A DNA stretch of 64,000 nt from a virus, in IMG/VR virus record IMGVR_UViG_3300006139_000001; one strand, 5' to 3'. Both the position numbers and the translations under genes were made by a program. The notes below the pieces were generated by a model that was given only the letters and a program-made list of their open reading frames with translations, was not told the DNA's origin and ran no database searches. This document shows positions 1 through 64,000 of this stretch, piece after piece; within the stretch, counting starts at the first letter, position 1, and every line of letters starts with the position of its first letter.

Positions 1-10
1 TTGTAAAAAA

Positions 11-790
11 TTGGCTTCTTGGACGCATGAAATTTTAAGAATGGAATTCGCTGGTTCAGATAGATACCGTTTATCTGGTTCTACAAGCCAACGTGCAAAT
101 GCCTCGTTCTTTGCAAATAATGCCCTACCTTTGTTAAGAAAAATGAATCCAACTGCTACAAATGTTGGTGGATGGGATGAAAGTGAAATGCGTAGGTTCT
201 TAAACACTCGTGTTTATGAGGCATTACCATATAATTGGCAAGCTGCAATTAAACAAGTAAAAATTTCTGCTTCTGCTGGTAATCAGTCATCGGAAATCGT
301 TATATCAAATGACTATATTTATTTGGCTGCAAATAGAGAACTTGGTGGATGGACTTCTACTCCTTATATCAACGAAGGTGATGCAATTAGTTATTTCACT
401 ACTAATGCAAGCAGAATTAAATTCTGTGGATTAATAGTTGATGAAAATGCTCAGTTTATTACAGAAAGTTCAGACCCAACTCAGCTAACTTCTTATACTG
501 TAAAAGAGGGCGATATATGGATTAATACTAATAATTCAAGTGTTGGTTATTATTATATGACAGCCGATACAGTTGCAAAACATAGCCGAATTGGGTATAG
601 AGATATTTCATCTGCTGATAATATACCAGCTTCTAATGGCGGTATGTGGGTTCGTGCGTACTACTGGTGGGAGCGTTCTCCGAATGCCTCTACCTCCACT
701 AACTTTGTTTATGTCACCACCAACGGCAACCCGTACAACAACGGCAACGCATCTAGCGCCTATGGCGTGGCTTTCGGCTTCTCAATCTAA
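11..790 (+). CDS. DGR target protein. The C-terminal ~50 aa are encoded by the variable region; an in-frame ATG at 41 is a possible alternative start, and an in-frame stop at 4-6 confines the start to this window.
   Basis: ORF ends at 790 with ...WVRAYYWWERSPNASTSTNFVYVTTNGNPYNNGNASSAYGVAFGFSI. The last 142 nt are near-identical to the template repeat at 1782-1923. Asn/Tyr/Gly-rich C-terminus typical of C-type-lectin-fold variable proteins. Confidence 0.6.
   Translation: MASWTHEILRMEFAGSDRYRLSGSTSQRANASFFANNALPLLRKMNPTATNVGGWDESEMRRFLNTRVYEALPYNWQAAIKQVKISASAGNQSSEIVISNDYIYLAANRELGGWTSTPYINEGDAISYFTTNASRIKFCGLIVDENAQFITESSDPTQLTSYTVKEGDIWINTNNSSVGYYYMTADTVAKHSRIGYRDISSADNIPASNGGMWVRAYYWWERSPNASTSTNFVYVTTNGNPYNNGNASSAYGVAFGFSI
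642..783 (+). repeat. DGR variable region (VR)
   Basis: 142 nt aligning to 1782-1923 with 11 mismatches. Every mismatch sits at an adenine in the downstream copy (A to T/C/G at TR 1802, 1833, 1850, 1857, 1860, 1874, 1883, 1884, 1896, 1901, 1919). There are no non-A differences. Confidence 0.85.
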
Positions 791-829
791 TATCCCTTAA
801 AATCTTTAATTTGTTATAAAATACGGAAT

Positions 830-859
830 CGGCTACATTTGCGAGAGCAGGTGTAGCCG
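830..859 (+). promoter_or_regulatory. GC-rich hairpin ~40 nt downstream of the VR (cggctaca...tgtagccg, 8-bp stem). Candidate DGR homing-enhancing structure.
   Basis: Perfect 8-bp inverted repeat read directly. Its position relative to the VR end matches where DGR cruciform/hairpin elements occur. Confidence 0.45.
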
Positions 860-887
860 AAATTTATATGCACTGATAGGAGGATTT

Positions 888-1727
888 ATGTCAGTTCGAG
901 TAAATGATAGACATTTATCAGATATAGAATATGAGAACACATACGGAAAAATAAACGAATATATTTCTTTAAAATTAAAAGGATTGCCAAAAAGATACAG
1001 ATATTTTTTAGGAAAGCCGTTTAACAAAGTTCTTAATGACATCTATAGAGATATTATTGAACTTACAAATCTATATATGATTGGCAAAGGTAAAAGTATT
1101 GCTCGATATAGGCTGTGTGTAAAAATATTAAAGTCATTTGAAGAAGTTATCAGTTTATCTTATACATATTGGAATTTATCTGGGAATAACCAAAACAAAA
1201 TCAAATATGTTAATGCACGAGTTAGAATATTTTGGACTGACCTTATAAATAAGGAGATAGCATTAATCGTTGGTGTTATGGGTAAATGTAATTCCGATAA
1301 GAAAGTTGCAGTTAATATTCCTATTATGAAACCACATACAAAAAGTGAAATTAACGATGTTATATTTTTAAAAAAGTTATCTACTTTACAAGAGATAATT
1401 TATAAAAGAGCAATTCATATAAGTAAAGATTACCAAGATGCTAAAGTAGAAATGCTTGTGGAATTATCAAGAAGTGCATTATTTAATGCTACGCAAGGGA
1501 ACGATATTTTTGTCAATCAAGATGAACAGTTATACAGCAAGCGTAAAAATTTTATATCTAATGCACTTGGTGATTTATATGCTATGAATAGACCTATAAA
1601 GGAACTGAGTTTTAACGATATATTTAGCGAAGATGAATTAGAAAATGTATGTAATCTATCTACTGAATGTATTAAAATTTTGAAATCTATTCAAGAAACA
1701 GATAAGAGTTTATTTAATAAACAATAA
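888..1727 (+). CDS. Hypothetical protein between VR and TR (possible DGR accessory gene; larger than a canonical Avd)
   Basis: 279-aa AT-rich ORF with an RBS-like aggagg 7 nt upstream of the ATG. Its position between target gene and TR matches where avd normally sits. Confidence 0.4.
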   Translation: MSVRVNDRHLSDIEYENTYGKINEYISLKLKGLPKRYRYFLGKPFNKVLNDIYRDIIELTNLYMIGKGKSIARYRLCVKILKSFEEVISLSYTYWNLSGNNQNKIKYVNARVRIFWTDLINKEIALIVGVMGKCNSDKKVAVNIPIMKPHTKSEINDVIFLKKLSTLQEIIYKRAIHISKDYQDAKVEMLVELSRSALFNATQGNDIFVNQDEQLYSKRKNFISNALGDLYAMNRPIKELSFNDIFSEDELENVCNLSTECIKILKSIQETDKSLFNKQ

Positions 1728-1781
1728 GTAATAGATACGTTATGATTTGTGATAACTGCGTGTCGCCGTGTGGTAGGTGTC

Positions 1782-1923
1782 GTATGTGGGTTCGTGCGTA
1801 CAACTGGTGGGAGCGTTCTCCGAATGCCTCTAACTCCACTAACTTTGTTAATGTCAACAACAACGGCAACCCGAACAACAACAACAACGCATCTAACGCC
1901 AATGGCGTGGCTTTCGGATTCTC
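1782..1923 (+). repeat. DGR template repeat (TR). Non-coding RNA template; the ORF-track entries 1742-1936 and 1749-1955 are not genes.
   Basis: Adenine-rich (AAC-rich) copy of the VR. All VR/TR differences fall on TR adenines. Located immediately upstream of the RT gene. Confidence 0.85.
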
Positions 1924-2231
1924 TGAAAACAAGTAACCTGAACAAATCTGTTTAGACGCATAGTGTTCATATAAAAGGTGAAGATTTTAATAATAGAGTT
2001 AATTTTTTGGAGAAGGAAATTATAACGTTTCAGAAAACGATTTTCTGATAAATATACTTGTTCACATAACGAACAGCGCTTTATGACGGCGGCTATGATT
2101 GCAAAGCTGAAAAGTTTATTTTCAAATATGGGCTGAACTGTATATCATAAAGCCTATGCTTTGAAAGAGTTCTACGGATATACAAAATATAGAACCATAG
2201 TAGAGAGTCATTAGTTATTTTATGCAGGGAG

Positions 2232-3437
2232 ATGAGTGTTGATGACGTGAAGAAATTTAAAATAACACTTGAAGAAGCTATTACATATCAAAACTATTTT
2301 CATGCATTAAAAGAATGCAATAAAAATGTTAATTATAAATATAGTGTTCAAGAATTTGATTGTAATTGTGTTGTTCAAATTACCAACACTATAAATACAA
2401 TCTGTGATGGGCTAATCCCTAATGTAAAAAGTATAAACCCTATTACTATCTTTGAAAGAGGTAAGCAAAGAATTATAACTCCAATAGATATTAGTGATAG
2501 GATAACTCAAAAAGTATTATGCGATAATGTTTTAGTACCTTCTATTTGCCCTCATTTAATATTTGATAATGGTGCAAGTATGAAAAATAAAGGAACAGAT
2601 TTTGCTAGAAGGAGAGTTAATTCATTTATAGAAGATGCGAAGCGAGAGTATGGTGGCGAAAACTTATATGCTCTCGTTTTTGATTTTAAGAGTTATTTTG
2701 ACAGCATTCCTCACGAACAATGTTATAGAGTGTTAAAGAAATATCTATATGACGAAAGACTTGTTGACCTGACAATCGGCATTATTGAATCTTATAAATT
2801 GCGCAATATAGCAACAATAGAAGATGATGAACAGCGTAAAAAAGCTCTTGAAACATTGCATAATCATAAGGATGTCGGTATATGTCTTGGAAGCCAAATA
2901 TCTCAAATTATGGCGGTAGCCGTTCCAAATGAATTTGACCATTATATTAAAGATGTATTGAGATTAAAATATTATGAGCGTTATATGGATGATGGGATTA
3001 TTATTTTGAATGACAAAAATAAATTATTGCAACTTAAAATAGAACTTGGAGATTTGGCAAAAAAGTATGGTTTAAAATTTAATGATAAGAAAACCTATGT
3101 TACAAAGCTAACGAAAGGTTTTACATTTTTAAAAATAAAATACCATATTAATTCTGAAGGTAAAACAATTAAAAGGCTTGTGCGTTCTGGTATAGTGAGG
3201 GAACGTAGAAAACTAAAGAAGTTCAGGGTGAAAGTTGAGGATAGTGGTATGTCATTAGATGATGTGTATAATAACATACAGTCTTGGAATGCGCATTCTA
3301 AGATTGCAAAATGCTATACAACATCTAAAAATATGTTCGGATTATATAATGAGTATTTTGATGGGTATAAAATGACCCAAAAGTATTTTAAAGATAATCC
3401 AAATACAATACGTAAAAGAAAGGTGGTTAGAGTATGA
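2232..3437 (+). CDS. Reverse transcriptase (DGR-type)
   Basis: RT motifs YALVFDFKSYFDSIPH (motif 2), LGSQISQ (DGR-type motif 4), RYMDDGIIIL (YxDD catalytic motif). Positioned directly after the TR. Confidence 0.85.
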   Translation: MSVDDVKKFKITLEEAITYQNYFHALKECNKNVNYKYSVQEFDCNCVVQITNTINTICDGLIPNVKSINPITIFERGKQRIITPIDISDRITQKVLCDNVLVPSICPHLIFDNGASMKNKGTDFARRRVNSFIEDAKREYGGENLYALVFDFKSYFDSIPHEQCYRVLKKYLYDERLVDLTIGIIESYKLRNIATIEDDEQRKKALETLHNHKDVGICLGSQISQIMAVAVPNEFDHYIKDVLRLKYYERYMDDGIIILNDKNKLLQLKIELGDLAKKYGLKFNDKKTYVTKLTKGFTFLKIKYHINSEGKTIKRLVRSGIVRERRKLKKFRVKVEDSGMSLDDVYNNIQSWNAHSKIAKCYTTSKNMFGLYNEYFDGYKMTQKYFKDNPNTIRKRKVVRV

Positions 3438-4195
3438 AGTATTATAAGTTACTTAATGATAAAGAATTTGTTGGTGTTGGGACTTCTTTTGATTTAAGAA
3501 AATTCCAGCTAAAACATAGCATTCTTCTAACAAGTGATGATGAATCAGCTCAATATATTCAAATTAATGATAGATTATACAGAGATGATTGGTTTTCTCC
3601 TGTTATTACGGAGTTAATAAACTATACTACTGCTAAAATTATTGTAATTGAAAAAGAAGAATACGATACTTTATTTGAGGCAATAGAAACTGGTAAAGAA
3701 ATAGAAATTACAAATGACGAGCAAGATGTCCAAGAAGAATTGCCGCCAATTAACAAAGATGAGGAAGTTACTATTGAATATATTAAGGCAATTAAAAATG
3801 CAGAAATGAGTGCAATATGTAACAAGACTATCACGGGTGGTTTTGATGTTATTTTAAGTGATGGAGCAAGTCACCACTTTTCATTAACAATTCAAGACCA
3901 ATTAAATCTCATTACACTATCTTCTATGATTTCAGCAGGAGAAACAGTAATCCCTTATCACGCCGATGGTGAACTTTGTAAAGGCTATTCAGCCGAAGAT
4001 ATTACTACAATCATAAATACTGCCACTGCATTTAAAACATTTCATGTAACTTACTATAACTCGTTAAGAGCATATATTGAATCAATAGATGATATTTCTG
4101 AAATAAATAGTATTGTATATGGTATGGATATTCCAGAAAAATATCAGTCTGATATTCTAAAGACATTACTGATGAAAAAATTACAGGAAAATTAA
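3434..4195 (+). CDS. Hypothetical protein
   Basis: 253-aa ORF overlapping the RT stop by 4 nt (atga), i.e. translationally coupled. No recognisable motif. Confidence 0.4.
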   Translation: MKYYKLLNDKEFVGVGTSFDLRKFQLKHSILLTSDDESAQYIQINDRLYRDDWFSPVITELINYTTAKIIVIEKEEYDTLFEAIETGKEIEITNDEQDVQEELPPINKDEEVTIEYIKAIKNAEMSAICNKTITGGFDVILSDGASHHFSLTIQDQLNLITLSSMISAGETVIPYHADGELCKGYSAEDITTIINTATAFKTFHVTYYNSLRAYIESIDDISEINSIVYGMDIPEKYQSDILKTLLMKKLQEN

Positions 4196-4196
4196 T

Positions 4197-4646
4197 ATGA
4201 AAATTAACAAAACAATTCTTTTGTTTTTAGTTGGATATTGTACATATATCGCAGTTGAAGTTACATATAGAAACATTTCATACCCAATTATGGGTGTTTG
4301 TGGCGGATTGGTAATAATATTACTTGATAAAATTAATGATAATATTTCTTGGGATATAGATATAATTATTCAAGGATTATGTGGTTCAGCGCTTGTTACA
4401 TTTTTTGAATTAGTAATTGGTGAAATTGCTTTGCATACAGAATTGTTGCCAGTTATGTGGAACTATTCAAATGTTCCTTTAAACTTTGACGGAGTAATTT
4501 GTTTTCCGTTTAGTGTTATATGGTTCTTTTTATCTTTGCTTGCTATATTTCTTGCAGATGCAATAAACTATTATATATTAGATGAACCACAAACTCCATA
4601 CTATAAATTATTTGGGAAAACTATTATCAAATTTAAAGAAAAGTGA
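4197..4646 (+). CDS. Small integral membrane protein (about 4 TM segments; holin-like?)
   Basis: 149 aa with several hydrophobic stretches (ILLFLVGYCTYIAV, GVCGGLVIILL, FPFSVIWFFLSLLAIFLA). Confidence 0.45.
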   Translation: MKINKTILLFLVGYCTYIAVEVTYRNISYPIMGVCGGLVIILLDKINDNISWDIDIIIQGLCGSALVTFFELVIGEIALHTELLPVMWNYSNVPLNFDGVICFPFSVIWFFLSLLAIFLADAINYYILDEPQTPYYKLFGKTIIKFKEK

Positions 4647-4665
4647 TTTATTATCATTTATAATT

Positions 4666-4706
4666 GGGGGTTACGAGACTAACAATCTTGTAACCCTATT
4701 TTTTTG
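4666..4706 (+). terminator. Rho-independent terminator-like hairpin plus T-run after the membrane-protein gene. Also a candidate att core (imperfect 9-bp inverted arms ggttacgag / cttgtaacc).
   Basis: ggttac(N15)gtaacc followed by tattttttt. Confidence 0.4.
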
Positions 4707-4891
4707 CGCTATTCGTTTGTAAAATATTCTATTAAGTAATAGGAGATTTTATAAAAGAATACCATATCTTGTGTTTCTTCAATATGTAATCGGCAGATAT
4801 TGAAGTGCTGGCTATCAAATTTTAATCTCCTTAATTAAGTGAATCCCCTGTTTCACATAGTTAAGGATATTGCCTACTAAAAAAAATATAA

Positions 4892-6502
4892 TCAGTCAAT
4901 CTTCCCGATAAAGCGGTAGAATATCTCAACCTCTTGCTCCTTGCCACCTTCCGTTTCTACAGATTCATGTACTATAATCTTTTCGATTAAAGCATTGAGC
5001 AATGGTGCTGTAAGTTCTTGTGGGTCAGTGTACTGCTTTATAAGAGCAATCCACTTTTCCTTGTTACTTGCGTTCTCTTTTTCTTCTTGAAGTTTGGCTG
5101 ACAATGTTTCAACGAGTTCATGAAGTTCATCTTGCTCTTGCTGGTATTTAGCTGTTAGCATATTGAAGTTTCTCTCATTGATTTTGTCTTGTAACCTATC
5201 TTCATAAAGTTTCGCAAAGAGCGTATCTAACTCTCTTAGTCTTTTCTCAGATTTCTTTATATCTGAAATTGCTCTTTGCCGGGAGGAAGCAAACTCTTTA
5301 TCGCCACTTTTTATAAGGTATGCGAGTAGCTTATCTTCATCTTTCTGAGCTATAGCCGTCCAATAACGAATTCTTGATAAAACATACTCATACAATGTGT
5401 CGTAACGAATATAGTGCATTGAACAGAAAACTTTGCCCATTTGACCATATTTGCTACACGAGAAGTAACTATATGGGTTTTTGTTTTGAGTATTCGTACC
5501 AAACCTCATTGACCATCCGCAATCAGCACACTTAACCAATCCAGCGAATATTTGTTGTTGAGTGTTTTTCATGTTCCTACGTCTTGACTCTATCATACCT
5601 TGGATTTGTTTAAATTCTTCTTTGCCAATAATAGGTTCATGTGTATTCTCGATTCTTAACCATTCGCTTTTAGGTTTTCTCACACGTTTCTTATTCTTAA
5701 ACGAAATAGTACTTTGCTTATTGTGAATTGTATTGCCGATATAGGTTTCATCCTTCAGAATGTGTTTAACCTGAGCAATCGTCCACATATATCGTTTGTT
5801 TTCTGGCTGTCCATCAAAAATGTGTGCAAATGTGCCATCTTTCTGATAGTTAATCCAAGCAGGTGTTGGTACTTGCTCTTTAATAAGAGCCTTAGTGATT
5901 TTTGCCGCACCAATTCCACTTAATGCGTATGTGAAGATTTTCTCAATAATCCATTTGGTTTCTTCATCGACGATGAGCTTTCCAACTGAGTCTGGACTTT
6001 TCTTATATCCAATTGGTGCATAAGCACAATAGCGTTCGCCCATTGCAAATTTGGTTTGAAATGCCGCATGAACCTTTTTGCTAATGTCTCTTGCATACCA
6101 TTCGTTGATGATATTTTTAAATGGCGCAAATTCGTTATCGCCATTAAGACTGTCCACACTGTCGTTTATAGCAATGAAGCGCACATTATGGCTTGGAAAA
6201 TACAGCTCTGTATATTGACCAGTGAGGATATAATTTCTACCAAGTCGAGAAAGGTCTTTCACGATTACACAGTTAATCTTACCATCCTCAATATCTTGAA
6301 TCATACGCTGAAAATCTGGTCGGTCAAAATTTGTACCAGACCAACCATCGTCAACATATTCGTCATAGACATTTATATGGTGGTCAATAGCATACTTTCT
6401 TAGCATTTGGCGCTGAGTGATAATACTTGAACTATCACCTTGCAATTCATCGTCTCTACTCAATCGTAGATAGAGTCCAGCATCATAAGTGGGTTCTGTC
6501 AT
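4892..6502 (-). CDS. Large serine recombinase (serine integrase)
   Basis: N-terminal resolvase domain YLRLSRDD...GTNFDRP...VIVKDLSRLGRN, followed by a long recombinase and zinc-ribbon region (CADCGWSM...CSKY) and a coiled-coil C-terminus. 536 aa. Confidence 0.85.
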   Translation of the reverse strand: MTEPTYDAGLYLRLSRDDELQGDSSSIITQRQMLRKYAIDHHINVYDEYVDDGWSGTNFDRPDFQRMIQDIEDGKINCVIVKDLSRLGRNYILTGQYTELYFPSHNVRFIAINDSVDSLNGDNEFAPFKNIINEWYARDISKKVHAAFQTKFAMGERYCAYAPIGYKKSPDSVGKLIVDEETKWIIEKIFTYALSGIGAAKITKALIKEQVPTPAWINYQKDGTFAHIFDGQPENKRYMWTIAQVKHILKDETYIGNTIHNKQSTISFKNKKRVRKPKSEWLRIENTHEPIIGKEEFKQIQGMIESRRRNMKNTQQQIFAGLVKCADCGWSMRFGTNTQNKNPYSYFSCSKYGQMGKVFCSMHYIRYDTLYEYVLSRIRYWTAIAQKDEDKLLAYLIKSGDKEFASSRQRAISDIKKSEKRLRELDTLFAKLYEDRLQDKINERNFNMLTAKYQQEQDELHELVETLSAKLQEEKENASNKEKWIALIKQYTDPQELTAPLLNALIEKIIVHESVETEGGKEQEVEIFYRFIGKID

Positions 6503-6762
6503 ACAATACCTCCTTATAATAGAACCCGCACTTACAATATTCTGCCTTTTAGTATTATATCATAAATGCGGGCGTTTTTCAATATTTATTATTTACATTT
6601 GTTTTTCTGATGTAATTGGTTCTTTTGTAGAAGTTGATTTAGCTTCCCTGCTTATAGCATCTTTAATAACATCTTCTAAACTTTTGCCATGTTTATTAAA
6701 GTGTTCTGAAATGATGATTTTTGTTCCGTTATGTATAAAATATTGTTTATTATTCTGTTCGC

Positions 6763-7155
6763 TCATATCCGTTTGCCCCTATCTGATAGACTCAAAAGAA
6801 ATATCGGAATCCCATTTTGGGCAGATTCGTAATCATTGAATACTCTAAGTTTTAATCCGCCTTTACTGTATAAAACAACGTCGGGAGTAGGATTTTGATG
6901 ATTACGGGTAAAGCAGTATGCGCATTTCTGCTTGTTATTGATTCTATACAATGTCATATGTTCTACTTTTGGTTGTTTGTTTACATAGGATATAACATAA
7001 TACTTCCTTCCGATTATCATCTGTTTTGAGCAGTATTCTTCTATGATTTGTAAAGCATCAGAAAGTCCAACGACATAGCTCCGTTGTTCGTCTGTCATGT
7101 TCGCTGAACTTTCAAGTGCAATTTTGCTTTTAAGGATTTCTATAATTTCCTGCAT
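6763..7155 (-). CDS. Hypothetical protein
   Basis: 130-aa ORF upstream of the integrase. No motif recognised. Confidence 0.35.
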   Translation of the reverse strand: MQEIIEILKSKIALESSANMTDEQRSYVVGLSDALQIIEEYCSKQMIIGRKYYVISYVNKQPKVEHMTLYRINNKQKCAYCFTRNHQNPTPDVVLYSKGGLKLRVFNDYESAQNGIPIFLLSLSDRGKRI

Positions 7156-7586
7156 TAACTCTTACCTGTACTTCCAAATCCACCACGGTCTGTATCTGCA
7201 AGATGTTCAACAGTCTGGAATTCAATTTCAGGCTGTTTCTTTACAATACGGAACTGGCAAATTCTATCGTTTTTGTGGATAACAGTATCTCTCAAAGCAA
7301 ATGCTGGGAAGCGCCACTGGTCATTATCGCCACAATAACTTTCATCAATAATGCCACAATGATTTGTCTGAATAACGCCAAAATTCTTAAATGTGCTGCT
7401 ACGAGGAACAACATGGGCTTCATAACCACTAGGAAGAATCATGCCGATACCAAGTTTGATAAGTTTGAATTCACCCTGCTTTAACTCAACTGTTTCAGCA
7501 GAACGAAGGTCAATCCAGTCACCCTTATCAATCTTTTCAATTCTTTCAATTTCGTCATTAAAATACTTAATCTTAATGGTTTCCAT
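7155..7586 (-). CDS. dut: dUTP pyrophosphatase (trimeric dUTPase)
   Basis: Motifs VVPRSSTF (motif II) and [10 protein letters not shown] (motif III). 143 aa. Confidence 0.8.
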
Positions 7587-7591
7587 TATGT

Positions 7592-8128
7592 TTACACTCC
7601 TAAATTTTTATGAATTACATAATCAGCAATTTTGTCATATTCTTCAACATTGCCTTTTACTGTCTTATATTTGATATTTCTACCTTGAAGTAGTTTTTCT
7701 AAAGGCTCTTTAAGGGAATCACTTTCGGCTTCGGTTTGGAGTCTACCTTTAGGGTTATACGGTTTATCTCTTAGCAGAAGATAAGAAATGTTATCAAATG
7801 AGTTAAAGCAATTCATTATGGTTTTATTGAAATCTTCACCAAGAACTTTGCTTTTGTTGTAAAAGATTGAAAGTGGTAAAGGGCTATCTGTAATGATTAC
7901 ATCTACCTTATCTCTGCATCTGCTCATTCTATAAAACTGTTTACCAAATAAGTAACACTGGTTATCTGGTTTGAAAACCTCTGAGTTTTCTTCCCAAACC
8001 TTATCTTTTGCGAATTCTGTAATGAGTTCTGCATTGATACCAGCCATTTTGATTTTACTGAATATGTACGCTGCACCAGTTGATTTACCGGCTGAAGGTA
8101 CACCGAAAAGATTTACTACTATCATCAA
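7592..8128 (-). CDS. P-loop NTPase / nucleotide-kinase-like protein
   Basis: Walker [11 protein letters not shown] near the N-terminus. 178 aa. Sits in the nucleotide-metabolism block. Confidence 0.5.
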
Positions 8129-8141
8129 TTATCCTCTTTGC

Positions 8142-8669
8142 TTAGTTGTCATATAAAACAACAGTATCGTTCTCAAATGATTTTTGTACATCAATAACTC
8201 TCTGATTTAGGCTACCGACCCACAAAACTTGTTTATGATTTATGTCTTGTTTATCAATCTGAAATTGCCCATCTGCAACAACATCTGATAATGCAACGGT
8301 CATTAGTCTCGTTAAAGCATATTGCGATGTTTGATTTATAATGTTTTCCCATTTATAACCAGTGAAAATCCAAATCTTCTTCTCTGGATATAAAGATTTA
8401 AGTCTTTGGATAATATGAAATACTGTTTCAACATTCTCGTCTGCAAGTGGTTCTCCGCCTAAAAATGAGATTCTTTGAATATACGGTTTATTAGCCAACT
8501 CAATAAATTTATCTTCAATTTCTGGTGTCCATTCATATCCACCACTGAAATCCCATGTTTCCTGATTAAAACATCCTTGACAATGGAAGTGACACCCTTG
8601 GACGAACAGGGAGATTCCCACTCCCTGCCCGTTTGAGATGTCCATTTTGCGGATTAGTGAATACCTCAT
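8142..8669 (-). CDS. nrdG: Anaerobic ribonucleotide reductase activating protein (radical SAM)
   Basis: CHFHCQGC (CxxxCxxC radical-SAM cluster motif). Directly downstream of nrdD, with a start/stop overlap at 8669. Confidence 0.8.
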   Translation of the reverse strand: MRYSLIRKMDISNGQGVGISLFVQGCHFHCQGCFNQETWDFSGGYEWTPEIEDKFIELANKPYIQRISFLGGEPLADENVETVFHIIQRLKSLYPEKKIWIFTGYKWENIINQTSQYALTRLMTVALSDVVADGQFQIDKQDINHKQVLWVGSLNQRVIDVQKSFENDTVVLYDN

Positions 8670-10894
8670 TAGACATCACCATCACTGTACGCTTTGTCAT
8701 CAATATGTAATACTCTCTCTTTGATTTCCTGTGTTCTACCCTGATTCCAGAAGTTAGTCCCGATATAGCCACACGTTCTTCTTGCAACACTCATCTTGTT
8801 CTGGTCACGGTTGCCACAATTTGGGCATTCCCAAATGAGCTTCCCAGAGGTTTTATCGGTAATGATTTTAATTTCCTTGTCATAACCGCAAACCATGCAG
8901 TAGTCGCTCTTAGAGTTGAGTTCTGCATACATAATATGATTGTAGATGAACTGCATTAACTGAATAACCACTTGAAGGTTGTCATTCATGTTCGGGATTT
9001 CAACATAGCTAATAGCACCACCAGGGGATAGCTTCTGGAATTTTGCTTCGAGTTCAAGTTTATCAAATGCGTTGATTTCCTCAAACACAGGAACATGATA
9101 TGAATTTGTAATATAGTTTCTATCGGTAATCCCATCGACTTCGCCAAAGCGCTTCTTTAGGCATTTTGCGAATTTATATGTAGTACTTTCGATTGGAGAA
9201 CCATACAAGCTATAATCAATATGTTCAGCTTCTTTCCACTGAGTACATTTATCATTAAGTGCTTGCATTACCTTCAGACCAAATTCTTCACCAATACCAC
9301 CATCTGTATGACTATTACCAGTCATATACTTCACGCATTCGTATAAACCAGCATAACCAAGGGAAATTGTGGAATATCCGTTATGAAGTAACTTATCAAT
9401 CGGTTCACCTTTTTTAAGTCTTGCAAGTGCGCCATGCTGCCACAGAATTGGAGCAACATCTGAAGGAGTTCCTTCAAGTCTCTTATGACGTAGCTGTAGT
9501 GCCTTATGGCAAAGTTCTGTACGGGTTTCAAACAGTTTCCAGAATGTGTCCATATCTTTGCCAGATGAAAGCGCAATATCAGGTAGATTGATAGTTACAA
9601 CACCCTGATTAAATCTTCCATAATACTGAGGTTTGCCCTTTTCGTTGATATAAGGAGTAAGGAAACTTCTGCAACCCATGCAGGGATAGCAATTACCATT
9701 TCCATTCTTATCAACCTTGTATTCAAGCATTTTCTTTTCAGAGATGTAATCTGGCACAAGTCGTTTTGCAGAACACTCAGCGGCAAGTTTAGTTAGATAG
9801 AAATACTTGCTATTCTCGTATACATTATCTTCCTCCAGAACATAGAGAAGTTTTGGAAATGCGGGAGTAACCCATGCGCCCTGTTCATTCTTTACACCCT
9901 GAATACGCTGCCTTAGTACTTCTTCGATAATAAGTGCGAGGTCTGCTTTTGTTCTATCATCTTTAGCTTCGCCGAGATACATAAATACAGATAAGAAAGG
10001 TGCTTGACCATTTGTTGTCATTAGTGTAACAACCTGGTACTGAATTGTTTGAACACCCTTGTTGATTTCATCTCTTAGGCGCTTATCAACAATATCCATA
10101 TATTCATTATAATCATCTTCGCTTTGTGGTTCATGTCCAGTAAATTCAATATATTCGGCTAATACCTGTTCTTTGATTTTCTTTCTGCTGACTTCAACAA
10201 ATGGAGCAAGATGAGTAAGGCTAATACTCTGACCGCCATACTGACTTGAAGCTACCTGTGCGATAATCTGAGTAGCGACATTACAAGCCGTTGAGAAACT
10301 ATGCGGTTTTTCAATCATAACATTGCTAATAACCGTACCATTTTGCAACATATCTTCAAGATTAATTAAGTCACAGTTATGTGTAGCATTCTGACCAAAA
10401 TAGTCCATATCGTGAAAATGGATAATACCATCTTCATGAGCTTGAATAATGTCTGGTGTAAGCAGCATTCTCATACTAATATCAGTGCTTTCGATACCAG
10501 CCATATAATCTCTTTGAGTAGTTACAAGCATTGCATTCTTATTGGAGTTTTCTTCATTCCAATATTCACTATTATGTTCTAACAACTCCATAATAGATTC
10601 ATCGGTTGAATTTTTTACATCTCTTTGAAACTCTCTAACTCTACGATAACCCTCATAAGATTTTGCAGTAAGCACTTCGCCTTTTGCAATCAGCTTATCA
10701 AAAACCATTTCTTCTACCATGTAGATGTCAAGGTCATTAACACCTTGCACTTCCGTCTCGATTTCACTAGCAATATTTCTTGCGATTTCTGGTTTAATAA
10801 TACCACTGCCAAATGTCATCGCCTTCATGATAGCTTCATAAATCTTTTCTTTGTTAAATGGGGCTTCGGAACAATCTCTTTTAATAATGTTCAT
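8669..10894 (-). CDS. nrdD: Anaerobic ribonucleoside-triphosphate reductase (class III RNR)
   Basis: 741 aa. C-terminal zinc ribbon CMVCGY...CPNCG and glycyl-radical motif RRTCGYIG. N-terminal ATP-cone-like region. Confidence 0.9.
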   Translation of the reverse strand: MNIIKRDCSEAPFNKEKIYEAIMKAMTFGSGIIKPEIARNIASEIETEVQGVNDLDIYMVEEMVFDKLIAKGEVLTAKSYEGYRRVREFQRDVKNSTDESIMELLEHNSEYWNEENSNKNAMLVTTQRDYMAGIESTDISMRMLLTPDIIQAHEDGIIHFHDMDYFGQNATHNCDLINLEDMLQNGTVISNVMIEKPHSFSTACNVATQIIAQVASSQYGGQSISLTHLAPFVEVSRKKIKEQVLAEYIEFTGHEPQSEDDYNEYMDIVDKRLRDEINKGVQTIQYQVVTLMTTNGQAPFLSVFMYLGEAKDDRTKADLALIIEEVLRQRIQGVKNEQGAWVTPAFPKLLYVLEEDNVYENSKYFYLTKLAAECSAKRLVPDYISEKKMLEYKVDKNGNGNCYPCMGCRSFLTPYINEKGKPQYYGRFNQGVVTINLPDIALSSGKDMDTFWKLFETRTELCHKALQLRHKRLEGTPSDVAPILWQHGALARLKKGEPIDKLLHNGYSTISLGYAGLYECVKYMTGNSHTDGGIGEEFGLKVMQALNDKCTQWKEAEHIDYSLYGSPIESTTYKFAKCLKKRFGEVDGITDRNYITNSYHVPVFEEINAFDKLELEAKFQKLSPGGAISYVEIPNMNDNLQVVIQLMQFIYNHIMYAELNSKSDYCMVCGYDKEIKIITDKTSGKLIWECPNCGNRDQNKMSVARRTCGYIGTNFWNQGRTQEIKERVLHIDDKAYSDGDV

Positions 10895-10927
10895 TCTAAC
10901 ACTCCTGTAATACTTTTTCTGATTTAA

Positions 10928-11323
10928 TTAAACAGACAAAAAACTTTGAATGTAATCAACAGCACTTTCATAGTTTGGTTCGAGATGAAAGATTACAGAT
11001 TTAATGTGCGGTTTTAATTCTGTATTTTGTTCTCCAATACCAATAACAAAAATGTGTTTATCGCCAAATGTATTTATAGAGTCGATGATACCAATTTCAT
11101 AAAGGTTGTTGTCATCAACTTCTTTTACATTTACAATTACAATATCACTGTTATAAATTTGCCGCTTATTCCATTCTACAAATTCTTTATCTTCTAATCC
11201 TACCTTATACAAAGGTGGGTGGATAAATGAAACCGCATTGCCACCTTGCAGATAGATTTCTTCAACCTGTCTACGCCATACCATATCATTTCCACCCATC
11301 GTATAAACCTTAATTCTTTTCAT
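10928..11323 (-). CDS. Nucleoside 2-deoxyribosyltransferase-like protein
   Basis: 131 aa, MKRIKVYTMGG...NSDIVIVNV...IGIIDS pattern resembling the NDT/DUF4406 fold. Context is nucleotide metabolism. Confidence 0.45.
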   Translation of the reverse strand: MKRIKVYTMGGNDMVWRRQVEEIYLQGGNAVSFIHPPLYKVGLEDKEFVEWNKRQIYNSDIVIVNVKEVDDNNLYEIGIIDSINTFGDKHIFVIGIGEQNTELKPHIKSVIFHLEPNYESAVDYIQSFLSV

Positions 11324-11912
11324 CTATGATACCCATATCAAATAGTGAAAGTTGTTCGTACTCAGGTTCGGGGGATTCTGTTTTAAGAATCTCTTGGAAA
11401 CACTTTAATACTTGGTTCTCATCCATATGGAACTTTGTATTATCAATTACATAATCGACTTCCTGGATTACTTCATCAAACTGCCCAACATCGGATAAAT
11501 TTCTTCTATATGCTTCATCAATATTATCACCACGAGCTAAGATATTGATTAGTCGAGAACGACGGTCAACATACACATAGATAGAGGTCACTTTATAGCC
11601 AAGTCGCTTTAGCGCTCTAAGACCAGCCGGAGTAAGAATAGCAATAGCATTTTCAGACTCACAATCAGTCTTTGCAGTACCATAAGACCAATCTCTATAT
11701 TTTGCGTGTTCAACGAAGAAGCCACGCTTTACAAATTCATCAAAGGTAGCTTGTGGAATGAAATGGTAATCAACTCCATCAACCTCTCCTTCTCTCATTG
11801 GTCTTGTGGTATATGTAACAATTTTGTGGTATTTCGGATTTGCTTCAATCAACATCTTCAAAAGAGTTGTTTTGCCAGAAGCAGATTCTCCAAGAATTAC
11901 AATCATACACAT
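11310..11912 (-). CDS. gmk: Guanylate kinase
   Basis: P-loop GESASGKTT plus the canonical GMP-kinase motif TTRPMREGEVDGVDYHF...YGT. Confidence 0.75.
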   Translation of the reverse strand: MCMIVILGESASGKTTLLKMLIEANPKYHKIVTYTTRPMREGEVDGVDYHFIPQATFDEFVKRGFFVEHAKYRDWSYGTAKTDCESENAIAILTPAGLRALKRLGYKVTSIYVYVDRRSRLINILARGDNIDEAYRRNLSDVGQFDEVIQEVDYVIDNTKFHMDENQVLKCFQEILKTESPEPEYEQLSLFDMGIIDEKN

Positions 11913-11920
11913 TCCCTTTC

Positions 11921-12268
11921 TTAGTCATATATTTCGGAAATATCAACTTCCAATGCATCTGCTTTTTCTGTAATGGTTAGGTCATCAAACACATCTTGGA
12001 GATATTCTTTTGCACAACCTTCGCAATAATCTTCTCCATCAATCCTATATGTAGCACCTTCTTTACCACATGAATCGCAATAATCTCTTGATACGTTTAT
12101 GTATGGGCATGAATTACCTAGACATCCCATTTCAGTAGGACAGCCCACACATTCATTTTCGTACTTACGCATTGGGCAACTCAATATCATCGAATACAAC
12201 AGGGATTCTCTGCTGTAGTTCTCTGCATAGTGGGATTGCAACTTCTCTAATCTGAGGATGAGCATCAT
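11921..12268 (-). CDS. Cys-rich small protein (zinc-ribbon-like). True start probably internal, since the 5' end overlaps thyX.
   Basis: Multiple CxxC pairs (CVGCP, CDSCG, CEGC). Confidence 0.3.
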   Translation of the reverse strand: MMLILRLEKLQSHYAENYSRESLLYSMILSCPMRKYENECVGCPTEMGCLGNSCPYINVSRDYCDSCGKEGATYRIDGEDYCEGCAKEYLQDVFDDLTITEKADALEVDISEIYD

Positions 12269-12845
12269 TCGTAGTTCTCAGCTTAAAGAATGTTCTCCAC
12301 TCTCTATAGTTAGCTGTAATAGTGATATTTGTTTTGGTTGAATTAGGAAGAACAGAACGAGCAATCTGCGGAGGTGCGCCAAGTTCAATCATTTTCATAT
12401 AATGTCTCTCAGCATCTTCCATAGCTCTCAACCACTCAGAATAAATTTCTCCAATAAGGTCTGCATCGAAGTTCTTCATCTTATTGTCGAGATTGATACC
12501 GCCAATTAGGTCGATTACAGCAATCTCACTACCATACTTATCTTTAGCATAGTTTACATATCTGGTGCTTTCTTGTGCAAAACTTGCAATTCTATGTCTT
12601 ACCATTTCGTGTGATACACCACGGTCACAAGTGAAAATAACAGACAATGTACTATGCTCAATCATAGCCTCATGATGGTTATTGATAAGCATTTTTACGA
12701 AACGTTTTGCACTTTCGCCATCTTCCGTAATCTTATCTTCTGACTTATAGCAAACACGTCCAATTCTTTCAATGTGTTTTAACTCATTAACGCCACCATC
12801 TGAAATTGGCGTAAGAATCTCATACCCTGCCTTTAAAATATTCAT
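12165..12845 (-). CDS. thyX: Flavin-dependent thymidylate synthase
   Basis: ThyX signature RHRIASFAQESTRY (RHRx7S). 226 aa. Confidence 0.8.
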   Translation of the reverse strand: MNILKAGYEILTPISDGGVNELKHIERIGRVCYKSEDKITEDGESAKRFVKMLINNHHEAMIEHSTLSVIFTCDRGVSHEMVRHRIASFAQESTRYVNYAKDKYGSEIAVIDLIGGINLDNKMKNFDADLIGEIYSEWLRAMEDAERHYMKMIELGAPPQIARSVLPNSTKTNITITANYREWRTFFKLRTTNDAHPQIREVAIPLCRELQQRIPVVFDDIELPNA

Positions 12846-12854
12846 CTAACACCC

Positions 12855-13085
12855 TCATTTCTTATTCGCTACACCCAATGACCGTTCACAAAAGTCAATA
12901 ATATCTTGAAGCCTCTCGTGTTCAGTTTTTGTGTTGTCTTTTGCCTTTTCGAGAACAACTCCGCAAATTGCCTTGCTACCAGCAAGTAAACCGGAGTCTC
13001 TGACTTTTTGCATTTGCTCTCTAATTTCTTTGTTAAGCTGCTTTTCTTGGCTTTTATTCATGTGATACCTCTTATTGTTGCTCAT
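12855..13085 (-). CDS. Hypothetical protein
   Basis: 76-aa ORF only. Confidence 0.3.
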   Translation of the reverse strand: MSNNKRYHMNKSQEKQLNKEIREQMQKVRDSGLLAGSKAICGVVLEKAKDNTKTEHERLQDIIDFCERSLGVANKK

Positions 13086-13533
13086 CGTACATCTTTGCGG
13101 TATTTATAAAAATCTGTTTAAGCTGAGAAGTCATATTAAACCGAGTCGTATTCACATCAATGCTTTTGAGAAGATTGCCATCATTATGTCGCATAGAAGA
13201 TGCTTTCCAATCACAGAACATCTCAACGAGGTCAACAAGAGTCATGTCATTGATGCCTTTTTCAAAATGCTCTGGATGATGTCTATAATTAGCATAATGA
13301 TGTTGTAATGCTGGTTTCATTTCTTCAAGAAATTGCATATATTCTTCGCTGCCATATGTAGTTTCTGCAAGTTTTGGAGTGTACTCAGCAAAGATTTCTA
13401 TTTCCGGACTTTCAAGTTTAAGTTTATCATGGTCTACTGCTCTGGTAATAAGTTTGCTTACAAATACCCTAATGACTTCTCTGACTTTTTCAATATGCTT
13501 GATTGTCTCAACTTGGCACTCCGCAATAGTCAT
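13072..13533 (-). CDS. Hypothetical protein (all-alpha; possibly an NTP-pyrophosphohydrolase-like fold)
   Basis: 153-aa ORF with no definitive motif. Mentioned because a MazG-like enzyme would be expected if the PurZ hypothesis were true; MazG identity is not established. Confidence 0.3.
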   Translation of the reverse strand: MTIAECQVETIKHIEKVREVIRVFVSKLITRAVDHDKLKLESPEIEIFAEYTPKLAETTYGSEEYMQFLEEMKPALQHHYANYRHHPEHFEKGINDMTLVDLVEMFCDWKASSMRHNDGNLLKSIDVNTTRFNMTSQLKQIFINTAKMYDEQQ

Positions 13534-13739
13534 AAGTTGCCTCCTATTTTATATACTTGTTGTTGAGCCTAACAGCGTGTTCGTTGCCTTATGCAATCAC
13601 TGTTGCCATCAAATGATGTCTCAGGGTTACTGGTTTGCTCAACCCTACTGGAAACCCTTTTTCGGATATTTTGTGTGTGGGAAACAAATAAAACAGCAAT
13701 TTTATTTGCATTCATTTGTTTTTCTGATTTACACAATCT

Positions 13740-13788
13740 ATTATAACATACTCCGCTCAATCTGTCAATGCTTTTTCTGATTTAATTC
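13740..13788 (-). promoter_or_regulatory. Consensus sigma-70/sigma-A promoter (TTGACA-17-TATAAT, minus strand) preceded by the conserved AATTAAATCAGAAAAA element
   Basis: rc(13763-13768)=TTGACA, 17-nt spacer, rc(13740-13745)=TATAAT. Conserved motif at 13771-13788. A second motif copy (variant) at 13721-13735. Confidence 0.6.
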
Positions 13789-15002
13789 TTCAATTCAATA
13801 AGATAATGGATAGTACATTGTTCTTCCTTATAGACAATTATTTCATCATTACGGAGCATACTTCCTTCGTGGGCATGTAAGCAATTTGCGCCAGGACAAT
13901 TTCTCTGTAGTGCTTCGTAGTTGAAATTATAATACTTGCTATCAAAAGAATACACATCATACGGCTTTCCATATGCGACATCCATTAAAGCCATGAACCC
14001 TGAGTTTGAACTACCTCTTGCCCAATAGCTACCAGATAGACTTGTGTAACCAAGTGACTTTCTTGCCTTTGGCGCATAATAAATACCATAACCAAACATC
14101 TTGCCAGTAATCACAGCATTTGTTGGTTTAAGCATCAAACCACTATTGATAATTGACCACCAGTTCTCATTGCGACTACCATGGAATAGTAACTTAGTAT
14201 CTTTGATATTATTTGCTTTTACAAATTCATCGTAACGTTTCTGAGTTTTAAGATTTTTAACTCTCCACGCTTTATAGAACTTATCTGCACAAGAACCAAG
14301 TGCCGCTTTAATTGTTGCAATGTCGTTGTTGTCGCATTCCTCAAATTCAAGACCAAGCTGTTCAAGGATAGTATAATCACATTTTTCAGTTTCTTTTTGC
14401 TCAGTCTCGTCGATAACCTGATGCTGTACTACCTGACCTCTCATAACGTCAAGAAGGTCTTGCTCTTTATCAATAATCTTCGCAAAATCATCTTTCGAGT
14501 TTGCCAGATAATACTTAACATTACTCATCTTGCGAGGAATCGTAACGAATAACTTTAGTAGAATGTCATTGAATTCGTCAACTGTTTTTGCATCAAGCAA
14601 ACTGGTCAAAATATTCTGCGCTTCATCAACCATTGCTTGTGTAACCTTATTGGATGAAATTGTATAGTTATCACTAATGGCTTTCTTAGCCATACTCTGC
14701 AATCTTTCAACAATCTCTGCGATTACTTTATTTTCGATTTCTCTGTATTTGCTATCAGTCTTAGGCTTCTCAACTTGTATTAAATCTTCAACTAAATCAC
14801 TTTGGTCAACATATCCTTTGCGTATTTTCTCGTTATATTTTGAATCCCATTGGCTCATAGGATATGTTCGGCGTTGTGGACTGCTCCCTACTCTACCGTA
14901 TTCGGCAGTCCAACTATCGCCATTAGGAATCTGTTTGTAATACTTATTGTTATTTGCAGAAGCCGTAACCATAACTAAATAGCGTGGTTTATAATCTGCC
15001 AT
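13782..15002 (-). CDS. Poly(ADP-ribose) polymerase homolog (WGR domain, helical regulatory domain, PARP catalytic domain)
   Basis: N-terminal WGR-like NNKYYKQIPNGDSWTAEYGRVGSSPQ. Catalytic H-Y-E triad intact: LLFHGSR, GKMFGYGIYYAP, RNDEIIVY. 406 aa. Confidence 0.8.
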   Translation of the reverse strand: MADYKPRYLVMVTASANNNKYYKQIPNGDSWTAEYGRVGSSPQRRTYPMSQWDSKYNEKIRKGYVDQSDLVEDLIQVEKPKTDSKYREIENKVIAEIVERLQSMAKKAISDNYTISSNKVTQAMVDEAQNILTSLLDAKTVDEFNDILLKLFVTIPRKMSNVKYYLANSKDDFAKIIDKEQDLLDVMRGQVVQHQVIDETEQKETEKCDYTILEQLGLEFEECDNNDIATIKAALGSCADKFYKAWRVKNLKTQKRYDEFVKANNIKDTKLLFHGSRNENWWSIINSGLMLKPTNAVITGKMFGYGIYYAPKARKSLGYTSLSGSYWARGSSNSGFMALMDVAYGKPYDVYSFDSKYYNFNYEALQRNCPGANCLHAHEGSMLRNDEIIVYKEEQCTIHYLIELKN

Positions 15003-15014
15003 AACAACAACTCC

Positions 15015-15452
15015 TTATAGTACATAAACTACAATCTCGATGTCTGAATCCTCAAACACATCCTCGATGACATCCACAACTCTATCCCAATCCAGCTTAT
15101 CAAGTCCTGCGCCAATTCTTGGCATAGCCAGCTTGGTAATATCCAAATTCTCACACTGTTCTCTCATATCAACAAGAGTTTCGTACAAGGAGTCGTATGT
15201 CGGCTTATGAAAACATCTTGCCTTAGTAACAAGGTTGAATACATTATCAACTAGTAGCGCTTCTCCTACATAGCCATACTTCTCTCCGTCCGCAATGGGA
15301 TAATCTCTGTACAGCTTGAAGCGCATATTGTACACTTCATCAAACTTCTTGGCAATGCCAGCACCAAGGGCAAAATCGCCAGAAATACAATGTGCAAGGT
15401 AATATCCCTGCGGTGCGGTAAACAAATCGCCGTTTTTCTCAGTAAAAGTCAT
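15015..15452 (-). CDS. Macro-domain protein (ADP-ribose binding/hydrolase, MacroD/DarG-like)
   Basis: YYLAHCISGDFALGAGIAKKF and MPRIGAGLD macro-domain motifs. 145 aa. Immediately downstream of the PARP gene. Confidence 0.8.
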   Translation of the reverse strand: MTFTEKNGDLFTAPQGYYLAHCISGDFALGAGIAKKFDEVYNMRFKLYRDYPIADGEKYGYVGEALLVDNVFNLVTKARCFHKPTYDSLYETLVDMREQCENLDITKLAMPRIGAGLDKLDWDRVVDVIEDVFEDSDIEIVVYVL

Positions 15453-15477
15453 AATTCATTCCTCCAAAAATATTTTG

Positions 15478-15780
15478 TTACTGAACTACATTGAAACTTC
15501 TCATGATTTGTGGATTTCTAAATTCTACAAATACTACTTCTGGTTCTTTCTTTGGTTTTATTTCTGCCTTTGCAAAGAACAACTTGACATATGTTAAGAT
15601 AACATTTGCAGTCGAATATAGAATTGCAACTGCGCCATCTCCATAGATATTATCAATGTAATATTCTTTGAAAGGATTGCAGAATAGTGAATTATCAATA
15701 GCCTCTTTTGGTGTTGCTGCCGAGACACGATATAACCGGATATTCTGCTCTAACACTCTAACAACTAAATATTCGCTCAT
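15478..15780 (-). CDS. Hypothetical protein
   Basis: 100-aa ORF overlapping the polymerase stop by 4 nt. Confidence 0.3.
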   Translation of the reverse strand: MSEYLVVRVLEQNIRLYRVSAATPKEAIDNSLFCNPFKEYYIDNIYGDGAVAILYSTANVILTYVKLFFAKAEIKPKKEPEVVFVEFRNPQIMRSFNVVQ

Positions 15781-18700
15781 ATGTTATCTACCTTTTCGTA
15801 CTTTGTTAGCCAAATTTCAGAAGTGCCAGGAATAGGCTCGTATGTACCATCTTCCAATCTTCTTGACTTTGGTTTTTTGTTTTGGCTTGATACACGGATA
15901 ATGTCACACTTTTCAAGTTTGTTTTTGTTGTAGGTTCTTTTATCAACCTTAACTTCAAGCATAGTACCATTTTTCAATGAATACACTTTTAATCTTGGTG
16001 AGTACTTTGTATCTACAGACATTATTGCTAACATCCTACTATATCTACTATCCGCAATATCGAGATAGCCAAGATGTTCTGTCTGGGCTTTAACCTTTTC
16101 CTTCAGGGTTCTTTTTTTGGATTCTATGTGCTTTGCAAGTTCCACTAAAAGACCTCTTGTATGTATCTTTGCGAACATCTTATCTGTTTCTCGTTCTGCA
16201 AATGGTCTTACAATATCATGTTTGATACCAAGGCTATCCAACTTATCTTTTTTGATTTGAACTTTACCACCAAATTCATCAAATAAACTTGAAAGTCTTA
16301 ACAGATAGTTCGCATCTCCAAATTCCTCAAAGAAATCAAGTTCAATAAGGATATTTAGTTGCCTGGAATTGAGACTCGTTTTCTCTTTGAGGTCATAGAG
16401 CAAATCAATGAAAGTGTTATAGCTGTTATCTTTTAATGCGTAGATTTCGTTCGCAACATTCGCATTCATAAACTTAATTGAAGAAATACCTTTGAATATC
16501 TGGTTTGTTTCCTTGTCAAAGCTATATTTTGCGATTGAATGTCTGAACTTAATTGGCGAAATCGTTATTCCACGCTTTTTTGCATAATCAATAATTGATA
16601 AGCTCTTTTCTTCTTTCCCCTCGAAGATATTCAGTGCTGTTGTAATAAATTCGAGAGGATAATAATACCTTAGATAGCCACAAATATAACCAATCCAAGA
16701 ATAAGGGTCTGCATGATTTTTTGAGAATAGATAAGCACTTGCATCTTCAATAACCTTGATGAAATTCACAATCAGTTTGTCTGATTCTTCTGATGAAACA
16801 CCATACTTCTCCATCATTGTTTTTGTAAAACCGGCTTTGATTTTCGGAATAAATTTCTCAGTACCAGTTTTCTTAGCAAATCCACGACGTACTATATCGG
16901 CTTCGCCCATTGTGTAACCACAAAATGAATGTAAGAACTCAATAATTTGTTCCTGGTAAACAAGATAGCCAAGGGTTGGCGCAAGAAAGTTGTTTAAAGC
17001 CTTATGCCCATTATCTTGATAAATACCTTGTGCAAGTTTATCACGGTACGACTCACCAGCCGGTCTGATAGCTCCGTTACCGATTGAAAGCAAATCCATA
17101 TATGATAAATTCTCATTACCTTCACGAATTCGCTTAATAGTTTCGTCGCTTAATAGTTGTCTTAAATATTGTGTAGCACTTTGAGACTCCCATTGGAATA
17201 TCATCGTAGTATCATCCCTAATGCTTTCCCATACTGCTGCATCGTCTGCTGGAATGTTATCCGGTGTTGCAAATGGAATACCAGCCATATCACAAGTTTT
17301 GTAAATTAGACCGATATTATCAAGACCAAGAATATCCAATTTGACGAAATTTAGAGAGTCAATCTCTTTCATGTTCAGAAGTGATATTGGATATTCATCG
17401 GAAGAAGTAGTAAAAGTGCCAAACCACTCATCAACCGGAATTGGAGAAACAACGCATCCCGCCGGATGATTACCAACAGAAACAACAACACCATTTACCA
17501 AATCAACATACTTAAACAGTTTCTTATACTGTTTTCTTAGTGATTCTTCATCTGTCTCAACTTGGTCACAAATTGCATCAACTTCTTTTAATGGAATCTC
17601 TAATGCTCTACCAATGTCACGAATAGCACCTTTTAGTGCAATAGTGTTGAACGTAACGATGTCACAGCAATACAATCCTTGCTTACCATACAGATAATCT
17701 TTAACAGCTTTTCTGTCCTCAGATAGCCAGTCAGAGTCAACATCTGCCAAGCTAACACGTTCCTTGTTCATGAAGCGCTCAAAGTTTAGGTTGTACTTAA
17801 CACTATCAATCTCCGTAATATATAGTAGATATGCGATAATACTGCCAGATACAGAACCACGAGAATAGCCGTATTTGATATTTAGCTTGCGCATCTCAGA
17901 TTTATAGTTTTCTTCAAGCAGCATAAAGTCAATAGCGCCATTGTGCTTGTAAACATCATATTCATAGTGAATTCTATCAAGATATTCCTGATAGTTTGGA
18001 TAATTCATTATTCCACGGCTTTTTACGCCTTCGTTTATTTTCTGCTTGAATACTTCTTCCGAATTCTCATACAATTTAGGGTATTTGGGTGAGTAATCCA
18101 GTTTGAATTCTTCGACCATATCTGCCATTACATTGGTGTTGTTAATTGCTTCGTAGACAACATCCATAGGTAAAGCATTTTGTTTTTTGAACGCTGTAAC
18201 TAATTGCTCAAACGACTTAAATGTTAAATCCCAATCGTCCTCATTTGCAAAGTGAACACCTTTTGCTTTTTGCAACATCAATCTACCATCAATGTGTTCA
18301 TCGTTTAAAGCATGTGTATCAGTTCCGGCAATAAGCGGTACTCCCATGTCTAAATGTAGCTGGTAGAGTAACTTATTATATTCTGCCTGGTCTTTGCAAT
18401 TGTGATGTTGGATTTCCAAAAAACATCTATGCTTATTCTTCTGAATAAAATTCAGAAATTTCTCTTTTGCTGAAGGTGTTCCGCTATACAAAACACCACC
18501 AAGACAAGCAGAGGTAACTATAATGTTATCAGATGTGGCAAAAAGTTCTTCAAACGAAATTCGTGGCATATAGTAGAAATGAAAATCATCTCTACAGAAT
18601 GATTTTGAAACAAGTTTGTTTAACTCTTTTACACCATCATAATTTTTCGCAATTAAGACAATATGGTAATTGTCTCTGCCTTTTTTATATCCTTCATCTT

Positions 18701-19085
18701 TAATTGTGTCTTTCTCAATAGGCACATCTTCTGATGTCTCTATATCTCTTGCGTATTGTATACCATCACTTGTTTCCCACGTTTCAAAAAATTGTATCTT
18801 TGTACCACCAAAAATACTTATCGCACTATATAGATGGGGCTTATTTTCGCTATCTTCTGTTAAATAAGCCTCAATAGCGTGGATATATTTCATACCACAA
18901 GATTCTATGTACTCTTTCTTTTTTAACCAGGCAAACAAAGAACCGTGTTCACTAAAAGCAAACGCTTTCATACCAAGTTTCTCTGCAACGTCAACATAAT
19001 CGTGAAAATCCGTGATACTATCAATATTTGTAACACCATTACTCAACATCGTATGAATATGATAAGGAGTATAGTTTTCAACCAT
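15777..19085 (-). CDS. DNA polymerase III alpha-type (DnaE-like) replicative polymerase with N-terminal PHP domain
   Basis: 1102 aa. PHP motif YHIHTMLSNG...AFSEHGS...HAIEAY. Polymerase palm/fingers region length consistent with the C-family. Confidence 0.8.
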   Translation of the reverse strand: MVENYTPYHIHTMLSNGVTNIDSITDFHDYVDVAEKLGMKAFAFSEHGSLFAWLKKKEYIESCGMKYIHAIEAYLTEDSENKPHLYSAISIFGGTKIQFFETWETSDGIQYARDIETSEDVPIEKDTIKDEGYKKGRDNYHIVLIAKNYDGVKELNKLVSKSFCRDDFHFYYMPRISFEELFATSDNIIVTSACLGGVLYSGTPSAKEKFLNFIQKNKHRCFLEIQHHNCKDQAEYNKLLYQLHLDMGVPLIAGTDTHALNDEHIDGRLMLQKAKGVHFANEDDWDLTFKSFEQLVTAFKKQNALPMDVVYEAINNTNVMADMVEEFKLDYSPKYPKLYENSEEVFKQKINEGVKSRGIMNYPNYQEYLDRIHYEYDVYKHNGAIDFMLLEENYKSEMRKLNIKYGYSRGSVSGSIIAYLLYITEIDSVKYNLNFERFMNKERVSLADVDSDWLSEDRKAVKDYLYGKQGLYCCDIVTFNTIALKGAIRDIGRALEIPLKEVDAICDQVETDEESLRKQYKKLFKYVDLVNGVVVSVGNHPAGCVVSPIPVDEWFGTFTTSSDEYPISLLNMKEIDSLNFVKLDILGLDNIGLIYKTCDMAGIPFATPDNIPADDAAVWESIRDDTTMIFQWESQSATQYLRQLLSDETIKRIREGNENLSYMDLLSIGNGAIRPAGESYRDKLAQGIYQDNGHKALNNFLAPTLGYLVYQEQIIEFLHSFCGYTMGEADIVRRGFAKKTGTEKFIPKIKAGFTKTMMEKYGVSSEESDKLIVNFIKVIEDASAYLFSKNHADPYSWIGYICGYLRYYYPLEFITTALNIFEGKEEKSLSIIDYAKKRGITISPIKFRHSIAKYSFDKETNQIFKGISSIKFMNANVANEIYALKDNSYNTFIDLLYDLKEKTSLNSRQLNILIELDFFEEFGDANYLLRLSSLFDEFGGKVQIKKDKLDSLGIKHDIVRPFAERETDKMFAKIHTRGLLVELAKHIESKKRTLKEKVKAQTEHLGYLDIADSRYSRMLAIMSVDTKYSPRLKVYSLKNGTMLEVKVDKRTYNKNKLEKCDIIRVSSQNKKPKSRRLEDGTYEPIPGTSEIWLTKYEKVDNI

Positions 19086-19097
19086 ATTACACTACCT

Positions 19098-19904
19098 CTA
19101 CTTCCATGTTGTGGTTTTTGCATACTCACAACTATTTCTGAAATTACAGAGATTGGTGCAATAGAAATAATCCAGTGTTACATCATAATCTGTTTCTTGC
19201 TCAATAGCATGAATCGTATCAACAAACCACTTTACCGCTGCATCATACTCATCTTTCTTAAATGGAATTGTTGCAAATTTGCCACCATCTTTGAAGTGAT
19301 TCCAAGTGATTTCTTTAGGAAACTCGCCATACTTCTCCATGACTGCGTATGAGTATAAGTACATCTGTTTCTTGTAGTTTTCAAAACTATGCTTTGACTT
19401 TGCCTTAACATCGCCATTTAGCTTAAATGGATATTCGCTTGACTTATTATCTACAACGACAATTTTGCCATCTCGTTTATCTCTAAGCAATAAGTCTATG
19501 TAACCAACAAAATCATAGCCTTCTAATTTGAATTTGACCTCTAGCTCAACGCCAAGAATCTCATAGTCGTTTAGCCAACCAAAGTCAACGTTTGCGAAAT
19601 AATCTGCACAAGTTTCAAATGTCTTATCCATCGTAGACTTTCTAGTTTTGTAGAAAACATTGTTATCAAAATTATCTACATAATACTGCGATGCTTCATC
19701 TGGCGTTAATTCACCATTGAAAATCATCGCAAGAATTTCATGAACAAAACTGCCGACTTCTGCATAGAAATTGCCCTCAGATAAATACTCGTTATCATCA
19801 TTGACAATGTAGTTTAAGTAAAATTCGTACTTGCAATGCTCAAAAGAAGTTAGTCTTGAATAAGACCATCGCATTTTGTCAATATCTTCTTTGTATTCGC
19901 ACAT
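19098..19904 (-). CDS. PD-(D/E)XK nuclease, Cas4/RecB-like, with Fe-S cysteines
   Basis: N-terminal CKYEF plus C-terminal CTNLCNFRNSCEY cysteine cluster. Central ELEVKF...GYIDLLLRDK...VVVDNKS nuclease core. Confidence 0.65.
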   Translation of the reverse strand: MCEYKEDIDKMRWSYSRLTSFEHCKYEFYLNYIVNDDNEYLSEGNFYAEVGSFVHEILAMIFNGELTPDEASQYYVDNFDNNVFYKTRKSTMDKTFETCADYFANVDFGWLNDYEILGVELEVKFKLEGYDFVGYIDLLLRDKRDGKIVVVDNKSSEYPFKLNGDVKAKSKHSFENYKKQMYLYSYAVMEKYGEFPKEITWNHFKDGGKFATIPFKKDEYDAAVKWFVDTIHAIEQETDYDVTLDYFYCTNLCNFRNSCEYAKTTTWK

Positions 19905-20926
19905 TAGACCACCTTCTTTCTACTGTTATATAATTCTTCCCAAATTTCTTCTCCAAGGTCTACAGGCGCATTCTTAGCATCTTTGCCACCAAGCAAATGT
20001 TTTTTGTCTTGAATTATATAGACATTCGTAATTCGTTTTAGCTTATCAATACTTTGTCGAACACTGCTATCTCTATAATCGACATCTGAATCATAGGCGA
20101 AAACGATGTTGACTTTGAGTTTTGCTAGCAAATCAACTTGTTCTTTTGTAAGCGTGTGCTTCTCGGCAGAGGCACAGTTTTTATACCCCCACCCATAGGC
20201 TTTCATGACTGATTTTATTGACTCAAAAATGATAATTTCATTTGCTTCTTTTACATATGGCAATGTAATATTCAATCCTTGAAAATAATCCATAACTCCA
20301 ACAGTAAAGTAGTTAATATACTTTGGTATTTTTAAAGCTTTAAAATTCTTGTTTCTGGTTCTACCCTTAACATTGATTAAGTTACCATTAATATCACAAA
20401 CTGGATAAACAATTCTGTTTTGACCGTTCTGACTGGCATCTATTCTAATATCAAATAAATCCATGACATCTTGCTTAATACCTTCATCAAGCCATTCTTG
20501 CACTGGCTCTTGTTCATATTTGTTAAATTCTTCCCAATCTAAAATTCGGTGTTGATATGGTGCTTGTTTTGGCTCATTCAAAGCTCTCATCTTTTTTAGA
20601 AATGTTATTGTGCTTGAATGACACATCTTAGATAGGTCAACTTCTGCTAACCTTGCTGCCTTTTCAACTGCATCCTCAAATTCCAGACCTTCAAAGTCAA
20701 TCAAATACCCAATAATGCCGCCAGAACGATGGCATGAAAAGCAGTAGTAAGAGTTTTTTGCGGGGGTAAAAGAAAGGGATGGCGTATTATCTGTATGAGC
20801 TGGGCAATGAGCAAAATAGTCATCACCTTTCTTCTCCAACTCCAAGGATTGGCTTACATAACCTAAAAGGTCAGCATTTTCGTTGATTTGTTGTAGCATC
20901 TCATCATCGTAATTATCCAACATCAA
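19904..20926 (-). CDS. DnaG-like DNA primase (CHC2 zinc finger plus TOPRIM)
   Basis: Zinc-binding motif CPAHTDNTPSLSF...CFSCHRSG. TOPRIM-like IIFESIKS...VFAYDSDVD. Confidence 0.75.
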   Translation of the reverse strand: MMLDNYDDEMLQQINENADLLGYVSQSLELEKKGDDYFAHCPAHTDNTPSLSFTPAKNSYYCFSCHRSGGIIGYLIDFEGLEFEDAVEKAARLAEVDLSKMCHSSTITFLKKMRALNEPKQAPYQHRILDWEEFNKYEQEPVQEWLDEGIKQDVMDLFDIRIDASQNGQNRIVYPVCDINGNLINVKGRTRNKNFKALKIPKYINYFTVGVMDYFQGLNITLPYVKEANEIIIFESIKSVMKAYGWGYKNCASAEKHTLTKEQVDLLAKLKVNIVFAYDSDVDYRDSSVRQSIDKLKRITNVYIIQDKKHLLGGKDAKNAPVDLGEEIWEELYNSRKKVV

Positions 20927-20943
20927 CGAACTTGCCTCCCTTC

Positions 20944-22287
20944 TTAGTAGTCATCCTGTCTGTAGTGTTGCTCGGCTTCCACAATCGTCATTGTGTCGCC
21001 TGAGAATACAAAATCAATGTAATCCTCATCATCATCTTCTTGCATTTGTCTACCAAGGCGATTTACATATATCTTTGCAAAAGCGTTTCCACACTGCATA
21101 CCATCTTTAGCAATCATCTCCTGGGTTTTGTATTCCCACTTGATACCAACAGACAGATAACGATTAATTTTCATACTGTCAGCAACTTCGCCGTTCCTAT
21201 TTAGCTGGCAAGCAGCAAGTACAGGAATATCGAGTTCACCGGCGATATTGTTCTTCAAAAAGTCGCATTTTGCACCAAGCAAGTTGTAGTTATCACTTGA
21301 TGATGTTTCATTGCTTTTCAAATAGTCATAAACAACAAACCCAAGACCGATTTTGTTTTGCAACATCTTACAGATAGAGTAAAGTCGCTCCATTGTAAGA
21401 TTTGGGTTGTAGATATGTACAAACGGCTGTTCCTTCAACCATGTAATGCAGTTTTGAATAACCTCGGCTTCTTCATCGCTATATCTACCATTTTTAATTC
21501 GCTTCATATCAATTCCTGTAAGGTGAGATAGAAGTCGCTCAGTATAAAGTCTTGTTGGCATTTCACTGTCAACAACCAATGTTGGTACGCCATTCTTTAA
21601 TTTGTGAACAACCTCGTTCATGAGGAATACTGATTTACCTTGCTTATACTTTGCCTGGATAACAACAAGTTCTCCTGGCTCATATGTAAAGTAATCAATG
21701 AATGACGGGAACTTAGATGGAATTCCATACATACCATCTGCTGTTCTTCTGCTAACAATGTCATCCCATATATTTTCAATATCGTTTCCAAGAGTGTGAA
21801 TCTCAGTGGTGACGATATATTTTTGTGTCAATTCGTCCAGTTCTGAATAAACCGAACTACTTAGTTTTTCAAGTGTGAAATCTGGTTTGTAACAGTTCGC
21901 ACTTATCTGGTTTAATGTCTTAATTAAATCTCTCTTGAAAGCAAGCGTGACAATGTTTTCGGCAAGCATTTTATATTCTTCCAGAGTATTTCTTGCCGCA
22001 CCTTTATACAGTTCAACGAACTCTTGAACCGATGGGAGATTGTATTTATCAATGGTTTTTTGTACTCCCTGATGACTCTGCAACTTATTTGAAATATTGT
22101 AGGCATCTATGTTTGTAATACCTTCTTTGTACAATTCCTGAATTGCCCAATAAATACAGGAATTTTCTTTACCAAAGAAATAATTCGGTTTCAAGTAGTC
22201 GGTATGTGTAATAAACTCTGGATGATAAATCAATGAGCCAATCACGCCACTCTCAGACTGAATATCTGAAAGTTCTGCAATATCCAT
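20944..22287 (-). CDS. DnaB-family replicative helicase
   Basis: 447 aa. Walker A GELVVIQAKYKQGKS. RecA-like core with Walker B LVVDSE. Confidence 0.75.
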   Translation of the reverse strand: MDIAELSDIQSESGVIGSLIYHPEFITHTDYLKPNYFFGKENSCIYWAIQELYKEGITNIDAYNISNKLQSHQGVQKTIDKYNLPSVQEFVELYKGAARNTLEEYKMLAENIVTLAFKRDLIKTLNQISANCYKPDFTLEKLSSSVYSELDELTQKYIVTTEIHTLGNDIENIWDDIVSRRTADGMYGIPSKFPSFIDYFTYEPGELVVIQAKYKQGKSVFLMNEVVHKLKNGVPTLVVDSEMPTRLYTERLLSHLTGIDMKRIKNGRYSDEEAEVIQNCITWLKEQPFVHIYNPNLTMERLYSICKMLQNKIGLGFVVYDYLKSNETSSSDNYNLLGAKCDFLKNNIAGELDIPVLAACQLNRNGEVADSMKINRYLSVGIKWEYKTQEMIAKDGMQCGNAFAKIYVNRLGRQMQEDDDEDYIDFVFSGDTMTIVEAEQHYRQDDY

Positions 22288-22300
22288 CGCTTACCTCCTA

Positions 22301-22822
22301 TTAGCCATTGTTTTTAATGATACTTTGAAATCCATTTGGCTTTTTGTTTAAGGAAAACTTTGGTGCAGCATCTTCCTTTTCAACTACAACAAAACTATCT
22401 TTGCTGTAGCCAGTTGCACTGAGCTTCTTCTTCGTGTAAGCATCTTTAATTTCTTTCTTATCAACGAAATACTTGAAACCAGCCGGATAATTCAAATTTA
22501 ATTTGTGTTCGATAATATAGTTCATTACGAACACAAGATAATCAGATTCAATACCTCTTGCGATAAGGTCATTAAGCACTCGGAACAACTGACTATACAC
22601 AACAGTCTTGTTAATATGTTCAAGCCAAAGGTTTTTGATAAGCTGAAGGTCTGCTTTAGTAGCTTCATCTTTCCATTCGCCGCTCACTTTCGCCTTATAG
22701 CAATCCTTGTGATAGTACATATTTCCTTTAACCACATACTCATCGCAAGTAATATCAATATCTTTAGTTGTGTGTTTACATTGCCGATAACGGCAAGTTT
22801 TAATGTCAGATTTCTTCGCCAT
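22301..22822 (-). CDS. Hypothetical protein with N-terminal zinc-finger-like Cys/His cluster
   Basis: CRYRQCKH...CDEY...HKDC at the N-terminus. 173 aa. Confidence 0.3.
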   Translation of the reverse strand: MAKKSDIKTCRYRQCKHTTKDIDITCDEYVVKGNMYYHKDCYKAKVSGEWKDEATKADLQLIKNLWLEHINKTVVYSQLFRVLNDLIARGIESDYLVFVMNYIIEHKLNLNYPAGFKYFVDKKEIKDAYTKKKLSATGYSKDSFVVVEKEDAAPKFSLNKKPNGFQSIIKNNG

Positions 22823-22824
22823 GC

Positions 22825-23442
22825 TTATTCTTCCTTTTCAAGTAAATACGTTGATTCTAAATCTGCTTCAAAAATCGCTAGAACAAGCGGATATTTTTTA
22901 ATAGCAAGAGATAGAGTGTTCCAATTTTCTTTTGCCTCTGTGAAACCCATATGCCATCTAATTGCATAGCGCTCAATTGGTTTCAGCTTAATGAATTCCT
23001 CAATCATCATCACAGACTTCTCGCCATGACCATATGGAATCTTGTCATCAACTGTATAACCAGGCACAGTTTCCCAATCGTATCTGCCAGCGCTATCAGA
23101 CTTCTTACCATGGTCGCTGTAGATTTTCTTGTTCTTCATCTCAACGGCATAGTAGTTAGACTTGCAAATATCGTGAAGAAGGGCAGCAATAATAATGCTT
23201 TCTCGCCCAACCTCGCCTAATCTATCTGCCCAAACAGGGTCATTGAGTTTATCTAAGAGGCAATCGGCTACATTCAAACTATGTTCCACTAAGCCACCCT
23301 CATGGCACGAATGAAATCTCGTGCTTGCAGGAGCGGTATAGAAGTCTGACTTTCTGAGATATTCAAGAAGTTTATCCATACCGTCCCTATCGCACTCAGA
23401 CAGCATAGCTTCAAATCTTTCAATATAATCTTGATTTGCCAT
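22825..23442 (-). CDS. HD-domain phosphohydrolase (dNTP hydrolase candidate)
   Basis: H...HD metal-binding pattern: FHSCHEGGLVEHSL...AALLHDICK. 205 aa. Confidence 0.7.
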   Translation of the reverse strand: MANQDYIERFEAMLSECDRDGMDKLLEYLRKSDFYTAPASTRFHSCHEGGLVEHSLNVADCLLDKLNDPVWADRLGEVGRESIIIAALLHDICKSNYYAVEMKNKKIYSDHGKKSDSAGRYDWETVPGYTVDDKIPYGHGEKSVMMIEEFIKLKPIERYAIRWHMGFTEAKENWNTLSLAIKKYPLVLAIFEADLESTYLLEKEE

Positions 23443-23458
23443 GCTTATTACCTCTCAA

Positions 23459-23920
23459 TTAAAACGGAAGTTCATCCTCGTCATCTGCATCTTCCTGCGC
23501 AGCAGCTTTGGTCTTTGCCTTACTACCAGTAGCAGACTTCTTACCCTTGCCAGTACTCTTTGCGCTGGAGTTATTTGAACTATCGCCACCATTGTTATCG
23601 GGAATTTCAAACCCAAAGATAACGCAGTTGGTGTACAGCTTCTTAGTCTTGGTATCGTAATTGTTTGTTACATCACAAGAAGAAATCTTTACTGAGACAC
23701 CCTTATCACTTTGAGAGTCAAATTCCTCTCTCGTAGGAAGTCCAAGGTCTTTTGCGGCTTCATGAGCCGAACCAACAAGACGGACATATCCATCGCTGAA
23801 CTCAACATCATACTTGCCGGTTTCCTTATTCTTTCTACTAACACTGACATTTGCCGTACTATACTTGCCCTCGTCGTTTACACTCCAAATTCGTGCAAAA
23901 GCACCCTGTCTAAATCCCAT
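23459..23920 (-). CDS. ssb: Single-stranded DNA-binding protein
   Basis: OB-fold-sized N-terminal domain, Gly/Ser/Lys-rich linker, and acidic C-terminal tail DADDEDELPF typical of SSB. Confidence 0.7.
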   Translation of the reverse strand: MGFRQGAFARIWSVNDEGKYSTANVSVSRKNKETGKYDVEFSDGYVRLVGSAHEAAKDLGLPTREEFDSQSDKGVSVKISSCDVTNNYDTKTKKLYTNCVIFGFEIPDNNGGDSSNNSSAKSTGKGKKSATGSKAKTKAAAQEDADDEDELPF

Positions 23921-23930
23921 ATGTAATTCC

Positions 23931-24566
23931 TCACTTTCTAACCGCTAAAAGCTGCTTCTCTAAGTTGGTCAGAATATCAACATCTTCGATGTTGTTGTAG
24001 TTACCGGTGATAAGGTCATCGTCCAGATTTGGATTAGCCTGTTTCTCCGCCGCCTTACAAAGTTCAGCAACCTTTGCTTTTGATTTATCGGATAGAGCCA
24101 CCTTCTTGGCAGCAAGTTCCTTAATCTTCTCTTTTAGTTCGATAGTCTTAGAAGTTTCTTCCGGCAAATCCTCGCCCTCATAGATGTACAAACCAAGACC
24201 ATGTAATGCACACGCCTTAACCAGACAGCGCTTTAAGCTCTTGTTGGCATCAACGGAAGTAATCTGGTCAGCAGGAATACTCTTATTCTTGAAATCCATG
24301 ATTGCAAGAGTCTCAACAATCTCTTGACCGTTTACCGTTACACCAACTTCAACCCAGCCGGTTCTACCATCATCATGCCAGTAGCGAGTATTGCCTCCTT
24401 CATCCATAACCTGCGGATAAATCTTGTACGTCGCATCTGGATACTTCTTCTTAACCTCTGCCCACGCAGAAGCCCAAGATAGATACGATAAACCATTCTT
24501 TGTCTTAATCTTGGTAGAAACATCAACTGCGTTCAAAATGTCAAATACACTTTTATTTTCAGCCAT
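23931..24566 (-). CDS. Putative single-strand annealing / recombination protein (Rad52/Sak-like)
   Basis: N-terminal NGLSYLSWASAWAEVKKKYP pattern reminiscent of Sak/Rad52-family annealases. Adjacent to ssb. Assignment from memory of the family, not verified. Confidence 0.4.
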   Translation of the reverse strand: MAENKSVFDILNAVDVSTKIKTKNGLSYLSWASAWAEVKKKYPDATYKIYPQVMDEGGNTRYWHDDGRTGWVEVGVTVNGQEIVETLAIMDFKNKSIPADQITSVDANKSLKRCLVKACALHGLGLYIYEGEDLPEETSKTIELKEKIKELAAKKVALSDKSKAKVAELCKAAEKQANPNLDDDLITGNYNNIEDVDILTNLEKQLLAVRK

Positions 24567-24711
24567 TTCTCATTTACCTTTCATTTCTTTTTCTGATTTA
24601 ATTCTTCGCTCTAAACTAAGCGTCTCTTACCGAACAATCAATAGAATCACCTTTTCTTTATTTTGAAATATCTATATTAAACACCCTTGCGGATGGGATT
24701 GTTTGATGAAC

Positions 24712-25568
24712 TTAATAATTTGTAATTAGTACCTCAACACTACTGTTCGCAGATTTATCCTTGGTTTGGTAGTTGCAATTTTTATAGTCCATATTTAGAT
24801 AGTGGACATTGTACTTTTTGCACCATTGCTTTAGAATATCATTAGATTTGCCTTTATGTTCTAACACATTTGAAAGCGCCCATTTATATTCCGCTGCATT
24901 CAGTTCATCCAGATAATCAAGGAGTTTCTTTTCGTAGTCGGCAGACCATTTACAAAAATAGTCTCTTTCATATGCGCCGACAGTAATCAGATATGGTGGG
25001 TCAACATACACAAAAGCATTCTCAGGATTACACAACGAGCCTATATCTACATCAACGAAGTCCTTAGATAGAAATAAAATGTTGCTTTTATTTTTGACTT
25101 CTATATAGGATTTTAGCTTTTCTCTTAGTTGCGGACTAAAGTAGCTTCGTCCTGCGCCAGATGGCATATTGTACTCACCTTTTGAGTTAAAAGCTATCTG
25201 ATAGTTAAAAGCGTGTGTTAGTAGGCAATATAGGAGAACTGCATTTTCTCTGCTGGTCATTGCACCTAAATGCTCATTGTAATATTGTCGCAAATTCAGG
25301 AAACCTTGTTTGTTTTCTTTTGAGAGTTGCCATCTATTAATGACATTATCTACATCTGCAACAAAGTCGCTATCCAGGTTTTTGAAGATATTAACCAGCG
25401 GAGCAGATTTCTCGTTGTATATGTATTTGTTTGCTTCTGTATTAAATGTTACTTCGCCACTCCCCCGAACAAATCTACAAATGTATCAATGTCTGACGGG
25501 AAAAGAGGAAGTATTTGTGGTAATAGTTTGTACTTTGCTCCAATGTAGTTGAATGGATTCTTGTACAT
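24712..25568 (-). pseudogene. DNA adenine methyltransferase (Dam family) interrupted by a frameshift at a G5 tract (plus-strand C5 at 25462-25466)
   Basis: ATG at 25568 opens MYKNPFNYIGSKYKLLPQILPLFPSDIDTFVDLFGG, then a stop. With six instead of five G the frame continues ...FGGSGEVTFNTEANKY... into ORF 24712-25293, which carries the DPPY motif (VDPPYLITVGAYERDY). Preceded by an RBS and a consensus promoter. Confidence 0.75.
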
Positions 25569-25573
25569 AAGCT

Positions 25574-25620
25574 ATTATACCTCCTTTTCTCTGCTATGTC
25601 AATAGTTTTTCTGATTTAAT
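25574..25620 (-). promoter_or_regulatory. Consensus promoter (TTGACA-17-TATAAT) plus conserved upstream element, driving the Dam gene
   Basis: rc(25597-25602)=TTGACA, spacer 17, rc(25574-25579)=TATAAT. The ATG at 25568 lies only 5 nt after the -10, suggesting a leaderless or near-leaderless transcript. Motif at 25606-25620. Confidence 0.55.
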
Positions 25621-25622
25621 TT

Positions 25623-26746
25623 TTAATTGCAGACAGTTATATCTTCATTGACATCATCTGCATATTTATCAATCATCTTCCAACGAAAATGTCTATCATT
25701 TGGCACAAGCCCAAGTTCTTCAAGAAGAAAGCGTCTATCATAATCGTGAACTGTATGACCATCAGACTTGAATGTTGTTGGACTATCTAAATCCCATTTG
25801 AGCAATAAAGCCCAAAGGTTAGGATAGTCTTTTCTTAATATTCTTAACTGGTCAACGCCTTGATTATGGCAGAACCAACAACCGCCTCTTGTAGCGGTTG
25901 TATATATTGGTGAGAGCAAATTATTTTCTTCACACCATTGTCTGCAATATGCTTCATCCCATCCAATATCTACCAATGGAAGAATCTTGTCTGGAACACT
26001 GTGCCTTTTAATACGCTCTGGCTCATCGGCTGCTATTCCAAGGTACTGCACGATATTTTTCTTTGCGCCTCGCACAGTGGCGCTATCTGAAAACCCTCTG
26101 TTTGAGCTGAGTACACCAATTCCCTCTGCCGATTGAGATTGGAAATCCGTAAGGCAGCAAGTTTGAGGTCGCTGTTGCACCAAGTTCCTCTTGGGATTGG
26201 GAATCCGAGAATTGATTGTTCGCATTGCAGCGACTTTGAGTTGTGAGTTCGCTCCGCAACCTGCTCCGTGTCTCTGCCAACCGTCTCTCTCTTGTGGTTT
26301 CTTCCTGCGATTCGGAATGTGATAGAATAGCTTCTCGTAAGTCACCTTTTCCAATTCTTGACAGGGCATTGACTTTGAGCCTACTGTTACACCACGCTCC
26401 GAGCGTGTACGGGAAACCATAGATTCGGTTTTTGTTTTTTCCTGTGTTAATCCATTCATAGAATTGGATTTCGTAGGTAAGTTTCTTACCCCCGAACAGC
26501 GCAGATATGTTCAACCTCGATACCATATTTCTCTTTGATAATCTTGTCGGCGTAAGCCTTGAACTCTACCATAGGTGGTAAATCAGCCGGAATAGTATCG
26601 GTAGCCCATACTTCTGCGTGAATAATTCTGTCGAGAGGATAACCGAGTTCTTTGATGGCTTCCAAACACGCTATGCTGTCTTTGCCATATGACAATGACA
26701 ATATATATTCTGTATTTGGTTCTCTTTGCATCGATAATCCTTTCAA
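25623..26746 (-). pseudogene. PAPS-reductase / PP-loop ATPase family gene in two pieces, separated by a ~0.4 kb non-protein-like insert. N-part 26486-26731 (SYGKDS PP-loop); C-part about 25623-26075.
   Basis: N-piece MQREPNTEYILSLSYGKDSIACLEAIKELG... ends at a stop at 26486, immediately after a G5 tract. C-piece resumes with PAPS-reductase-like ...KKNIVQYLGIAADEPERIKR...GGCWFCHNQG. ATG at 26731 with an AAAGGA RBS. Confidence 0.6.
26076..26485 (-). other. GC-rich (~50% GC) intervening segment inside the PAPS-reductase-like gene. Internally repetitive (degenerate 30-60-nt tandem units) and open in two frames. Candidate self-splicing intron, iteron array or other RNA/DNA element.
   Basis: Composition sharply different from the flanking AT-rich coding DNA. 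Translation is low-complexity. Direct repeats ccaattccctctgccgattgagattggaaatccg / ccaagttcctcttgggattgggaatccgag, and ttTGAGgtcGCTGTTgCAC recurring three times. Confidence 0.4.
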
Positions 26747-26822
26747 TTTCTTTTTCCTTTTGTTATCTGTGCTATAACTTTACATCTATGTTTTATCTGC
26801 AACAAACGGTAACACGCAATTA

Positions 26823-28088
26823 TCAGTCCAATGTTTTTTCTGATTTAATCTTTTGAATTATATTTGACTTCCCATTAAAGTCATAATATTGTTGAGCAAT
26901 ATGTGGGTAAAGCGCCTCAACCATCTCCATCGCTCTCCACTCTGAACCTTTTATACCAATATCTTTTAGATACTGCTCAACATCTCTTTTGTAAAGTTTA
27001 TATCCATTTTTTCTCATCCCTCTACATTGACAAAATAATCGGAATGTAAATGTATTAAATATTGATGGTTGGTTACACCAAGCAGCAACAGCAGCATAAA
27101 ATGATGAAAACTCAGACTCATATACCTTTTCAAAACGCATTATATATGGCTTTGCACCATATTTGCTTAATATATCAATCCTATCAAACAGATTTTTTAT
27201 ATCTGTTTCCCAAAACGAGTTATCATATTTATCTTTCTTGTCGCATCCACAGAAAACATAAAATTTCAATTCTCTTTTCCAATTTGGTACGGTTTTTCTT
27301 ATCAATTCAAGTTTGGATATTATCAAATCTTTATCTTCAATATTATCAAATGCAAATATCATTTCTCCATCGTACTTCCACTTGGAAATTTCAAGTATTT
27401 TTTCTACTGTCAGCAATCTTTCATCTAACCCTTGTTTAAACTGAAATCTCTTTCCGCTATTAATTACTGGTTGTATTAGTTCTTTCCACTTTGCATATCC
27501 AAAGAAATTATCGTCTAAGAAACATACTTTTGGTCTACTATCATCTAAGAATTCGCTCAAAGAGCTTGCCTGAACAGCACCTTTATAATTCCTATTCACA
27601 CAATAATAACAACCTCTAAAACATTTTCTTGTAAGATAACCAATAGAATAATCAAGATAATATGTAAATTCAGAGCGTTTTGCTCCATTGGCTATTGCAT
27701 TGTTTACCCATTCATCGTATAGATGATAGTCTGGCATGATATGTTCTATCTCATTTGGCAGAGATGGCGCTTTATCATAAAAAAAACCAGTTCCACCGTA
27801 TTCGATATTTGGTTGTTTTAGAAATTCATTATCCTTATACCATTCTGAAATATTATCAGATGTTTTATTTGATTTATCTTCTGGCTCTCCTGGAATTTCT
27901 GTATCGGTAAATACTTTTGAGATATATACCTTATCAAATACTTCTAAACCTTCATAATCGGTTTTTAGTATAACATTGTCACCAAGTTTTTTATGATAAG
28001 CCGATATTTTCATGGAACACAAATTCGGAAATCTGTGCTTTTTCTTGCCTACAATATCAGCATCTATAACCGCAATTTTTCTACTCAA
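26823..28088 (-). CDS. Radical SAM enzyme (possibly with an N-terminal cobalamin-binding-like domain)
   Basis: CFRGCYYC (CxxxCxxC) about 160 aa into a 421-aa protein. N-terminal RKIAVIDADIVGKKK...KISAYHKKLGDNVIL resembles B12-binding-domain starts of class B radical SAM enzymes. Tentative. Confidence 0.55.
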   Translation of the reverse strand: MSRKIAVIDADIVGKKKHRFPNLCSMKISAYHKKLGDNVILKTDYEGLEVFDKVYISKVFTDTEIPGEPEDKSNKTSDNISEWYKDNEFLKQPNIEYGGTGFFYDKAPSLPNEIEHIMPDYHLYDEWVNNAIANGAKRSEFTYYLDYSIGYLTRKCFRGCYYCVNRNYKGAVQASSLSEFLDDSRPKVCFLDDNFFGYAKWKELIQPVINSGKRFQFKQGLDERLLTVEKILEISKWKYDGEMIFAFDNIEDKDLIISKLELIRKTVPNWKRELKFYVFCGCDKKDKYDNSFWETDIKNLFDRIDILSKYGAKPYIMRFEKVYESEFSSFYAAVAAWCNQPSIFNTFTFRLFCQCRGMRKNGYKLYKRDVEQYLKDIGIKGSEWRAMEMVEALYPHIAQQYYDFNGKSNIIQKIKSEKTLD

Positions 28089-28115
28089 TTTGCACTCCTA
28101 TATTTTTCAATTATT

Positions 28116-28361
28116 TTATAGTCCTGTATTTTGATTCTTGGTAACAGTAACATGCGTACCGCTTGTGTTTCCGATGAGTCTATTTGCACGTCTTATACTA
28201 TCTGCAAATTCATCGGCTTCATCTTTATTAGTAAATGCTTGATAGCATTGTTCTGTTTGACCGTAAAATTCACCATAGCGACGTGTCCATTCTACAACCC
28301 AAATGTCAATACCACTCTTTAAAGTGTGAGTTCCTTTCTTAAAAATTTTAATTATAGACAA
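28116..28361 (-). CDS. Hypothetical small protein
   Basis: 81-aa ORF. Confidence 0.3.
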   Translation of the reverse strand: MSIIKIFKKGTHTLKSGIDIWVVEWTRRYGEFYGQTEQCYQAFTNKDEADEFADSIRRANRLIGNTSGTHVTVTKNQNTGL

Positions 28362-28574
28362 TTTTCATTACTCCTATCAATAATTTCTATATTGAATAAT
28401 TCGTTTTGCTTATTTGGTAGAATATCATAATTTTCAAATGGAAGTAAATCAGGAACTCCATTAACAACATTTATACCAATTTTATTATTCATTCTAATTT
28501 TGACACGTTGGTATGTAACAATATATTTGTTTTTTGAATCCGAAAATATTTGATTTTGTAAACCTCAAACTATT

Positions 28575-28859
28575 TTAATATTTTGGGTCGATAGCGACAG
28601 TACCAACAATTTGCATAGGTCTAATAATACAATTAAACCATTCTGTATCTCGAATATCCTCTGTTGTATATACAAAATTTACTCGCCTACCTTTGAAATT
28701 TGTAAATGGTTTAACCCAATAAAAGTACAAAATAGGTGTTTCATATACAAATTCATTAGTGGAGTTAATTTTTACCACACCATTCGGAGCATTTATTGCA
28801 ACAAAACTTTTTGCAGTTTCTATATCTTCAAAAACTAAAGCAATTTTTATACGATTCAT
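28575..28859 (-). CDS. Hypothetical small protein
   Basis: 94-aa ORF. Confidence 0.3.
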   Translation of the reverse strand: MNRIKIALVFEDIETAKSFVAINAPNGVVKINSTNEFVYETPILYFYWVKPFTNFKGRRVNFVYTTEDIRDTEWFNCIIRPMQIVGTVAIDPKY

Positions 28860-29038
28860 TTTGCATTCAAATAACCTTTAAAATTAATTCCACAATTTCG
28901 TTTTACAAGTTCATCCCATAGTTCATTCCAATTTTTGCAAACAAATAATAGTTCTCTATCTTTATTATCATAAACTTGCAAATTGTTTTGCTCATCAATA
29001 TAAGCATTCAATGTACCTTTGTTGTCCATAATGTATAA

Positions 29039-29428
29039 TCATCCTTTCTTTTTACCATAATCAATAGTTTCTATAAATGAAGCAACTCTTTTTCCATTTT
29101 TGTGAGCATAAATATTTCTAAACTCTAAACAATGAGCTTCAACATTTATCATTCTCCCATCAATTTTTGTAGTTAATATAACTTTCTCTTTGGGATTTTG
29201 TGTTATGTATTCATGCGGTGTCCATTCTCTTATGAGCGCACCATCACTTCTAACCCAAGTCCTACATAGAATTTCGTAATCAGTTTTGTCACAAGTTGCA
29301 ATTATATCTTTATTGATTTCAGCACTCTTTGTTTCAATTATATGCACTTCTAAATTAACTACCATCCATAAATTTAAACCAAAATGGTATTCCAGCTCTA
29401 AACGGATATATTGTAAAATCTTTAGCAC
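29039..29428 (-). CDS. Hypothetical protein
   Basis: 129-aa ORF. Confidence 0.3.
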   Translation of the reverse strand: MLKILQYIRLELEYHFGLNLWMVVNLEVHIIETKSAEINKDIIATCDKTDYEILCRTWVRSDGALIREWTPHEYITQNPKEKVILTTKIDGRMINVEAHCLEFRNIYAHKNGKRVASFIETIDYGKKKG

Positions 29429-29628
29429 TCCATACTTGCATTGCGTGTTGATGTTTTCCTTTATCTATCTTTATCTTATTTGAATCCTTAAAAAGCATAT
29501 CAATATGCGCCGGACTATAACGACTATTATTGTTTATTAAAGTTAGAATATAAGATTTTTCTGTTTCTTTTACAGAAATAATAATCTCATATCCAAACAT
29601 ACCATCTTCCGTTGCCATATATTGACCA

Positions 29629-30096
29629 CTAATCAACATTTTCAATAAGCCTTCTTCCACACTCAGGACAGAATTTCATCTTATATATACCAACATCAAT
29701 ATTGCGTCCAAGACTTTCTTCCCATTTTGAAACAATAAGCACAGTCGGTTTACCATCGCCAGACCTAATATGCATCCCATATCCTTCAGTGGTTTCGCCA
29801 ACACTAATATAACTCAAATCATTATCTGACGTTAATTCTGGCTCAACCGTAGCATTGCAGCAAACATGGCAATAATTACGAGCATCTTCTTCTTTTTCAA
29901 TAATCTCTAATTTTATTCTGCTATACCCAGCGCACGCTAAACGAAGTTTAATATACTTTACATCTAATTCTGCTGCATCATACGAATAATACTCTCCAAC
30001 CGTTTTTGTTTCATCTGGATTTCCATAAATGCTGTCTTTTGTTTTCCAAACATCTATCTTTATTGAATAACTCATGTCATACCTCACATTAAACAA
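29629..30096 (-). CDS. Hypothetical protein with zinc-ribbon cysteines
   Basis: CHVCC...CPECG pairs. 155 aa. Confidence 0.3.
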   Translation of the reverse strand: MFNVRYDMSYSIKIDVWKTKDSIYGNPDETKTVGEYYSYDAAELDVKYIKLRLACAGYSRIKLEIIEKEEDARNYCHVCCNATVEPELTSDNDLSYISVGETTEGYGMHIRSGDGKPTVLIVSKWEESLGRNIDVGIYKMKFCPECGRRLIENVD

Positions 30097-30362
30097 TCTT
30101 TAACTATTCGCTTTTTCTGTATATGGTCATATTCGGCAAACTTATCCCACTCAACAAGACAACTTTCTGGTTCAACAATACCAGTCCAGTCGTAATATTT
30201 ACCATTATATAAGTAGACAAAATGACCATCTATTACATCATAATAAACAATTCCTCCAGGAAACTTATCTTTAAGAATTAAAGCGAAATAGTAGCAATTT
30301 CCACTTATCCAATCACAATCCTTTGTGAAACGACGTTGGATAAATTCTAAAACTTCGTCCAT
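30084..30362 (-). CDS. Hypothetical small protein
   Basis: 92-aa ORF. Confidence 0.3.
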   Translation of the reverse strand: MDEVLEFIQRRFTKDCDWISGNCYYFALILKDKFPGGIVYYDVIDGHFVYLYNGKYYDWTGIVEPESCLVEWDKFAEYDHIQKKRIVKDCLM

Positions 30363-30365
30363 ATC

Positions 30366-30752
30366 TCAATCTTTATCAGTGATGCAAAAATTCTTTAAAT
30401 TATCTAGTATATGAAAACGAATAAGGCATAAAATCATTTGGTATATATCTCCTTCGCAACTATCCCATTCAAAATAAACTGAATTTTCTCTTACCATTTC
30501 AATTAGTTCATCAATTTTATCTTCAAAACATTCTGATGCCTCTGCTCCTGTATCGGTTGTTACCCAAGTGTCGTATGCCGTTTCTTCTCGCCTAATTCGT
30601 GGTTCTAACTCAGTTTTAATGCGGAACTCATAATGTTGTCTAGTGTCTTGCTCTTTTTTAAGTTTTATATTTAACTCTCGAATTATATCCCGTTGTTCAT
30701 CAATTTTGTATTTAAGTTGGCGTATGTATTCTTCATATTCTTTTTCGCTCAT
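30366..30752 (-). CDS. Hypothetical protein (coiled-coil N-terminus)
   Basis: 128-aa ORF. Confidence 0.3.
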   Translation of the reverse strand: MSEKEYEEYIRQLKYKIDEQRDIIRELNIKLKKEQDTRQHYEFRIKTELEPRIRREETAYDTWVTTDTGAEASECFEDKIDELIEMVRENSVYFEWDSCEGDIYQMILCLIRFHILDNLKNFCITDKD

Positions 30753-31546
30753 ATTTTACCTCGCAACACTGATAACAAATAGTTATCGAGATAGTTTTCT
30801 AGTATTTTGTCGGCAGATTTCAATATTTCATCATTGCTATTATCAAATAATTCTTCTGCTATTCCGCCACCTATTGCACATAGAGTATCTGTATCACATT
30901 TCAAACTAAAAACATTTCTTATAAATTCTGTGTAGCTATTTGCTTCATAAACACATCTAATTGCAACTGGCACACTCCCTTGGCATGTTTCATTCCAAAG
31001 ATAGTCGTGTTTGATTTCGTTAATGCTTAAAGCTGCACTATATGTATATTTGTCTTTTGGATAATGTGAAATAGTATACTGTAAAATATCATCTCGTGTA
31101 TATCCATTTTTCGCCATCCAAATACACATTGCTGTTATGATTGCACCTTTCAATCCTTCCGGATGGTTATGTGTGCATTCTGCGGATTTTTTAGCATACT
31201 CAATTACTTTATCTATTGTTTTAAAATGGTCTGCGACAAATGATACTCTCATAGCAGAGCCATTACCATAACTTTCATATGGTTTATCTTCTTGTTCATC
31301 AATCCATTCAGCAAAACGACTACCATAACCAACATCACGATATTTCAATCCAAAGAACTGATATGATTGTGCAAATGGAATATTATGTTCAATCGCATAT
31401 TTTGTAGCAATGCTCATTACTGTGTCATCTGTAAACTTGCATTTATCTGATAATAGTGCAGCGGTTTTGTCATTAAAACCTTCTGGTTTTTTGAATTCAT
31501 ATTGAGAACCAATAATGTCGCCAAGTATTGCTCCTTTAATTGCCAT
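30749..31546 (-). CDS. ADP-ribosylglycohydrolase (ARH/DraG family)
   Basis: N-terminal GAILGDIIGSQYEF and the family signature YGNGSAMRVS. 265 aa. Confidence 0.75.
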   Translation of the reverse strand: MAIKGAILGDIIGSQYEFKKPEGFNDKTAALLSDKCKFTDDTVMSIATKYAIEHNIPFAQSYQFFGLKYRDVGYGSRFAEWIDEQEDKPYESYGNGSAMRVSFVADHFKTIDKVIEYAKKSAECTHNHPEGLKGAIITAMCIWMAKNGYTRDDILQYTISHYPKDKYTYSAALSINEIKHDYLWNETCQGSVPVAIRCVYEANSYTEFIRNVFSLKCDTDTLCAIGGGIAEELFDNSNDEILKSADKILENYLDNYLLSVLRGKI

Positions 31547-31563
31547 GTTGTTTACCTCGTAGT

Positions 31564-31881
31564 TTACTTATCAATTTCAATCAAAACTTGATTGTTTGCA
31601 TCATATAAATATGGAAATCCGGTTGATGCATAATATGGCGACATATAACCATATCCTTGATAGCCTTCGTATTCATTAAAAACTAAATAAACAATTTTAG
31701 TACTACGGTCATAATACAAATTTTTATATCCAGTTATGGCAATAAGATTTGTGTTATTTTCATAATTCTTGTTGCCCTCAGATGGTTCGCAAGCAACCAA
31801 AGTAAAGCACATTATTAATACCAATAGAAAAGCAAATACCTTTTTCATTATTAACACCCACCTATTCTTACGACTTGTCAA
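31564..31881 (-). CDS. Lipoprotein
   Basis: Signal peptide with lipobox MKKVFAFLLVLIMCFTLVAC. Confidence 0.5.
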   Translation of the reverse strand: MTSRKNRWVLIMKKVFAFLLVLIMCFTLVACEPSEGNKNYENNTNLIAITGYKNLYYDRSTKIVYLVFNEYEGYQGYGYMSPYYASTGFPYLYDANNQVLIEIDK

Positions 31882-32101
31882 ATACCATAGAAATAAGCAT
31901 CACGAGCAAAATAACAATTAAAATTACAAGTACGATTGTAAACGGAATCCAAAGCGGAGATAGTACCCATAACCAAGACCACTCAATTATATGGCATAGC
32001 TTTAGAACAATAAATACAATGGCTAATAAACCACAAAAACCGATACCCCCGCTCCTTGCGGAACTATTATTGCTGTTACTATTACTGTTATTGTAAGACA
32101 T
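31868..32101 (-). CDS. Small membrane protein with Asn/Ser-rich N-terminus
   Basis: SYNNSNSNSNNSS followed by two hydrophobic helices. Confidence 0.35.
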   Translation of the reverse strand: MSYNNSNSNSNNSSARSGGIGFCGLLAIVFIVLKLCHIIEWSWLWVLSPLWIPFTIVLVILIVILLVMLISMVFDKS

Positions 32102-32116
32102 AACTTATATCCTTTC

Positions 32117-32596
32117 TTATAAGACAATATTGTTCTTTTCCATAGCAGCGTAAAATTCGCTACCTTTCATTTCGACAAATCCTTCTGGTGTTTCAACATC
32201 AATAGGGCAATCAAATGTGCAATAAATCACACTATCATAGTCAAATAACCTATACTGGCTTCTTCCGACATAATTGAATAAGAATGGAACAAATGGCTTG
32301 TCAATATATTCAACACCTTCATCAGCACATTTCTTAACCCATGCCTTATTCATTTCAGAGTTTTTCTTGAATCTACCTTGGTCTTTAAGTGTGAATTGAT
32401 TTCCATACTTATCCTCATCTTCTTTTTCTGGTACAATCCATAACAAAGTGTGACTCGGATGAAATTTTGTTGCCTTGATACCATGTTCTTTTGTGAATTC
32501 ATCAAATGCTTTCAAAATTCTCTTTTCAGATTCAACATAGCGCCAATAGTCGCTACCCACTTTACTATCATTTGAAATAATATAAAACTTCTCCAT
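32117..32596 (-). CDS. Hypothetical protein
   Basis: 159-aa ORF. Confidence 0.3.
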   Translation of the reverse strand: MEKFYIISNDSKVGSDYWRYVESEKRILKAFDEFTKEHGIKATKFHPSHTLLWIVPEKEDEDKYGNQFTLKDQGRFKKNSEMNKAWVKKCADEGVEYIDKPFVPFLFNYVGRSQYRLFDYDSVIYCTFDCPIDVETPEGFVEMKGSEFYAAMEKNNIVL

Positions 32597-32605
32597 ATGT
32601 TCTCC

Positions 32606-33625
32606 TTAGTGCGCTGCCAAATCAGCTTCGTTCAGTTTCATGACTTCATCAAAGAATTCTTCTCCGACCTGAACCTTGACTCTACGCTCAATACTCTTAC
32701 TCTGTTTCCAAGAAGTAAACGGCATCATATGGTAATAAATTAAGTTTGCAATATGTAATCTATCTGTATAGGGAATGTGTAAGACATCCATATAGAAGAA
32801 GGAATCGTATGAGCCGCAATTCTGGTGGTTATAATAATGGCATTCAGTATCAACCTCACCACGAGAATTCAAATGTGACTTCGTAAACACTTTGCCAATA
32901 TCATGAAGAAGTGCAGCAGTTCTCAGCGCAAGGTTATTAGGAAAATGCTCCCTTACATATTCTGCTGCTTCAAGACAATGACCACCGATAGTTGACTTAT
33001 GATGACTATTCTCCTGGTCAATATCGTTTGCATTAATTTCACCATAAAAGAAGTTATCTAAAGTAAACTTGTTCTTATCAATATCACCATAATTGTAAGC
33101 CAGAACAATATTGTCGAATCCCTCATCCATAGCTGGAGGACTCCAACTCAGATACATCCTCTTAATCGCATCTTCCGGCACTTTGCGCTCTCTATTGCTA
33201 TTCTGCTGAAGGACAACTTCATAAGGAGTAAGAACACAAACGCAAACCTTGTGGCAATCAATATTCTTCAACTCCTGAAGGAATGCTTTGCGACGCTTCT
33301 TGTTAATATTAGTTGCGTCATATACAACATCTTTGCCGTTGCGCAAATCTTCTTTGATACGACGGTGAAGTTCATTAAACAAATCACCGTTATGCTCTTG
33401 GTTATTCTCATCACCATAAAGTTCAACTCTGAGCGCATCGGAAGAATGGATAATAGGTTTTACAAAATCGCCATCTCTCTTGGTTACAAGGGTTTCAGCA
33501 ACAAAAGACTTGCCACTACCGGCTAACCCTTCCATCATAAATAAAACGGGAATTTTATTTGCATTTTCGCACTCATAAACGCTCCTAATAGGAGGGTTTG
33601 CATTTTCAAAATTCTTGTCACTCAT
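32606..33625 (-). CDS. P-loop kinase fused to HD phosphohydrolase domain (polynucleotide kinase/phosphatase-like RNA end-healing enzyme candidate)
   Basis: Walker A MMEGLAGSGKSFVAE N-terminally. C-terminal HD motif AALLHDIGK with upstream His residues. 339 aa. Confidence 0.6.
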   Translation of the reverse strand: MSDKNFENANPPIRSVYECENANKIPVLFMMEGLAGSGKSFVAETLVTKRDGDFVKPIIHSSDALRVELYGDENNQEHNGDLFNELHRRIKEDLRNGKDVVYDATNINKKRRKAFLQELKNIDCHKVCVCVLTPYEVVLQQNSNRERKVPEDAIKRMYLSWSPPAMDEGFDNIVLAYNYGDIDKNKFTLDNFFYGEINANDIDQENSHHKSTIGGHCLEAAEYVREHFPNNLALRTAALLHDIGKVFTKSHLNSRGEVDTECHYYNHQNCGSYDSFFYMDVLHIPYTDRLHIANLIYYHMMPFTSWKQSKSIERRVKVQVGEEFFDEVMKLNEADLAAH

Positions 33626-33646
33626 CGTAAACGCCCCCTTTCTTGG

Positions 33647-33892
33647 TCATTTTTTTGTCAAATACATCGAAAATCCGTATTTGAGAGGCACAATTTTAAT
33701 ATATCGTGTTGTGTAGTGCCGAAGGATAGTACAAATCTCAAAAACATTTTCGTTATAGCCAATACCATATTGAATAACATCTTTTTCTTTATTCGCCGCA
33801 ATGTACTGAACTATTCGACCTGCTTTATACCATGATTTATTGTCAAACGACTTCTCGTTGATGGATAATTTCATACGCTTCTTTCCAATCAT
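33647..33892 (-). CDS. Hypothetical small protein
   Basis: 81-aa ORF. Confidence 0.25.
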   Translation of the reverse strand: MIGKKRMKLSINEKSFDNKSWYKAGRIVQYIAANKEKDVIQYGIGYNENVFEICTILRHYTTRYIKIVPLKYGFSMYLTKK

Positions 33893-34406
33893 TTACCCGA
33901 TATATTCCATTCGCACTTGCGTTATAACTTCTATTGTGTGGAGCTGTCATTAGAATTTTGATAAAGTTCCCATTTTCAAGATTGTGGATTCCATCATCAA
34001 TCAAATAATCGGCTTGAATCATTTGCTTATTACTTGCAACAATTACATGATTCCACTTGATATAAGGAAAATATCGCTTAACTATGTATTCGTACTTTGC
34101 ACGAACATTTCTGTAATCAGTAGATGTACAAAGGAAAATGTTATATCCTTCATTAAACAATTTCTCTACATATTCCATAGCATCAGGCTTTGGTTTGACT
34201 GTTTCCCAAAAACCGTCATGATGCAGAGGTTCAAAAACCTGCTCTCTTGTCAACGACGGATAGAACATACACATATCCCAACCTGTAATGTCATCAACAG
34301 AAACATTCATGTTGAATCTGCTATTTAGGCAATACACCCAAGCCTGTAGCAATTCTTCGATTGTGTCATCTATATCAATTAACAACACTGGCATTTCTTT
34401 ATTCAA
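33843..34406 (-). CDS. HAD-superfamily phosphatase (DxDxT)
   Basis: N-terminal VLLIDIDDTIEE, the HAD motif I, as in the T4 Pnk phosphatase domain. 187 aa. Confidence 0.5.
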   Translation of the reverse strand: MNKEMPVLLIDIDDTIEELLQAWVYCLNSRFNMNVSVDDITGWDMCMFYPSLTREQVFEPLHHDGFWETVKPKPDAMEYVEKLFNEGYNIFLCTSTDYRNVRAKYEYIVKRYFPYIKWNHVIVASNKQMIQADYLIDDGIHNLENGNFIKILMTAPHNRSYNASANGIYRVNDWKEAYEIIHQREVV

Positions 34407-34966
34407 TCAGTAACCTCATTTCCAAAACAATCCCAGCCAGGTCTTGTATTTCTTGCATACATCTCTAACTTCTTCAAATCTGGATAAAGTCGCTCAATAA
34501 TTTCATAGGCGATTTCTGGTTTTTTACTATGTTTCGTAACTTTTTCTCTGAAAACCGTATGTATTTTGCCACGTTCATCTTTAGCTACCGGAGTTAATTT
34601 ACCCTTGTACATATAAAGTAAATATTCATGTCCATATCTCACAGTGAACGCAGCGGGAATACCAGTTACCTTATCCCAAATCATTCTTGCGTGGAGTTTA
34701 TAACCAAGACTTTCGGCTATTTCTTGTGCTTCAAATAAGTATTTGTCTATTGTCCATAGAAATAGGATTGAGTTCTCCCCCGAAGCATTTGTTGCAAGCT
34801 GTAGATGCTCTTTGATTTCATCTAAGCTGCAAACAGGATAATCAAGAGGTTTGCCACTACTATTTTCACGAACAGATTTCTTTCCACCTTTACTTTGTTT
34901 CCAAGGTGGGTCAGCATAAATCAAATCATGCTGACCCTGGATATTATGCAAATCATTTACTACCAT
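34403..34966 (-). CDS. MT-A70-family N6-adenine methyltransferase
   Basis: DLIYADPPWKQSKGGKK, the DPPW catalytic motif. 187 aa. Confidence 0.65.
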   Translation of the reverse strand: MVVNDLHNIQGQHDLIYADPPWKQSKGGKKSVRENSSGKPLDYPVCSLDEIKEHLQLATNASGENSILFLWTIDKYLFEAQEIAESLGYKLHARMIWDKVTGIPAAFTVRYGHEYLLYMYKGKLTPVAKDERGKIHTVFREKVTKHSKKPEIAYEIIERLYPDLKKLEMYARNTRPGWDCFGNEVTD

Positions 34967-34977
34967 TGTTTTCGCCT

Positions 34978-35322
34978 TTAGCTTAAAAGTGCTTCAAAAT
35001 TGGCAATAATCTTTTCATTGCCAGTGCGCAATTCGCCAAGAGAACCATTGGTTGACTGAAGGCTTGCAATCTTCTCAACATTTCTTTCGCATTCTTCCGC
35101 AATCTCTGAATTGGCGGCTTTCAGTTCATCAATAGTGGTACGAATAATATTTACAGCATTAGCCGATTTCTGCTGTAATGTTTCTAATGCGGTTTGTGAT
35201 TTAGTAAGTCTCATTTTGTTATTCTCCTTGTTTTTGTTTATAGTAAAAGTAGTAGCAATAGCCACCACATTGAGTAGTTGATAGCCAAGTAAACAGCCAA
35301 TCCAACTACAAAAATGTACCAA
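34978..35322 (-). CDS. Hypothetical coiled-coil protein (start likely internal, at MRLTKSQ)
   Basis: ORF only. Confidence 0.25.
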   Translation of the reverse strand: MVHFCSWIGCLLGYQLLNVVAIATTFTINKNKENNKMRLTKSQTALETLQQKSANAVNIIRTTIDELKAANSEIAEECERNVEKIASLQSTNGSLGELRTGNEKIIANFEALLS

Positions 35323-35337
35323 ACATATTTCATATCA

Positions 35338-36648
35338 TCATTCTGCATCGTAAATCAGTTCCTCGGCTTCTTCAATGTCAGGAGCATCAGCAGTGTCCTT
35401 AATAATGCCCTCCAGCACCTTGAATGCAAAAGATTTCGTTTTATAAGCCGTAAACTTAGAACGATTGTCGATTCTCACAACTATGCCTTCAGTAACATGA
35501 CTACCATTGGCAAGCGGTTCGGGAATATCAAGATACTGTGCACATCTTTCGTTCAAATCTTCCCAAGTGGTATAAAGGAATTTTTCAAGAAGCGGAACAT
35601 ATTCGCAACCAAGACGGTCACACCATTTAATCGTTTCCTCGGTAGGAATTTCAATGGTAATGCCATCATCATTGGTCATTGTAATGCGATAGATATAGCA
35701 CCTATTTTCGCCAGGATTGCAACCATATGTAAAAATCGTTTCAGCACCATACTGTTTGGTGAACTCTTTATCCTTAACCTTAGAATTGCTACACTTAGGC
35801 ATAATCGGAGTGTTTTCATCAATCCAGCCGACAATTTCACCATACACGGTCATTCCCTTTGGAAGTTTATCAACAAAGAAGTCGTTGTACTTCTTACGGA
35901 ACGCATTAGAACCATAGTAACCACCGTCGTAATCTCTCAAAACAACACGGCGAGTACCACTGATAATCTGAAACTTAGAAGTAACCTTATCCGGCATATG
36001 GAATAACTTCTTCAAAATAGGATTGCGCTTGGTTGTAGTGAATTCCAGGCAGTTGCTTACACGGAAAGAAGTACCATGCAACTTGCGAGTAAGATAGATA
36101 ATATCGTTCTCTCTAAATGCTTGCTGGTTATATGCAAGCTGCTCCGTATCAATATGCTCTGTGAAGAAAGGATAAGAAATCTTCTGGTGTTCCTCTTTCT
36201 TATTCTTAGAAATTTTTACACCACCAGAATGAGTTCTTCGATTACCACGAGGAATATACTTTTTGCAAATCTCATGACCATCAAGAACCGTAATCTGGTC
36301 GCCATCTTTCAGGCTTTCAACATCGGTATACTTCGCCAAAACAGCGACGGGAAGTACCAAACCATCAGATTTCTCACCACGGAGTTTTAATGCTCGAATA
36401 TTTCTCTTGTCGGGTTCAAGATAACCACCGACATTATTACCATTTTCATCTTTCCTGCGAACCAAGTTATTGTCATTTGCAAATTCTTCACTAAGCTGAC
36501 CATCCACAGGAAAATAAATAACTCTATCCCCCGCAGCGTAGCTCATATCGACAATAACGTTGTTCCCGAAAATCTCACAACACTGTAGCCTGTCGGCGTT
36601 AGAATGCTTATGGATTTCTTTAATTGTCGTAATATAAGCACAATACAT
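35338..36648 (-). CDS. ATP-dependent RNA ligase (Rnl2-like nucleotidyltransferase)
   Basis: Motif I LTRKLHGTSFR (KxHGxx, lysine adenylation site as in T4 Rnl2). Motif IV TEGIVVRIDN. Motif V KTKSFAFK. 436 aa. Confidence 0.6.
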   Translation of the reverse strand: MYCAYITTIKEIHKHSNADRLQCCEIFGNNVIVDMSYAAGDRVIYFPVDGQLSEEFANDNNLVRRKDENGNNVGGYLEPDKRNIRALKLRGEKSDGLVLPVAVLAKYTDVESLKDGDQITVLDGHEICKKYIPRGNRRTHSGGVKISKNKKEEHQKISYPFFTEHIDTEQLAYNQQAFRENDIIYLTRKLHGTSFRVSNCLEFTTTKRNPILKKLFHMPDKVTSKFQIISGTRRVVLRDYDGGYYGSNAFRKKYNDFFVDKLPKGMTVYGEIVGWIDENTPIMPKCSNSKVKDKEFTKQYGAETIFTYGCNPGENRCYIYRITMTNDDGITIEIPTEETIKWCDRLGCEYVPLLEKFLYTTWEDLNERCAQYLDIPEPLANGSHVTEGIVVRIDNRSKFTAYKTKSFAFKVLEGIIKDTADAPDIEEAEELIYDAE

Positions 36649-36660
36649 TAATCTTTCTCC

Positions 36661-36888
36661 TTACTTTTTCTTTTTCTTTGCTGTGCACTTTAGTTGGTGC
36701 TTTCTATCAGAAGTATTAGAATTAATATCTGTCTTTTTCTGATTTACTTCTTTATCCTTAAAAATAAGAGGTATCTTTTTGGACTCATACCAGCAACGTG
36801 GACATCGGTGAAATTCGTATGCTTTACTATCGTAAAAGCTCATTACACGTTTCATGACCTGGTTGCATTTCCTACAGAACATAATCAC
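36661..36888 (-). CDS. Small zinc-ribbon protein
   Basis: CRKC...CPRC. Lys-rich tail. 75 aa. Confidence 0.3.
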   Translation of the reverse strand: MIMFCRKCNQVMKRVMSFYDSKAYEFHRCPRCWYESKKIPLIFKDKEVNQKKTDINSNTSDRKHQLKCTAKKKKK

Positions 36889-36914
36889 AATACTCCTTTC
36901 TTGACTTCATATAC

Positions 36915-36964
36915 ATTATAGCACATTCCGTTCTGTTTGTCAATACTTTTTCTGATTTAATTTA
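36915..36964 (-). promoter_or_regulatory. Consensus promoter TTGACA-17-TATAAT plus conserved upstream element
   Basis: rc(36938-36943)=TTGACA, rc(36915-36920)=TATAAT. Motif at 36945-36964. Confidence 0.55.
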
Positions 36965-38168
36965 TGATTTTTTGTGAATACTCTAATAGTGTATCATGTT
37001 CGTTTGTTAGGCGTTCTTCGATAACAGCAGATAGCAAAGCATTTAACACAACACCAATTTCCTTACCGGAATAACCAACAGCTTTTATGTCCTTTCCATC
37101 TACCTTTAGATGTGATATTTTATAACATTCATTCCTGCACTTTGGCAAACATTCTCCCATACTATCGGCAAATACATAATAGGTTGTAGTGCTATCAAGA
37201 TATGAAGTGCATCTTAGTGCAGAAACAACATCATCTGCTATAGTATCATTATAATTAAGTACACGCCTTATTACAATCTGCGGAACAAGTTCATCGTCGC
37301 TGTAAGCACGAATATTATATGTCCACTTACGAATACCGCAAACATTCTTGATAGTTTTGTTATCAAACTTCAAGCGCTGCAATATCTCTTTTTGCTTATC
37401 TTCATCAAAATTGAACAACAAGGCAATTCTAACATTTGTGGATGTATCAAAAATACCTATCATTGTCATTGCGCTATTAACCATTCTATCTGTAAGTTCT
37501 GGAACAACAACTTGTAGAATTTTACCCATAACAACAGAATAACCATGCGATAGCGCTTTTGTTATTTCTGAATTGATACGCTCTACTGAAATGTTTTTTA
37601 GAAGATTCTTGTTTTCATAAATTGACCGTAATGTTTTTGATTCAATATCATATCCAAGAGTAATTGAAAATCTGATTGCTCTGAGGATTCTAAGTGCGTC
37701 CTCACTAAATCTATCATCTGGTTTTCCAACACATTTAATTACTTTATTCTTTATATCACTTTTACCACCAAAGAAATCAATCAAACCAATAGAAGGATTA
37801 TATGCCATTGCATTGATTGTAAAATCTCTGCGTCTCAAATCCTCTTTTAAGCTATTTGTAAATGTTACTTCTACTGGATGCCTATTATCTTCGTATTCAC
37901 CATCTATTCGATAAGTTGTTACCTCGTACTGTTCATCATCCATAACAATAGTAACCGTTCCATGTTTTAATCCAGTTGGAATGATTTTGTTGTCACTAAA
38001 AACTTCTACAATTTGCTTCGGCAAGGCAGAAGTGCAAATATCCCAATCATGCGGCACTAAGCCTATGATGCTATCACGGACGCATCCGCCAACAACATAG
38101 GCTTCATAACCACATTTATTGAGCTTATTCAAAATGTACTTTGCGTTGTTAGGTAATCTTAATTCCAC
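36957..38168 (-). CDS. tRNA nucleotidyltransferase (class II CCA-adding enzyme / poly(A) polymerase head domain)
   Basis: YVVGGCVRDSIIGLVPHDWDICT (GGxVRD...DxD). 403 aa. Confidence 0.75.
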   Translation of the reverse strand: MELRLPNNAKYILNKLNKCGYEAYVVGGCVRDSIIGLVPHDWDICTSALPKQIVEVFSDNKIIPTGLKHGTVTIVMDDEQYEVTTYRIDGEYEDNRHPVEVTFTNSLKEDLRRRDFTINAMAYNPSIGLIDFFGGKSDIKNKVIKCVGKPDDRFSEDALRILRAIRFSITLGYDIESKTLRSIYENKNLLKNISVERINSEITKALSHGYSVVMGKILQVVVPELTDRMVNSAMTMIGIFDTSTNVRIALLFNFDEDKQKEILQRLKFDNKTIKNVCGIRKWTYNIRAYSDDELVPQIVIRRVLNYNDTIADDVVSALRCTSYLDSTTTYYVFADSMGECLPKCRNECYKISHLKVDGKDIKAVGYSGKEIGVVLNALLSAVIEERLTNEHDTLLEYSQKIIN

Positions 38169-39112
38169 GGATTATTCACTTCCTCCAAGAATTTGGCAAG
38201 TTTACCATCATGATAGAACACCAAATCATTCTCAGTAATAGGTTTACCAAAGTAATGCTTAACAATCTGGTGGAAGATTTCGGCATTCAGACACTTAAAT
38301 TCAACATCGTTAGAGTCGCTGTTATGAATCTTCATATATCCATCAGTGCCTTCAATCTTGTACAATTCAAACATTTCAACCCTTACAAGCTGACCGATAC
38401 CAAGAGGGCAACTATTTACAGACGTTTTCAACTCGGAAAGAGAAAATCCACAGCCTGCTCCATATTCACGAGGGACACTAATAATAATCTCATCTTCACC
38501 TAGACTGAAAACAGAAACACCAGAAATTGTATCCATAATATGCTTGCACAAAATATTCATAAGGTAATGTTCATATCTAATCTGCTTTTTGGGGTTGCAA
38601 GCGCCAAGAATAACCTGGCGAATATATTTGCTATGTATAATATGCTGGTTATCGGTAAACTTAGCCATAAACTGTTCCCAAGTATCTGCTCCATCAAAAA
38701 TCTTGGTAGAGTAATGCTTCATCGCAGAGAAGTTCGCTTTTTTCATATCAATAGATATAAACGCACTACCGTCGTTGTCCTCTACATATACATTCCTCTT
38801 AGAAACAACATACTCAGTTGGGTGGTTATCATTAATAAAAGCGTTGTATTCATCCTTTGCCTTAATAAAGTCAATAATAGAGTCTTTAACTTTATTGTAA
38901 TATTCAAAATAATCCTGCTCATTTGCAAATCGCTGCAATTCAGCACAAAACACATCGAACTTATCTACACAATCGAACAGGATGTCGATGGTTTGCAAAC
39001 GCTCATAAAAATATGGATTATCAAAGACAACAATAGGCAAATTGCTATCTTTGCAGAAACGCTTTTTCAGCGCAATGGAATTCATTACTTCTTCTCTGGT
39101 CATATGTAGCAT
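38159..39112 (-). CDS. Hypothetical protein
   Basis: 317-aa ORF overlapping the CCA-enzyme start by 10 nt (same operon). Confidence 0.3.
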   Translation of the reverse strand: MLHMTREEVMNSIALKKRFCKDSNLPIVVFDNPYFYERLQTIDILFDCVDKFDVFCAELQRFANEQDYFEYYNKVKDSIIDFIKAKDEYNAFINDNHPTEYVVSKRNVYVEDNDGSAFISIDMKKANFSAMKHYSTKIFDGADTWEQFMAKFTDNQHIIHSKYIRQVILGACNPKKQIRYEHYLMNILCKHIMDTISGVSVFSLGEDEIIISVPREYGAGCGFSLSELKTSVNSCPLGIGQLVRVEMFELYKIEGTDGYMKIHNSDSNDVEFKCLNAEIFHQIVKHYFGKPITENDLVFYHDGKLAKFLEEVNNPWN

Positions 39113-39118
39113 CCTCCT

Positions 39119-40171
39119 TTAACCTAAACAAACCTTTTCATTCACACTTGCAACAAAGTCGTTCACCTTATTCATATCAACTCGCTCCGGCAGAATTGTG
39201 TTCTCTTTGTCGTAGTCAAGGCGTTTCTCTAAACCATCAACCATTTCATAGAACTCTGCTGTTGGCTGTCTATTTTCATCAAGATACTCACCATTGCGAA
39301 TTGCCATTAGTAAATCATGTTCTGTCTCTCGATAAGTATTGATTTCGCCTTTTTCAAGAATGTCAAAACACATAAAGTACAATCTTACTAGGTGCATCAT
39401 GTGTTTGCCTAGCTTATCATGCGCAATAGCTTTTTCATTTCTCTTGCCGATTTTACCATAAGCCTTGACAATGGCGTGCATCTCAGACCACATATCCTTA
39501 AAGTCACGCAATGGATAATGTGTAAGGTTTACATCCATAAAGATTTCAGAATCGTAATCCTCTCTGAAGGACTTATCAATAAACAACTTGATTGCATCTT
39601 CTGGATGTTCAAAATACTTCGCCTTATAATCAACGGATGCGTGTTCAATACTTTTTAAGATATTTGCTTCTTGCTGGCTTTGTGAAACGAGACGAGCTGC
39701 TTTATTTTCTAAACGACGCAACTGTGCATTAGCATATCCACCGAATGAATGTACAGCAGCCTGAGACAAAAATAGGCTCTTATTTGCCAATAACTGCTCC
39801 CCCGCATACGAAAGATACAAATAGTGTTCCGACTTTAACCCAAGAATCTCGATTGTGTTTGGATTACATGAGCATAGCAACTTTATAATCTTATCAAACG
39901 AATATACGGTTGTATCTGTTTCCACTTCAACAACCTGCTCAAAATCTTTCCCAATAAAAATGTTACGGCGTGAATTTGTTGCTACACCACGAACATCAAG
40001 GTCAGAATTTTCATTACTTGTACCATAGGCATGACTACCACCAAGACCAAGCAAAATGATATTGCCACCAAGATTTTCGTTATATCTCAAAAAATCGTAC
40101 TCTGTAGATTGTAGCTTTCTCTTTATTTCAGTTAGATTCATTTTCATCCTCCTCGATTGTATACTTGACAT
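39119..40171 (-). CDS. Pol-beta-superfamily nucleotidyltransferase (GS...DxD), first gene of the RNA-repair operon
   Basis: LLGLGGSHAYGTSNENSDLDVRGV nucleotidyltransferase core followed by a ~230-aa helical region. 350 aa. Specific family (CD-NTase, ANT, tRNA-end NTase) not resolvable by eye. Confidence 0.55.
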   Translation of the reverse strand: MSSIQSRRMKMNLTEIKRKLQSTEYDFLRYNENLGGNIILLGLGGSHAYGTSNENSDLDVRGVATNSRRNIFIGKDFEQVVEVETDTTVYSFDKIIKLLCSCNPNTIEILGLKSEHYLYLSYAGEQLLANKSLFLSQAAVHSFGGYANAQLRRLENKAARLVSQSQQEANILKSIEHASVDYKAKYFEHPEDAIKLFIDKSFREDYDSEIFMDVNLTHYPLRDFKDMWSEMHAIVKAYGKIGKRNEKAIAHDKLGKHMMHLVRLYFMCFDILEKGEINTYRETEHDLLMAIRNGEYLDENRQPTAEFYEMVDGLEKRLDYDKENTILPERVDMNKVNDFVASVNEKVCLG

Positions 40172-40260
40172 TTTAGAAAATCCGATGTATAATATGCGTA
40201 TATCGGGTCACATTTTCTAAACCGTACTCTAAGTATAGCAGATAATTTTCTAATTGTCAA
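40165..40260. promoter_or_regulatory. Divergent promoter/operator switch region: plus-strand TTGACA(40165-40170)-17-TATAAT(40188-40193); minus-strand TTGACA(rc 40255-40260)-17-TATACT; three copies of the 9-bp operator-like word TTAGAAAAT
   Basis: Word at 40173-40181 (plus orientation), 40212-40220 and 40245-40253 (reverse orientation). They flank or overlap the -10/-35 boxes between the Xre repressor gene and the minus-strand operon. GGAGG RBS before ATG 40171. Confidence 0.6.
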
Positions 40261-40303
40261 GAGGAAATTTAGAATATTTGACCGCACTTTAGGAGGAAAC
40301 ATT

Positions 40304-40663
40304 ATGGAATCCATTTTATATCAGAGAATAAAAGCATTATGTGAAAGAAAAGGAATAAGCATTGCAAAATTAGAATCAGAATTAGGATTTGGTAACGCTT
40401 CTATCAAAAAATGGGGTCGTGTCAGCTCTCCATCTGTAGATAAGATAATAAAAGTCGCTGGTTATTTTGACGTTTCGGTAGATTACTTACTTGGTAGGAC
40501 AGATATAGAGGGTTCTATATCTGAGGTAATTGGCGACGAAGATATTATTTCATTCCAAAGAGCAAGACAGAAAATGACTCAAAAGGATAAAGAGCGTATG
40601 ATGCAAATGCTTAAACTTGGCTTTGAGTATGCTTTCTCTGACCAGGAGGGCGATGGTAAATAA
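40304..40663 (+). CDS. XRE-family helix-turn-helix transcriptional regulator (phage repressor-like)
   Basis: HTH LCERKGISIAKLESELGFGNASIKKWG. 119 aa. Confidence 0.75.
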   Translation: MESILYQRIKALCERKGISIAKLESELGFGNASIKKWGRVSSPSVDKIIKVAGYFDVSVDYLLGRTDIEGSISEVIGDEDIISFQRARQKMTQKDKERMMQMLKLGFEYAFSDQEGDGK

Positions 40664-41272
40664 ATGGTGCGATATGTCTATATAAATAATTTGGTGCTTG
40701 ACATTTATGAAATGCTACCAAAGATTCAGTTTCCTCTCGATATTAAAAGTGTTATCAATTATTTCCCTAACTGTAGATATATGTCTTATCAAGATTTTGC
40801 AAAGATTAATAGATGCTCAATCGAAGATGTTATTCAAATTTGCGAAAGCAAATCTGGTTGCACACATTACGACATAATGCAAAATAGATACTTAATTCTT
40901 TGCAATCAGTCAACACAGGACAACAATAACATTGGTAGGCAACGTTGGACTTGTGGGCATGAAATTGGTCATGTGGCTTGTAATCATCATGCTATATCTG
41001 CTTATGAGAAACTTTCAGAAAACAGCCTATTGCAGATTGACAATGCCGAATATGAAATGGAAGCCGATTATTTTGCTGCCACCATATTAGCACCATTTCC
41101 ATTATTTAAGTTGTTTGATGTTAAGTCTGCTATTGACATTCAAAACATATTTGGTCTTTCTACGGAAGCATCTTTGTATAGGTATAAACAATATTTAAAA
41201 TGGCTCAAAACAAGAGTTAAAACTTCCTGGGAAAATGATATGATAAGACTTTATAAGCAGAAGAATATTTAA
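40664..41272 (+). CDS. ImmA/IrrE-family metallopeptidase (anti-repressor protease)
   Basis: HEXXH zinc motif CGHEIGHVACNHH. Immediately downstream of the Xre gene. Confidence 0.7.
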   Translation: MVRYVYINNLVLDIYEMLPKIQFPLDIKSVINYFPNCRYMSYQDFAKINRCSIEDVIQICESKSGCTHYDIMQNRYLILCNQSTQDNNNIGRQRWTCGHEIGHVACNHHAISAYEKLSENSLLQIDNAEYEMEADYFAATILAPFPLFKLFDVKSAIDIQNIFGLSTEASLYRYKQYLKWLKTRVKTSWENDMIRLYKQKNI

Positions 41273-41323
41273 CCATTCATTTTTAATCATCTCACGGAGA
41301 AACTAACCGTGGGGTGATTTTTT

Positions 41324-41755
41324 ATGAATGAACAAGAATACAAGCATATTCGCAATTTAGCGTGGGATTTACTGATTGATGCAAACATCTCACAGTTGCC
41401 GGTTGATATAAATGCTATTGCGGCTTTATATGATTTGCAGCATTTAGTTGATAATCGTAAGTCCCTATATGACAATACTCTTTTTGTTGCCGAAGGTATC
41501 TTGAAAATTTTTGGATTGACAAACCATAAATTCACAAGATACCTCACAGTCAGAATTCTTGCTCCAATGATTGTTTTCAAAGAGTTAGGTGTCAATTCTG
41601 CGGAAGAAATGAGCAATCTTTCTGGACTTCCAATAGACTTGGCAAAGCAACGTTTTGAGCGCTTTGAAATGCTCTTAGTACGGAATGCTTTTGAAACCTC
41701 ACGCCTTGAAACCATTGTATTATCACAATTCCGTGAATGGTTGAATAATCGTTAA
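41324..41755 (+). CDS. Hypothetical protein
   Basis: 143-aa ORF with a strong RBS-like ggggtga upstream. Confidence 0.3.
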   Translation: MNEQEYKHIRNLAWDLLIDANISQLPVDINAIAALYDLQHLVDNRKSLYDNTLFVAEGILKIFGLTNHKFTRYLTVRILAPMIVFKELGVNSAEEMSNLSGLPIDLAKQRFERFEMLLVRNAFETSRLETIVLSQFREWLNNR

Positions 41756-42423
41756 TCTTTGTTTTCAAGAACAAAGATAGAAGAATCAAGAATCAAAAAC
41801 GGACGAACACCGCAGCAATAGCCACAAACGCCCCAATTCAGAAAGCCATCGGAGTAGACATAGCAAACGTCACGAGAATAATCATTGCTCGGAGTGGATG
41901 CAGGAGTGATAGTCCACCACCAGTCAGGATAGTTAGACTTCAAACCAAGGATTTTATGATATTTTGCGTACTCACTTGCAGATAAAAGAGTAATTTTATC
42001 AGTACAAGCACCATAGTCATCCAAACCATCAAGAGAGGTCAAATCTCGCTCCATAGGGATGATATTATTCGCTCCAACTAGCTTAGAAATTTTGTTGTAG
42101 TATTCGCCGTTTAGCAGAGTGCGGATAGGTGACTGTTTCCAATCAGCGCAATCTCCAAACTTCTTATCACTATATGCGAACTGCTTTGAAATGACTCTCG
42201 TACCAGACTCAGTTTGTTCTAAAACGATGAATTCCTCATCACCAATCTTAAAGACATCCTTCGGTTTCAGAGTGGAGAGCTGCACTTTCCCCATATTCAG
42301 AATGTCATTGATTTGTGCAGAATCAATGTCAATGATAACTTTACCATCTTCAATTGTGACATTTGCCTTATCAATCGTAATCTTCATTTTACCTTTCTCC
42401 TTTTTCTTGCGATTAAAGAACAT
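41752..42423 (-). CDS. Hypothetical protein
   Basis: 223-aa ORF. Confidence 0.3.
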   Translation of the reverse strand: MFFNRKKKEKGKMKITIDKANVTIEDGKVIIDIDSAQINDILNMGKVQLSTLKPKDVFKIGDEEFIVLEQTESGTRVISKQFAYSDKKFGDCADWKQSPIRTLLNGEYYNKISKLVGANNIIPMERDLTSLDGLDDYGACTDKITLLSASEYAKYHKILGLKSNYPDWWWTITPASTPSNDYSRDVCYVYSDGFLNWGVCGYCCGVRPFLILDSSIFVLENKD

Positions 42424-42485
42424 ATGCTAAACCTTCTCTTTTCAACGGTTTTGTATTGCGGATTTTGGTTTTGTAAAACAGTGTT

Positions 42486-43541
42486 TTACTCTCCATTATT
42501 ATTTGTATCAATACCAAACATTATAGAACTGCTATCACCAGACACATACTGCGGAAGCTGACCATTCCACTTTTTAATCCACATTTCCTGTAAAATCTGT
42601 TCAGTAATAGATTTTTCAAGTAGCTCATTAGCCTCTGCTTCTGCCTCTGCTGCAATGACCTTTGCTTCTGCTTCGGCTTCTGCATTGGTCTTTTTAACAG
42701 TAGCGTCTGCCTCTGCTTTTTCGATTGCTCTTTGGTTTTCAATAGCTTGCTGTTCGGCTTCAAGTTGTGCTTGCTGCTTTGCCGCAATAGCCTGGTTATA
42801 CGAATCTTCAAAATCGGCGTTGCTGATAATCACCTTGTTAATATATACAACATTCTCACCATACTTCTCATCGAGAGATTTTTGAAGATTCTCCATAGCA
42901 ATAGGTTCAATAATAGAACGGTTAGTTGCATCTGTATCAGATAGGCTCTTGCTACTTGCCTTTATAGCAGATGCTACAATGCTCTGATTAATAAGTGCAT
43001 CTTTATAATTAGCTACGTTTGCATAAATCCAAGCAGACTTCTCAGGATTAATTTGATATGTGATAATAACTCCATCATAGTAAATAGCGGTTCGCTTAGA
43101 AGTCTCAGACCAAATTTGCCCATCAAATGTAATATCCTGCTGTTTATTATTCACCTTTTCAATAGATTGTATATAAGGTAACTTCCAGTTGAAACCATTT
43201 TGAACAGTAACAGAATCAATCTGTCCAAATGTAGTGCGTACACCAGTGTAACCAGTTGGAATAATTACGATTGCGCAAGAGAATGTAAATAGTACGATAG
43301 CTACCAAAACGCCAACAATAGTGTACTTAGTTTTTACCTTGGTATATGTACCATCGCCATGATACGAATTTCTAACCTTTCTTGCTCGTGCAGAGTTAAT
43401 CATAACTGGAATTACAATAGCTACGACAAAAATTAAGATAGCCACAATTTTCAAAAATACTGTCATTTTTGTTTTAATCTCCTTATCTTGATGATTGAAT
43501 ATCATCTGAATATTTAGTTTTTGAAGTATATATATTATCAA
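42486..43541 (-). CDS. SPFH/band-7 (prohibitin/HflK-like) membrane protein
   Basis: N-terminal TM segments, SPFH core, and a long Ala/Glu/Gln-rich coiled coil (AKQQAQLEAEQQAIENQRAIEKAEADA...). Confidence 0.65.
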   Translation of the reverse strand: MIIYILQKLNIQMIFNHQDKEIKTKMTVFLKIVAILIFVVAIVIPVMINSARARKVRNSYHGDGTYTKVKTKYTIVGVLVAIVLFTFSCAIVIIPTGYTGVRTTFGQIDSVTVQNGFNWKLPYIQSIEKVNNKQQDITFDGQIWSETSKRTAIYYDGVIITYQINPEKSAWIYANVANYKDALINQSIVASAIKASSKSLSDTDATNRSIIEPIAMENLQKSLDEKYGENVVYINKVIISNADFEDSYNQAIAAKQQAQLEAEQQAIENQRAIEKAEADATVKKTNAEAEAEAKVIAAEAEAEANELLEKSITEQILQEMWIKKWNGQLPQYVSGDSSSIMFGIDTNNNGE

Positions 43542-44694
43542 AATACTGCCTTAAATCATTTATTGTACAATTACCAGCAATATCATTGGTATAATTGAGA
43601 TGAGAAACCAAAAGAGAAATTGTTGCATCTTGGATAACACTCTTTGATAAACCAATATCTTTTTGTACTCTGCCCAAGAATTCATCAAGGTCGAATTTTC
43701 CATATCTGATAGATTCTTGAAAATCGTTATGCACATTCGTTTTATCTTCAATGCAAGGATTTATTTCTTCTTTTTGGCACTCAGTAGGAAACGCACCCGC
43801 TCCATGTCTTGTAAAATAAGACCTCGTTATGTAACAGATTTCAACATCAAAACCATATGGCTTAATTCGATTTATGGGGATAAATGAAGTTGTTTTGCTT
43901 GCTGTAATATATGGAAGTGCTTTTTTGTTATCCTCGTCAAGTTCAAGTCCCTGCGCACCCTCAAAAACAATGATGTCATACATAGAGATAAGTTTATCAA
44001 ATGAAATCTGAATAACCTCTCTCTGCATTTGTCTAAGGTCTGACAAATAATGTTTAGCTAAACCATAAGAATTAATAAGTTTTTGATATTCTTCTGGTAT
44101 CTCTGTTATACCATAGCTGGCAAGTCGTTCTGGGAGATACTTATAAGCAATATCATGCAAATAACGAATGATTTCGTAATCTGTTTTGTGCTGTAATTCG
44201 CCGTATTTTAATGAATACCTTCCATCTTCGTATCGCTTTTGTGTTTCCCAAATACCATATCCACAAGAGCCATGCCTATTGTTTGCCCTTGATGTTTCAA
44301 CAATTTGGTTGATAAACATATCGTATGGTGTTGTTACTCTGCATTCCGGCGAAATATAACACTTTGGGAATTCATATCCAAATTCTTTCATTATGGTGCA
44401 GAGTGTTTCTTTTTCTTCAACAAACACCATAGGGTTCACCATAAAGTCTTGGTCAAAGTAAGTATGAGCATTATCAAATGAGCCAGAACCGAAGTGATGG
44501 AAAATGTGTCGAATGCCATTTTTCAATTCTACTGTATGACCTCTTTGACATCCACCATTAAAGAGAATATTTAAACAGAATTTGTTATCTTGATTTGCTT
44601 TTTGTGAAAAGTAGTGAGTTGCAAGACCTTTGCCTTCATCTCCATAATTGCTACCTACTACTACTTTGACCTCAACTTTACTCATATCTATCAC
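43483..44694 (-). CDS. Adenylosuccinate-synthetase-family protein (PurA homolog; candidate PurZ)
   Basis: N-terminal VVVGSNYGDEGKGLATHYF (GDEGKGK P-loop of PurA) and NGGCQRGHTV (PurA QGGHNAGHT region). 403 aa, shorter than bacterial PurA (~430). Confidence 0.7.
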   Translation of the reverse strand: MIDMSKVEVKVVVGSNYGDEGKGLATHYFSQKANQDNKFCLNILFNGGCQRGHTVELKNGIRHIFHHFGSGSFDNAHTYFDQDFMVNPMVFVEEKETLCTIMKEFGYEFPKCYISPECRVTTPYDMFINQIVETSRANNRHGSCGYGIWETQKRYEDGRYSLKYGELQHKTDYEIIRYLHDIAYKYLPERLASYGITEIPEEYQKLINSYGLAKHYLSDLRQMQREVIQISFDKLISMYDIIVFEGAQGLELDEDNKKALPYITASKTTSFIPINRIKPYGFDVEICYITRSYFTRHGAGAFPTECQKEEINPCIEDKTNVHNDFQESIRYGKFDLDEFLGRVQKDIGLSKSVIQDATISLLVSHLNYTNDIAGNCTINDLRQYFDNIYTSKTKYSDDIQSSR

Positions 44695-45548
44695 CAGGAA
44701 ATTTCAGTATTGGATTCAGCAACAACTTCATCCTTTGCGTCAGTAACAATGTTTACAATCGCATTGGAGATATTATTCAAATTAACAACACGAAAATGCC
44801 TTTCATCGAGATATTCACCAAACGATTTCTTAATATGTTCTTCGTGCCAATTATAGCTTGTTTCTCTGTCATCAACGGCAAGATGGTAAATATCAAACTT
44901 AGCACTTGCAGCTTCATACAAAGAATCAGTCTCAACATCACCCTGCAACTTATCACCGGTTACACGGCTTAAAGCACTATGTGGAAGATAGGGATTCAGA
45001 GGTTCATCGCCCATTGTAATGATAATGCCCTTCTTGCCACGTTTCCAGCAATCCAATTTTGTGTGCTTCAAGCCAAAATACCAAGCGCCAGTATAAGACT
45101 CATAGGCATTTCCGCCTCCGCCACCTTCAAAATAAATCTTGTCAAGTTGTTCTGCAATACGAACATCAGATTCAAACTGAGATGCCTGAATTGGTGCAGA
45201 GTCATACGCTAAGTCGCCAATCCCCATAACAAGAAACTCAACATCAGCAACTTTCTCATAGAGCTTGGTCATTACTTCATTCAGCTTTTTAGCAACCTCT
45301 GCCGCAGCGCTTCCCATACTTCCAGTAACATCAAGAGCAAGAATTACAGGAATTGTATTGGGATGCTCTGCGCTATCACAGCACTCACGCACAACATTAT
45401 AAGGGTCTAACTCAGGCTGAATTCTGTGTGATTTAAATAAATCCTGTGCCGAATAGCTAGAATGAAGTGTCCCATCATTAAGAACCGTTCTACCTACAGA
45501 TTTTGAGTAAGAAGAATATGCACTAGTAGTCCAAGAACCGCCACCCAT
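44691..45548 (-). CDS. von Willebrand factor A (vWA) domain protein
   Basis: MIDAS-like ILALDVTGSMGSAA. 285 aa. Confidence 0.5.
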   Translation of the reverse strand: MGGGSWTTSAYSSYSKSVGRTVLNDGTLHSSYSAQDLFKSHRIQPELDPYNVVRECCDSAEHPNTIPVILALDVTGSMGSAAAEVAKKLNEVMTKLYEKVADVEFLVMGIGDLAYDSAPIQASQFESDVRIAEQLDKIYFEGGGGGNAYESYTGAWYFGLKHTKLDCWKRGKKGIIITMGDEPLNPYLPHSALSRVTGDKLQGDVETDSLYEAASAKFDIYHLAVDDRETSYNWHEEHIKKSFGEYLDERHFRVVNLNNISNAIVNIVTDAKDEVVAESNTEISW

Positions 45549-46153
45549 TATTCATCCTCCGTTTCCTTATCACCATCGTCATCATCGGTGTCAAAATCGA
45601 ACATACCGTCAAACATATCGGCAAATCCGTTGCTACCCATCATCATAAAGGGAAGCATAGCACCCATTCCGCCAGATGTATTTCCAGAAGTCATACCGTT
45701 TCCGGTAGCACCCTTCATCATCTCTGACATGAGCATATAAGACATCATCTTATTCATGCCTTTCTTGCCCTTCATAATGTCAGAACCGAACATAGAAACA
45801 ATCTTGCCATAAAAATAGGTGTTACCCATAAACACATGACGCTCTGGCAAAATATTCTCAACCGTAGAATCCTCATAGTTGATAACCTTAATTGTGTCCT
45901 TATCATTAGAAACAACACACTTCGGCTTTCCAGAAACGATGATGATGTCACCAGGTTCAACCTTGTTGGTAGGAATAACAAAGAAGAATTCCTCTCCAAC
46001 GTTGAAAACAAAGTTATTGCAATTCGTCAGTCGGTTAGTTTTAAGATTATAAGTCTTATAACCACCATTGGTTTTAACTGCGATGCCCCCGTTCATGGAG
46101 AGTCTGCACATCCCATTGGCAACCTTGCCAAACATTCCATTAAACATATCCAT
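45548..46153 (-). CDS. Hypothetical protein with Gly/Met-rich region and acidic tail
   Basis: 201-aa ORF. C-terminus DTDDDDGDKETEDE. Confidence 0.3.
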   Translation of the reverse strand: MDMFNGMFGKVANGMCRLSMNGGIAVKTNGGYKTYNLKTNRLTNCNNFVFNVGEEFFFVIPTNKVEPGDIIIVSGKPKCVVSNDKDTIKVINYEDSTVENILPERHVFMGNTYFYGKIVSMFGSDIMKGKKGMNKMMSYMLMSEMMKGATGNGMTSGNTSGGMGAMLPFMMMGSNGFADMFDGMFDFDTDDDDGDKETEDE

Positions 46154-46185
46154 TTTTAGTTCCTCCGTTATATGTAATTTTTAAT

Positions 46186-46425
46186 TTAATGGCATAATAC
46201 ATACTTTGTGTATCGAGCTTCATTCCCATATCTATCGGTGCATACCATATCTTCACCATTGATATTGAACTGTTTGCGTAAATTGTAGATAATGGCACTC
46301 AGTCTTGTTGCGCCATATAAGTCAATCGCCTCCAGGCTTGTAATTGAACCGAACTTCTGCAAATGTTCTAACACTTTTTCTGTCTTATTCATTGACCTTG
46401 TGTTTCTCGTTCTTCGCTTCATCAT
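46186..46425 (-). CDS. Small basic protein (winged-helix DNA-binding?)
   Basis: 79 aa. RBS GGAGG 8 nt upstream. Conserved motif directly upstream. Confidence 0.35.
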   Translation of the reverse strand: MMKRRTRNTRSMNKTEKVLEHLQKFGSITSLEAIDLYGATRLSAIIYNLRKQFNINGEDMVCTDRYGNEARYTKYVLCH

Positions 46426-46490
46426 TACTAATCCTCCAATCGTTTTTCTGATTTAATTATTTGGATACTCGAATAAGGTGTTTGTTTGGT

Positions 46491-47165
46491 TCACCTTACA
46501 TTAGACATTATATCATACTTTTTTGGATTTGTCAATACTTTTTCGGATTTAATTCTAATTTCTTTTCGTTGCATTATCCACCAGTAATCAACTTGCTTGT
46601 AATCTCTACCAAAATAGTAGATATAGATATAATCATCTTTTTCAGAAACAAACAATCTACCATTGTAGCTGACCGGCGCTCTTTTGATTGACTTCATGAT
46701 TTTTCTGGCAATCTTGTCAACAGTACTTTGTGTCATACCCCAATTTCCATCGAAATATGGTTCAATCCAATTATTAAAATTGAGCCGATGTTCTTTATAT
46801 TCTTCTCGCTGCTTTAGTATACTCTTATAAGCCACCTCCAGTTCTTCAATAGTGTGCGGCTCTTTAGAATACCTAAAATCCTCTTTCTTTTCCTGGATTT
46901 CTTCTAAGTTCAAAATAGTATTGAAAAAAGATGTACCAAACGGCTCTATCTGTTTATGTATATAGAGATAATCCATATACATATTAAATTCTTCCTCATC
47001 GTAGTCTGGCTCTGAATCATAGAAATGCTCAGTAAATTCTCTTACAAAGTAATGCTGAAAAAGCCAATCAATGAACTTATTGCTTGGCTTCAATCGTCTA
47101 AATGTTAAATCCTCTGTCCTGTTAATATGTAGCGCCTTTTCAATCAAATCAGTACGTATATTCAT
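46491..47165 (-). CDS. Hypothetical protein
   Basis: 224-aa ORF. SD AAAGGAG and a consensus promoter upstream. Confidence 0.35.
   Translation of the reverse strand: MNIRTDLIEKALHINRTEDLTFRRLKPSNKFIDWLFQHYFVREFTEHFYDSEPDYDEEEFNMYMDYLYIHKQIEPFGTSFFNTILNLEEIQEKKEDFRYSKEPHTIEELEVAYKSILKQREEYKEHRLNFNNWIEPYFDGNWGMTQSTVDKIARKIMKSIKRAPVSYNGRLFVSEKDDYIYIYYFGRDYKQVDYWWIMQRKEIRIKSEKVLTNPKKYDIMSNVR
46507..46555 (-). promoter_or_regulatory. Consensus promoter TTGACA-17-TATAAT plus conserved upstream element (overlaps the 3' end of the upstream ORF)
   Basis: rc(46530-46535)=TTGACA, rc(46507-46512)=TATAAT. Motif variant tttttcGgatttaat at 46538-46552. Confidence 0.5.
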
Positions 47166-47188
47166 TGCTAATCTCCTTTGTTGTACTT

Positions 47189-47238
47189 ATTATATCACAC
47201 TTTATAGCGAATGTCAATACTTTTTCGGATTTAATTTG
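47189..47238 (-). promoter_or_regulatory. Consensus promoter TTGACA-17-TATAAT plus conserved upstream element
   Basis: rc(47212-47217)=TTGACA, rc(47189-47194)=TATAAT, then AAAGGAG and ATG 47165. Motif at 47220-47235. Confidence 0.55.
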
Positions 47239-47417
47239 TTGTCTTTTTTATAAACAAGATACAAGTAAGAATAACCACCTATATTTCCTACTGGTGCAGC
47301 ATTCAAACACATTGCAATCTCGTTAGAATCATATACTCTATTACCCTGTCTATACTGTTTACCAAAGTTTATATCACCGAATCCCCAGACCAGTTTGGGT
47401 TTGCTTTCATTACTCAT
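47214..47417 (-). pseudogene. Fragment resembling the C-terminal TRD/motif-IX region of a C5-cytosine methyltransferase
   Basis: QGNRVYDSNEIAMCLNAAPVGNIGGYSYLYLV closely parallels the M.HhaI region QGERIYSTRGIAITLSAYGGG...GGYLV. 67-aa ORF that stops before motif X. Confidence 0.4.
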
Positions 47418-47564
47418 TATACGCCTCTATCAGTTTATATGAATTTCTTAAAGCACAGCTACCCACCGTAGTAGTTATTGTACCTATCGTGTTTTGGTCA
47501 GCTCTTACATTACTATTATAATCATCGTAGATAATTATACTTTTATCTCCCCCCGCAAGATTGC

Positions 47565-49236
47565 TTATGTTACGCTCACTTGCGGAATGGTAAAATTTTC
47601 ACTGTTAATATCATCAAATAATCTATCTAAACCGACTTCAAAAGCGCCGATACCAGAGAAGTAACTACCAACTTTCAAATCATCAAACAAATAAGGCATC
47701 GCTTCGTATAGCTCTTTGAATATGTAATACAGAACATTTGTGACGATAGAGTTACCAGCTTGTTTATATAGCTGGCTATTGCTTACTCCTGCTTTCTCAG
47801 CTCTGTCAAATGCTTCATCTGAAAAACCCATAAGCCTCCAGCATTCTTTTGGCGTTAGTTTTCTAATTCTATAACCAACATCATTATTTTCAATCACTCG
47901 TTTGTCACCCCCGAATCAATGGTTCTAATCGTACCGATTGCATCATCTTTGAATGTTCGTAGACCTTCATCCATACGTCTTTCACATACCATTTTCATAT
48001 CATTTACCTTAACCAACACTTTAGGTTCTCGCTCTCCCCCCTGACAAGTGTTTATTGTTGGAGCAATACCGCCAATAGAATACACTCTGCCACATTGAGG
48101 ATTGCTAAATGTTGGTGTTCCTTTTCTTAAATTTCCTAATTGGATTATCTTGTTCATTATCATTCTCCAAAATCATTATTGAAGTTTTGATACCCAACGC
48201 TGCACATAAGGTAGGTGCAACACCCCCCCGCACCATATACAATGTTGGACTGATGCTTACCAGTTCCTTTTTCTAAAAAACCTACTTCTTCGATATTTCT
48301 CATAATTACTTCTTTGATAAGGCTACAACTCCATTCATACTTTGGTTTCCAAATCCTTTATAGTCTCTGGCAAGAAGTGTATTTGCAACTTCGGTTTCTC
48401 TATCGAAAACGCTACATTGTTTTGAGAAAAGTCCAGGCATTAAATCTGAACCATATCCCATTGATGTCGGTCTACACTTCCTCTCTCCCCCCCGCCCTTA
48501 TGGTGTTGGATATTTCTTTATCAAGTTTGCCACTTGATACAAGGTCATCAATAAGTGCTTTAGCTTGTGGAGTGTTGATATAATATTTCTCGTCAACTTC
48601 ATCTTCAAGAATATCTTTCAGCCTTAGACCATTATCAAACGGTTCTGGGAATTTGAACTTACCGTTATCAAACTCCTTCAGAATAATAATCAGATATACA
48701 CGTTCACGGTTTTGTGGAATACCGTAGTCTTTTGCATTTAACACCTGGAAATATGTATTATAGCCGTACTCGTGCAGCTCACCTAAAAACATCTGGAATG
48801 TCTCTTTGAACTGTTTACCGACGATGTTTTTGACATTTTCATAGATACCCCATTTAGGTTTATTGGCTCTAATAATTCTGAGCCATTCAACAAGTAACGA
48901 ACTTCTTGTTTTGTCAAGGCTCTCGCTGCCGCAATTCGGGCATTGATGTCTCTTTGAATAATGCACGGTGAGTGGATTGTATTCGTGACCACAATTAGAA
49001 CACTGCCACTTGCTACCTGCTTGCTTACCGGCTACTGAGAAATCTTGACACGGACTACCGCCACAAATCATATTAAATGGTTTTAGACTTGTCTCATCTA
49101 CTTTTGTTATATCTCCAAGATTTAAGGAATCATCAACACCATGCACAGCGCAGTAACTTTTCACAGCGTACTTATCAAACTCACAAAAATTCGCAAGTTC
49201 ATAACCTTTTCTTGAAGTGCTGTTTTTATTATCCAT
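47565..49236 (-). pseudogene. C5-cytosine DNA methyltransferase coding region broken into at least 3 ORFs (48472-49236, 47894-48163, 47565-47897) with G7 tracts at the breaks, and motif I located after motif X
   Basis: 48472-49236: PCQ (GGSPCQDFSVAGK), ENV, QNRERVYLI, starting right after the motif-I position (GYELANFCEFDKYA). 47894-48163: GRVYSIGGIAPTINTCQGG. 47565-47897: motif X RKLTPKECWRLMGFSD...AGNSIVTNV, then in frame motif I LKVGSYFSGIGAFEVGL. Minus-strand G7 tracts at 48487-48493 and 48223-48229. A -1 shift at each restores MTase-like sequence (…ANTLLARDYKG…, …IVYGAGGVAPTLCAALG…). Confidence 0.6.
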
Positions 49237-49377
49237 TTTCTATCTAAACACTCCTTATTCCAATACTTTTATCAACACCTAATAAATAATCAACTTACAC
49301 CATTCCTGTAACCTCTCAAAGTAGGAGAGGTTACTTTTGTTATTTCGTCGATAAAAACAGCATTTTATTATCTTTTA

Positions 49378-49701
49378 TTAAGCAAATGGGTCATATTCCT
49401 TTGGGTCTGCTTTATTTGCCCAATCAACCCACTTTAAAACTTTTTCACGTAATTCATCGTCTAGAAGAAATGGCTCTCGCACAAGAATAAGGTGTGAATC
49501 ATTCTTCATCATTTCTGCATTGCTAACAATTTCTTCGTAGTCAACTGGAAATAACAACATTTTTGAATAAACTCTATCTCCACGAGAATTAATTCGTCGT
49601 GTAAAAGTTGCTTCTCTAAATTCAAATTTTTTAGTAAGATGCGGATTCATTTCCAAGTCATATTCAACTATATAACCTATTTTCATAGATGCTCTGCTCA
49701 T
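49378..49701 (-). CDS. Hypothetical protein
   Basis: 107-aa ORF. Confidence 0.3.
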   Translation of the reverse strand: MSRASMKIGYIVEYDLEMNPHLTKKFEFREATFTRRINSRGDRVYSKMLLFPVDYEEIVSNAEMMKNDSHLILVREPFLLDDELREKVLKWVDWANKADPKEYDPFA

Positions 49702-49706
49702 ATATT

Positions 49707-49901
49707 TTACCTCCTACAGTTCATACAGTATTGATACGCTTCAATCTGACCTTCAAGAAATTTAATCTGAGCATTTTGTCCAACAATAGTTTCACGGCTT
49801 TGTTTTGATTCAATTTCACACTTACAAAGTTCATCTTTAAGTTTATCAACTTGACAACGCAACTCCTGATTTTCACACTTTAGTGCATTTAATTCGTCCA
49901 T
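49707..49901 (-). CDS. Small coiled-coil protein
   Basis: 64-aa ORF. Confidence 0.25.
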   Translation of the reverse strand: MDELNALKCENQELRCQVDKLKDELCKCEIESKQSRETIVGQNAQIKFLEGQIEAYQYCMNCRR

Positions 49902-49924
49902 ATGTAATCTCCTATCTTATTTTT

Positions 49925-50989
49925 TTACACAATTTCCTTGCATTTTTTCTCCCACGGAAATACACCATTACCAAAGTGACCAAACATTGCAGTAGGATAG
50001 TACTTAATATCTTTCAAATTAAGGTCACGAATAATATTAGATGGAGCGCATTCAGGATAAACCCAGTTAAGGTCAGTAATATTACCTTTGTCGGTTCTTA
50101 CATAAATACCAAGTGGGACATCTAAGCCAATGGCATAAGATAGCTGGATTTCGCACCAGCTAATATCTGGTTTAGATTCAAGACATTCAATAGCAAGCTG
50201 TCTTGCTTTGTATGCGGCACTACGGTCAACCTTTGTCGGGTCTTTACCGCTAAAGGCGCCTCCACCAACATTTGCAAACGATTGGTAATTATCAACCACA
50301 ATCTTTCTGCCGGTCAGACCTGCATCACCATCAAAACCTCCAATAAGGAACTTACCAGTGGGATTGATATGAAAAGATTCAATATTATCAATGTCATATT
50401 CGTGACAAACCTCAGTTACAAAGTCAATTAGAATCTTATCGGTTTCTTCTCGTTCAACCTCTGTATTCTGATAAGAGATAGTGAAGTCTTTAATACCAAT
50501 CAGTTTTTTGTCATTATCGTAAATACCAGTAATTTGAGCTTTACCATCTGGCAAAAATCTTTTATCATTGTGACATAGTGCATCATAAAACTTTGATAAT
50601 GTCTGAAGGATAACCATTGCTTTGGGTAAATACTGTGGCGTTTCTCTGCAAGCATAGCCGAACATCATTCCCTGGTCGCCAGCTCCACCAGTATCTACAC
50701 CCTGCGCAATATCTGGCGACTGCATTCCAATATTGTTGATAATCTCATAATTAGTCTTATAACCAATATCACGGAGAACAGATTTGACTACCGTTTCTAT
50801 GTTCACGTTTGCCGCCGAAGTGACTTCACCTGTGATAAAGATTTTACCCTTGCCACCAACTACTTCAATTCCGCAACGACTATTCTTATCCTGTTCAAGA
50901 AACGCATCAAGCAAAGCATCGCTAATCTGGTCGCAAACTTTGTCTGGATGTCCTCTAAACACAATCTCATTACTGTAAAAATAACTCAT
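49925..50989 (-). CDS. metK: S-adenosylmethionine synthetase
   Basis: MetK hallmarks GHPDKVCDQISDA, GAGDQG, GGGAFSGKDPTKVDRSAAY. 354 aa (somewhat shorter than bacterial MetK). Confidence 0.8.
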   Translation of the reverse strand: MSYFYSNEIVFRGHPDKVCDQISDALLDAFLEQDKNSRCGIEVVGGKGKIFITGEVTSAANVNIETVVKSVLRDIGYKTNYEIINNIGMQSPDIAQGVDTGGAGDQGMMFGYACRETPQYLPKAMVILQTLSKFYDALCHNDKRFLPDGKAQITGIYDNDKKLIGIKDFTISYQNTEVEREETDKILIDFVTEVCHEYDIDNIESFHINPTGKFLIGGFDGDAGLTGRKIVVDNYQSFANVGGGAFSGKDPTKVDRSAAYKARQLAIECLESKPDISWCEIQLSYAIGLDVPLGIYVRTDKGNITDLNWVYPECAPSNIIRDLNLKDIKYYPTAMFGHFGNGVFPWEKKCKEIV

Positions 50990-50993
50990 TCCA

Positions 50994-51266
50994 TTACTCC
51001 TTTGTGGGATTATAAACGCCTTGTTTTTCTATATAAACTTCAAAGCCGCCATCAACATTATCATTACATCTAACAAATGAATCTGGTTCTTCTCGAAGAA
51101 CAACACGGTTTTTAATCATGCACTCTATAATAGACTTATAAGTTTTAGCATTTTGCCTACGCTTGTGACACTTTAGGTCAGATTGAATATCTTCAATAAC
51201 TTTCAACACATCTTGTAATGCCGCTGTATATCCTTGAACGTAGGTAAAAGGGAACATTTTGTCCAT
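50994..51266 (-). CDS. Hypothetical protein
   Basis: 90-aa ORF. Confidence 0.3.
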   Translation of the reverse strand: MDKMFPFTYVQGYTAALQDVLKVIEDIQSDLKCHKRRQNAKTYKSIIECMIKNRVVLREEPDSFVRCNDNVDGGFEVYIEKQGVYNPTKE

Positions 51267-51268
51267 AT

Positions 51269-52642
51269 TTATATCTCCGTAATTTTATCTGCAACGTATA
51301 ACCCCATTGCGGCAGACTGACTTAAACCACGTGCAATTCCAGCACCATCGCCAATAAGATAGATATTATCGTAAATCATAAAGTTCTCATCATGTTTTGG
51401 TTTGATAGAGTAATATTTGCTCTCCAACCCATATAGCAAGGTATCATCGTTTGCCGTACCAGGAGCAACTTCATCAAGTGCATAAATTGTTTCAATAATA
51501 TTAGTCAAAATCCTATGTGGCAGTGCAAGAGATAAGTCGCCAGCAGTAGCTTTTAGTGTTGGCTTGACTGTATTTTGAGAAAGCCTATGGTCATTGGTTC
51601 TTCTACCACGAATTAAATCGCCAAACCTCTGCACAAGTACATTCCCGTTACCAATAAGATTAGCCATCATACTAAAACTTTTTGCATATACGGTTGGGTC
51701 ATTAAATGGTTCTGTAAAATTGATAGATGATAGAATGGCAAAATTGCAGTTCTCAGTTTTCTTATCAATATCTGAAAATGCGTGACCATTCGCCGTAATT
51801 ACACTACCATTATTTTCTGCGCTTACAATACCACCTTGGTTAAAACAAAACATTCGAGTCTTATCTTCAAAAGTCTTTGTTCGATACAGAATCTTAGGCT
51901 CGTAAATCTTAGAAGAAAACTCTCGCCAAATTGCATCTTCCATCTCTACACGAACACCAATATCAACAGCGTTTGAAACCACTGGAACGCCAAACTGTTT
52001 ACAAACATTCTGTACAAACTCTGCACCATTTCTGCCGGTGGCAAGGATAATCTTGTTTGTAAAATAATTTACATTCTTGCTTGATAACTGATAGCCACCA
52101 TCATCACACTTACTGATTTCAAGAATTTCTGTATCTGGTACTAACTCAACATAGTGGTTATACAACCAATTAATCAGCCTACTCATAATATCTAAGTTAT
52201 TGTCTGTACCAAAGTGTTTTACATTCATATCGAGCAACTGAAGGTTATGCTGTAAGCATTTTAGCTTTAATTCTTCATTTGTGCCGAATGTAGGAATATT
52301 CACACCTTCAGGGACAAAACAATCAAGAATATCATTTGCTGCGTTTATATAATCTATAGCGGTTTGTTCTCCAAGTTCATCGCCAAGAGTGCCACCATAA
52401 GCTGTACCAAGATTGTATTTACCATCAGAGAATGCACCTGCTCCGGCAAACCCACTTGTAATTGCACAGACATTGCAATGAGTGCAAGACATGCCATTTG
52501 ATGATGGACATTTTCGCTCATCAATCATCTTACCTCTGTCAATAACAGCAATCTTTAAATTGTTATCCCTTACTTTTAGACCATAAGCAGCCATAAGACC
52601 ACCAATGCCAGCGCCAACAATAATTACATCGTATTTGCTCAT
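51269..52642 (-). CDS. FAD-dependent oxidoreductase (COG2509-like)
   Basis: N-terminal dinucleotide-binding fold YDVIIVGAGIGGLMAA. Cys cluster CTHCNVC. 457 aa. Confidence 0.55.
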   Translation of the reverse strand: MSKYDVIIVGAGIGGLMAAYGLKVRDNNLKIAVIDRGKMIDERKCPSSNGMSCTHCNVCAITSGFAGAGAFSDGKYNLGTAYGGTLGDELGEQTAIDYINAANDILDCFVPEGVNIPTFGTNEELKLKCLQHNLQLLDMNVKHFGTDNNLDIMSRLINWLYNHYVELVPDTEILEISKCDDGGYQLSSKNVNYFTNKIILATGRNGAEFVQNVCKQFGVPVVSNAVDIGVRVEMEDAIWREFSSKIYEPKILYRTKTFEDKTRMFCFNQGGIVSAENNGSVITANGHAFSDIDKKTENCNFAILSSINFTEPFNDPTVYAKSFSMMANLIGNGNVLVQRFGDLIRGRRTNDHRLSQNTVKPTLKATAGDLSLALPHRILTNIIETIYALDEVAPGTANDDTLLYGLESKYYSIKPKHDENFMIYDNIYLIGDGAGIARGLSQSAAMGLYVADKITEI

Positions 52643-52650
52643 AATTTATC

Positions 52651-53145
52651 TTACTTCTCACTAAAAATTTCTTTAATTTCACCATTCTTGTAATAGATTC
52701 TTGCGTCAGGTGTAGTCCAACCATACTCATTAGCAAGATACTGCGCATATTCTTCGATGTTCTTGAACGCAATAGTACCAACATATTGTCTAGCGGAACT
52801 ATAAGAAGGAGTTTCAAATTCAGGCTGCTTAATAACGGTATATTTCCCATATTTACGATTCCATTCATCAATTACTGCATCTCTACCATGGAAATCATAC
52901 GAAGAAACCTTATAACCATCGGAATTGAGTTTTTCGATGTCGATTTCATCATAATAAGAACTCCATCTATCGCCGCAACATGGGCAATCTATACCCTTGC
53001 TTACACCATCCCAATAACAACCAAGGCTCTCGGCAATTTCAAGTGCATCTCCCCCGCAATCTGCCTCAATAAACAAACGATGGCATACTTTATCATTCAC
53101 GATAAAAGCACCGCCAGAATTATTCTGGTCAAACAAATAGAACAT
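52651..53145 (-). CDS. Hypothetical protein
   Basis: 164-aa ORF. Confidence 0.3.
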   Translation of the reverse strand: MFYLFDQNNSGGAFIVNDKVCHRLFIEADCGGDALEIAESLGCYWDGVSKGIDCPCCGDRWSSYYDEIDIEKLNSDGYKVSSYDFHGRDAVIDEWNRKYGKYTVIKQPEFETPSYSSARQYVGTIAFKNIEEYAQYLANEYGWTTPDARIYYKNGEIKEIFSEK

Positions 53146-53180
53146 AATAAACTCTCCTTTATTTTCTTTGTTTTTCTGAT

Positions 53181-54089
53181 TTAATTTATATATGTAAAGA
53201 TATATGCTATTACATCAACTGTCCAGCCATCTCCAATCAAGTCTGCTGCATCTTTTTCCGAAAGATTCTTTATATACTTTTCAGGAATAGTTTGTAATTT
53301 TGCTCGTTCCTCTTTCCAAAGGTATCTTGCACAATCAAATACATTTCCACTGTAATTATCAAATATCTCTGCTTTTGGTTTTGCGTTCCCAACAACTCTT
53401 TCAAACTCTTTCTTGCATTCTTCAAATTTCTCTTTGTTTGGGAATATCATCGTTGAAAAAGCCTTGTAAAACCATCTGTAAAACCTTTTGCTTGAAGTCC
53501 AATTACAACCATTGTAATAACCGTGAGAATCATTCTTCATTAAACAGCGAGATTTTTTATATGGGTAATAACCTTCAATTAAAATGTCGTTCACACTTAC
53601 ATCTTTTGTTGGAAAATTATCCACTGAAAAAGGTATGTTCGTCCAATAAAGTCTATCTCTCATTTGTGCGGTTATCTGTTTAGAATTTATACGAACCGGT
53701 TTTACTCCAAGCGATTCGGTTATAACTTGTTCGTCATCTTTCTTCATAATGACATTTTCCATTAGGAAATATCTTGGATTAACCTCATGTAAAACTCTAT
53801 TACATTCTAAAAACAAACCAGACCGAATCCTATCTTCAAGACCAATTCTTCTTTCTATTTTCATTGCTCTGCTAAAACTTTGGCAAGGAGAACCGAACAT
53901 TACCAAATCAAATGTTTCTTCAAACTTCCCAAAATCAGTGAATAAAATGCCATCTTTGTATTGAACATTATTTACATCTCCAATATGTATCGTGTCTGGA
54001 AAATTTTCTTTGGTCGTCCTAATTGCTATTTCTTTTATTTCAGAAGCATAATACTTCTTTACTTTGATGCCGACCTTTTCAAGCGCCAT
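53181..54089 (-). CDS. C5-cytosine methyltransferase-like protein lacking a translated motif I
   Basis: PCQ (MFGSPCQSFSRA), ENV (FLMENVIM), QxRxR (QMRDRLY), and a motif-X-like C-terminus. The open frame upstream of ATG 54089 encodes a degenerate motif I (ITVLSLCDGISCGR) but has no start codon back to the stop at 54171-54173. Confidence 0.55.
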   Translation of the reverse strand: MALEKVGIKVKKYYASEIKEIAIRTTKENFPDTIHIGDVNNVQYKDGILFTDFGKFEETFDLVMFGSPCQSFSRAMKIERRIGLEDRIRSGLFLECNRVLHEVNPRYFLMENVIMKKDDEQVITESLGVKPVRINSKQITAQMRDRLYWTNIPFSVDNFPTKDVSVNDILIEGYYPYKKSRCLMKNDSHGYYNGCNWTSSKRFYRWFYKAFSTMIFPNKEKFEECKKEFERVVGNAKPKAEIFDNYSGNVFDCARYLWKEERAKLQTIPEKYIKNLSEKDAADLIGDGWTVDVIAYIFTYIN

Positions 54090-54318
54090 TCTTCCACAAC
54101 TAATACCATCACATAGACTTAAAACTGTAATTCCATCTTGTGATGATAAAATATCTTTTTTATTACACCGCTAACCTTCAAAGTTTGAGAGGTTAAAAGC
54201 GTAAATAAAACCGATAGAACATATTGCTCAATGCTAAACTCCCAAATTAGGAGGATTTATGGAAGAAACAAGTGTTAAAAAAGATATTTACTCTTTGCCT
54301 CTCCCAATTACATTTCAT

Positions 54319-54366
54319 ATTATAGCACATTTCTATCGGTTTGTCAATAGTTTTTCTGATTTAATC
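54319..54366 (-). promoter_or_regulatory. Consensus promoter TTGACA-17-TATAAT with extended TGc -10, plus conserved upstream element
   Basis: rc(54342-54347)=TTGACA, rc(54319-54324)=TATAAT. Motif at 54351-54365. Confidence 0.55.
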
Positions 54367-54376
54367 TATGTGTTTT

Positions 54377-54739
54377 TTATTCTTGCCATTCGCTGCAATC
54401 AAAACCATTATCCTTCAACCAATTAGCAACTAAATGTCTGTGGCAAAAATCAGATGGTTTTTCATAACATACCAAGGCAATATCTTTTGTATCTGCCATA
54501 CCAAGAAGTTCTTTTACAACTTCTTTAGCGCTCAAAGTGTTTAATACCAATTTGTCATAGTTCTCAATATAATAATCATTGTCGTGGGTTTCTTTCCACA
54601 TCTTAAAGAATTCCCATTTTGGAGCTAACTTCTTATAAGACAAACCGGTATAAAACTTTGGCAAGCCACCACAAATTGCGATTGGTGTTATTGTCCCTGG
54701 CAACTTCCTTAATTTTGCAAAGTACGTTGTATAAATCAT
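54377..54739 (-). CDS. DUF488-like protein
   Basis: LVCYEKPSDFCHRHLVANWL pattern. 120 aa. Confidence 0.35.
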   Translation of the reverse strand: MIYTTYFAKLRKLPGTITPIAICGGLPKFYTGLSYKKLAPKWEFFKMWKETHDNDYYIENYDKLVLNTLSAKEVVKELLGMADTKDIALVCYEKPSDFCHRHLVANWLKDNGFDCSEWQE

Positions 54740-54742
54740 TGT

Positions 54743-56743
54743 TTATCCCTCGCACATTTTAATGAATTGTTCCTCAGTAATAATAGCAGTTCCAAACTTT
54801 GCTGCTTTCTGATTTTTACTTGAACCGCTATCAGGCTCATTTGTAATCAGATAGTTTGTTTTTGAAGTGACACTCGATACAACCTTGCCTCCAAACTTCT
54901 CAATATCATCAACAAGCCTATCTCTATTTTCATACTTAAACAGCTTTCCAGTAATGCAGAATGTCTTACCGCCAAATTTATTGTTTGTCGTTTCATCTTC
55001 ACTATCTTCTGCAATATTTAAGATAGAAATTAGCGGCTCAATTTTACTCAAATTGCTCTGCACATAAACATTGATTGCTGCACTCATAGAACTACCGAAA
55101 TTTTCAAGTACAGTCCAATCGTAGTTACTGCAAGCCAGGTCAACAAATACTCTAAAAATTCCTTTGTCGCTTTGAATTGCCGAGCAATGCTTTGATATTG
55201 TTTTTGCAGTAGACTTACCAATACCAGGAATACCAATCGCAACAAGAATATTGGAGAACTTGCAATTAATACTATCATCAATAGCTTTTATCAGGTTATC
55301 AACACTTGCTTTGCCAAAACCATCAATTTTTGCAATCTCGTCACGGTAATCCTTTAGATGATATATACTTGCAAAATCAGTAATGAAACCTCTATCCATG
55401 AGCGTTTTTAAGCGTTCTTCGGAAATACCAACGATATTCATTGCTTCTCTATGCGCAAAGTTTGAAATTCTATCGTGGTTAATACCTGGGCAATTGTTGT
55501 TTGTACAGAACAACATCTCTCTGCCAGTATCATTTTTTAGTGTAAGAGGTTGACCACAATTAGGGCAAACCGTTGGTAACTTATAATTGTTGCTTCTCGT
55601 TAGATTATCTGTAATCTGCGGAATAATCTGATTTGCCTTAATAATAGTAAGTGTATCACCAATACCAAGTTCAAGCTCTTTGATAATACTAACATTGCTA
55701 AGTGTCGCTCTGCAAACGGTAGTACCATCAATTTCAACTGGCTCAACAATAGCAACTGGATTAACCATACCAGTTCGGCTCGTACTCCACTCAATATCAA
55801 TCAGTGTTGTTTCATTGCGCTCCTGGTAAAACTTGAAAGCCAAAGAATGTTTTGGATGATGACCAGTACTACCGAGGCTATTACCATAATCAACATCATC
55901 AAATGCACCAACAATACCATCAAGAGGATATTTCATATTATCACATTCATCTTTTAGCTTGTTTGTTACCATATTAAAATAACCAGTGCATTCCATATGG
56001 CTTACAAAATTATGCTCACCACAATAATACGGAACTACTTCAAAACCAAGACTTTTTAAAAAACCAAAACCCGCACTATATGTTTTTACATACGGAAGAA
56101 TATCACCATTTTCATCTTTTGCACTATACAGCTTCCACGCAATAAACCTAACATGGCGATTAGCAGCAATCTTACTGTCAAGCTGGCGAACAGTACCGCT
56201 TACAAGATTTCTCGGATTCTTGTATTGGGTATTCTCATTCTTGTTAATCTGTTCAAAAGTGCCATAATCAATAATACATTCACCATCAATGATAAGTTCA
56301 CCAAGGAAAGGAATTGTAGCTGGAAGATTAGCAAATGTTTTTACATTATGCGTAATATCCTCTCCTACTTCACCATTGCCACGGCTCTCACCAAGAACGA
56401 GTTTACCTCCGCTATACTTAATAGATGCAGTCAACCCATCCATTTTAGCCATAAGACAAAAAGCGTAACCATTGAAATAATCAGCAAATTCCCGAATGTC
56501 AGTTGTCTTTCCAAGAGAAAGCAATGGATGATTATGCTTAACCTTATTTAACTTACTTACTACTTCATATCCAACAGTAGCAGTAGGAGAATCTGCATAC
56601 ACAATGCCAGTAGTCTGCTCCATCTCTGCAAGCTGGTCGAAAAGTAAATCATATTCCTTATCGGAAACAAGACTCATATTGTCGTTGTAATATGAGTCTC
56701 TATATTTGTTTAGCTTATCCACAAGCGTTCTCATTTCATTCAT
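54743..56743 (-). CDS. ligA: NAD-dependent DNA ligase
   Basis: Adenylation site MAKMDGLTASIKY (KxDG). GESRGNGEVGEDIT. Zinc finger CPNCG...CTNNNCPG. C-terminal BRCT GKTFCITGKL. 666 aa. Confidence 0.85.
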   Translation of the reverse strand: MNEMRTLVDKLNKYRDSYYNDNMSLVSDKEYDLLFDQLAEMEQTTGIVYADSPTATVGYEVVSKLNKVKHNHPLLSLGKTTDIREFADYFNGYAFCLMAKMDGLTASIKYSGGKLVLGESRGNGEVGEDITHNVKTFANLPATIPFLGELIIDGECIIDYGTFEQINKNENTQYKNPRNLVSGTVRQLDSKIAANRHVRFIAWKLYSAKDENGDILPYVKTYSAGFGFLKSLGFEVVPYYCGEHNFVSHMECTGYFNMVTNKLKDECDNMKYPLDGIVGAFDDVDYGNSLGSTGHHPKHSLAFKFYQERNETTLIDIEWSTSRTGMVNPVAIVEPVEIDGTTVCRATLSNVSIIKELELGIGDTLTIIKANQIIPQITDNLTRSNNYKLPTVCPNCGQPLTLKNDTGREMLFCTNNNCPGINHDRISNFAHREAMNIVGISEERLKTLMDRGFITDFASIYHLKDYRDEIAKIDGFGKASVDNLIKAIDDSINCKFSNILVAIGIPGIGKSTAKTISKHCSAIQSDKGIFRVFVDLACSNYDWTVLENFGSSMSAAINVYVQSNLSKIEPLISILNIAEDSEDETTNNKFGGKTFCITGKLFKYENRDRLVDDIEKFGGKVVSSVTSKTNYLITNEPDSGSSKNQKAAKFGTAIITEEQFIKMCEG

Positions 56744-57497
56744 GCTTATATTCCTCCCAAGGTATTCTTACCTTATATTTGTTCTCATAATATGTAGTTC
56801 TGACACCACAGGTTTTACACCAATTATCCAAGAAGTCTTGTAATTCTTTTCGTGCTGTGTCACTTATATCATCACTTGCATCTTCATATAAATCATCTGT
56901 CGCATTTGAAATAACATCATAAGCGTCAATACTCATATCAACAGGGTCAGTCGCCCAAACAAATTCAGGTCGCTCATCTTCATTAACTTCGCCATTTTCG
57001 TGCCAATAGTCAAAGAATTCTTCCCAATCACTAAAATAGCCATTGTCATAACCATAATCATCAGAATAGAAAAAATAAGATTTTTCTAATACATCTGGCG
57101 GTGCAAACGGAGCATCAATTAAAGCCTGTTTTCTTTTTCTTGCGTATTCTTTCTCATTAATCTCTCGTTGCTTCTTACAATTATGCTTTAGAAAACCACG
57201 TTCAATTATTTCACCACATTGTTCGCAACGATGGATAATACCATTAAAGCAATGTGGACAGAATATAACAGATTGGTGATTATATGGGAATAAGCCAAGT
57301 CTTTTGTCTGGGTCATCAGATAAACCGTATGGATTATCTCTAATCACCAAACCAGTTCCGTGACAATATGGACAGATTTCTTCGTTTCTATGTAAATCTT
57401 TTCGCAAATTCGCATTTATAAGGCTTTCCATATATTCTTTATCAGTTACATACTCTGTTTTTGGTTTTACAAAGTTACTCATTTTCATTCCTCCCAC
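56736..57497 (-). CDS. Hypothetical zinc-finger protein with acidic C-terminal half
   Basis: CPYCHG...CPHC...CEQCG. 253 aa. Confidence 0.3.
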   Translation of the reverse strand: MGGMKMSNFVKPKTEYVTDKEYMESLINANLRKDLHRNEEICPYCHGTGLVIRDNPYGLSDDPDKRLGLFPYNHQSVIFCPHCFNGIIHRCEQCGEIIERGFLKHNCKKQREINEKEYARKRKQALIDAPFAPPDVLEKSYFFYSDDYGYDNGYFSDWEEFFDYWHENGEVNEDERPEFVWATDPVDMSIDAYDVISNATDDLYEDASDDISDTARKELQDFLDNWCKTCGVRTTYYENKYKVRIPWEEYKHE

Positions 57498-57870
57498 TAT
57501 ACCTTTTAACCCTAACTTTTAGATTATATTTATGAGCAAGGTTTATCATATGTTTTGTACCTTTACTATGACCATCCCAAAATGCAACAAGTGCATCTGC
57601 ATTTTTAGCCATCTGTTCATTTCTTATATAACCCGCTCTTTTACCATATAAATCCCAATTCGCTGGATAATAGTCTACTTGATAACCTTTTGATTTCGCA
57701 TACTTCTCACCAAGGCTATCAGTTCCATGTGCCATTCCACACACAACAACAATATTTACCTTAACATTGGAAAGAAGATTATCCATCGTCTTTTCTAACA
57801 AAGGATAATCGTCAAATTTCCTCCCTCCAGAAATAATAACTCTAAATGTGGTTAGCGCACACACGGGCAA
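57475..57870 (-). CDS. SLOG/DUF2493-like nucleotide-binding protein
   Basis: IISGGRKFDDY...VVCGMAHGTDSLGEKYA pattern. 131 aa. Tentative. Confidence 0.35.
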   Translation of the reverse strand: MPVCALTTFRVIISGGRKFDDYPLLEKTMDNLLSNVKVNIVVVCGMAHGTDSLGEKYAKSKGYQVDYYPANWDLYGKRAGYIRNEQMAKNADALVAFWDGHSKGTKHMINLAHKYNLKVRVKRYSGRNENE

Positions 57871-57886
57871 GACCTCCTAAATTGTG

Positions 57887-58348
57887 TCACGTAGGACAAT
57901 AATCATAGATGCCTTTAGATTGTAAAATTTCTAAAACAATATCTATGTAAGCACTTGCTGCATCTGTTTCACTTAGAGCATCTTTTGCATTAATAAGGCT
58001 CTGTATCATTCGCTCTAATTCAACGCCATCAATCAGGCAAACACCGCCTTCATACTGGTCTGATACCTGGAAAGCAAGTAAAGTAGGATTCTTAATTAAG
58101 ATGTAGGAAACCTTATCCTCATAATAAGAAATTGTCACATCAGAAAAAGTAGAATAGCAACCATTTCCTTTTGTAGCAATATCAACACAAACTTGCTCGT
58201 AATGTTCATTTTCTTTTTCAGTAACTCGCCCAGACGTTTCAAGAGCATCCGTAGTATCTACGCTTTCTGACAAGGTACTTCTATTTGTACAACCAGCAAA
58301 TGAAACACACAAACACAAACAAATTAAAATCGCAATTATCTTTTTCAT
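57887..58348 (-). CDS. Lipoprotein
   Basis: MKKIIAILICLCLCVSFAGC lipobox. Confidence 0.5.
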   Translation of the reverse strand: MKKIIAILICLCLCVSFAGCTNRSTLSESVDTTDALETSGRVTEKENEHYEQVCVDIATKGNGCYSTFSDVTISYYEDKVSYILIKNPTLLAFQVSDQYEGGVCLIDGVELERMIQSLINAKDALSETDAASAYIDIVLEILQSKGIYDYCPT

Positions 58349-58920
58349 TATGATTCATCTCCTACTTTACTTAAAATATCTTCAAGTGTTCTTGGTGTAT
58401 AATCCATATAGTCAACCATGCAACCAACATTGTACATATGACTATCCTTTTCATATAGTGCTTTCATTTCATATTGCACTCGCTTCATCATATTCCACTC
58501 AAAACTGATATGAACATGACCATACAAGTGATACCACCCATAATAATGATGGTTATAACACGGAATAGGATAGTGGCTCAGAACAACACCAACCTTGTCA
58601 TTTAGTTGGATTTCCTTGTAGTCAACAATTTCTACAAATAAATCTCTTACACCTTTGTTTTTAAGTAATTTCTTATCGTGATTGCCAATACATAGATGTT
58701 TAATACCGTTGAGCTGATTAAAAATCTCAATCGTCTTTGTGGCATTGTACCAGCTAATATCGCCAAGAATCCAAACCTCATCGTCAATACCTACCGCTTC
58801 ATTCCAGCGCCGAATTAGTTCGTTATCGTGTTCTTCGATATTCTTAAATGGTCTATTATCAAATGCCAAACAGTTGATATGCCCAAAGTGTAAATCTGAA
58901 ATATAAAATGTCTTTCCCAT
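58348..58920 (-). CDS. Calcineurin-like metallophosphoesterase
   Basis: FYISDLHFGH...WILGD...GNHD motifs. 190 aa. Confidence 0.7.
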   Translation of the reverse strand: MGKTFYISDLHFGHINCLAFDNRPFKNIEEHDNELIRRWNEAVGIDDEVWILGDISWYNATKTIEIFNQLNGIKHLCIGNHDKKLLKNKGVRDLFVEIVDYKEIQLNDKVGVVLSHYPIPCYNHHYYGWYHLYGHVHISFEWNMMKRVQYEMKALYEKDSHMYNVGCMVDYMDYTPRTLEDILSKVGDES

Positions 58921-59093
58921 CAGAATTCATTCCTATCTTTTACTCTATCCTTATCAGCACTATTACAATACTTTGCCTGTCCGCAATCCTCACAATCGGT
59001 ATTGCCATTAGCAGAGATAAGCGCCATTAAGAAAAATCCAATCAGACATCCGACAAATATACCAATAATTAGACCACCTAAAAATCCCATAGT

Positions 59094-59324
59094 TTACTCC
59101 TTTTCTTTCTTGTAGAAATTACACTTACTCTCATCTCCACCACAAGTACATTCTTCACGTTCTTTAGTCCCGTAACAAACTGTCTTTCCATACTCTACTA
59201 CAAAACTACTGCACTTATTTTTGTTTGCAGCTTTCTTTGGATTACAAATCTCTGAGCATGGTTTGTTATAATATGTACATAACCCACATGGTGCGTGATA
59301 ATTACAAAACGCTACATCAAACAT
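59094..59324 (-). CDS. Cys-rich small protein
   Basis: 76 aa with about 10 Cys. Confidence 0.3.
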   Translation of the reverse strand: MFDVAFCNYHAPCGLCTYYNKPCSEICNPKKAANKNKCSSFVVEYGKTVCYGTKEREECTCGGDESKCNFYKKEKE

Positions 59325-59408
59325 TTCCTCACCTACACAACATATAGTGTTTATTTTTTCTATTAGCTCAATATATTGATAATTTTTGATAATAAAACTG
59401 ATATTTTA

Positions 59409-59642
59409 TTATGATTTACTTCTTACATTTTGGTGCAAGCCAATAATAGAGCGATAATAGACTTTTTCATCCATATCTCCATTTCTCTGATACATAAATC
59501 CAGCATCTAAGTTTCCACACTGTTCGCATTCATAATGATAGATTGGAATACCATATCCATCTCTAATGTTTGCAACCGTACCTTTGGGTAGCTTATCTAT
59601 TTCTTTTTCAAATCCACATTTAGGACAATAAAAGTAAAACAT
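59409..59642 (-). CDS. Zinc-ribbon small protein
   Basis: CPKCG...CEQCG. 77 aa. Confidence 0.3.
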   Translation of the reverse strand: MFYFYCPKCGFEKEIDKLPKGTVANIRDGYGIPIYHYECEQCGNLDAGFMYQRNGDMDEKVYYRSIIGLHQNVRSKS

Positions 59643-59651
59643 ATATTACCT

Positions 59652-60266
59652 TCACTTTCTTTTTACAATCGGAGTCGTTATCCATCGCATAAATAGCGCT
59701 CCAACACCATTAAAAATAGACACAACAAAAATGAAATACAAAAAATTTACAACCTGTTCAAATGAGTCAATAGCTAATACACAATAATTCATATCAGCAA
59801 TACTATGTTCAAACCCACATAGAATAAAGGCTGATACACAAAGAAAAATTCCTAAGATTCCACTCAATGAATCTGGATGCCTTGAATAGTTATCAACGGC
59901 TAAGAACATCAAGAAACCACATAGTATTGATAACAGCGCAATAGATATAAATTCTTGCTGTAGTTTATTTGAAACAAGTTCTGCTGCTATAATTTTCAGC
60001 TCTGGTTTTGCGAACCGAATCATTGTAGAAACTGCAATGCTCCCAATAAGATTACCTATCCAAATCACCAAACAATTCGGTTTGTTCCTTGTCCTAACCG
60101 CATACCCTATCTTGCCTGTGAATAGATACATCCCAAAAGAACAAATCATAAACAATCCTATCGAGAATAATATTGCTCCGATAATTTTGTTATCAAGTAC
60201 AAGGTATATAGTAGAGCCAATTCCAATCATCATTCCGGCTAAAATCGAATTTCTTAAAGAATCCAT
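59652..60266 (-). CDS. Integral membrane protein (about 6 TM; channel/transporter-like)
   Basis: 204 aa, highly hydrophobic. Confidence 0.4.
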   Translation of the reverse strand: MDSLRNSILAGMMIGIGSTIYLVLDNKIIGAILFSIGLFMICSFGMYLFTGKIGYAVRTRNKPNCLVIWIGNLIGSIAVSTMIRFAKPELKIIAAELVSNKLQQEFISIALLSILCGFLMFLAVDNYSRHPDSLSGILGIFLCVSAFILCGFEHSIADMNYCVLAIDSFEQVVNFLYFIFVVSIFNGVGALFMRWITTPIVKRK

Positions 60267-60278
60267 AATTCAACTCCG

Positions 60279-61043
60279 TTATTTTAGTCTAACAATATCC
60301 TCGTACAGAATATGAAACTTGCCAATAATTCTATCATTTCTATGGTAATGACCACACCACCAGGAATCAAATAGCAACCCATTTTGCAACAGCTTATTGA
60401 AATACATTGTTAAACTGTCACCATTACGATAACCAGCAATAGAAGCTATCTCTTGCGGTAAACAATGAGAAATAACATAGTCAACCTTATATCCAGCATC
60501 GCTCAGAGTTTTCTCACCAAATTCCATTTCTTCTTGGCTTGGTAGTTCTTCTTTCCACCATGACAGATGGTTTACTCTAAACAGTTTGCCTTGACGTGTC
60601 ATTCTGTTATATGTTTTTGCAAACTCATCGTGTGATTCAAAATCTGAAACATTCAGAACACCATCTGAAATATCATGGGAACTTGCGCCACCCATGCAGA
60701 AGAACTTTTTACCTTCAAAATCAAAGATGTAGCCACGCATTAGATGATAAATATTGTCTCTAATCTTATGAGCTTTACCACCATGGAAGTCAACAACTTC
60801 AAATTCGTTGCTATGGTAATATCTATCGTAATTCTCATGGTTGCCATCTACATAGCATAGAGTAAATTGTTTTTCACTTAACCAATTCAACCAGTATCTT
60901 TCTTGCGCATTGTCACTCCAAATTCCGCCAAAATCGCCCAGAATAATAACTATATCATCTCTCGTCATTTCCTTTTGTTCTGGAAATATTCTTGTGCTAA
61001 ACCTTGTAAAATCAGCATGAGTGTCACCTGTTATGTATATCAT
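60279..61043 (-). CDS. Metallophosphoesterase (Ser/Thr phosphatase-like)
   Basis: MIYITGDTHAD...ILGDFGG...DGNHEN motifs. 254 aa. Confidence 0.7.
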   Translation of the reverse strand: MIYITGDTHADFTRFSTRIFPEQKEMTRDDIVIILGDFGGIWSDNAQERYWLNWLSEKQFTLCYVDGNHENYDRYYHSNEFEVVDFHGGKAHKIRDNIYHLMRGYIFDFEGKKFFCMGGASSHDISDGVLNVSDFESHDEFAKTYNRMTRQGKLFRVNHLSWWKEELPSQEEMEFGEKTLSDAGYKVDYVISHCLPQEIASIAGYRNGDSLTMYFNKLLQNGLLFDSWWCGHYHRNDRIIGKFHILYEDIVRLK

Positions 61044-61236
61044 TCTTCATTCTCCTAATTTCAGCTTCACTACACTTTGGGAATGGACAATCTTCACAAT
61101 TAAAATCGCATCCGCCGCAACGCCCGTCATTCCTAATGATTGAAACAATAACCAAAATGGCTACTGCAATCGCAATTATGAAAGCAATAATGTTTAGTAT
61201 TGCATTAATCATTTCTTTGCCCTCCATAATAAACAA
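61024..61236 (-). CDS. Small membrane protein with C-terminal Cys cluster
   Basis: 70 aa. TM helix then CGGCDFNCEDCPFPKC. Confidence 0.3.
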   Translation of the reverse strand: MFIMEGKEMINAILNIIAFIIAIAVAILVIVSIIRNDGRCGGCDFNCEDCPFPKCSEAEIRRMKNDIHNR

Positions 61237-61273
61237 TAGGGAGTTGTTACGCTCCCTATTGCATCAGTCGATA

Positions 61274-61900
61274 TTACTCTGCGGAAGCGTTTAGTTCTCT
61301 CATAGCACGAGCATAAGCCTCTGCTTGGATTCCGATAAGATATTCTCTCTCAGCAGCTTCACGCTTCGCTCTCTTTGCCGCTTTCTTCTGAGCCAGCTTT
61401 GCCATCTTAGTTTTAATTCGTTCGGCTTCCTCTGCATTCTTTACAGCCTTTTTCTGTGCGTCCTCATATACCTTCAGACCATGACGGACAATCTTGTTGT
61501 AAACGGAATTACCATGACCATAGCACTTTCCGGAAAGAAGTCGCTTAGTTACACAAATTGAAATACCATATTCAAGACTATAAGTATCATTTGCACTTAG
61601 AACGGCTTTTTCAGAAGTACCATCTGCAAATGAAACAACAACAACCTTAACTTCACCGTTATTCTCAATCGTGCGAACATCAACAATCTCCGGCATTACA
61701 CATACACCGTTCGGTGAATTCGGATGAGCAACCACAACCTTGCCACCAACGAATTTAACAACATTCTTTGCGCCATTCGCAAATTCAGTTGTCTTTTCCG
61801 CAATTTCTTTAAGTTTATCTGCAATTGGTGCATAGCTATAAAAATCATTTAGAAAACTTACACCAGCATAACAACCAGGATTCCACAAATTAGTACTCAT
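61274..61900 (-). CDS. Hypothetical protein with Lys/Ala-rich C-terminal helix
   Basis: 208-aa ORF. Confidence 0.3.
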   Translation of the reverse strand: MSTNLWNPGCYAGVSFLNDFYSYAPIADKLKEIAEKTTEFANGAKNVVKFVGGKVVVAHPNSPNGVCVMPEIVDVRTIENNGEVKVVVVSFADGTSEKAVLSANDTYSLEYGISICVTKRLLSGKCYGHGNSVYNKIVRHGLKVYEDAQKKAVKNAEEAERIKTKMAKLAQKKAAKRAKREAAEREYLIGIQAEAYARAMRELNASAE

Positions 61901-61964
61901 TTTTCTTCCTCCAGTAATGTAAATTAAATTCTTATAAAATCAAGAGAAAACTATTCTCTTTTAA

Positions 61965-62039
61965 TGGTAAGCTGTATGGGAGTCGAACCCATGCTTCTGC
62001 CGTGAAAGGGCAGCGTCTTAACCACTTGACTAACGGCTC
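61965..62039 (-). tRNA. tRNA-Glu (anticodon UUC), CCA encoded
   Basis: rc reads GAGCCGT-TA-GTC..GAC-G-CTGCC-CTTTCAC-GGCAG-AAGC-ATGGG-TTCGACT-CCCAT-ACAGCTT-A-CCA. One C:A mismatch in the acceptor stem. Confidence 0.6.
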
Positions 62040-62042
62040 ATA

Positions 62043-62119
62043 TGGCAGGAGAGGAAGGACTTGAACCCTCATCTACATCTGTTTTGGAGACAGGCGTTTT
62101 ACCATTAAACTACTCTCCT
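62043..62119 (-). tRNA. tRNA-Trp (anticodon CCA), CCA encoded
   Basis: Acceptor AGGAGAG/CTCTCCT. Anticodon loop CTCCAAA. T-arm GAGGG-TTCAAGT-CCTTC. Confidence 0.55.
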
Positions 62120-62122
62120 TTA

Positions 62123-62198
62123 TGGTCTGAGTGGCGGGACTCGAACCCGCAGCCTCGTGAACCCAAATCACGCCGTCTACCAGTTGACGTACACCCAG
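62123..62198 (-). tRNA. tRNA-Pro (anticodon UGG), CCA encoded
   Basis: Acceptor CTGGGTG/CACTCAG. Anticodon stem-loop CGTGA-TTTGGGT-TCACG. T-arm GCGGG-TTCGAGT-CCCGC. Confidence 0.65.
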
Positions 62199-62282
62199 AT
62201 ATAAATTCCTGTGACCAGCAGGAATCATATTTTTTATATCACGGACTCACATCTAAACAGTATTGATTGCCGTAAAGGTCTT

Positions 62283-62359
62283 TGGAGCGGATAAAGGGAC
62301 TTGAACCCTCACCACCTGCTTGGAAGGCAGGTATGCTAACCATTAAACACTATATCCGC
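62283..62359 (-). tRNA. tRNA-Gly (anticodon UCC), CCA encoded
   Basis: Acceptor GCGGATA/TATCCGC. Anticodon stem-loop CCTGC-CTTCCAA-GCAGG. T-arm GAGGG-TTCAAGT-CCCTT. Confidence 0.7.
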
Positions 62360-62363
62360 ATAA

Positions 62364-62450
62364 TGGTGCGGGAGAAGGGATTTGAACCCTCACGGTGGTT
62401 ACACCAGCGGATTTTAAGTCCGCTGCGTCTGCCGATTCCGCCACTCCCGC
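62364..62450 (-). tRNA. tRNA-Leu (anticodon UAA), long variable arm, CCA encoded
   Basis: Acceptor GCGGGAG/CTCCCGC. Anticodon stem-loop GCGGA-CTTAAAA-TCCGC. Variable arm GGTGTAACCACC. T-arm GAGGG-TTCAAAT-CCCTT. Confidence 0.7.
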
Positions 62451-62663
62451 ATAAGTCACAAGTGGATTAAAAATCGTCATCGTTAATCATTCAAATCCGT
62501 CGATTTGACACTTGTGAGAATATCCAACTTGGCTCTACATCACTATGGCAAATTGGTTGCCAAATGGTTTACTAACTCCATCAAAAGGTGCTGACAATTT
62601 GGACATGTAGCAGCCATACATGATTTGAATTTATGCTAAGTAGAGAGGTCACATAAATTCTAA

Positions 62664-62756
62664 TGGCGACAGCGGTAGGATTTGAACCCACGGGCGGCTC
62701 ATCACCGCCGCCTGATTTCAAGTCAGGTGCAATAAACCAAGCTCTGCCACGCTGCC
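62664..62756 (-). tRNA. tRNA-Ser (anticodon UGA), long variable arm, CCA encoded
   Basis: Acceptor GGCAGCG/CGCTGTC. Anticodon stem-loop CCTGA-CTTGAAA-TCAGG. Variable arm CGGCGGTGATGAGCCGCCCG. T-arm GTGGG-TTCAAAT-CCTAC. Confidence 0.65.
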
Positions 62757-62759
62757 ATA

Positions 62760-62834
62760 TGGTACTCCGTAATGGAATCGAACCAATATCTATCGCTTAT
62801 AAGGCGATTGCTCTAACCTCTGAGCTAACGGAGC
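62760..62834 (-). tRNA. tRNA-Ile (anticodon UAU, reads AUA), CCA encoded
   Basis: Acceptor GCTCCGT/ACGGAGT. Anticodon stem-loop ATCGC-CTTATAA-GCGAT. T-arm TTGG-TTCGATT-CCAT. Confidence 0.55.
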
Positions 62835-62837
62835 ATA

Positions 62838-62913
62838 TGGTGGAACTAATGGGAATTGAACCCATGACCTCCTGCTTGCAAGGCAGGTGCTCTCCCATCT
62901 GAGCTATAGCCCC
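62838..62913 (-). tRNA. tRNA-Ala (anticodon UGC) with G3:U70 identity pair, CCA encoded
   Basis: Acceptor GGGGCTA/TAGTTCC. Anticodon stem-loop CCTGC-CTTGCAA-GCAGG. T-arm ATGGG-TTCAATT-CCCAT. Confidence 0.7.
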
Positions 62914-62916
62914 ATA

Positions 62917-62993
62917 TGGTGCGTCAGGAGGGACTCGAACCCACGACCTACAGATTAGAAGTCCGTTGCTCTATCCAACTGAGCTACTGGCGC
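62917..62993 (-). tRNA. tRNA-Arg (anticodon UCU), CCA encoded
   Basis: Acceptor GCGCCAG/CTGACGC (one C:A mismatch). Anticodon stem-loop ACGGA-CTTCTAA-TCTGT. T-arm GTGGG-TTCGAGT-CCCTC. Confidence 0.6.
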
Positions 62994-63001
62994 ATAGTTT
63001 G

Positions 63002-63025
63002 TTCGGCTCTCTGTTTCAGGTAAAA
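63002..63025. repeat. Left arm of a perfect 24-bp inverted repeat (ttcggctctctgtttcaggtaaaa)
   Basis: Exact reverse complement found at 63469-63492. Confidence 0.8.
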
Positions 63026-63468
63026 ACCGATTGATTATTTTGTTTTCTGGTAAAGGTTGTAGCAACCAATGTTTTTGTTAATGCGGTTAATCCGCTTTTA
63101 TATCATTAAATCTAAATCAATTTCAATTTGATTAGCATCATAAGATACCCTATTATCTTCAAAGAACAGAGATTTGTGATGGTTATGCAAGTGACACATA
63201 TTGTACTCTGTACGCATAATAAATATCGAACTCATGCAGTAATGCAAATCGTGACTTTTGATTCTTGATATGATTGGCGCTTTTTGCCCCTAATTTGAAT
63301 TATGTACTTTCTTCAAGTAGACTTGAAAGCCTAATTATAAATCCCAAAGTATATTCAATCATTTTCGCTCAATGCGAAGTAGATAGAAAAATGTTCGGAG
63401 AAAACTATTATCGCTAATAGTAGCAGATATGTTCTGCCAAACACAGAAAGTCAAAACAACTTCTTCGA

Positions 63469-63492
63469 GCTTTTACCTGAAACAGAGAGCCG
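63469..63492. repeat. Right arm of a perfect 24-bp inverted repeat (ttttacctgaaacagagagccgaa)
   Basis: Exact reverse complement of 63002-63025. The arms enclose a 443-bp AT-rich non-coding segment. Confidence 0.8.
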
Positions 63493-63507
63493 AAATGCTA
63501 TCATTCG

Positions 63508-63996
63508 TTACTCTGTTGCTTCGAGGTCTACAATAAACTCCGCCATCACATCGTCAAAGGATTCGTTTACATCGAAACGAGGCTCATAATCTACCTTGGT
63601 ATTAATCATTGCAGCATCAATTTCGGAAGAAACTTCATCAGCTTTAGTAATCATGGTGCGCATAACTTTCTTTGCACTATCACGGTCAAAGGCATCCTTG
63701 CTCTCAACCTCAATATCATACACATATGCCATCTGATTGCCTTCAACATTGAACTTGTAATCACGCCCCTGTTCAACACGCTTGCCAGGAATATAACGGA
63801 GCATACTCTTAATTGAGCTATTCACAGATTGGCGGAACTTGTTGGTTTCAATAGCGGAGTCAAGGTCAAAACCAATAGATGTTTTTGCATTTCCGATTGC
63901 GGTTGTGAGTTTTTCACGTTCAGAAACAAGCCACTCCATAAAGGCAATAACCTTGTCATTTGGATAGAACTCGCCATTCTCAACGGTTTCATCCAT
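63508..63996 (-). CDS. Hypothetical acidic protein (ATG at 63996, near the window end; true start may lie beyond the window)
   Basis: 162-aa ORF only. Confidence 0.35.
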   Translation of the reverse strand: MDETVENGEFYPNDKVIAFMEWLVSEREKLTTAIGNAKTSIGFDLDSAIETNKFRQSVNSSIKSMLRYIPGKRVEQGRDYKFNVEGNQMAYVYDIEVESKDAFDRDSAKKVMRTMITKADEVSSEIDAAMINTKVDYEPRFDVNESFDDVMAEFIVDLEATE

Positions 63997-64000
63997 GTCT

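Follow-up and report, generated by a model that had tools for sequence, protein, structure and literature searches.

Pairs of an XRE-family repressor and an M78 peptidase are widespread, and make transcription depend on a damage signal in CBASS and other immune operons, in ICEs and temperate phages, and in the radiation response of Deinococcus. In ICEBs1 and phi105 (c-phi105/ImmA), the repressor controls its own promoter as well as a divergent one, and the protease cleaves the C-terminal part of the repressor (PMC6868357). Cleavage by the partner protease is documented for ImmR, DdrO and CapH (PMC6868357, bioRxiv 10.1101/2022.04.27.489752), and the CapH/CapP genes lie divergent from the operon that they regulate, with a common promoter region (bioRxiv 10.1101/2022.04.27.489752). 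CapP and IrrE have a C-terminal GAF domain that forms an ssDNA-binding groove, many of them with a cysteine switch (PMC13228613). For the S. aureus phage ASZ22RN, experiments show that immR gives immunity and that immA relieves it (PMC12323379). Convergent promoters (pR and pL) with overlapping transcripts, served by one repressor and subject to transcriptional interference, are described for coliphage 186 and for P2 (PMC3675496).

We analyzed a stretch of viral DNA of 64 kb (the window), belonging to the genome, roughly 150–165 kb in size, of a large phage of gut Clostridia, in which a bidirectional switch beside an Xre repressor and an ImmA protease had been predicted. The locus is a familiar type of switch in an unusual layout, and not a new kind of system.

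The repressor and peptidase genes

The xre gene (40304..40663, plus strand) encodes a 119-aa XRE-family repressor (Pfam HTH_3, E 9.6e-7). In an AlphaFold2 model of the protein, the HTH comprises residues 4–62 and is followed by C-terminal helices at 78–90 and 93–110. Xre matched the PADLOC capH profile over its full length (E 2e-10), and its best PDB sequence match was the N-terminal domain of ImmR (7t8i). A Foldseek search with the model returned SinR, the phi106 repressor, ImmR, CapH and DdrO, although the E-values were weak throughout; the structure of 186 CI was absent among the best matches. The closest characterized homologue was the ImmR-like repressor of phiETA2, with 42% identity over 104 residues, the C-terminal region included. 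The window contained no second Xre paralogue, and the assembly index had no record of an identical protein.

The start codon of immA (40664..41272, plus strand) follows directly after the stop codon of xre, and the two genes are probably translationally coupled. The product is a 202-aa M78/COG2856 zinc peptidase (Pfam Peptidase_M78, E 6.8e-9), in which the motifs H99-E100-x-x-H103 and E131/E133 (EXEA) are conserved in 14 homologues, and E131 aligns with the zinc-ligand position of CapP (structure 7t5t). Thus, the Xre HTH gene with an ImmA-type HEXXH peptidase downstream was present as predicted, as an adjacent and intact pair. ImmA matched the capP profile with the peptidase part only (E 9.5e-17, positions 41–152 of 242) and is without a GAF domain. 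The next gene, p143 (41324..41755, plus strand), encodes a 143-aa ImmA paralogue without HEXXH, a pseudo-protease, which is present in most close relatives and missing from several others.

In ICEBs1 and phi105, as here, an XRE repressor precedes a short, co-transcribed M78 protease without GAF; the similarity is low outside of the HTH, and the signal in those elements is RecA or RapI. The likeness to CapH/CapP lies in the matches of both proteins to PADLOC profiles and in the divergent arrangement with the regulated operon, which is also found here. Unlike CapP, the 202-aa ImmA has only the peptidase part, and the pair belongs to a phage with RNA-repair cargo instead of to a bacterial defence operon. 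In S. aureus phages (phiETA2, ASZ22RN, Phietavirus/Dubowvirus), the repressor is likewise followed directly by an ImmA-like peptidase, which is 24% identical to the present one. Derepression by the protease, which the original prediction had also proposed, is established in the closest characterized relatives (ICEBs1, phi105, S. aureus immRA, CapH/CapP, DdrO/IrrE), and by analogy it may operate here.

Facing promoters and candidate operator sites

The two promoters that had been claimed, plus-strand TTGACA-17-TATAAT before the xre gene and minus-strand TTGACA-17-TATACT, were both present. P(+) (40165..40193, plus strand) has TTGACA at 40165–40170 and TATAAT at 40188–40193 with a 17-bp spacer, and fits the consensus at 12/12 positions. 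P(−) (40232..40260, minus strand) has TTGACA at 40260–40255 and TATACT at 40237–40232, with a TG in its 17-bp spacer (11/12). Their orientation proved to be different from the back-to-back arrangement in the prediction: P(+) is the left one of the two and reads to the right, whereas P(−) reads to the left, so that the pair is face-to-face. By arithmetic from the hexamer positions, P(+) is predicted to start at ~40200 and P(−) at ~40225, giving a predicted transcript overlap of ~26 nt (40200..40225) and predicted leaders of ~104 nt for xre-immA and ~84 nt for the leftward operon. Each predicted transcript runs through the opposite promoter, and RNA polymerases at the two promoters, with footprints expected to span −55 to +20, would collide in 40200..40225. 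A terminator-like palindrome at 40180–40208, over the −10 of P(+), was considered as a second operator and dropped because it is not kept in the sequences of relatives.

Like 186 and P2, the locus has convergent promoters, with a predicted overlap of 26 nt. In 186 the lytic promoter is strong and suppresses the lysogenic one, which is weak. Here both promoters are near consensus, and they are so close to each other that a single putative central operator (site B, see below) falls within the part that is transcribed early from either of them. This compactness, with near-perfect promoters facing each other at ~25 bp and a candidate operator in the shared region, is unusual.

The word TTAGAAAAT had been reported in three copies and both orientations, and exactly three copies were found within 81 bp, at 40173–40181 (plus), 40212–40220 (minus) and 40245–40253 (minus). 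The 64 kb contain five copies in total, where 2.5 are expected, and these three are at the switch. Because ~6% of simulated 64-kb sequences contain some 9-mer that clusters three times within 100 bp, clustering by itself has modest significance; the placement and the conservation of the copies make it convincing.

The copies were said to lie across the −35 and −10 elements. This was correct for two of them: putative site A (40173..40181, plus strand) is TTAGAAAAT in the P(+) spacer, 2 bp past the −35, and putative site C (40238..40253, minus strand) reads TTAGAAAATTATCTGC on the minus strand and reaches from the P(−) spacer into the extended −10, so that both are between −35 and −10. Putative site B (40206..40221, minus strand), a 16-mer that reads TTTAGAAAATGTGACC on the minus strand, is instead midway between the predicted starts, at +6 to +21 relative to either promoter. 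The number of sites was also too low in the prediction, which had not included a fourth copy, putative site D (40268..40283, plus strand). Site D, TTTAGAATATTTGACC, reads TTAGAATAT and then TTGACC, and is situated in the UP-element position immediately before the P(−) −35, inside the xre leader.

Sites B and D constitute a 16-nt inverted repeat, and site C is a pseudo-palindrome, TTAGA-N6-TCTGn. The centres of the four sites are 24–39 bp apart, and the sites are largely asymmetric. A true palindrome for each site was rejected, as neither B nor D keeps ATTTT, which is the left arm at site A; palindromic forms of sites B and D were found in the distant L036–L042 clade only. The asymmetry of most sites in the present clade is unusual for a dimeric XRE protein and speaks against their being bound by Xre. 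In the 64-kb window and 14 related loci, the 13-mer AGAAAATNNGACC was found only at sites B and D, and a search for the operator elsewhere in the 64 kb and in the flanks of the 14 loci (related contigs were compared through flanks of 5–10 kb) gave no further copy.

In lambda OR, back-to-back promoters are combined with three adjacent palindromic operators and an opposing cro, and CI cleaves itself through its S24 domain. The present locus has none of these traits: four dispersed, largely asymmetric sites accompany a face-to-face pair, and the likeness to OR1–3 that had been suggested is therefore not maintained. What the two regions have in common is a repressor gene that is divergent from the early operon and several sites that overlap promoters.

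The S. aureus phages are closer in this respect. Their leftward promoter, TTGACA-17-TATACT, is located ~40 bp before the repressor start as in the window, and operator copies in its spacer and upstream of its −35 occupy the positions of C and D. A facing consensus rightward promoter was not detected in these phages, whereas P(+) is perfect.

We found the same layout and spacing, with all four sites, in 22 distinct relatives that have Xre proteins of 54–95% identity and come from phage-like contigs of about 120–200 kb. In these 22 sequences, P(+) fits the −35/−10 consensus at 11–12 of 12 positions and P(−) at 10–12, with both promoters at 11–12/12 in the window and in most relatives; P(−) faces P(+) in every one, and the hexamer-based predicted overlap is 19–27 nt in 21 of the 22. 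The position of site A relative to P(+) is invariant. In the relatives that were read directly, the gap between A and B is 30 bp except in L007, where site B is degenerate, and that between C and D is 15 bp. The word switches by lineage, most copies together, between TTAGAAAAT, TGAGAAAAT, yAAGAAAAT and TnAGATAA, and these changes parallel substitutions in the recognition-helix region of Xre (GFGNASIKKW, GVGLSSIQKW, GFSNATIKKW).

Inverted repeats at such positions could also act in the RNA, as 5′-proximal leader hairpins through which the stability or translation of the mRNA is adjusted, with B:D (or C:D) pairing in the xre leader and B:A in the leftward leader, and without being operators. The A/B (10-nt) and B/D (16-nt) inverted repeats do have both members within one predicted leader, and RNAalifold finds a B:D stem in which GGTC/GACC is replaced by GAGA/TCTC, a compensatory change at the level of clades. 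However, covariation contributes little (−0.86 kcal/mol), the folding energies are no better than those of shuffled controls (z = −1.0 and −0.7), and no Rfam family was found in the region. Several lineages also break the pairing: B and D are mismatched (A/T) at the centre in L003, L010 and L032 as well as in the window, and A and B no longer pair in L010 and L016. An RNA would not require the fixed register of sites A and C, 2–3 bp past their respective −35 elements, and one word per lineage is common to all four copies. We consider an RNA-level role very unlikely.

Genes behind the leftward promoter

The first gene behind P(−) (39119..40141, minus strand) encodes an RlaP-family (PF10127) RNA 3′-end nucleotidyltransferase, and its likely start is the ATG at 40141, 6 nt past GAGGAGG; the biochemistry of RlaP has been described (PMC12776372). 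The second gene (38159..39112, minus strand), which adjoins RlaP in relatives too, encodes a 317-aa protein without any Pfam, PHROG, PADLOC, NCBIfam or meaningful PDB match. The third, for a CCA-adding tRNA nucleotidyltransferase (36957..38168, minus strand), is the last before the next operator-less promoter, and no terminator was predicted after it. A PHROGs call of PurZ was rejected, as the NCBIfam score was 32.9 bits against a cut-off of 300.

The next promoter is that of a separate cassette (36915..36943, minus strand; 12/12, no operator), followed by a 75-aa ORF and an RNA ligase gene, and it marks the bounds of what P(−) alone controls. Of the RNA-repair operon that was predicted behind P(−), the genes for RlaP, the 317-aa protein and the CCA-adding enzyme could be retained, whereas the RNA ligase gene has a 12/12 promoter of its own. 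The element ATTAAATCAGAAAAA, which lies upstream in the other promoter cassettes of the phage, was examined as a possible Xre site and rejected, since it differs in orientation and sequence and corresponds to an A-tract by the −35 in relatives; it is read as a UP-like element. Besides P(+) and P(−), six sigma-A-type promoters in the window fit the consensus at 12/12 positions. They are on the same strand, to both sides of the switch, and bear UP-like elements and no operator.

A TA-like function has been considered for COG2856/XRE pairs of some bacteria (PMC6868357, PMC10538038), and the present pair could belong to a TA-like or an abortive/exclusion moron, with promoters of a strong early family and the word as a feature of that family. 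The AAAAAC-type element that P(−) has by its −35, as do the other cassettes of the phage in relatives, is in line with this. But the word is missing from the six other cassette promoters, and sites B and D are outside of the core promoter elements. Nor is there a toxin-like partner, p143 being a protease paralogue, and the island is not sporadic, being conserved in synteny throughout the phage family. This explanation is highly improbable in our judgement.

Different cargo follows this switch in relatives, either an ADP-ribosylglycohydrolase gene with small ORFs or the gene of a 242-aa protein without assigned function followed by a MazF-like gene. Because the cargo differs, the switch is not dedicated to RNA repair, which contradicts the proposal of a dedicated regulator of the repair operon.

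The prediction had also offered the phage immunity region as a possibility. Xre would then be the prophage repressor in a master lysis–lysogeny switch with P(−) as a key early lytic promoter, and ImmA would induce the prophage when DNA is damaged, by the example of phi105, ICEBs1 and the S. aureus immRA phages. The identity of Xre to the phiETA2 repressor and the shared layout of sites C and D are in favour of such a role, and cultured temperate phages have a repressor followed by an immA-like gene near the integrase. The window contains a large serine integrase gene (4892–6502), and the contig of one relative (L001) has an 82%-identical integrase at a similar distance. Moreover, ~59 kb of otherwise minus-strand genes contain no cluster on the plus strand except the island, and ~35 kb of co-directional genes, replication genes included, are downstream of P(−). 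The master lysogeny repressors among the homologues, the integrase and the lone plus-strand island together fit a lysogeny role.

On the other hand, the six perfect promoters are without operator, and the operator was found nowhere else in the window, in the flanks of the 14 related loci or in the integrase region of L017; further copies may lie in the part of the genome beyond the window. The integrase gene is 34 kb from the switch, with a promoter of its own. Neither cro nor an antirepressor gene was found behind P(−), where the first genes are for RNA repair, an ADP-ribosylglycohydrolase or a MazF-like protein. In the S. aureus phages, a cro and an antirepressor gene come after the leftward promoter, and the integrase gene is 3 kb past immA; the present genome is also ~4 times larger than theirs and has the extra dead ImmA paralogue. 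In a comparison of the lysogeny modules of phiETA2, Javan235 and SDFMU_Pfc with this locus, the latter had neither cro/antirepressor nor an adjacent integrase. The longest listed contigs for many related proteins, clustering at 152–165 kb, weakly suggest free genomes instead of integrated prophages. Given the six operator-less consensus promoters, the lack of cro and the distance to the integrase, we consider a master immunity role possible, if somewhat unlikely. Should it be true, the question is how a genome full of operator-less consensus promoters stays silent.

The proposed circuit and its phage family

The explanation that we prefer, and to which we give about an even chance, is an ImmR/ImmA-type switch in a face-to-face promoter pair that functions as a local, signal-responsive gate and not as the sole master immunity repressor. 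The confinement of AGAAAATNNGACC to sites B and D, the operator-free promoters and the differing cargo point to such a local role. We infer Xre binding, ImmA cleavage and the transcription starts from the sequence. Xre dimers would occupy sites A–D. Sites B and D, the full 16-mers, would together with C shut P(−), and sites A and B would shut P(+), so that Xre would limit its own level. A signal would activate ImmA, which would cut Xre in or near its C-terminal helical oligomerization region; repression would then collapse and both promoters would open. As the promoters face each other and the polymerase footprints collide, P(+) and P(−) would be expected to compete, through occlusion and collision. 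The regulated output would be the leftward operon, with RlaP, the 317-aa protein and the CCA-adding enzyme, for tRNA 3′-end repair.

We take the locus to be a variable accessory operon of conflict or repair genes that is gated by a module derived from lysogeny-type modules. If the local gate is true, the phage would regulate repair or counter-defence genes with the sensor logic that bacteria use for defence. A wider suggestion, which is tentative and rather unlikely as a whole, is that in a family of large phages of gut Clostridia a CapH/CapP-like sensor of damage or stress (Xre, ImmA and the dead paralogue) may switch on a swappable counter-defence/repair island at need only, the face-to-face consensus promoters and the shared central operator giving an all-or-none toggle between repressor and cargo. 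The cargo would be tRNA 3′-end repair (RlaP and the CCA-adding enzyme), the ADP-ribosylglycohydrolase or the MazF-like nuclease. Whether the switch is a local gate or a lysogeny switch, the 130-bp region is a small and defined object for studying transcriptional interference together with repression.

A nucleotide search with 36000–44000 against cultured phages gave no match. The gut phages in which the circuit is conserved form an abundant family with genomes of roughly 150 kb, for which there are 304 protein clusters, one of them on 231 contigs.

Face-to-face promoters and the repeats in and around them

The 156-bp interval between RlaP (minus strand; likely start ATG at 40141, 6 nt downstream of GAGGAGG) and xre (plus strand; start at 40304) contains two promoter-like sites that far outscore any others in the surrounding 4 kb. 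The plus-strand promoter, P(+), has TTGACA at 40165–40170, a 17-bp spacer, and TATAAT at 40188–40193 (12/12), and the minus-strand promoter, P(–), has TTGACA at 40260–40255, a 17-bp spacer with TG, and TATACT at 40237–40232 (11/12). The original prediction was largely real, and its two strong promoters are there, but their geometry had been mis-described: rather than lying back-to-back, P(+) is at the left firing rightwards and P(–) at the right firing leftwards, i.e. they are face-to-face. With start sites predicted ~7 nt beyond each –10 (~40200 and ~40225), the two transcripts would overlap by ~26 nt, and each would cross the other promoter. An imperfect palindrome across the P(+) –10 (ATCCGATGTATA...TATATCGGGT, 40180–40208, plus strand) was flagged as terminator-like; it is probably incidental, since it is conserved in no relative.

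The word TTAGAAAAT is found exactly at 40173–40181 (plus strand), 40212–40220 (minus strand), and 40245–40253 (minus strand), the three copies noticed originally, but a fourth, one-mismatch copy (TTAGAATAT, 40269–40277) had been missed. Extended by its flank, this copy and the second one make up an inverted repeat of 16 nt (GGTCACATTTTCTAAA and TTTAGAATATTTGACC). The 64 kb contain five copies of the word vs. 2.5 expected, and three of the five are at the switch. As ~6% of simulated random 64-kb sequences have some 9-mer at least three times within 100 bp, the repeat count alone is only suggestive; it is the placement of the copies and their conservation that make the cluster convincing.

The copies mark four repressor-site-like repeats (sites A–D). 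Site A lies within the P(+) spacer, and site C occupies the P(–) spacer, with matching register and orientation when each is read along its own promoter. Site B is midway between the two predicted starts (~+6 to +21 of either promoter), and site D is a short way upstream of the P(–) –35 and also within the xre leader, at the position where the other promoters of this phage have an A-tract (UP-like) element. In the whole window, the 13-mer AGAAAATNNGACC has good matches only at sites B and D, two further one-mismatch matches being at chance level, and in 14 related loci it is likewise confined to these two sites. The sole other 9-mer cluster in the window, three copies of AGCAGAGGC at 42631–42717, lies inside an SPFH/band-7-like gene; the protein there has an alanine/glutamate-rich repeat, i.e. 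the cluster is a coding repeat and not regulatory.

Conservation of the switch in related phages

Related loci (numbered below with the prefix L, from other phage-like contigs) were gathered from viral, genome, and metagenome collections, with Xre identities ranging from 42% to 95%. The protein search gave 304 clusters, many on contigs of 150–165 kb and one on 231 contigs. In 22 distinct upstream sequences (54–95% identity), P(+) is kept at 11–12/12 and P(–) at 10–12/12, and the promoters are always face-to-face, with a predicted overlap of 19–27 nt except in one lineage with a deletion. When 13 of the 22 were aligned, the invariant or nearly invariant columns were the four hexamers, the P(–) extended –10, and the cores of sites A–D, with sequence drift and indels in between. 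The A–B gap (30 bp) and the C–D gap (15 bp) are constant in the relatives read directly, and the B–C gap is 21 to 24 bp.

The word itself is lineage-specific, with most copies changing together (TTAGAAAAT, TGAGAAAAT, (C/T)AAGAAAAT, and T(T/G)AGATAA), and the changes are paralleled by substitutions in the recognition-helix region of Xre (GFGNASIKKW, GFGNSSIKKW, GVGLSSIQKW, and GFSNATIKKW). Sites B and D turn into true palindromes (TTAGA-N6-TCTCA, and TAGAATATATTCTA) in the clade most remote from the window, and in the clade of the window the right half of the site is GACC(G). Such a pattern would be expected for operators co-evolving with their repressor.

The inverted repeats might instead act at the RNA level, as the A/B and B/D pairs each fall within one predicted leader, and RNAalifold recovered a B:D stem showing a compensatory change between clades. 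However, the folding energies were not better than those of shuffled controls, there was no Rfam match, the pairing is broken in several lineages, and an RNA role would not explain why sites A and C keep a constant register in the promoter spacers. We thus regard RNA-level action as very improbable and treat the repeats as putative operators of Xre.

The Xre–ImmA island and its known counterparts

Xre (119 aa) matches HTH_3 and, over its full length, the PADLOC capH profile, and its only sequence match in the PDB was the DNA-binding domain of ICEBs1 ImmR. In the AlphaFold2 model (mean pLDDT 77), a linker connects the five-helix HTH to a hairpin of C-terminal helices (residues 78–90 and 93–110). 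Its Foldseek neighbours were the phi106 and arbitrium-phage repressors, SinR, ImmR, CapH, and DdrO, every one with a weak E-value, which is normal for a fold of this size. The immA start is the base right after the xre stop codon. ImmA matches the Peptidase_M78, CapP, and PHROG metalloprotease families, and the motifs H99-E100-x-x-H103 and E131-x-E133-A are kept across 14 homologues, confirming that Xre stands next to an ImmA-type HEXXH peptidase. As ImmA is short (202 aa) and its alignment to CapP covers the peptidase part only, it lacks the GAF domain from which CapP and IrrE build their ssDNA groove (PMC13228613). The third island gene (41324–41755, plus strand) encodes a 143-aa ImmA paralogue with the N- and C-terminal segments kept and HEXXH never present, the HEXXH segment being missing in all eight homologues examined. 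Found in most close relatives and absent from L002, L007, L010, and L036–L042, the paralogue might regulate the protease or serve as its decoy.

Among characterised homologues, the closest to Xre comes from temperate S. aureus phages like phiETA2, whose repressor has 42% identity over 104 residues (C-terminal part included). In phiETA2, as here, an ImmA-like gene follows the repressor; the integrase is 3 kb beyond, and cro and an antirepressor lie opposite. The phiETA2 leftward promoter (TTGACA-17-TATACT) is ~40 bp before the repressor start, and copies of a 14-mer occupy its spacer and the stretch immediately before its –35, matching the arrangement of sites C and D. In phage ASZ22RN, which is related to phiETA2, cloned immR gives immunity, and addition of immA abolishes it (PMC12323379). 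ImmR is cut between F95 and M96, in the loop between the last helices (PMC6868357), and IrrE cleaves DdrO and CapP cleaves CapH on ssDNA or DNA damage (PMC6868357, bioRxiv 10.1101/2022.04.27.489752). The class of system predicted originally, an Xre repressor with an ImmA protease, was thus correct, whereas the likeness to lambda was not, as the promoters are face-to-face and there is no cro. Coliphage 186 offers a precedent for promoters that face each other and act through transcriptional interference (PMC3675496). We read the locus as an ImmR/ImmA-type (CapH/CapP-like) repressor–protease switch with a new architecture, which large gut phages of an abundant family have conserved.

Cargo, genomic setting, and role

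P(–) heads RlaP (PF10127), an RNA 3'-end nucleotidyltransferase working on damaged tRNA (PMC12776372), followed by a 317-aa protein for which Pfam, PHROG, PADLOC, NCBIfam, and the PDB gave no meaningful match, and by a CCA-adding enzyme. An RNA ligase comes next, but behind a separate 12/12 promoter (36943–36915). The island is syntenic across the phage family, whereas the genes immediately behind P(–) are not. RlaP directly follows P(–) in the window, L002, L005, L010, and L032; it is preceded by two small ORFs and an ADP-ribosylglycohydrolase in L001, L009, and L013–15, and by extra ORFs in L034, where no homologue of that enzyme was found. RlaP is deleted in L003 and L004, and in L036–L042, the distant clade, P(–) is followed by a 242-aa protein without assigned function and then a MazF/PemK-like gene. 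Since the cargo varies, we reject the original suggestion of a regulator dedicated to the RNA-repair operon.

The ADP-ribosylglycohydrolase gene that stands between P(–) and RlaP in L001 (at 4398–5201), L009, and L013–15 is at 30749–31546 (minus strand) in the window, 9 kb from the switch, so cargo genes have changed places relative to the switch. In L003 and L004 (~5734–5860), the RlaP ribosome-binding site and first codons (MNLTEIKNK...) are still directly behind P(–), i.e. the first cargo gene was lost and the switch nonetheless retained. The MazF/PemK-type toxin gene of L038 (3690–4106, minus strand; E 1.2e-34) has counterparts at equivalent positions in L037–L042, with no obvious antitoxin candidate in these loci.

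Between 4892 and 64000, the minus strand carries essentially every gene apart from those of the island. Six other perfect (12/12) minus-strand promoters (–35 starts at 13768, 25602, 36943, 46535, 47217, and 54347) share the cassette (A)ATTAAATC(A/C)GAAAAAnnA, TTGACA, 17-bp spacer, TATAAT, with a spacer TG in five of the six and an element-only copy of the upstream element near 46450; relatives have similar cassettes with a lineage-specific A-tract adjoining the –35. They resemble strong early promoters that are served by host sigma-A and equipped with UP elements, and none of the six contains the operator word. As no minus-strand terminator was predicted between the 47217 and 46535 promoters and the island (nor any intrinsic terminator on either strand in 41200–47400), the island is probably exposed to antisense read-through: leftward transcripts from both promoters should run through the 143-aa gene, which overlaps a DUF6273 gene tail-to-tail by 4 nt, and on through immA and xre.

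From the anatomy observed, we infer every step of the following mechanism. Xre dimers would occupy sites A–D, with site B blocking the first transcribed stretch of each promoter, sites C (spacer) and D (UP position) strengthening the block on P(–), and site A (spacer) that on P(+), so that a negatively autoregulated repressor would hold the leftward operon off. Activated ImmA would remove Xre and open both promoters, which would have to compete, given the predicted overlap of their polymerase footprints at ~40205–40220 and the passage of each transcript across the opposite promoter. A further disadvantage for xre would come from antisense transcription running in from the upstream cassette promoters, and, more speculatively, the dead ImmA paralogue may modulate ImmA.

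Homology, the island orientation, and the presence of an integrase speak for a master immunity (lysogeny) switch: the window encodes a 536-aa large serine recombinase (4892–6502), and an 82%-identical one lies at a similar distance from the switch on the L001 contig. However, Xre as sole master repressor is at odds with operators at one place only and at least six other same-strand consensus promoters without any, with the lack of a cro or antirepressor, with the remoteness of the integrase, which has its own promoter (TTGAAA-17-TATAAT, 6582–6554), and with a cargo of swappable conflict or repair genes. On these grounds a master switch seems rather unlikely, and we favour a local signal-responsive gate, to which we give about an even chance.

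The window genome is phage-like and large, with a Pol III alpha-type polymerase, NrdD, DnaB, and NAD ligase. The recombinase is convergent with a plus-strand block (within 11–6582) of a DUF6273 protein, a DGR-type reverse transcriptase, a DUF4376 protein, and a small membrane protein, and the 246-bp gap at 4647–4891 is a candidate attP. An adenylosuccinate-synthase-like gene (43483–44694, minus strand) matches the PHROGs PurZ-type family phrog_1211 (E 1.9e-53) but scores only 32.9 bits with the NCBIfam PurZ model, whose cut-off is 300, which leaves a 2-aminoadenine genome possible but unsupported. Nine tRNA genes (Glu, Trp, Pro, Gly, Leu, Ser, Ile, Ala, and Arg) lie at 61965–62993 on the minus strand, and this array, together with the RlaP/CCA enzyme/RNA ligase operon, suggests a heavy investment in functional tRNAs.

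Follow-up and report, generated by a model that had tools for sequence, protein, structure and literature searches.

A permuted and fragmented phage C5-cytosine methyltransferase with candidate poly-G and frameshift switching of its target-recognition modules

A C5-cytosine methyltransferase (C5-MTase) locus of 2 kb in the window (the whole 64-kb stretch of viral DNA analysed here) lies in pieces, with motif I behind motif X, and raises the question of whether such a gene is dead, misread or a working system. We consider a switchable anti-restriction device the likely answer, in preference to gene decay or sequencing error. The fuller reading, to which we assign a probability of roughly 0.68, is that of a conserved permuted phage C5-MTase with split halves, whose array of target-recognition modules (TRDs) is switched by slippage and extended by −1 frameshifting, as a form of bet-hedging.

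Layout of the locus and circular permutation of the enzyme

All modules of the locus lie on one strand, and the C5-MTase motifs I (FxGxG), IV (PCQ), VI (ENV), VIII (QxRxR), IX and X were all found (Table 1). Their order is II–VIII, TRD array, IX, X and I, and the canonical order from I to X in one polypeptide is absent from the window locus. Pfam PF00145 matches both conserved ORFs, ORF1 and the C-terminal ORF, the latter at profile positions 272–323; motifs IX, X and I share one frame. The window holds five or six TRD-like modules, and intact relatives hold 2–6. The sequence-only reading had counted four frames; when breaks were placed by an ORF-overlap path (a best-HSP tblastn frame map was discarded as too noisy), we obtained three reading frames with at least seven ORF pieces and five frame changes between the ORF1 ATG and the stop after motif I. 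Neither an intron nor an intein accounts for the interruptions, which are frame changes of a single nucleotide; Pfam intein families were seen in a few distant homologs only.

Table 1. Features of the C5-MTase locus, in window coordinates and in the order of the gene strand
Feature	Position	Strand	Remarks
ORF1, N-terminal enzyme part	48472..49236	-	Pfam PF00145, E=2.5e-46
Motif II	49203-49165	-	in ORF1
Motif IV	49062-49036	-	GGSPCQDFS; in ORF1
Motif VI	48843-48826	-	ENV; in ORF1
Motif VIII	48714-48694	-	QNRER; in ORF1
Poly-G tract 1	48487..48493	-	G7, then AGAGAGG; candidate three-way frame switch at the ORF1 end
TRD cassette ANTLLARDYKG	48324..48485	-	attached to ORF1 in state B only (G6 here)
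Frame change off G runs	about 48306-48324	-	
TRD cassette MRNIEEV...KHQSNIVYGAGG/VAPTLCAALG	48165..48303	-	interrupted by the second G7
Second G7 tract	48223-48229	-	frame change
Frame change off G runs	48157-48165	-	approximate position
C-terminal cistron start and two TRD modules	47909..48157	-	ATG at 48157 (MNKIIQLGN...), GGAG 7 nt upstream
G6 tract	48036-48041	-	in frame
Poly-G tract, G5	47908..47912	-	OFF; last internal TRD (...TIRTIDSG) versus GDKRVIE/motif IX
Minimal C-terminal ORF	47565..47897	-	GTG start; motifs IX, X and I; ends ...NSENFTIPQVSVT, then stop
Motif IX	47870-47823	-	
Motif X	47762-47742	-	
Motif I	47660-47637	-	FSGIGAFE
Slippery heptamer A_AAT_TTT	47592..47598	-	0-frame phase within Glu-Asn-Phe, after motif I
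Predicted stimulatory hairpin	47549..47590	-	just 3' of the heptamer; dG -16.8 kcal/mol, z -3.8
G6 tract	47549-47554	-	3' of motif I; part of the 3' arm of the hairpin
-1 ORF without start codon, trailing TRD module 1	47410..47598	-	KFYHSASERNISNLAGGDKSIIIYDDYNSNVRADQNTIGTITTT...AYNE, then stop; G6 tract in frame
Trailing TRD module 2	47214..47417	-	MSNESKP...GKQYRQGNRVYDS...GGYSYLY; own ATG overlapping the end of the -1 ORF

ORF1 carries no motif I. In an alignment with the PDB entry it matches M.HhaI residues 33–92 and 94–207, so that its N-terminus corresponds to residue 33 and exactly the strand of motif I and helix A are absent there. A Zn ribbon (CxxC...CxxC) lies between motifs IV and VI, its four cysteines invariant among 77 homologs. 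The permuted order recurred in each of the 87 related loci compared for it, with a single motif IV and a single motif I, the latter always 102 nt past motif X. Many intact relatives, of 447–758 aa, occur in Lachnospiraceae genomes and gut phages; P0183 (Anaerobutyricum hallii), P0188, P0125, P0128 and P0143 are unbroken proteins that start at motif II and end at motif I, and canonical motif order appears in relatives at 52% identity or less. An AF2 model of P0121 placed the C-terminal strand and helix equivalent to motif I at pLDDT 81–95, with the TRD region modelled at low confidence, and Foldseek gave a probability of 1.0 for an intact relative against M.HhaI. Together, these comparisons place the new termini between motifs I and II, as had been proposed from the window alone, and show that the circular permutation is a genuine and conserved trait of a large family, one that is apparently undescribed. 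In the phage collection, a near-identity DNA search returned no match to the locus, and tblastn recovered relatives at 44% identity or less only.

Poly-G tracts and the frames of the TRD array

The C runs of the plus strand at this locus are G runs on the gene strand. The only two C7 and the only two C6 runs of the window fall within the locus, together with a C5 run, and no G or C run of at least six was found elsewhere in the 64 kb (36% G+C), which bears out the clustering noticed in the sequence-only reading. Three of the five frame changes coincide with G runs (G7, G7 and G5) and two lie off them; the earlier placing of the breaks at G6–G7 tracts therefore holds for both G7 runs but for neither G6, and it missed the G5 break and the two off G runs.

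The window copy belongs to a subclade, probably of Ruminococcus phages, that contains no unbroken copy (33 loci from phage and metagenome collections and five from the genome collection). Each subclade locus has 2–10 frame changes, about half of them off G runs, and no uninterrupted single ORF was found among poly-G clade members. Comparison with related phage genomes, which had been proposed as a check, thus found the permutation conserved and the fragmentation common to the subclade. One suggestion had been that homopolymer sequencing or assembly errors had broken an intact gene, and three of the window's breaks do fall on G5–G7 runs. The fragmented layout, however, is shared by dozens of assemblies that were made independently and have various origins, among them the genome of a cultured Ruminococcus isolate, and this effectively excludes error as the cause. 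Two of the breaks are also away from homopolymers, the neighbouring genes tested (MetK, DNA ligase and PurA-like) give full-length Pfam matches in a window with 316 A/T runs of at least five, and an alternative-frame ending of ORF1 is conserved (see below), so that we regard this explanation as very improbable.

Subclade genes contain 107 G runs of at least six in 66 kb; the flanks have 11 in 235 kb and the intact-clade genes none in 87 kb. The enrichment over the flanks is about 35-fold at equal G content, and Gly-Gly in the intact clade is written with GGTGGT-type codons. Tract lengths vary between contigs that are otherwise about 99% identical. Where contigs share at least 95% identity, G runs of at least five account for 12 of the 16 internal indels and none fell outside homopolymers; one pair (L030 and L031) differs solely by G6 versus G11, and 49% of G/C tract sites were polymorphic in length as opposed to 12% of A/T sites. 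The breaks all lie within the TRD array, between motifs VIII and IX, and none was found in II–VIII or IX–X–I in any locus. Within families, 72% of core substitutions and 51% of those in the TRD pieces were synonymous, where neutrality would give about 20% (TRD-piece excess, p=4e-9), indicating that the fragments are under purifying selection. A separate set of pN/pS values is biased, its alignments having been chosen at the protein level.

These observations bear on whether the gene is a lineage-wide pseudogene, in which the TRD array of the subclade would be dead, the G runs mutational debris, and the pieces retained through recent loss or another role. Breakage of all 33 + 5 subclade copies, with so many frame changes off G runs, fits such a history, and the window copy as assembled has no complete internal TRD joined to either enzyme half. 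Decay does not, however, predict a G-run enrichment of this size at equal G content, nor does it sit well with the intact II–VIII and IX–X–I regions of every locus, a synonymous bias that extends to the TRD pieces, or the conservation of the alternative ORF1 ending with its stop and of the internal start codons described below, and we consider it unlikely.

Tract 1 lies at the end of ORF1, whose stop is just past this first G7, and it can be read in three ways. In state A, ORF1 ends ...RAGGRGS(I/V)DRHQWDMVQV; in state B, it continues into the ARDYKG TRD; and in state C, that of the window, it ends ...GGREEV (assembled ending ...SNTIRAGGREEV, then stop). All three states, with tracts of G5–G8, occur among 18 distinct relatives, and across 44 loci we counted 25 in state A, 8 in B and 11 in C; in two relatives an interrupted tract is locked in state A. 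The sequence-only reading held that taking one G from each G7 restores MTase-like sequence. Removal from the first G7 gives ...RAGGERKCRPTS...ANTLLARDYKG, a reading that is natural in P0122, P0124, P0167, P0174, L008 and L011, the first four being natural read-through proteins of ORF1 with ARDYKG (309–311 aa). Removal from the second gives KHQSNIVYGAGGVAPTLCAALG, and the intact P0128 contains a module similar to the MRNIEEV cassette.

In state A, the peptide and the position of the stop are kept despite synonymous changes, a switch of Ser codon family and exchanges of the stop codon, a pattern indicating that frame A of tract 1 is under selection and that ORF1 has a dual-frame ending with conserved overlapping frames. 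A regex search of canonical relatives found no internal TRD with this tail (RGSIDRHQWD), and a protein search of a large protein database returned four short fragments only and no canonical enzyme with the tail as a TRD. Because many breaks lie off G runs, including two in the window, slippage alone would not suffice to rebuild a single chain. A simple ON/OFF switch that restores one long ORF is disfavoured by these two non-G breaks, by the lack of any intact clade member and by the conserved alternative ORF1 ending.

The C-terminal half has start codons of its own. Of 9 distinct poly-G-clade sequences, 8 keep the ATG and GGAG of the cistron start, and Met is absent there from the intact clade; a natural 189-aa protein (P0012) runs from this ATG through motif I. 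Further downstream, the Val codon that starts the minimal C-terminal ORF is GTG in 11 of 11 distinct sequences, and homologs of this ORF number more than 120, at 67–100% identity (mostly 75–95%) and all of 88–189 aa. These internal starts suggest a two-subunit enzyme. At the G5 tract, a sixth G would join the ...TIRTIDSG TRD to GDKRVIE/motif IX. The equivalent tract in 12 near-identical contigs of a related phage is G6 in six, G5 in five and GGGAGG in one, with G6 yielding a 144-aa ORF (P0040) and G5 a 110-aa ORF (P0041).

The G runs might also act without any DNA change, as fixed sites of ribosomal frameshifting or transcriptional slippage, in which case a single genotype would yield several isoforms of the protein and the length differences would be incidental. 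Such recoding gains some plausibility from the −1 frameshift signal already present in the gene (see below), from tracts of just 5–8 nt and from the approximately one-quarter of distinct tract contexts that are G(n)AGA, containing a G_GGG_GGA-like slippery pattern. Against it, tract lengths vary in contigs about 99% identical and all three frames of tract 1 occur naturally; we think it rather unlikely as the account of the tracts, and it is compatible with slippage in the DNA. Of the three explanations first offered, a contingency locus fits best, given the G-tract enrichment, the length variation in near-identical contigs and the purifying selection.

The putative −1 frameshift signal and the trailing TRD modules

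Past motif I, the slippery heptamer A_AAT_TTT is present in 61 of 98 distinct family tails, and the −1 frame opens 0–8 codons upstream of it (0 in the window). The main stem of the predicted hairpin begins 4–6 nt past the heptamer, with a spacer of about 5–6 nt in most relatives; in the window the predicted stem is slightly nearer the heptamer than the 5–9 nt spacing of −1 signals. The 0-frame stop lies inside the hairpin loop. RNA folding of 51 distinct relatives gave a mean hairpin z of −4.1, and in 25 aligned sequences pairing was kept in 97% of cells versus 36–49% with slid partners, with compensatory changes at five pairs. Four loci (L042, L116, L119 and L152) have unrelated stem sequences at the same position, and weak hairpins go with short −1 ORFs in those cases that a G tract does not explain (p=3e-4). 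No Rfam family matched in the locus.

In the phase of the −1 ORF pN/pS is 0.14, and in the remaining two it is 1.0 and 2.1. Trailing module 1 is confined to positions past motif I, and L008, L013, P0042 and P0093 have it fused in frame; regex searches located the YDDYN module only after motif I. The counterpart of the G6 tract at 47549-47554 opens or closes the −1 ORF in L001 (G7) and in the L088 family (G5/G6/G7). Many intact-clade loci include trailing module 2 in the −1 ORF, and L143, a relative of canonical order, has it as the final TRD ahead of motif IX. When internal TRD arrays were compared by tblastn with the sequence past motif I, the trailing modules of the window went undetected. 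Taken together, the comparisons point to a conserved −1 frameshift signal, with a covarying hairpin, that is predicted to open a start-less ORF for trailing TRD modules. The segment that holds module 2 had been read as TRD-like, which stands, and as possibly a degraded second copy; it belongs instead to the trailing array that starts at the putative frameshift signal.

Proposed mechanism and relation to known systems

Comparative analysis of the sequences establishes the permutation, the enrichment and polymorphism of the tracts, purifying selection on the pieces, the dual-frame ORF1 ending and the covarying frameshift signal; slippage within populations, the joining of the halves into one enzyme, a role for the tethered trailing TRDs and a selective benefit are what we infer. 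Under our preferred reading, sense-strand poly-G tracts in the TRD array would change length by slippage, and each change would re-frame the array and attach different TRDs to the two conserved halves. Tract 1 would set the ending of ORF1 (II–VIII) among three alternatives, and a second cistron with internal start codons would supply motifs IX, X and I. ORF1 and the C-terminal half might then assemble into one enzyme, as in M.AquI and engineered split enzymes. Independently of the tracts, a −1 ribosomal frameshift after motif I may append trailing TRDs to a fraction of the protein, and in the subclade of the window a G tract embedded in the hairpin could gate this extension. The outcome would be bet-hedging, in which phage subpopulations with different cytosine-methylation patterns are protected against varied host restriction and have limited exposure to methylation-dependent systems. 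A further idea, which we hold tentatively and at slightly below even odds, is that the enzyme's repertoire is self-set by recoding, poly-G choice of TRDs in the DNA combining with −1 frameshift tethering in translation to give a combinatorial, heritable and reversible phage methylome.

The Bacillus phage enzymes M.SPRI, M.Phi3TI and M.Rho11sI are likewise phage C5-MTases with tandem TRDs between VIII and IX, and the phi3T enzyme matches the locus at 35% identity. The modular TRD organisation of such multispecific enzymes is described by Trautner et al. 1996, as cited in PMC12707154. Unlike the window locus, these three are single chains of canonical order, without poly-G tracts, frameshift-appended TRDs or a Zn ribbon. 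M.BssHII, M.Alw26I, M2.Eco31I, M.Esp3I and M2.BsaI share with it the placing of motif X before motif I; the M.BssHII-type break, however, lies in the variable region and puts IX–X before I–VIII, whereas here only motif I and helix A have moved. A 2018 REBASE survey recorded natural permutations of the variable-region type only (PMC5944983). An engineered permuted M.MpeI with its N-terminus between II and III is highly active and can be split into complementing fragments, and fragments of C5-MTases, split as well as permuted, are able to complement one another (PMC5944983). The window ORFs would resemble M.AquI and split M.MpeI and M.SssI, in which the catalytic half and the IX–X half are separate and complementing. 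They differ from M.AquI in that the C-terminal half also holds motif I and that hypermutable tracts would set the split points, the assembly here being presumed.

In simple-sequence contingency loci, in-gene homopolymers vary in length among close relatives and shift the frame (PMC12707154; PMC12633550). Examples include Type III mod phasevarions, the poly-G receptor-binding genes of Campylobacter Fletchervirus and loci of T2/T4. The window gene differs in having several tracts, each at the Gly-Gly of a TRD module, in having the TRD array of a phage C5-MTase as the target, and in that one tract toggles two conserved overlapping-frame endings and not plain on/off; its G5–G8 tracts are short relative to classical contingency loci. 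Like the signals of dnaX and the phage tail chaperone G/GT, the frameshift signal combines a heptamer of the form X_XXY_YYZ with a stable, covarying hairpin at a short spacing and a start-less −1 ORF as extension, but the extension here would consist of at least one DNA target-recognition module from a methyltransferase. No report of frameshift-appended methyltransferase TRDs was found in the literature library searched.

If correct, this reading would add a new natural class of C5-MTase permutation, with the break between I and II, which had been approached previously only by protein engineering, and would provide hundreds of natural sequences for structure–function work. It would also be the first case, as far as we found, of ribosomal frameshifting that appends DNA-recognition modules to a methyltransferase, through a clean RNA element backed by covariation, and a case of phage-borne hypermutable tracts aimed at DNA methyltransferases. 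It predicts that large gut and rumen phages hedge between classical and methylation-dependent restriction, and the TRD cassettes would form a library of candidate new specificities. As a separate observation, Dam-like genes of related phages carry similar tracts.

Motif order and layout of the locus

The window has a G+C content of 36%, and a scan of the whole 64 kb found two C7 and two C6 runs on the plus strand, all four in the minus-strand methyltransferase gene, and no G or C run of at least six outside the locus, in agreement with the sequence-only reading. Three-frame translation gave the reading path tabulated below, in which both conserved ORFs match PF00145. The alignment of ORF1, the N-terminal piece, with M.HhaI begins at M.HhaI residue 33, so that precisely the strand of motif I and helix A are absent from ORF1; motif I follows motifs IX and X within one ORF, as had been proposed together with a permutation placing the termini between motifs I and II. 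Path, Pfam matches and alignment show the four earlier observations to be correct, apart from three details: the locus is broken over three frames instead of four; of the five frame changes up to the end of motif I, two do not fall at G runs; and the two G6 runs leave their reading frame unbroken. The 47214-47417 fragment, which does resemble a target-recognition domain (TRD), is part of a trailing array behind a predicted frameshift signal. M.HhaI has no Zn-ribbon insert, and the four cysteines of the insert are conserved without exception in 77 family members.

Features of the methyltransferase locus and of the rest of the window
Feature	Coordinates	Strand	Remarks
ORF1	49236-48472	-	motifs II, IV (GGSPCQDFS), CxxC...CxxC Zn ribbon, VI, VIII; stop directly after first G7
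Zn-ribbon insert	48928-49002	-	between motifs IV and VI
C7 runs	48487-48493 (tract 1), 48223-48229	+	
Cassette ending ANTLLARDYKG		-	after ORF1, different frame
Cassette KHQSNIVYGAGG / VAPTLCAALG		-	next; split by second G7
ORF starting MNKIIQLGN		-	downstream of VAPTLCAALG cassette; 2 TRD-like modules, in-frame G6
C6 runs	48036-48041, 47549-47554	+	
C5 run	47908-47912	+	
ORF with motifs IX, X, then I	47660-47637 (motif I, FSGIGAFE)	-	after G5
Heptamer A_AAT_TTT	47598-47592	-	
Predicted hairpin	to 47549	-	dG -16.8 kcal/mol; main stem 4-6 nt past heptamer
2 TRD-like pieces	ending 47214	-	3' of motif I ORF
S-adenosylmethionine synthetase	49925-50989	-	just upstream of methyltransferase locus
Second C5-MTase-like gene	53181-54200	-	canonical order; PF00145, E=5e-25
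Adenylosuccinate synthetase homolog	43483-44694	-	PF00709; in phage replication module
Large serine recombinase/integrase	4892-6502	-	
Variable repeat	642-783		3' end of ORF 11-790
Template repeat	1782-1923		142 nt
Reverse transcriptase ORF	2232-3437		

Judged by its relatives, the II-to-I permutation characterizes a whole family. More than 120 homologs of the 110-aa IX-X-I ORF, at 67–100% identity (mostly 75–95%), all keep the X-to-I junction; at the 50%-identity cluster level, 83 representatives match this ORF at E≤1e-30. With the frame-corrected reconstruction as query, we recovered many intact proteins (447–758 aa, ~50% identity) that start at motif II (W/YELVNFCEFDKYA) and finish ...QAGNSIV...AMPYLFDDLK(L/V)SSFFSGIGAFE..., among them P0188 and P0183, the latter from Anaerobutyricum hallii and annotated merely as DNA (cytosine-5-)-methyltransferase. 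Each of the first 87 loci fetched from metagenomes and IMG/VR has a single motif IV and a single motif I, with 102 nt from motif X to motif I and motif I upstream in none. Bacterial isolates of Blautia, Dorea, Faecalimonas, Coprococcus, Enterocloster and others also carry the permuted form; relatives at ≤52% identity have the canonical order. For P0121, the closest intact relative (75% identity to ORF1), the AlphaFold core is confident, the C-terminal strand (403-407) and helix (412-427) have pLDDT of 81–95, and the model is closest in structure to M.HhaI and M.HaeIII. Intein/Hint Pfam domains or a ~200-aa insert occur within the TRD array of some family members (P0158, P0179 and P0181; P0135 and P0227).

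When 20,677 REBASE entries were screened in 2018 for motif X ahead of motif I, 27 natural cases emerged, all of the variable-region type (PMC5944983). Our literature search found no later description of other natural C5-MTase permutations and no prior reports of a motif I-last permutation, frameshift-appended TRDs or a poly-G-punctuated TRD array. Phage C5-MTases with several specificities, permutations in the variable region, split enzymes and -1 frameshifting all have precedents. So do homopolymer contingency loci: poly-G tracts are known from receptor-binding genes of Campylobacter phages, and a 2025 preprint deals with T2/T4 (PMC12707154, PMC12633550); a poly-G tract is also on record for the methylase gene of a Bordetella phage. 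The overall picture proposed here rests on strong evidence of a comparative kind.

Poly-G tracts and their length variation

The loci form two groups: 55 have a single uninterrupted ORF at 67–78% identity to ORF1, and the 33 closest, including the window, are broken, each requiring 2–10 frame changes, all between motifs VIII and IX. Five copies from the genome collection (L106, L107, L108, L144 and L152) are broken in the same way. Two of these five come from Ruminococcus sp. YE282, a cultured isolate (82% identity), and from a Ruminococcus MAG, which suggests that Ruminococcus is the phage host. The window's phage, of ~150 kb, may be temperate, as its integrase suggests. Genes of the broken subclade contain 107 G runs of at least six in 66 kb, whereas 235 kb of flanking sequence has 11, at equal G content (0.217 versus 0.215). 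Intact-clade genes contain none in 87 kb and encode Gly-Gly as GGTGGT, GGTGGC or GGAGGT. Several of the few flank tracts lie in motif I (F.GGG) of the same phages' Dam-like (PF02086) adenine methyltransferase genes, where G6–G8 tracts occur at L004 2484, L005 3303, L012 1006, L017 1071, L023 1044 and L024 2620; the called ORFs of these genes also come in different sizes (235, 97 or 38 aa). Related phages thus appear to have mutable tracts in a second methyltransferase.

One phage is represented by 12 contigs, ~99% identical, that come from different samples. Within the locus their indels fall at six sites: G tracts with two to three alleles each account for five, and an A7 run for the sixth. 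Across five families of near-identical contigs, 12 of 16 internal indels fall in G runs of at least five, four in other homopolymers and none elsewhere; the sole difference between loci L030 and L031 is G6 versus G11. About 49% of G/C tract sites are length-polymorphic, versus 12% of A/T tract sites. The counterpart of the window's G5 run in the 12-contig family is G6 in six contigs, G5 in five and GGGAGG in one, the G6 allele fusing a TRD to motif IX (144-aa ORF, P0040) and the G5 allele giving the 110-aa ORF (P0041). Recoding at G runs of fixed length is an unlikely alternative reading of these tracts. Sequencing error, which the sequence-only reading had offered as one explanation of the breaks, was excluded.

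Selection on the fragments and a putative two-part enzyme

No intact copy was found among the poly-G subclade members examined, as a lineage-wide pseudogene would predict, but II-VIII and IX-X-I are free of breaks in all loci, and substitutions among contigs at least 95% identical are synonymous in 72% of cases in the core (p=3e-31) and 51% in the TRD pieces (p=4e-9), against a neutral expectation of ~20%. A pseudogene is thus quite improbable, and these counts indicate that the broken gene is not decaying.

Tract 1 occurs in three states among 44 loci. In 25 (state A), ORF1 ends ...RAGGRGS(I/V)DRHQWDMVQV-stop, and in two phages the tract is interrupted and locked in this state; in eight (state B), ORF1 continues into the ARDYKG TRD, a read-through also found in proteins P0122, P0124, P0167 and P0174 (309–311 aa); in 11, the window among them (state C), it ends ...GGEEV-stop or similar. 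Within the 42-nt overlap of frames A and B, distinct variants are synonymous:non-synonymous 11:12 in A and 4:18 in B. Frame A retains a Ser despite an AGT-to-TCA codon-family switch, and its stop position is the same in 13 of 14 distinct sequences, with the codon alternating among TAA, TGA and TAG. These patterns indicate that the state A ending is a selected product and that tract 1 picks among alternative ends.

The MNKIIQLGN module has an ATG start with GGAG 7–8 nt upstream in eight of nine distinct subclade sequences, and the Met at this position is absent in the intact clade. All 11 distinct sequences write the Val of GDKRVIE, just 5' of motif IX, as GTG (background, 16% of Val codons), and a G tract lies 7–10 nt upstream of it. 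We infer that the subclade enzyme is made as two parts, II-VIII and IX-X-I, and that tract lengths would decide which TRDs join each. Such an enzyme would resemble M.AquI, a natural split C5-MTase with complementing halves; engineered split C5-MTases also complement, as does permuted M.MpeI when split (PMC5944983).

A predicted frameshift signal and neighbouring features

Comparison of the sequences following motif I predicts a -1 frameshift signal. A_AAT_TTT lies inside (G/E)-N-F of the 0-frame tail in 61 of 98 distinct family tails, from both clades, usually ~8 codons (10 in the window) before the 0-frame stop. The -1 frame opens 0–8 codons upstream of the heptamer, has no start codon, extends for at least 45 codons in 45 of the 61 tails (maximum ~170) and encodes a linker (KFYKSTSGLSSACGD) followed by varied TRD-like modules. 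Most sequences have an 11-bp hairpin with a 6-nt loop 5–6 nt past the heptamer (mean folding z-score -4.1, n=51 distinct sequences). In 25 aligned sequences, 97% of stem cells are paired, versus 36–49% with slid partners; compensatory changes occur at five stem pairs, the observed covariation was reached by no shuffle, and distant members have a stem of unrelated sequence at the same position. The pN/pS of the -1 ORF is 0.14, the two remaining phases having values of 1.0 and 2.1, and short -1 ORFs that no G tract explains go with weak hairpins (p=3e-4).

The window's 0-frame stop is in the predicted hairpin loop, and a G6 tract, which contributes to the 3' arm, is read in frame with the -1 ORF KFYHSASERNISNLAGGDKSIIIYDDYNS...AYNE-stop; in the 12-contig family (G5/G6/G7) and in L001 (G7), this tract shuts or opens the -1 ORF. 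In L008, L013, P0042, P0093 and P0123 the trailing TRD is directly fused in frame. In the canonical-order locus L143 the module of 47214-47417 is the last TRD before motif IX, which would fit a trailing array that arose through tandem duplication followed by fusion.

The S-adenosylmethionine synthetase, whose gene also lies upstream of the methyltransferase in related phages (L001, L088-L102), may supply its methyl donor. The second C5-MTase-like gene is of doubtful start or integrity, because a motif-I-like stretch (VLSLCDGISCG) precedes the first ATG/GTG/TTG of its ORF. The PF00709 homolog could be a PurZ-type enzyme for 2-aminoadenine DNA. By sequence, the two repeats and the reverse transcriptase ORF are a diversity-generating retroelement; template and variable repeat differ at 11 positions, each an adenine in the template.
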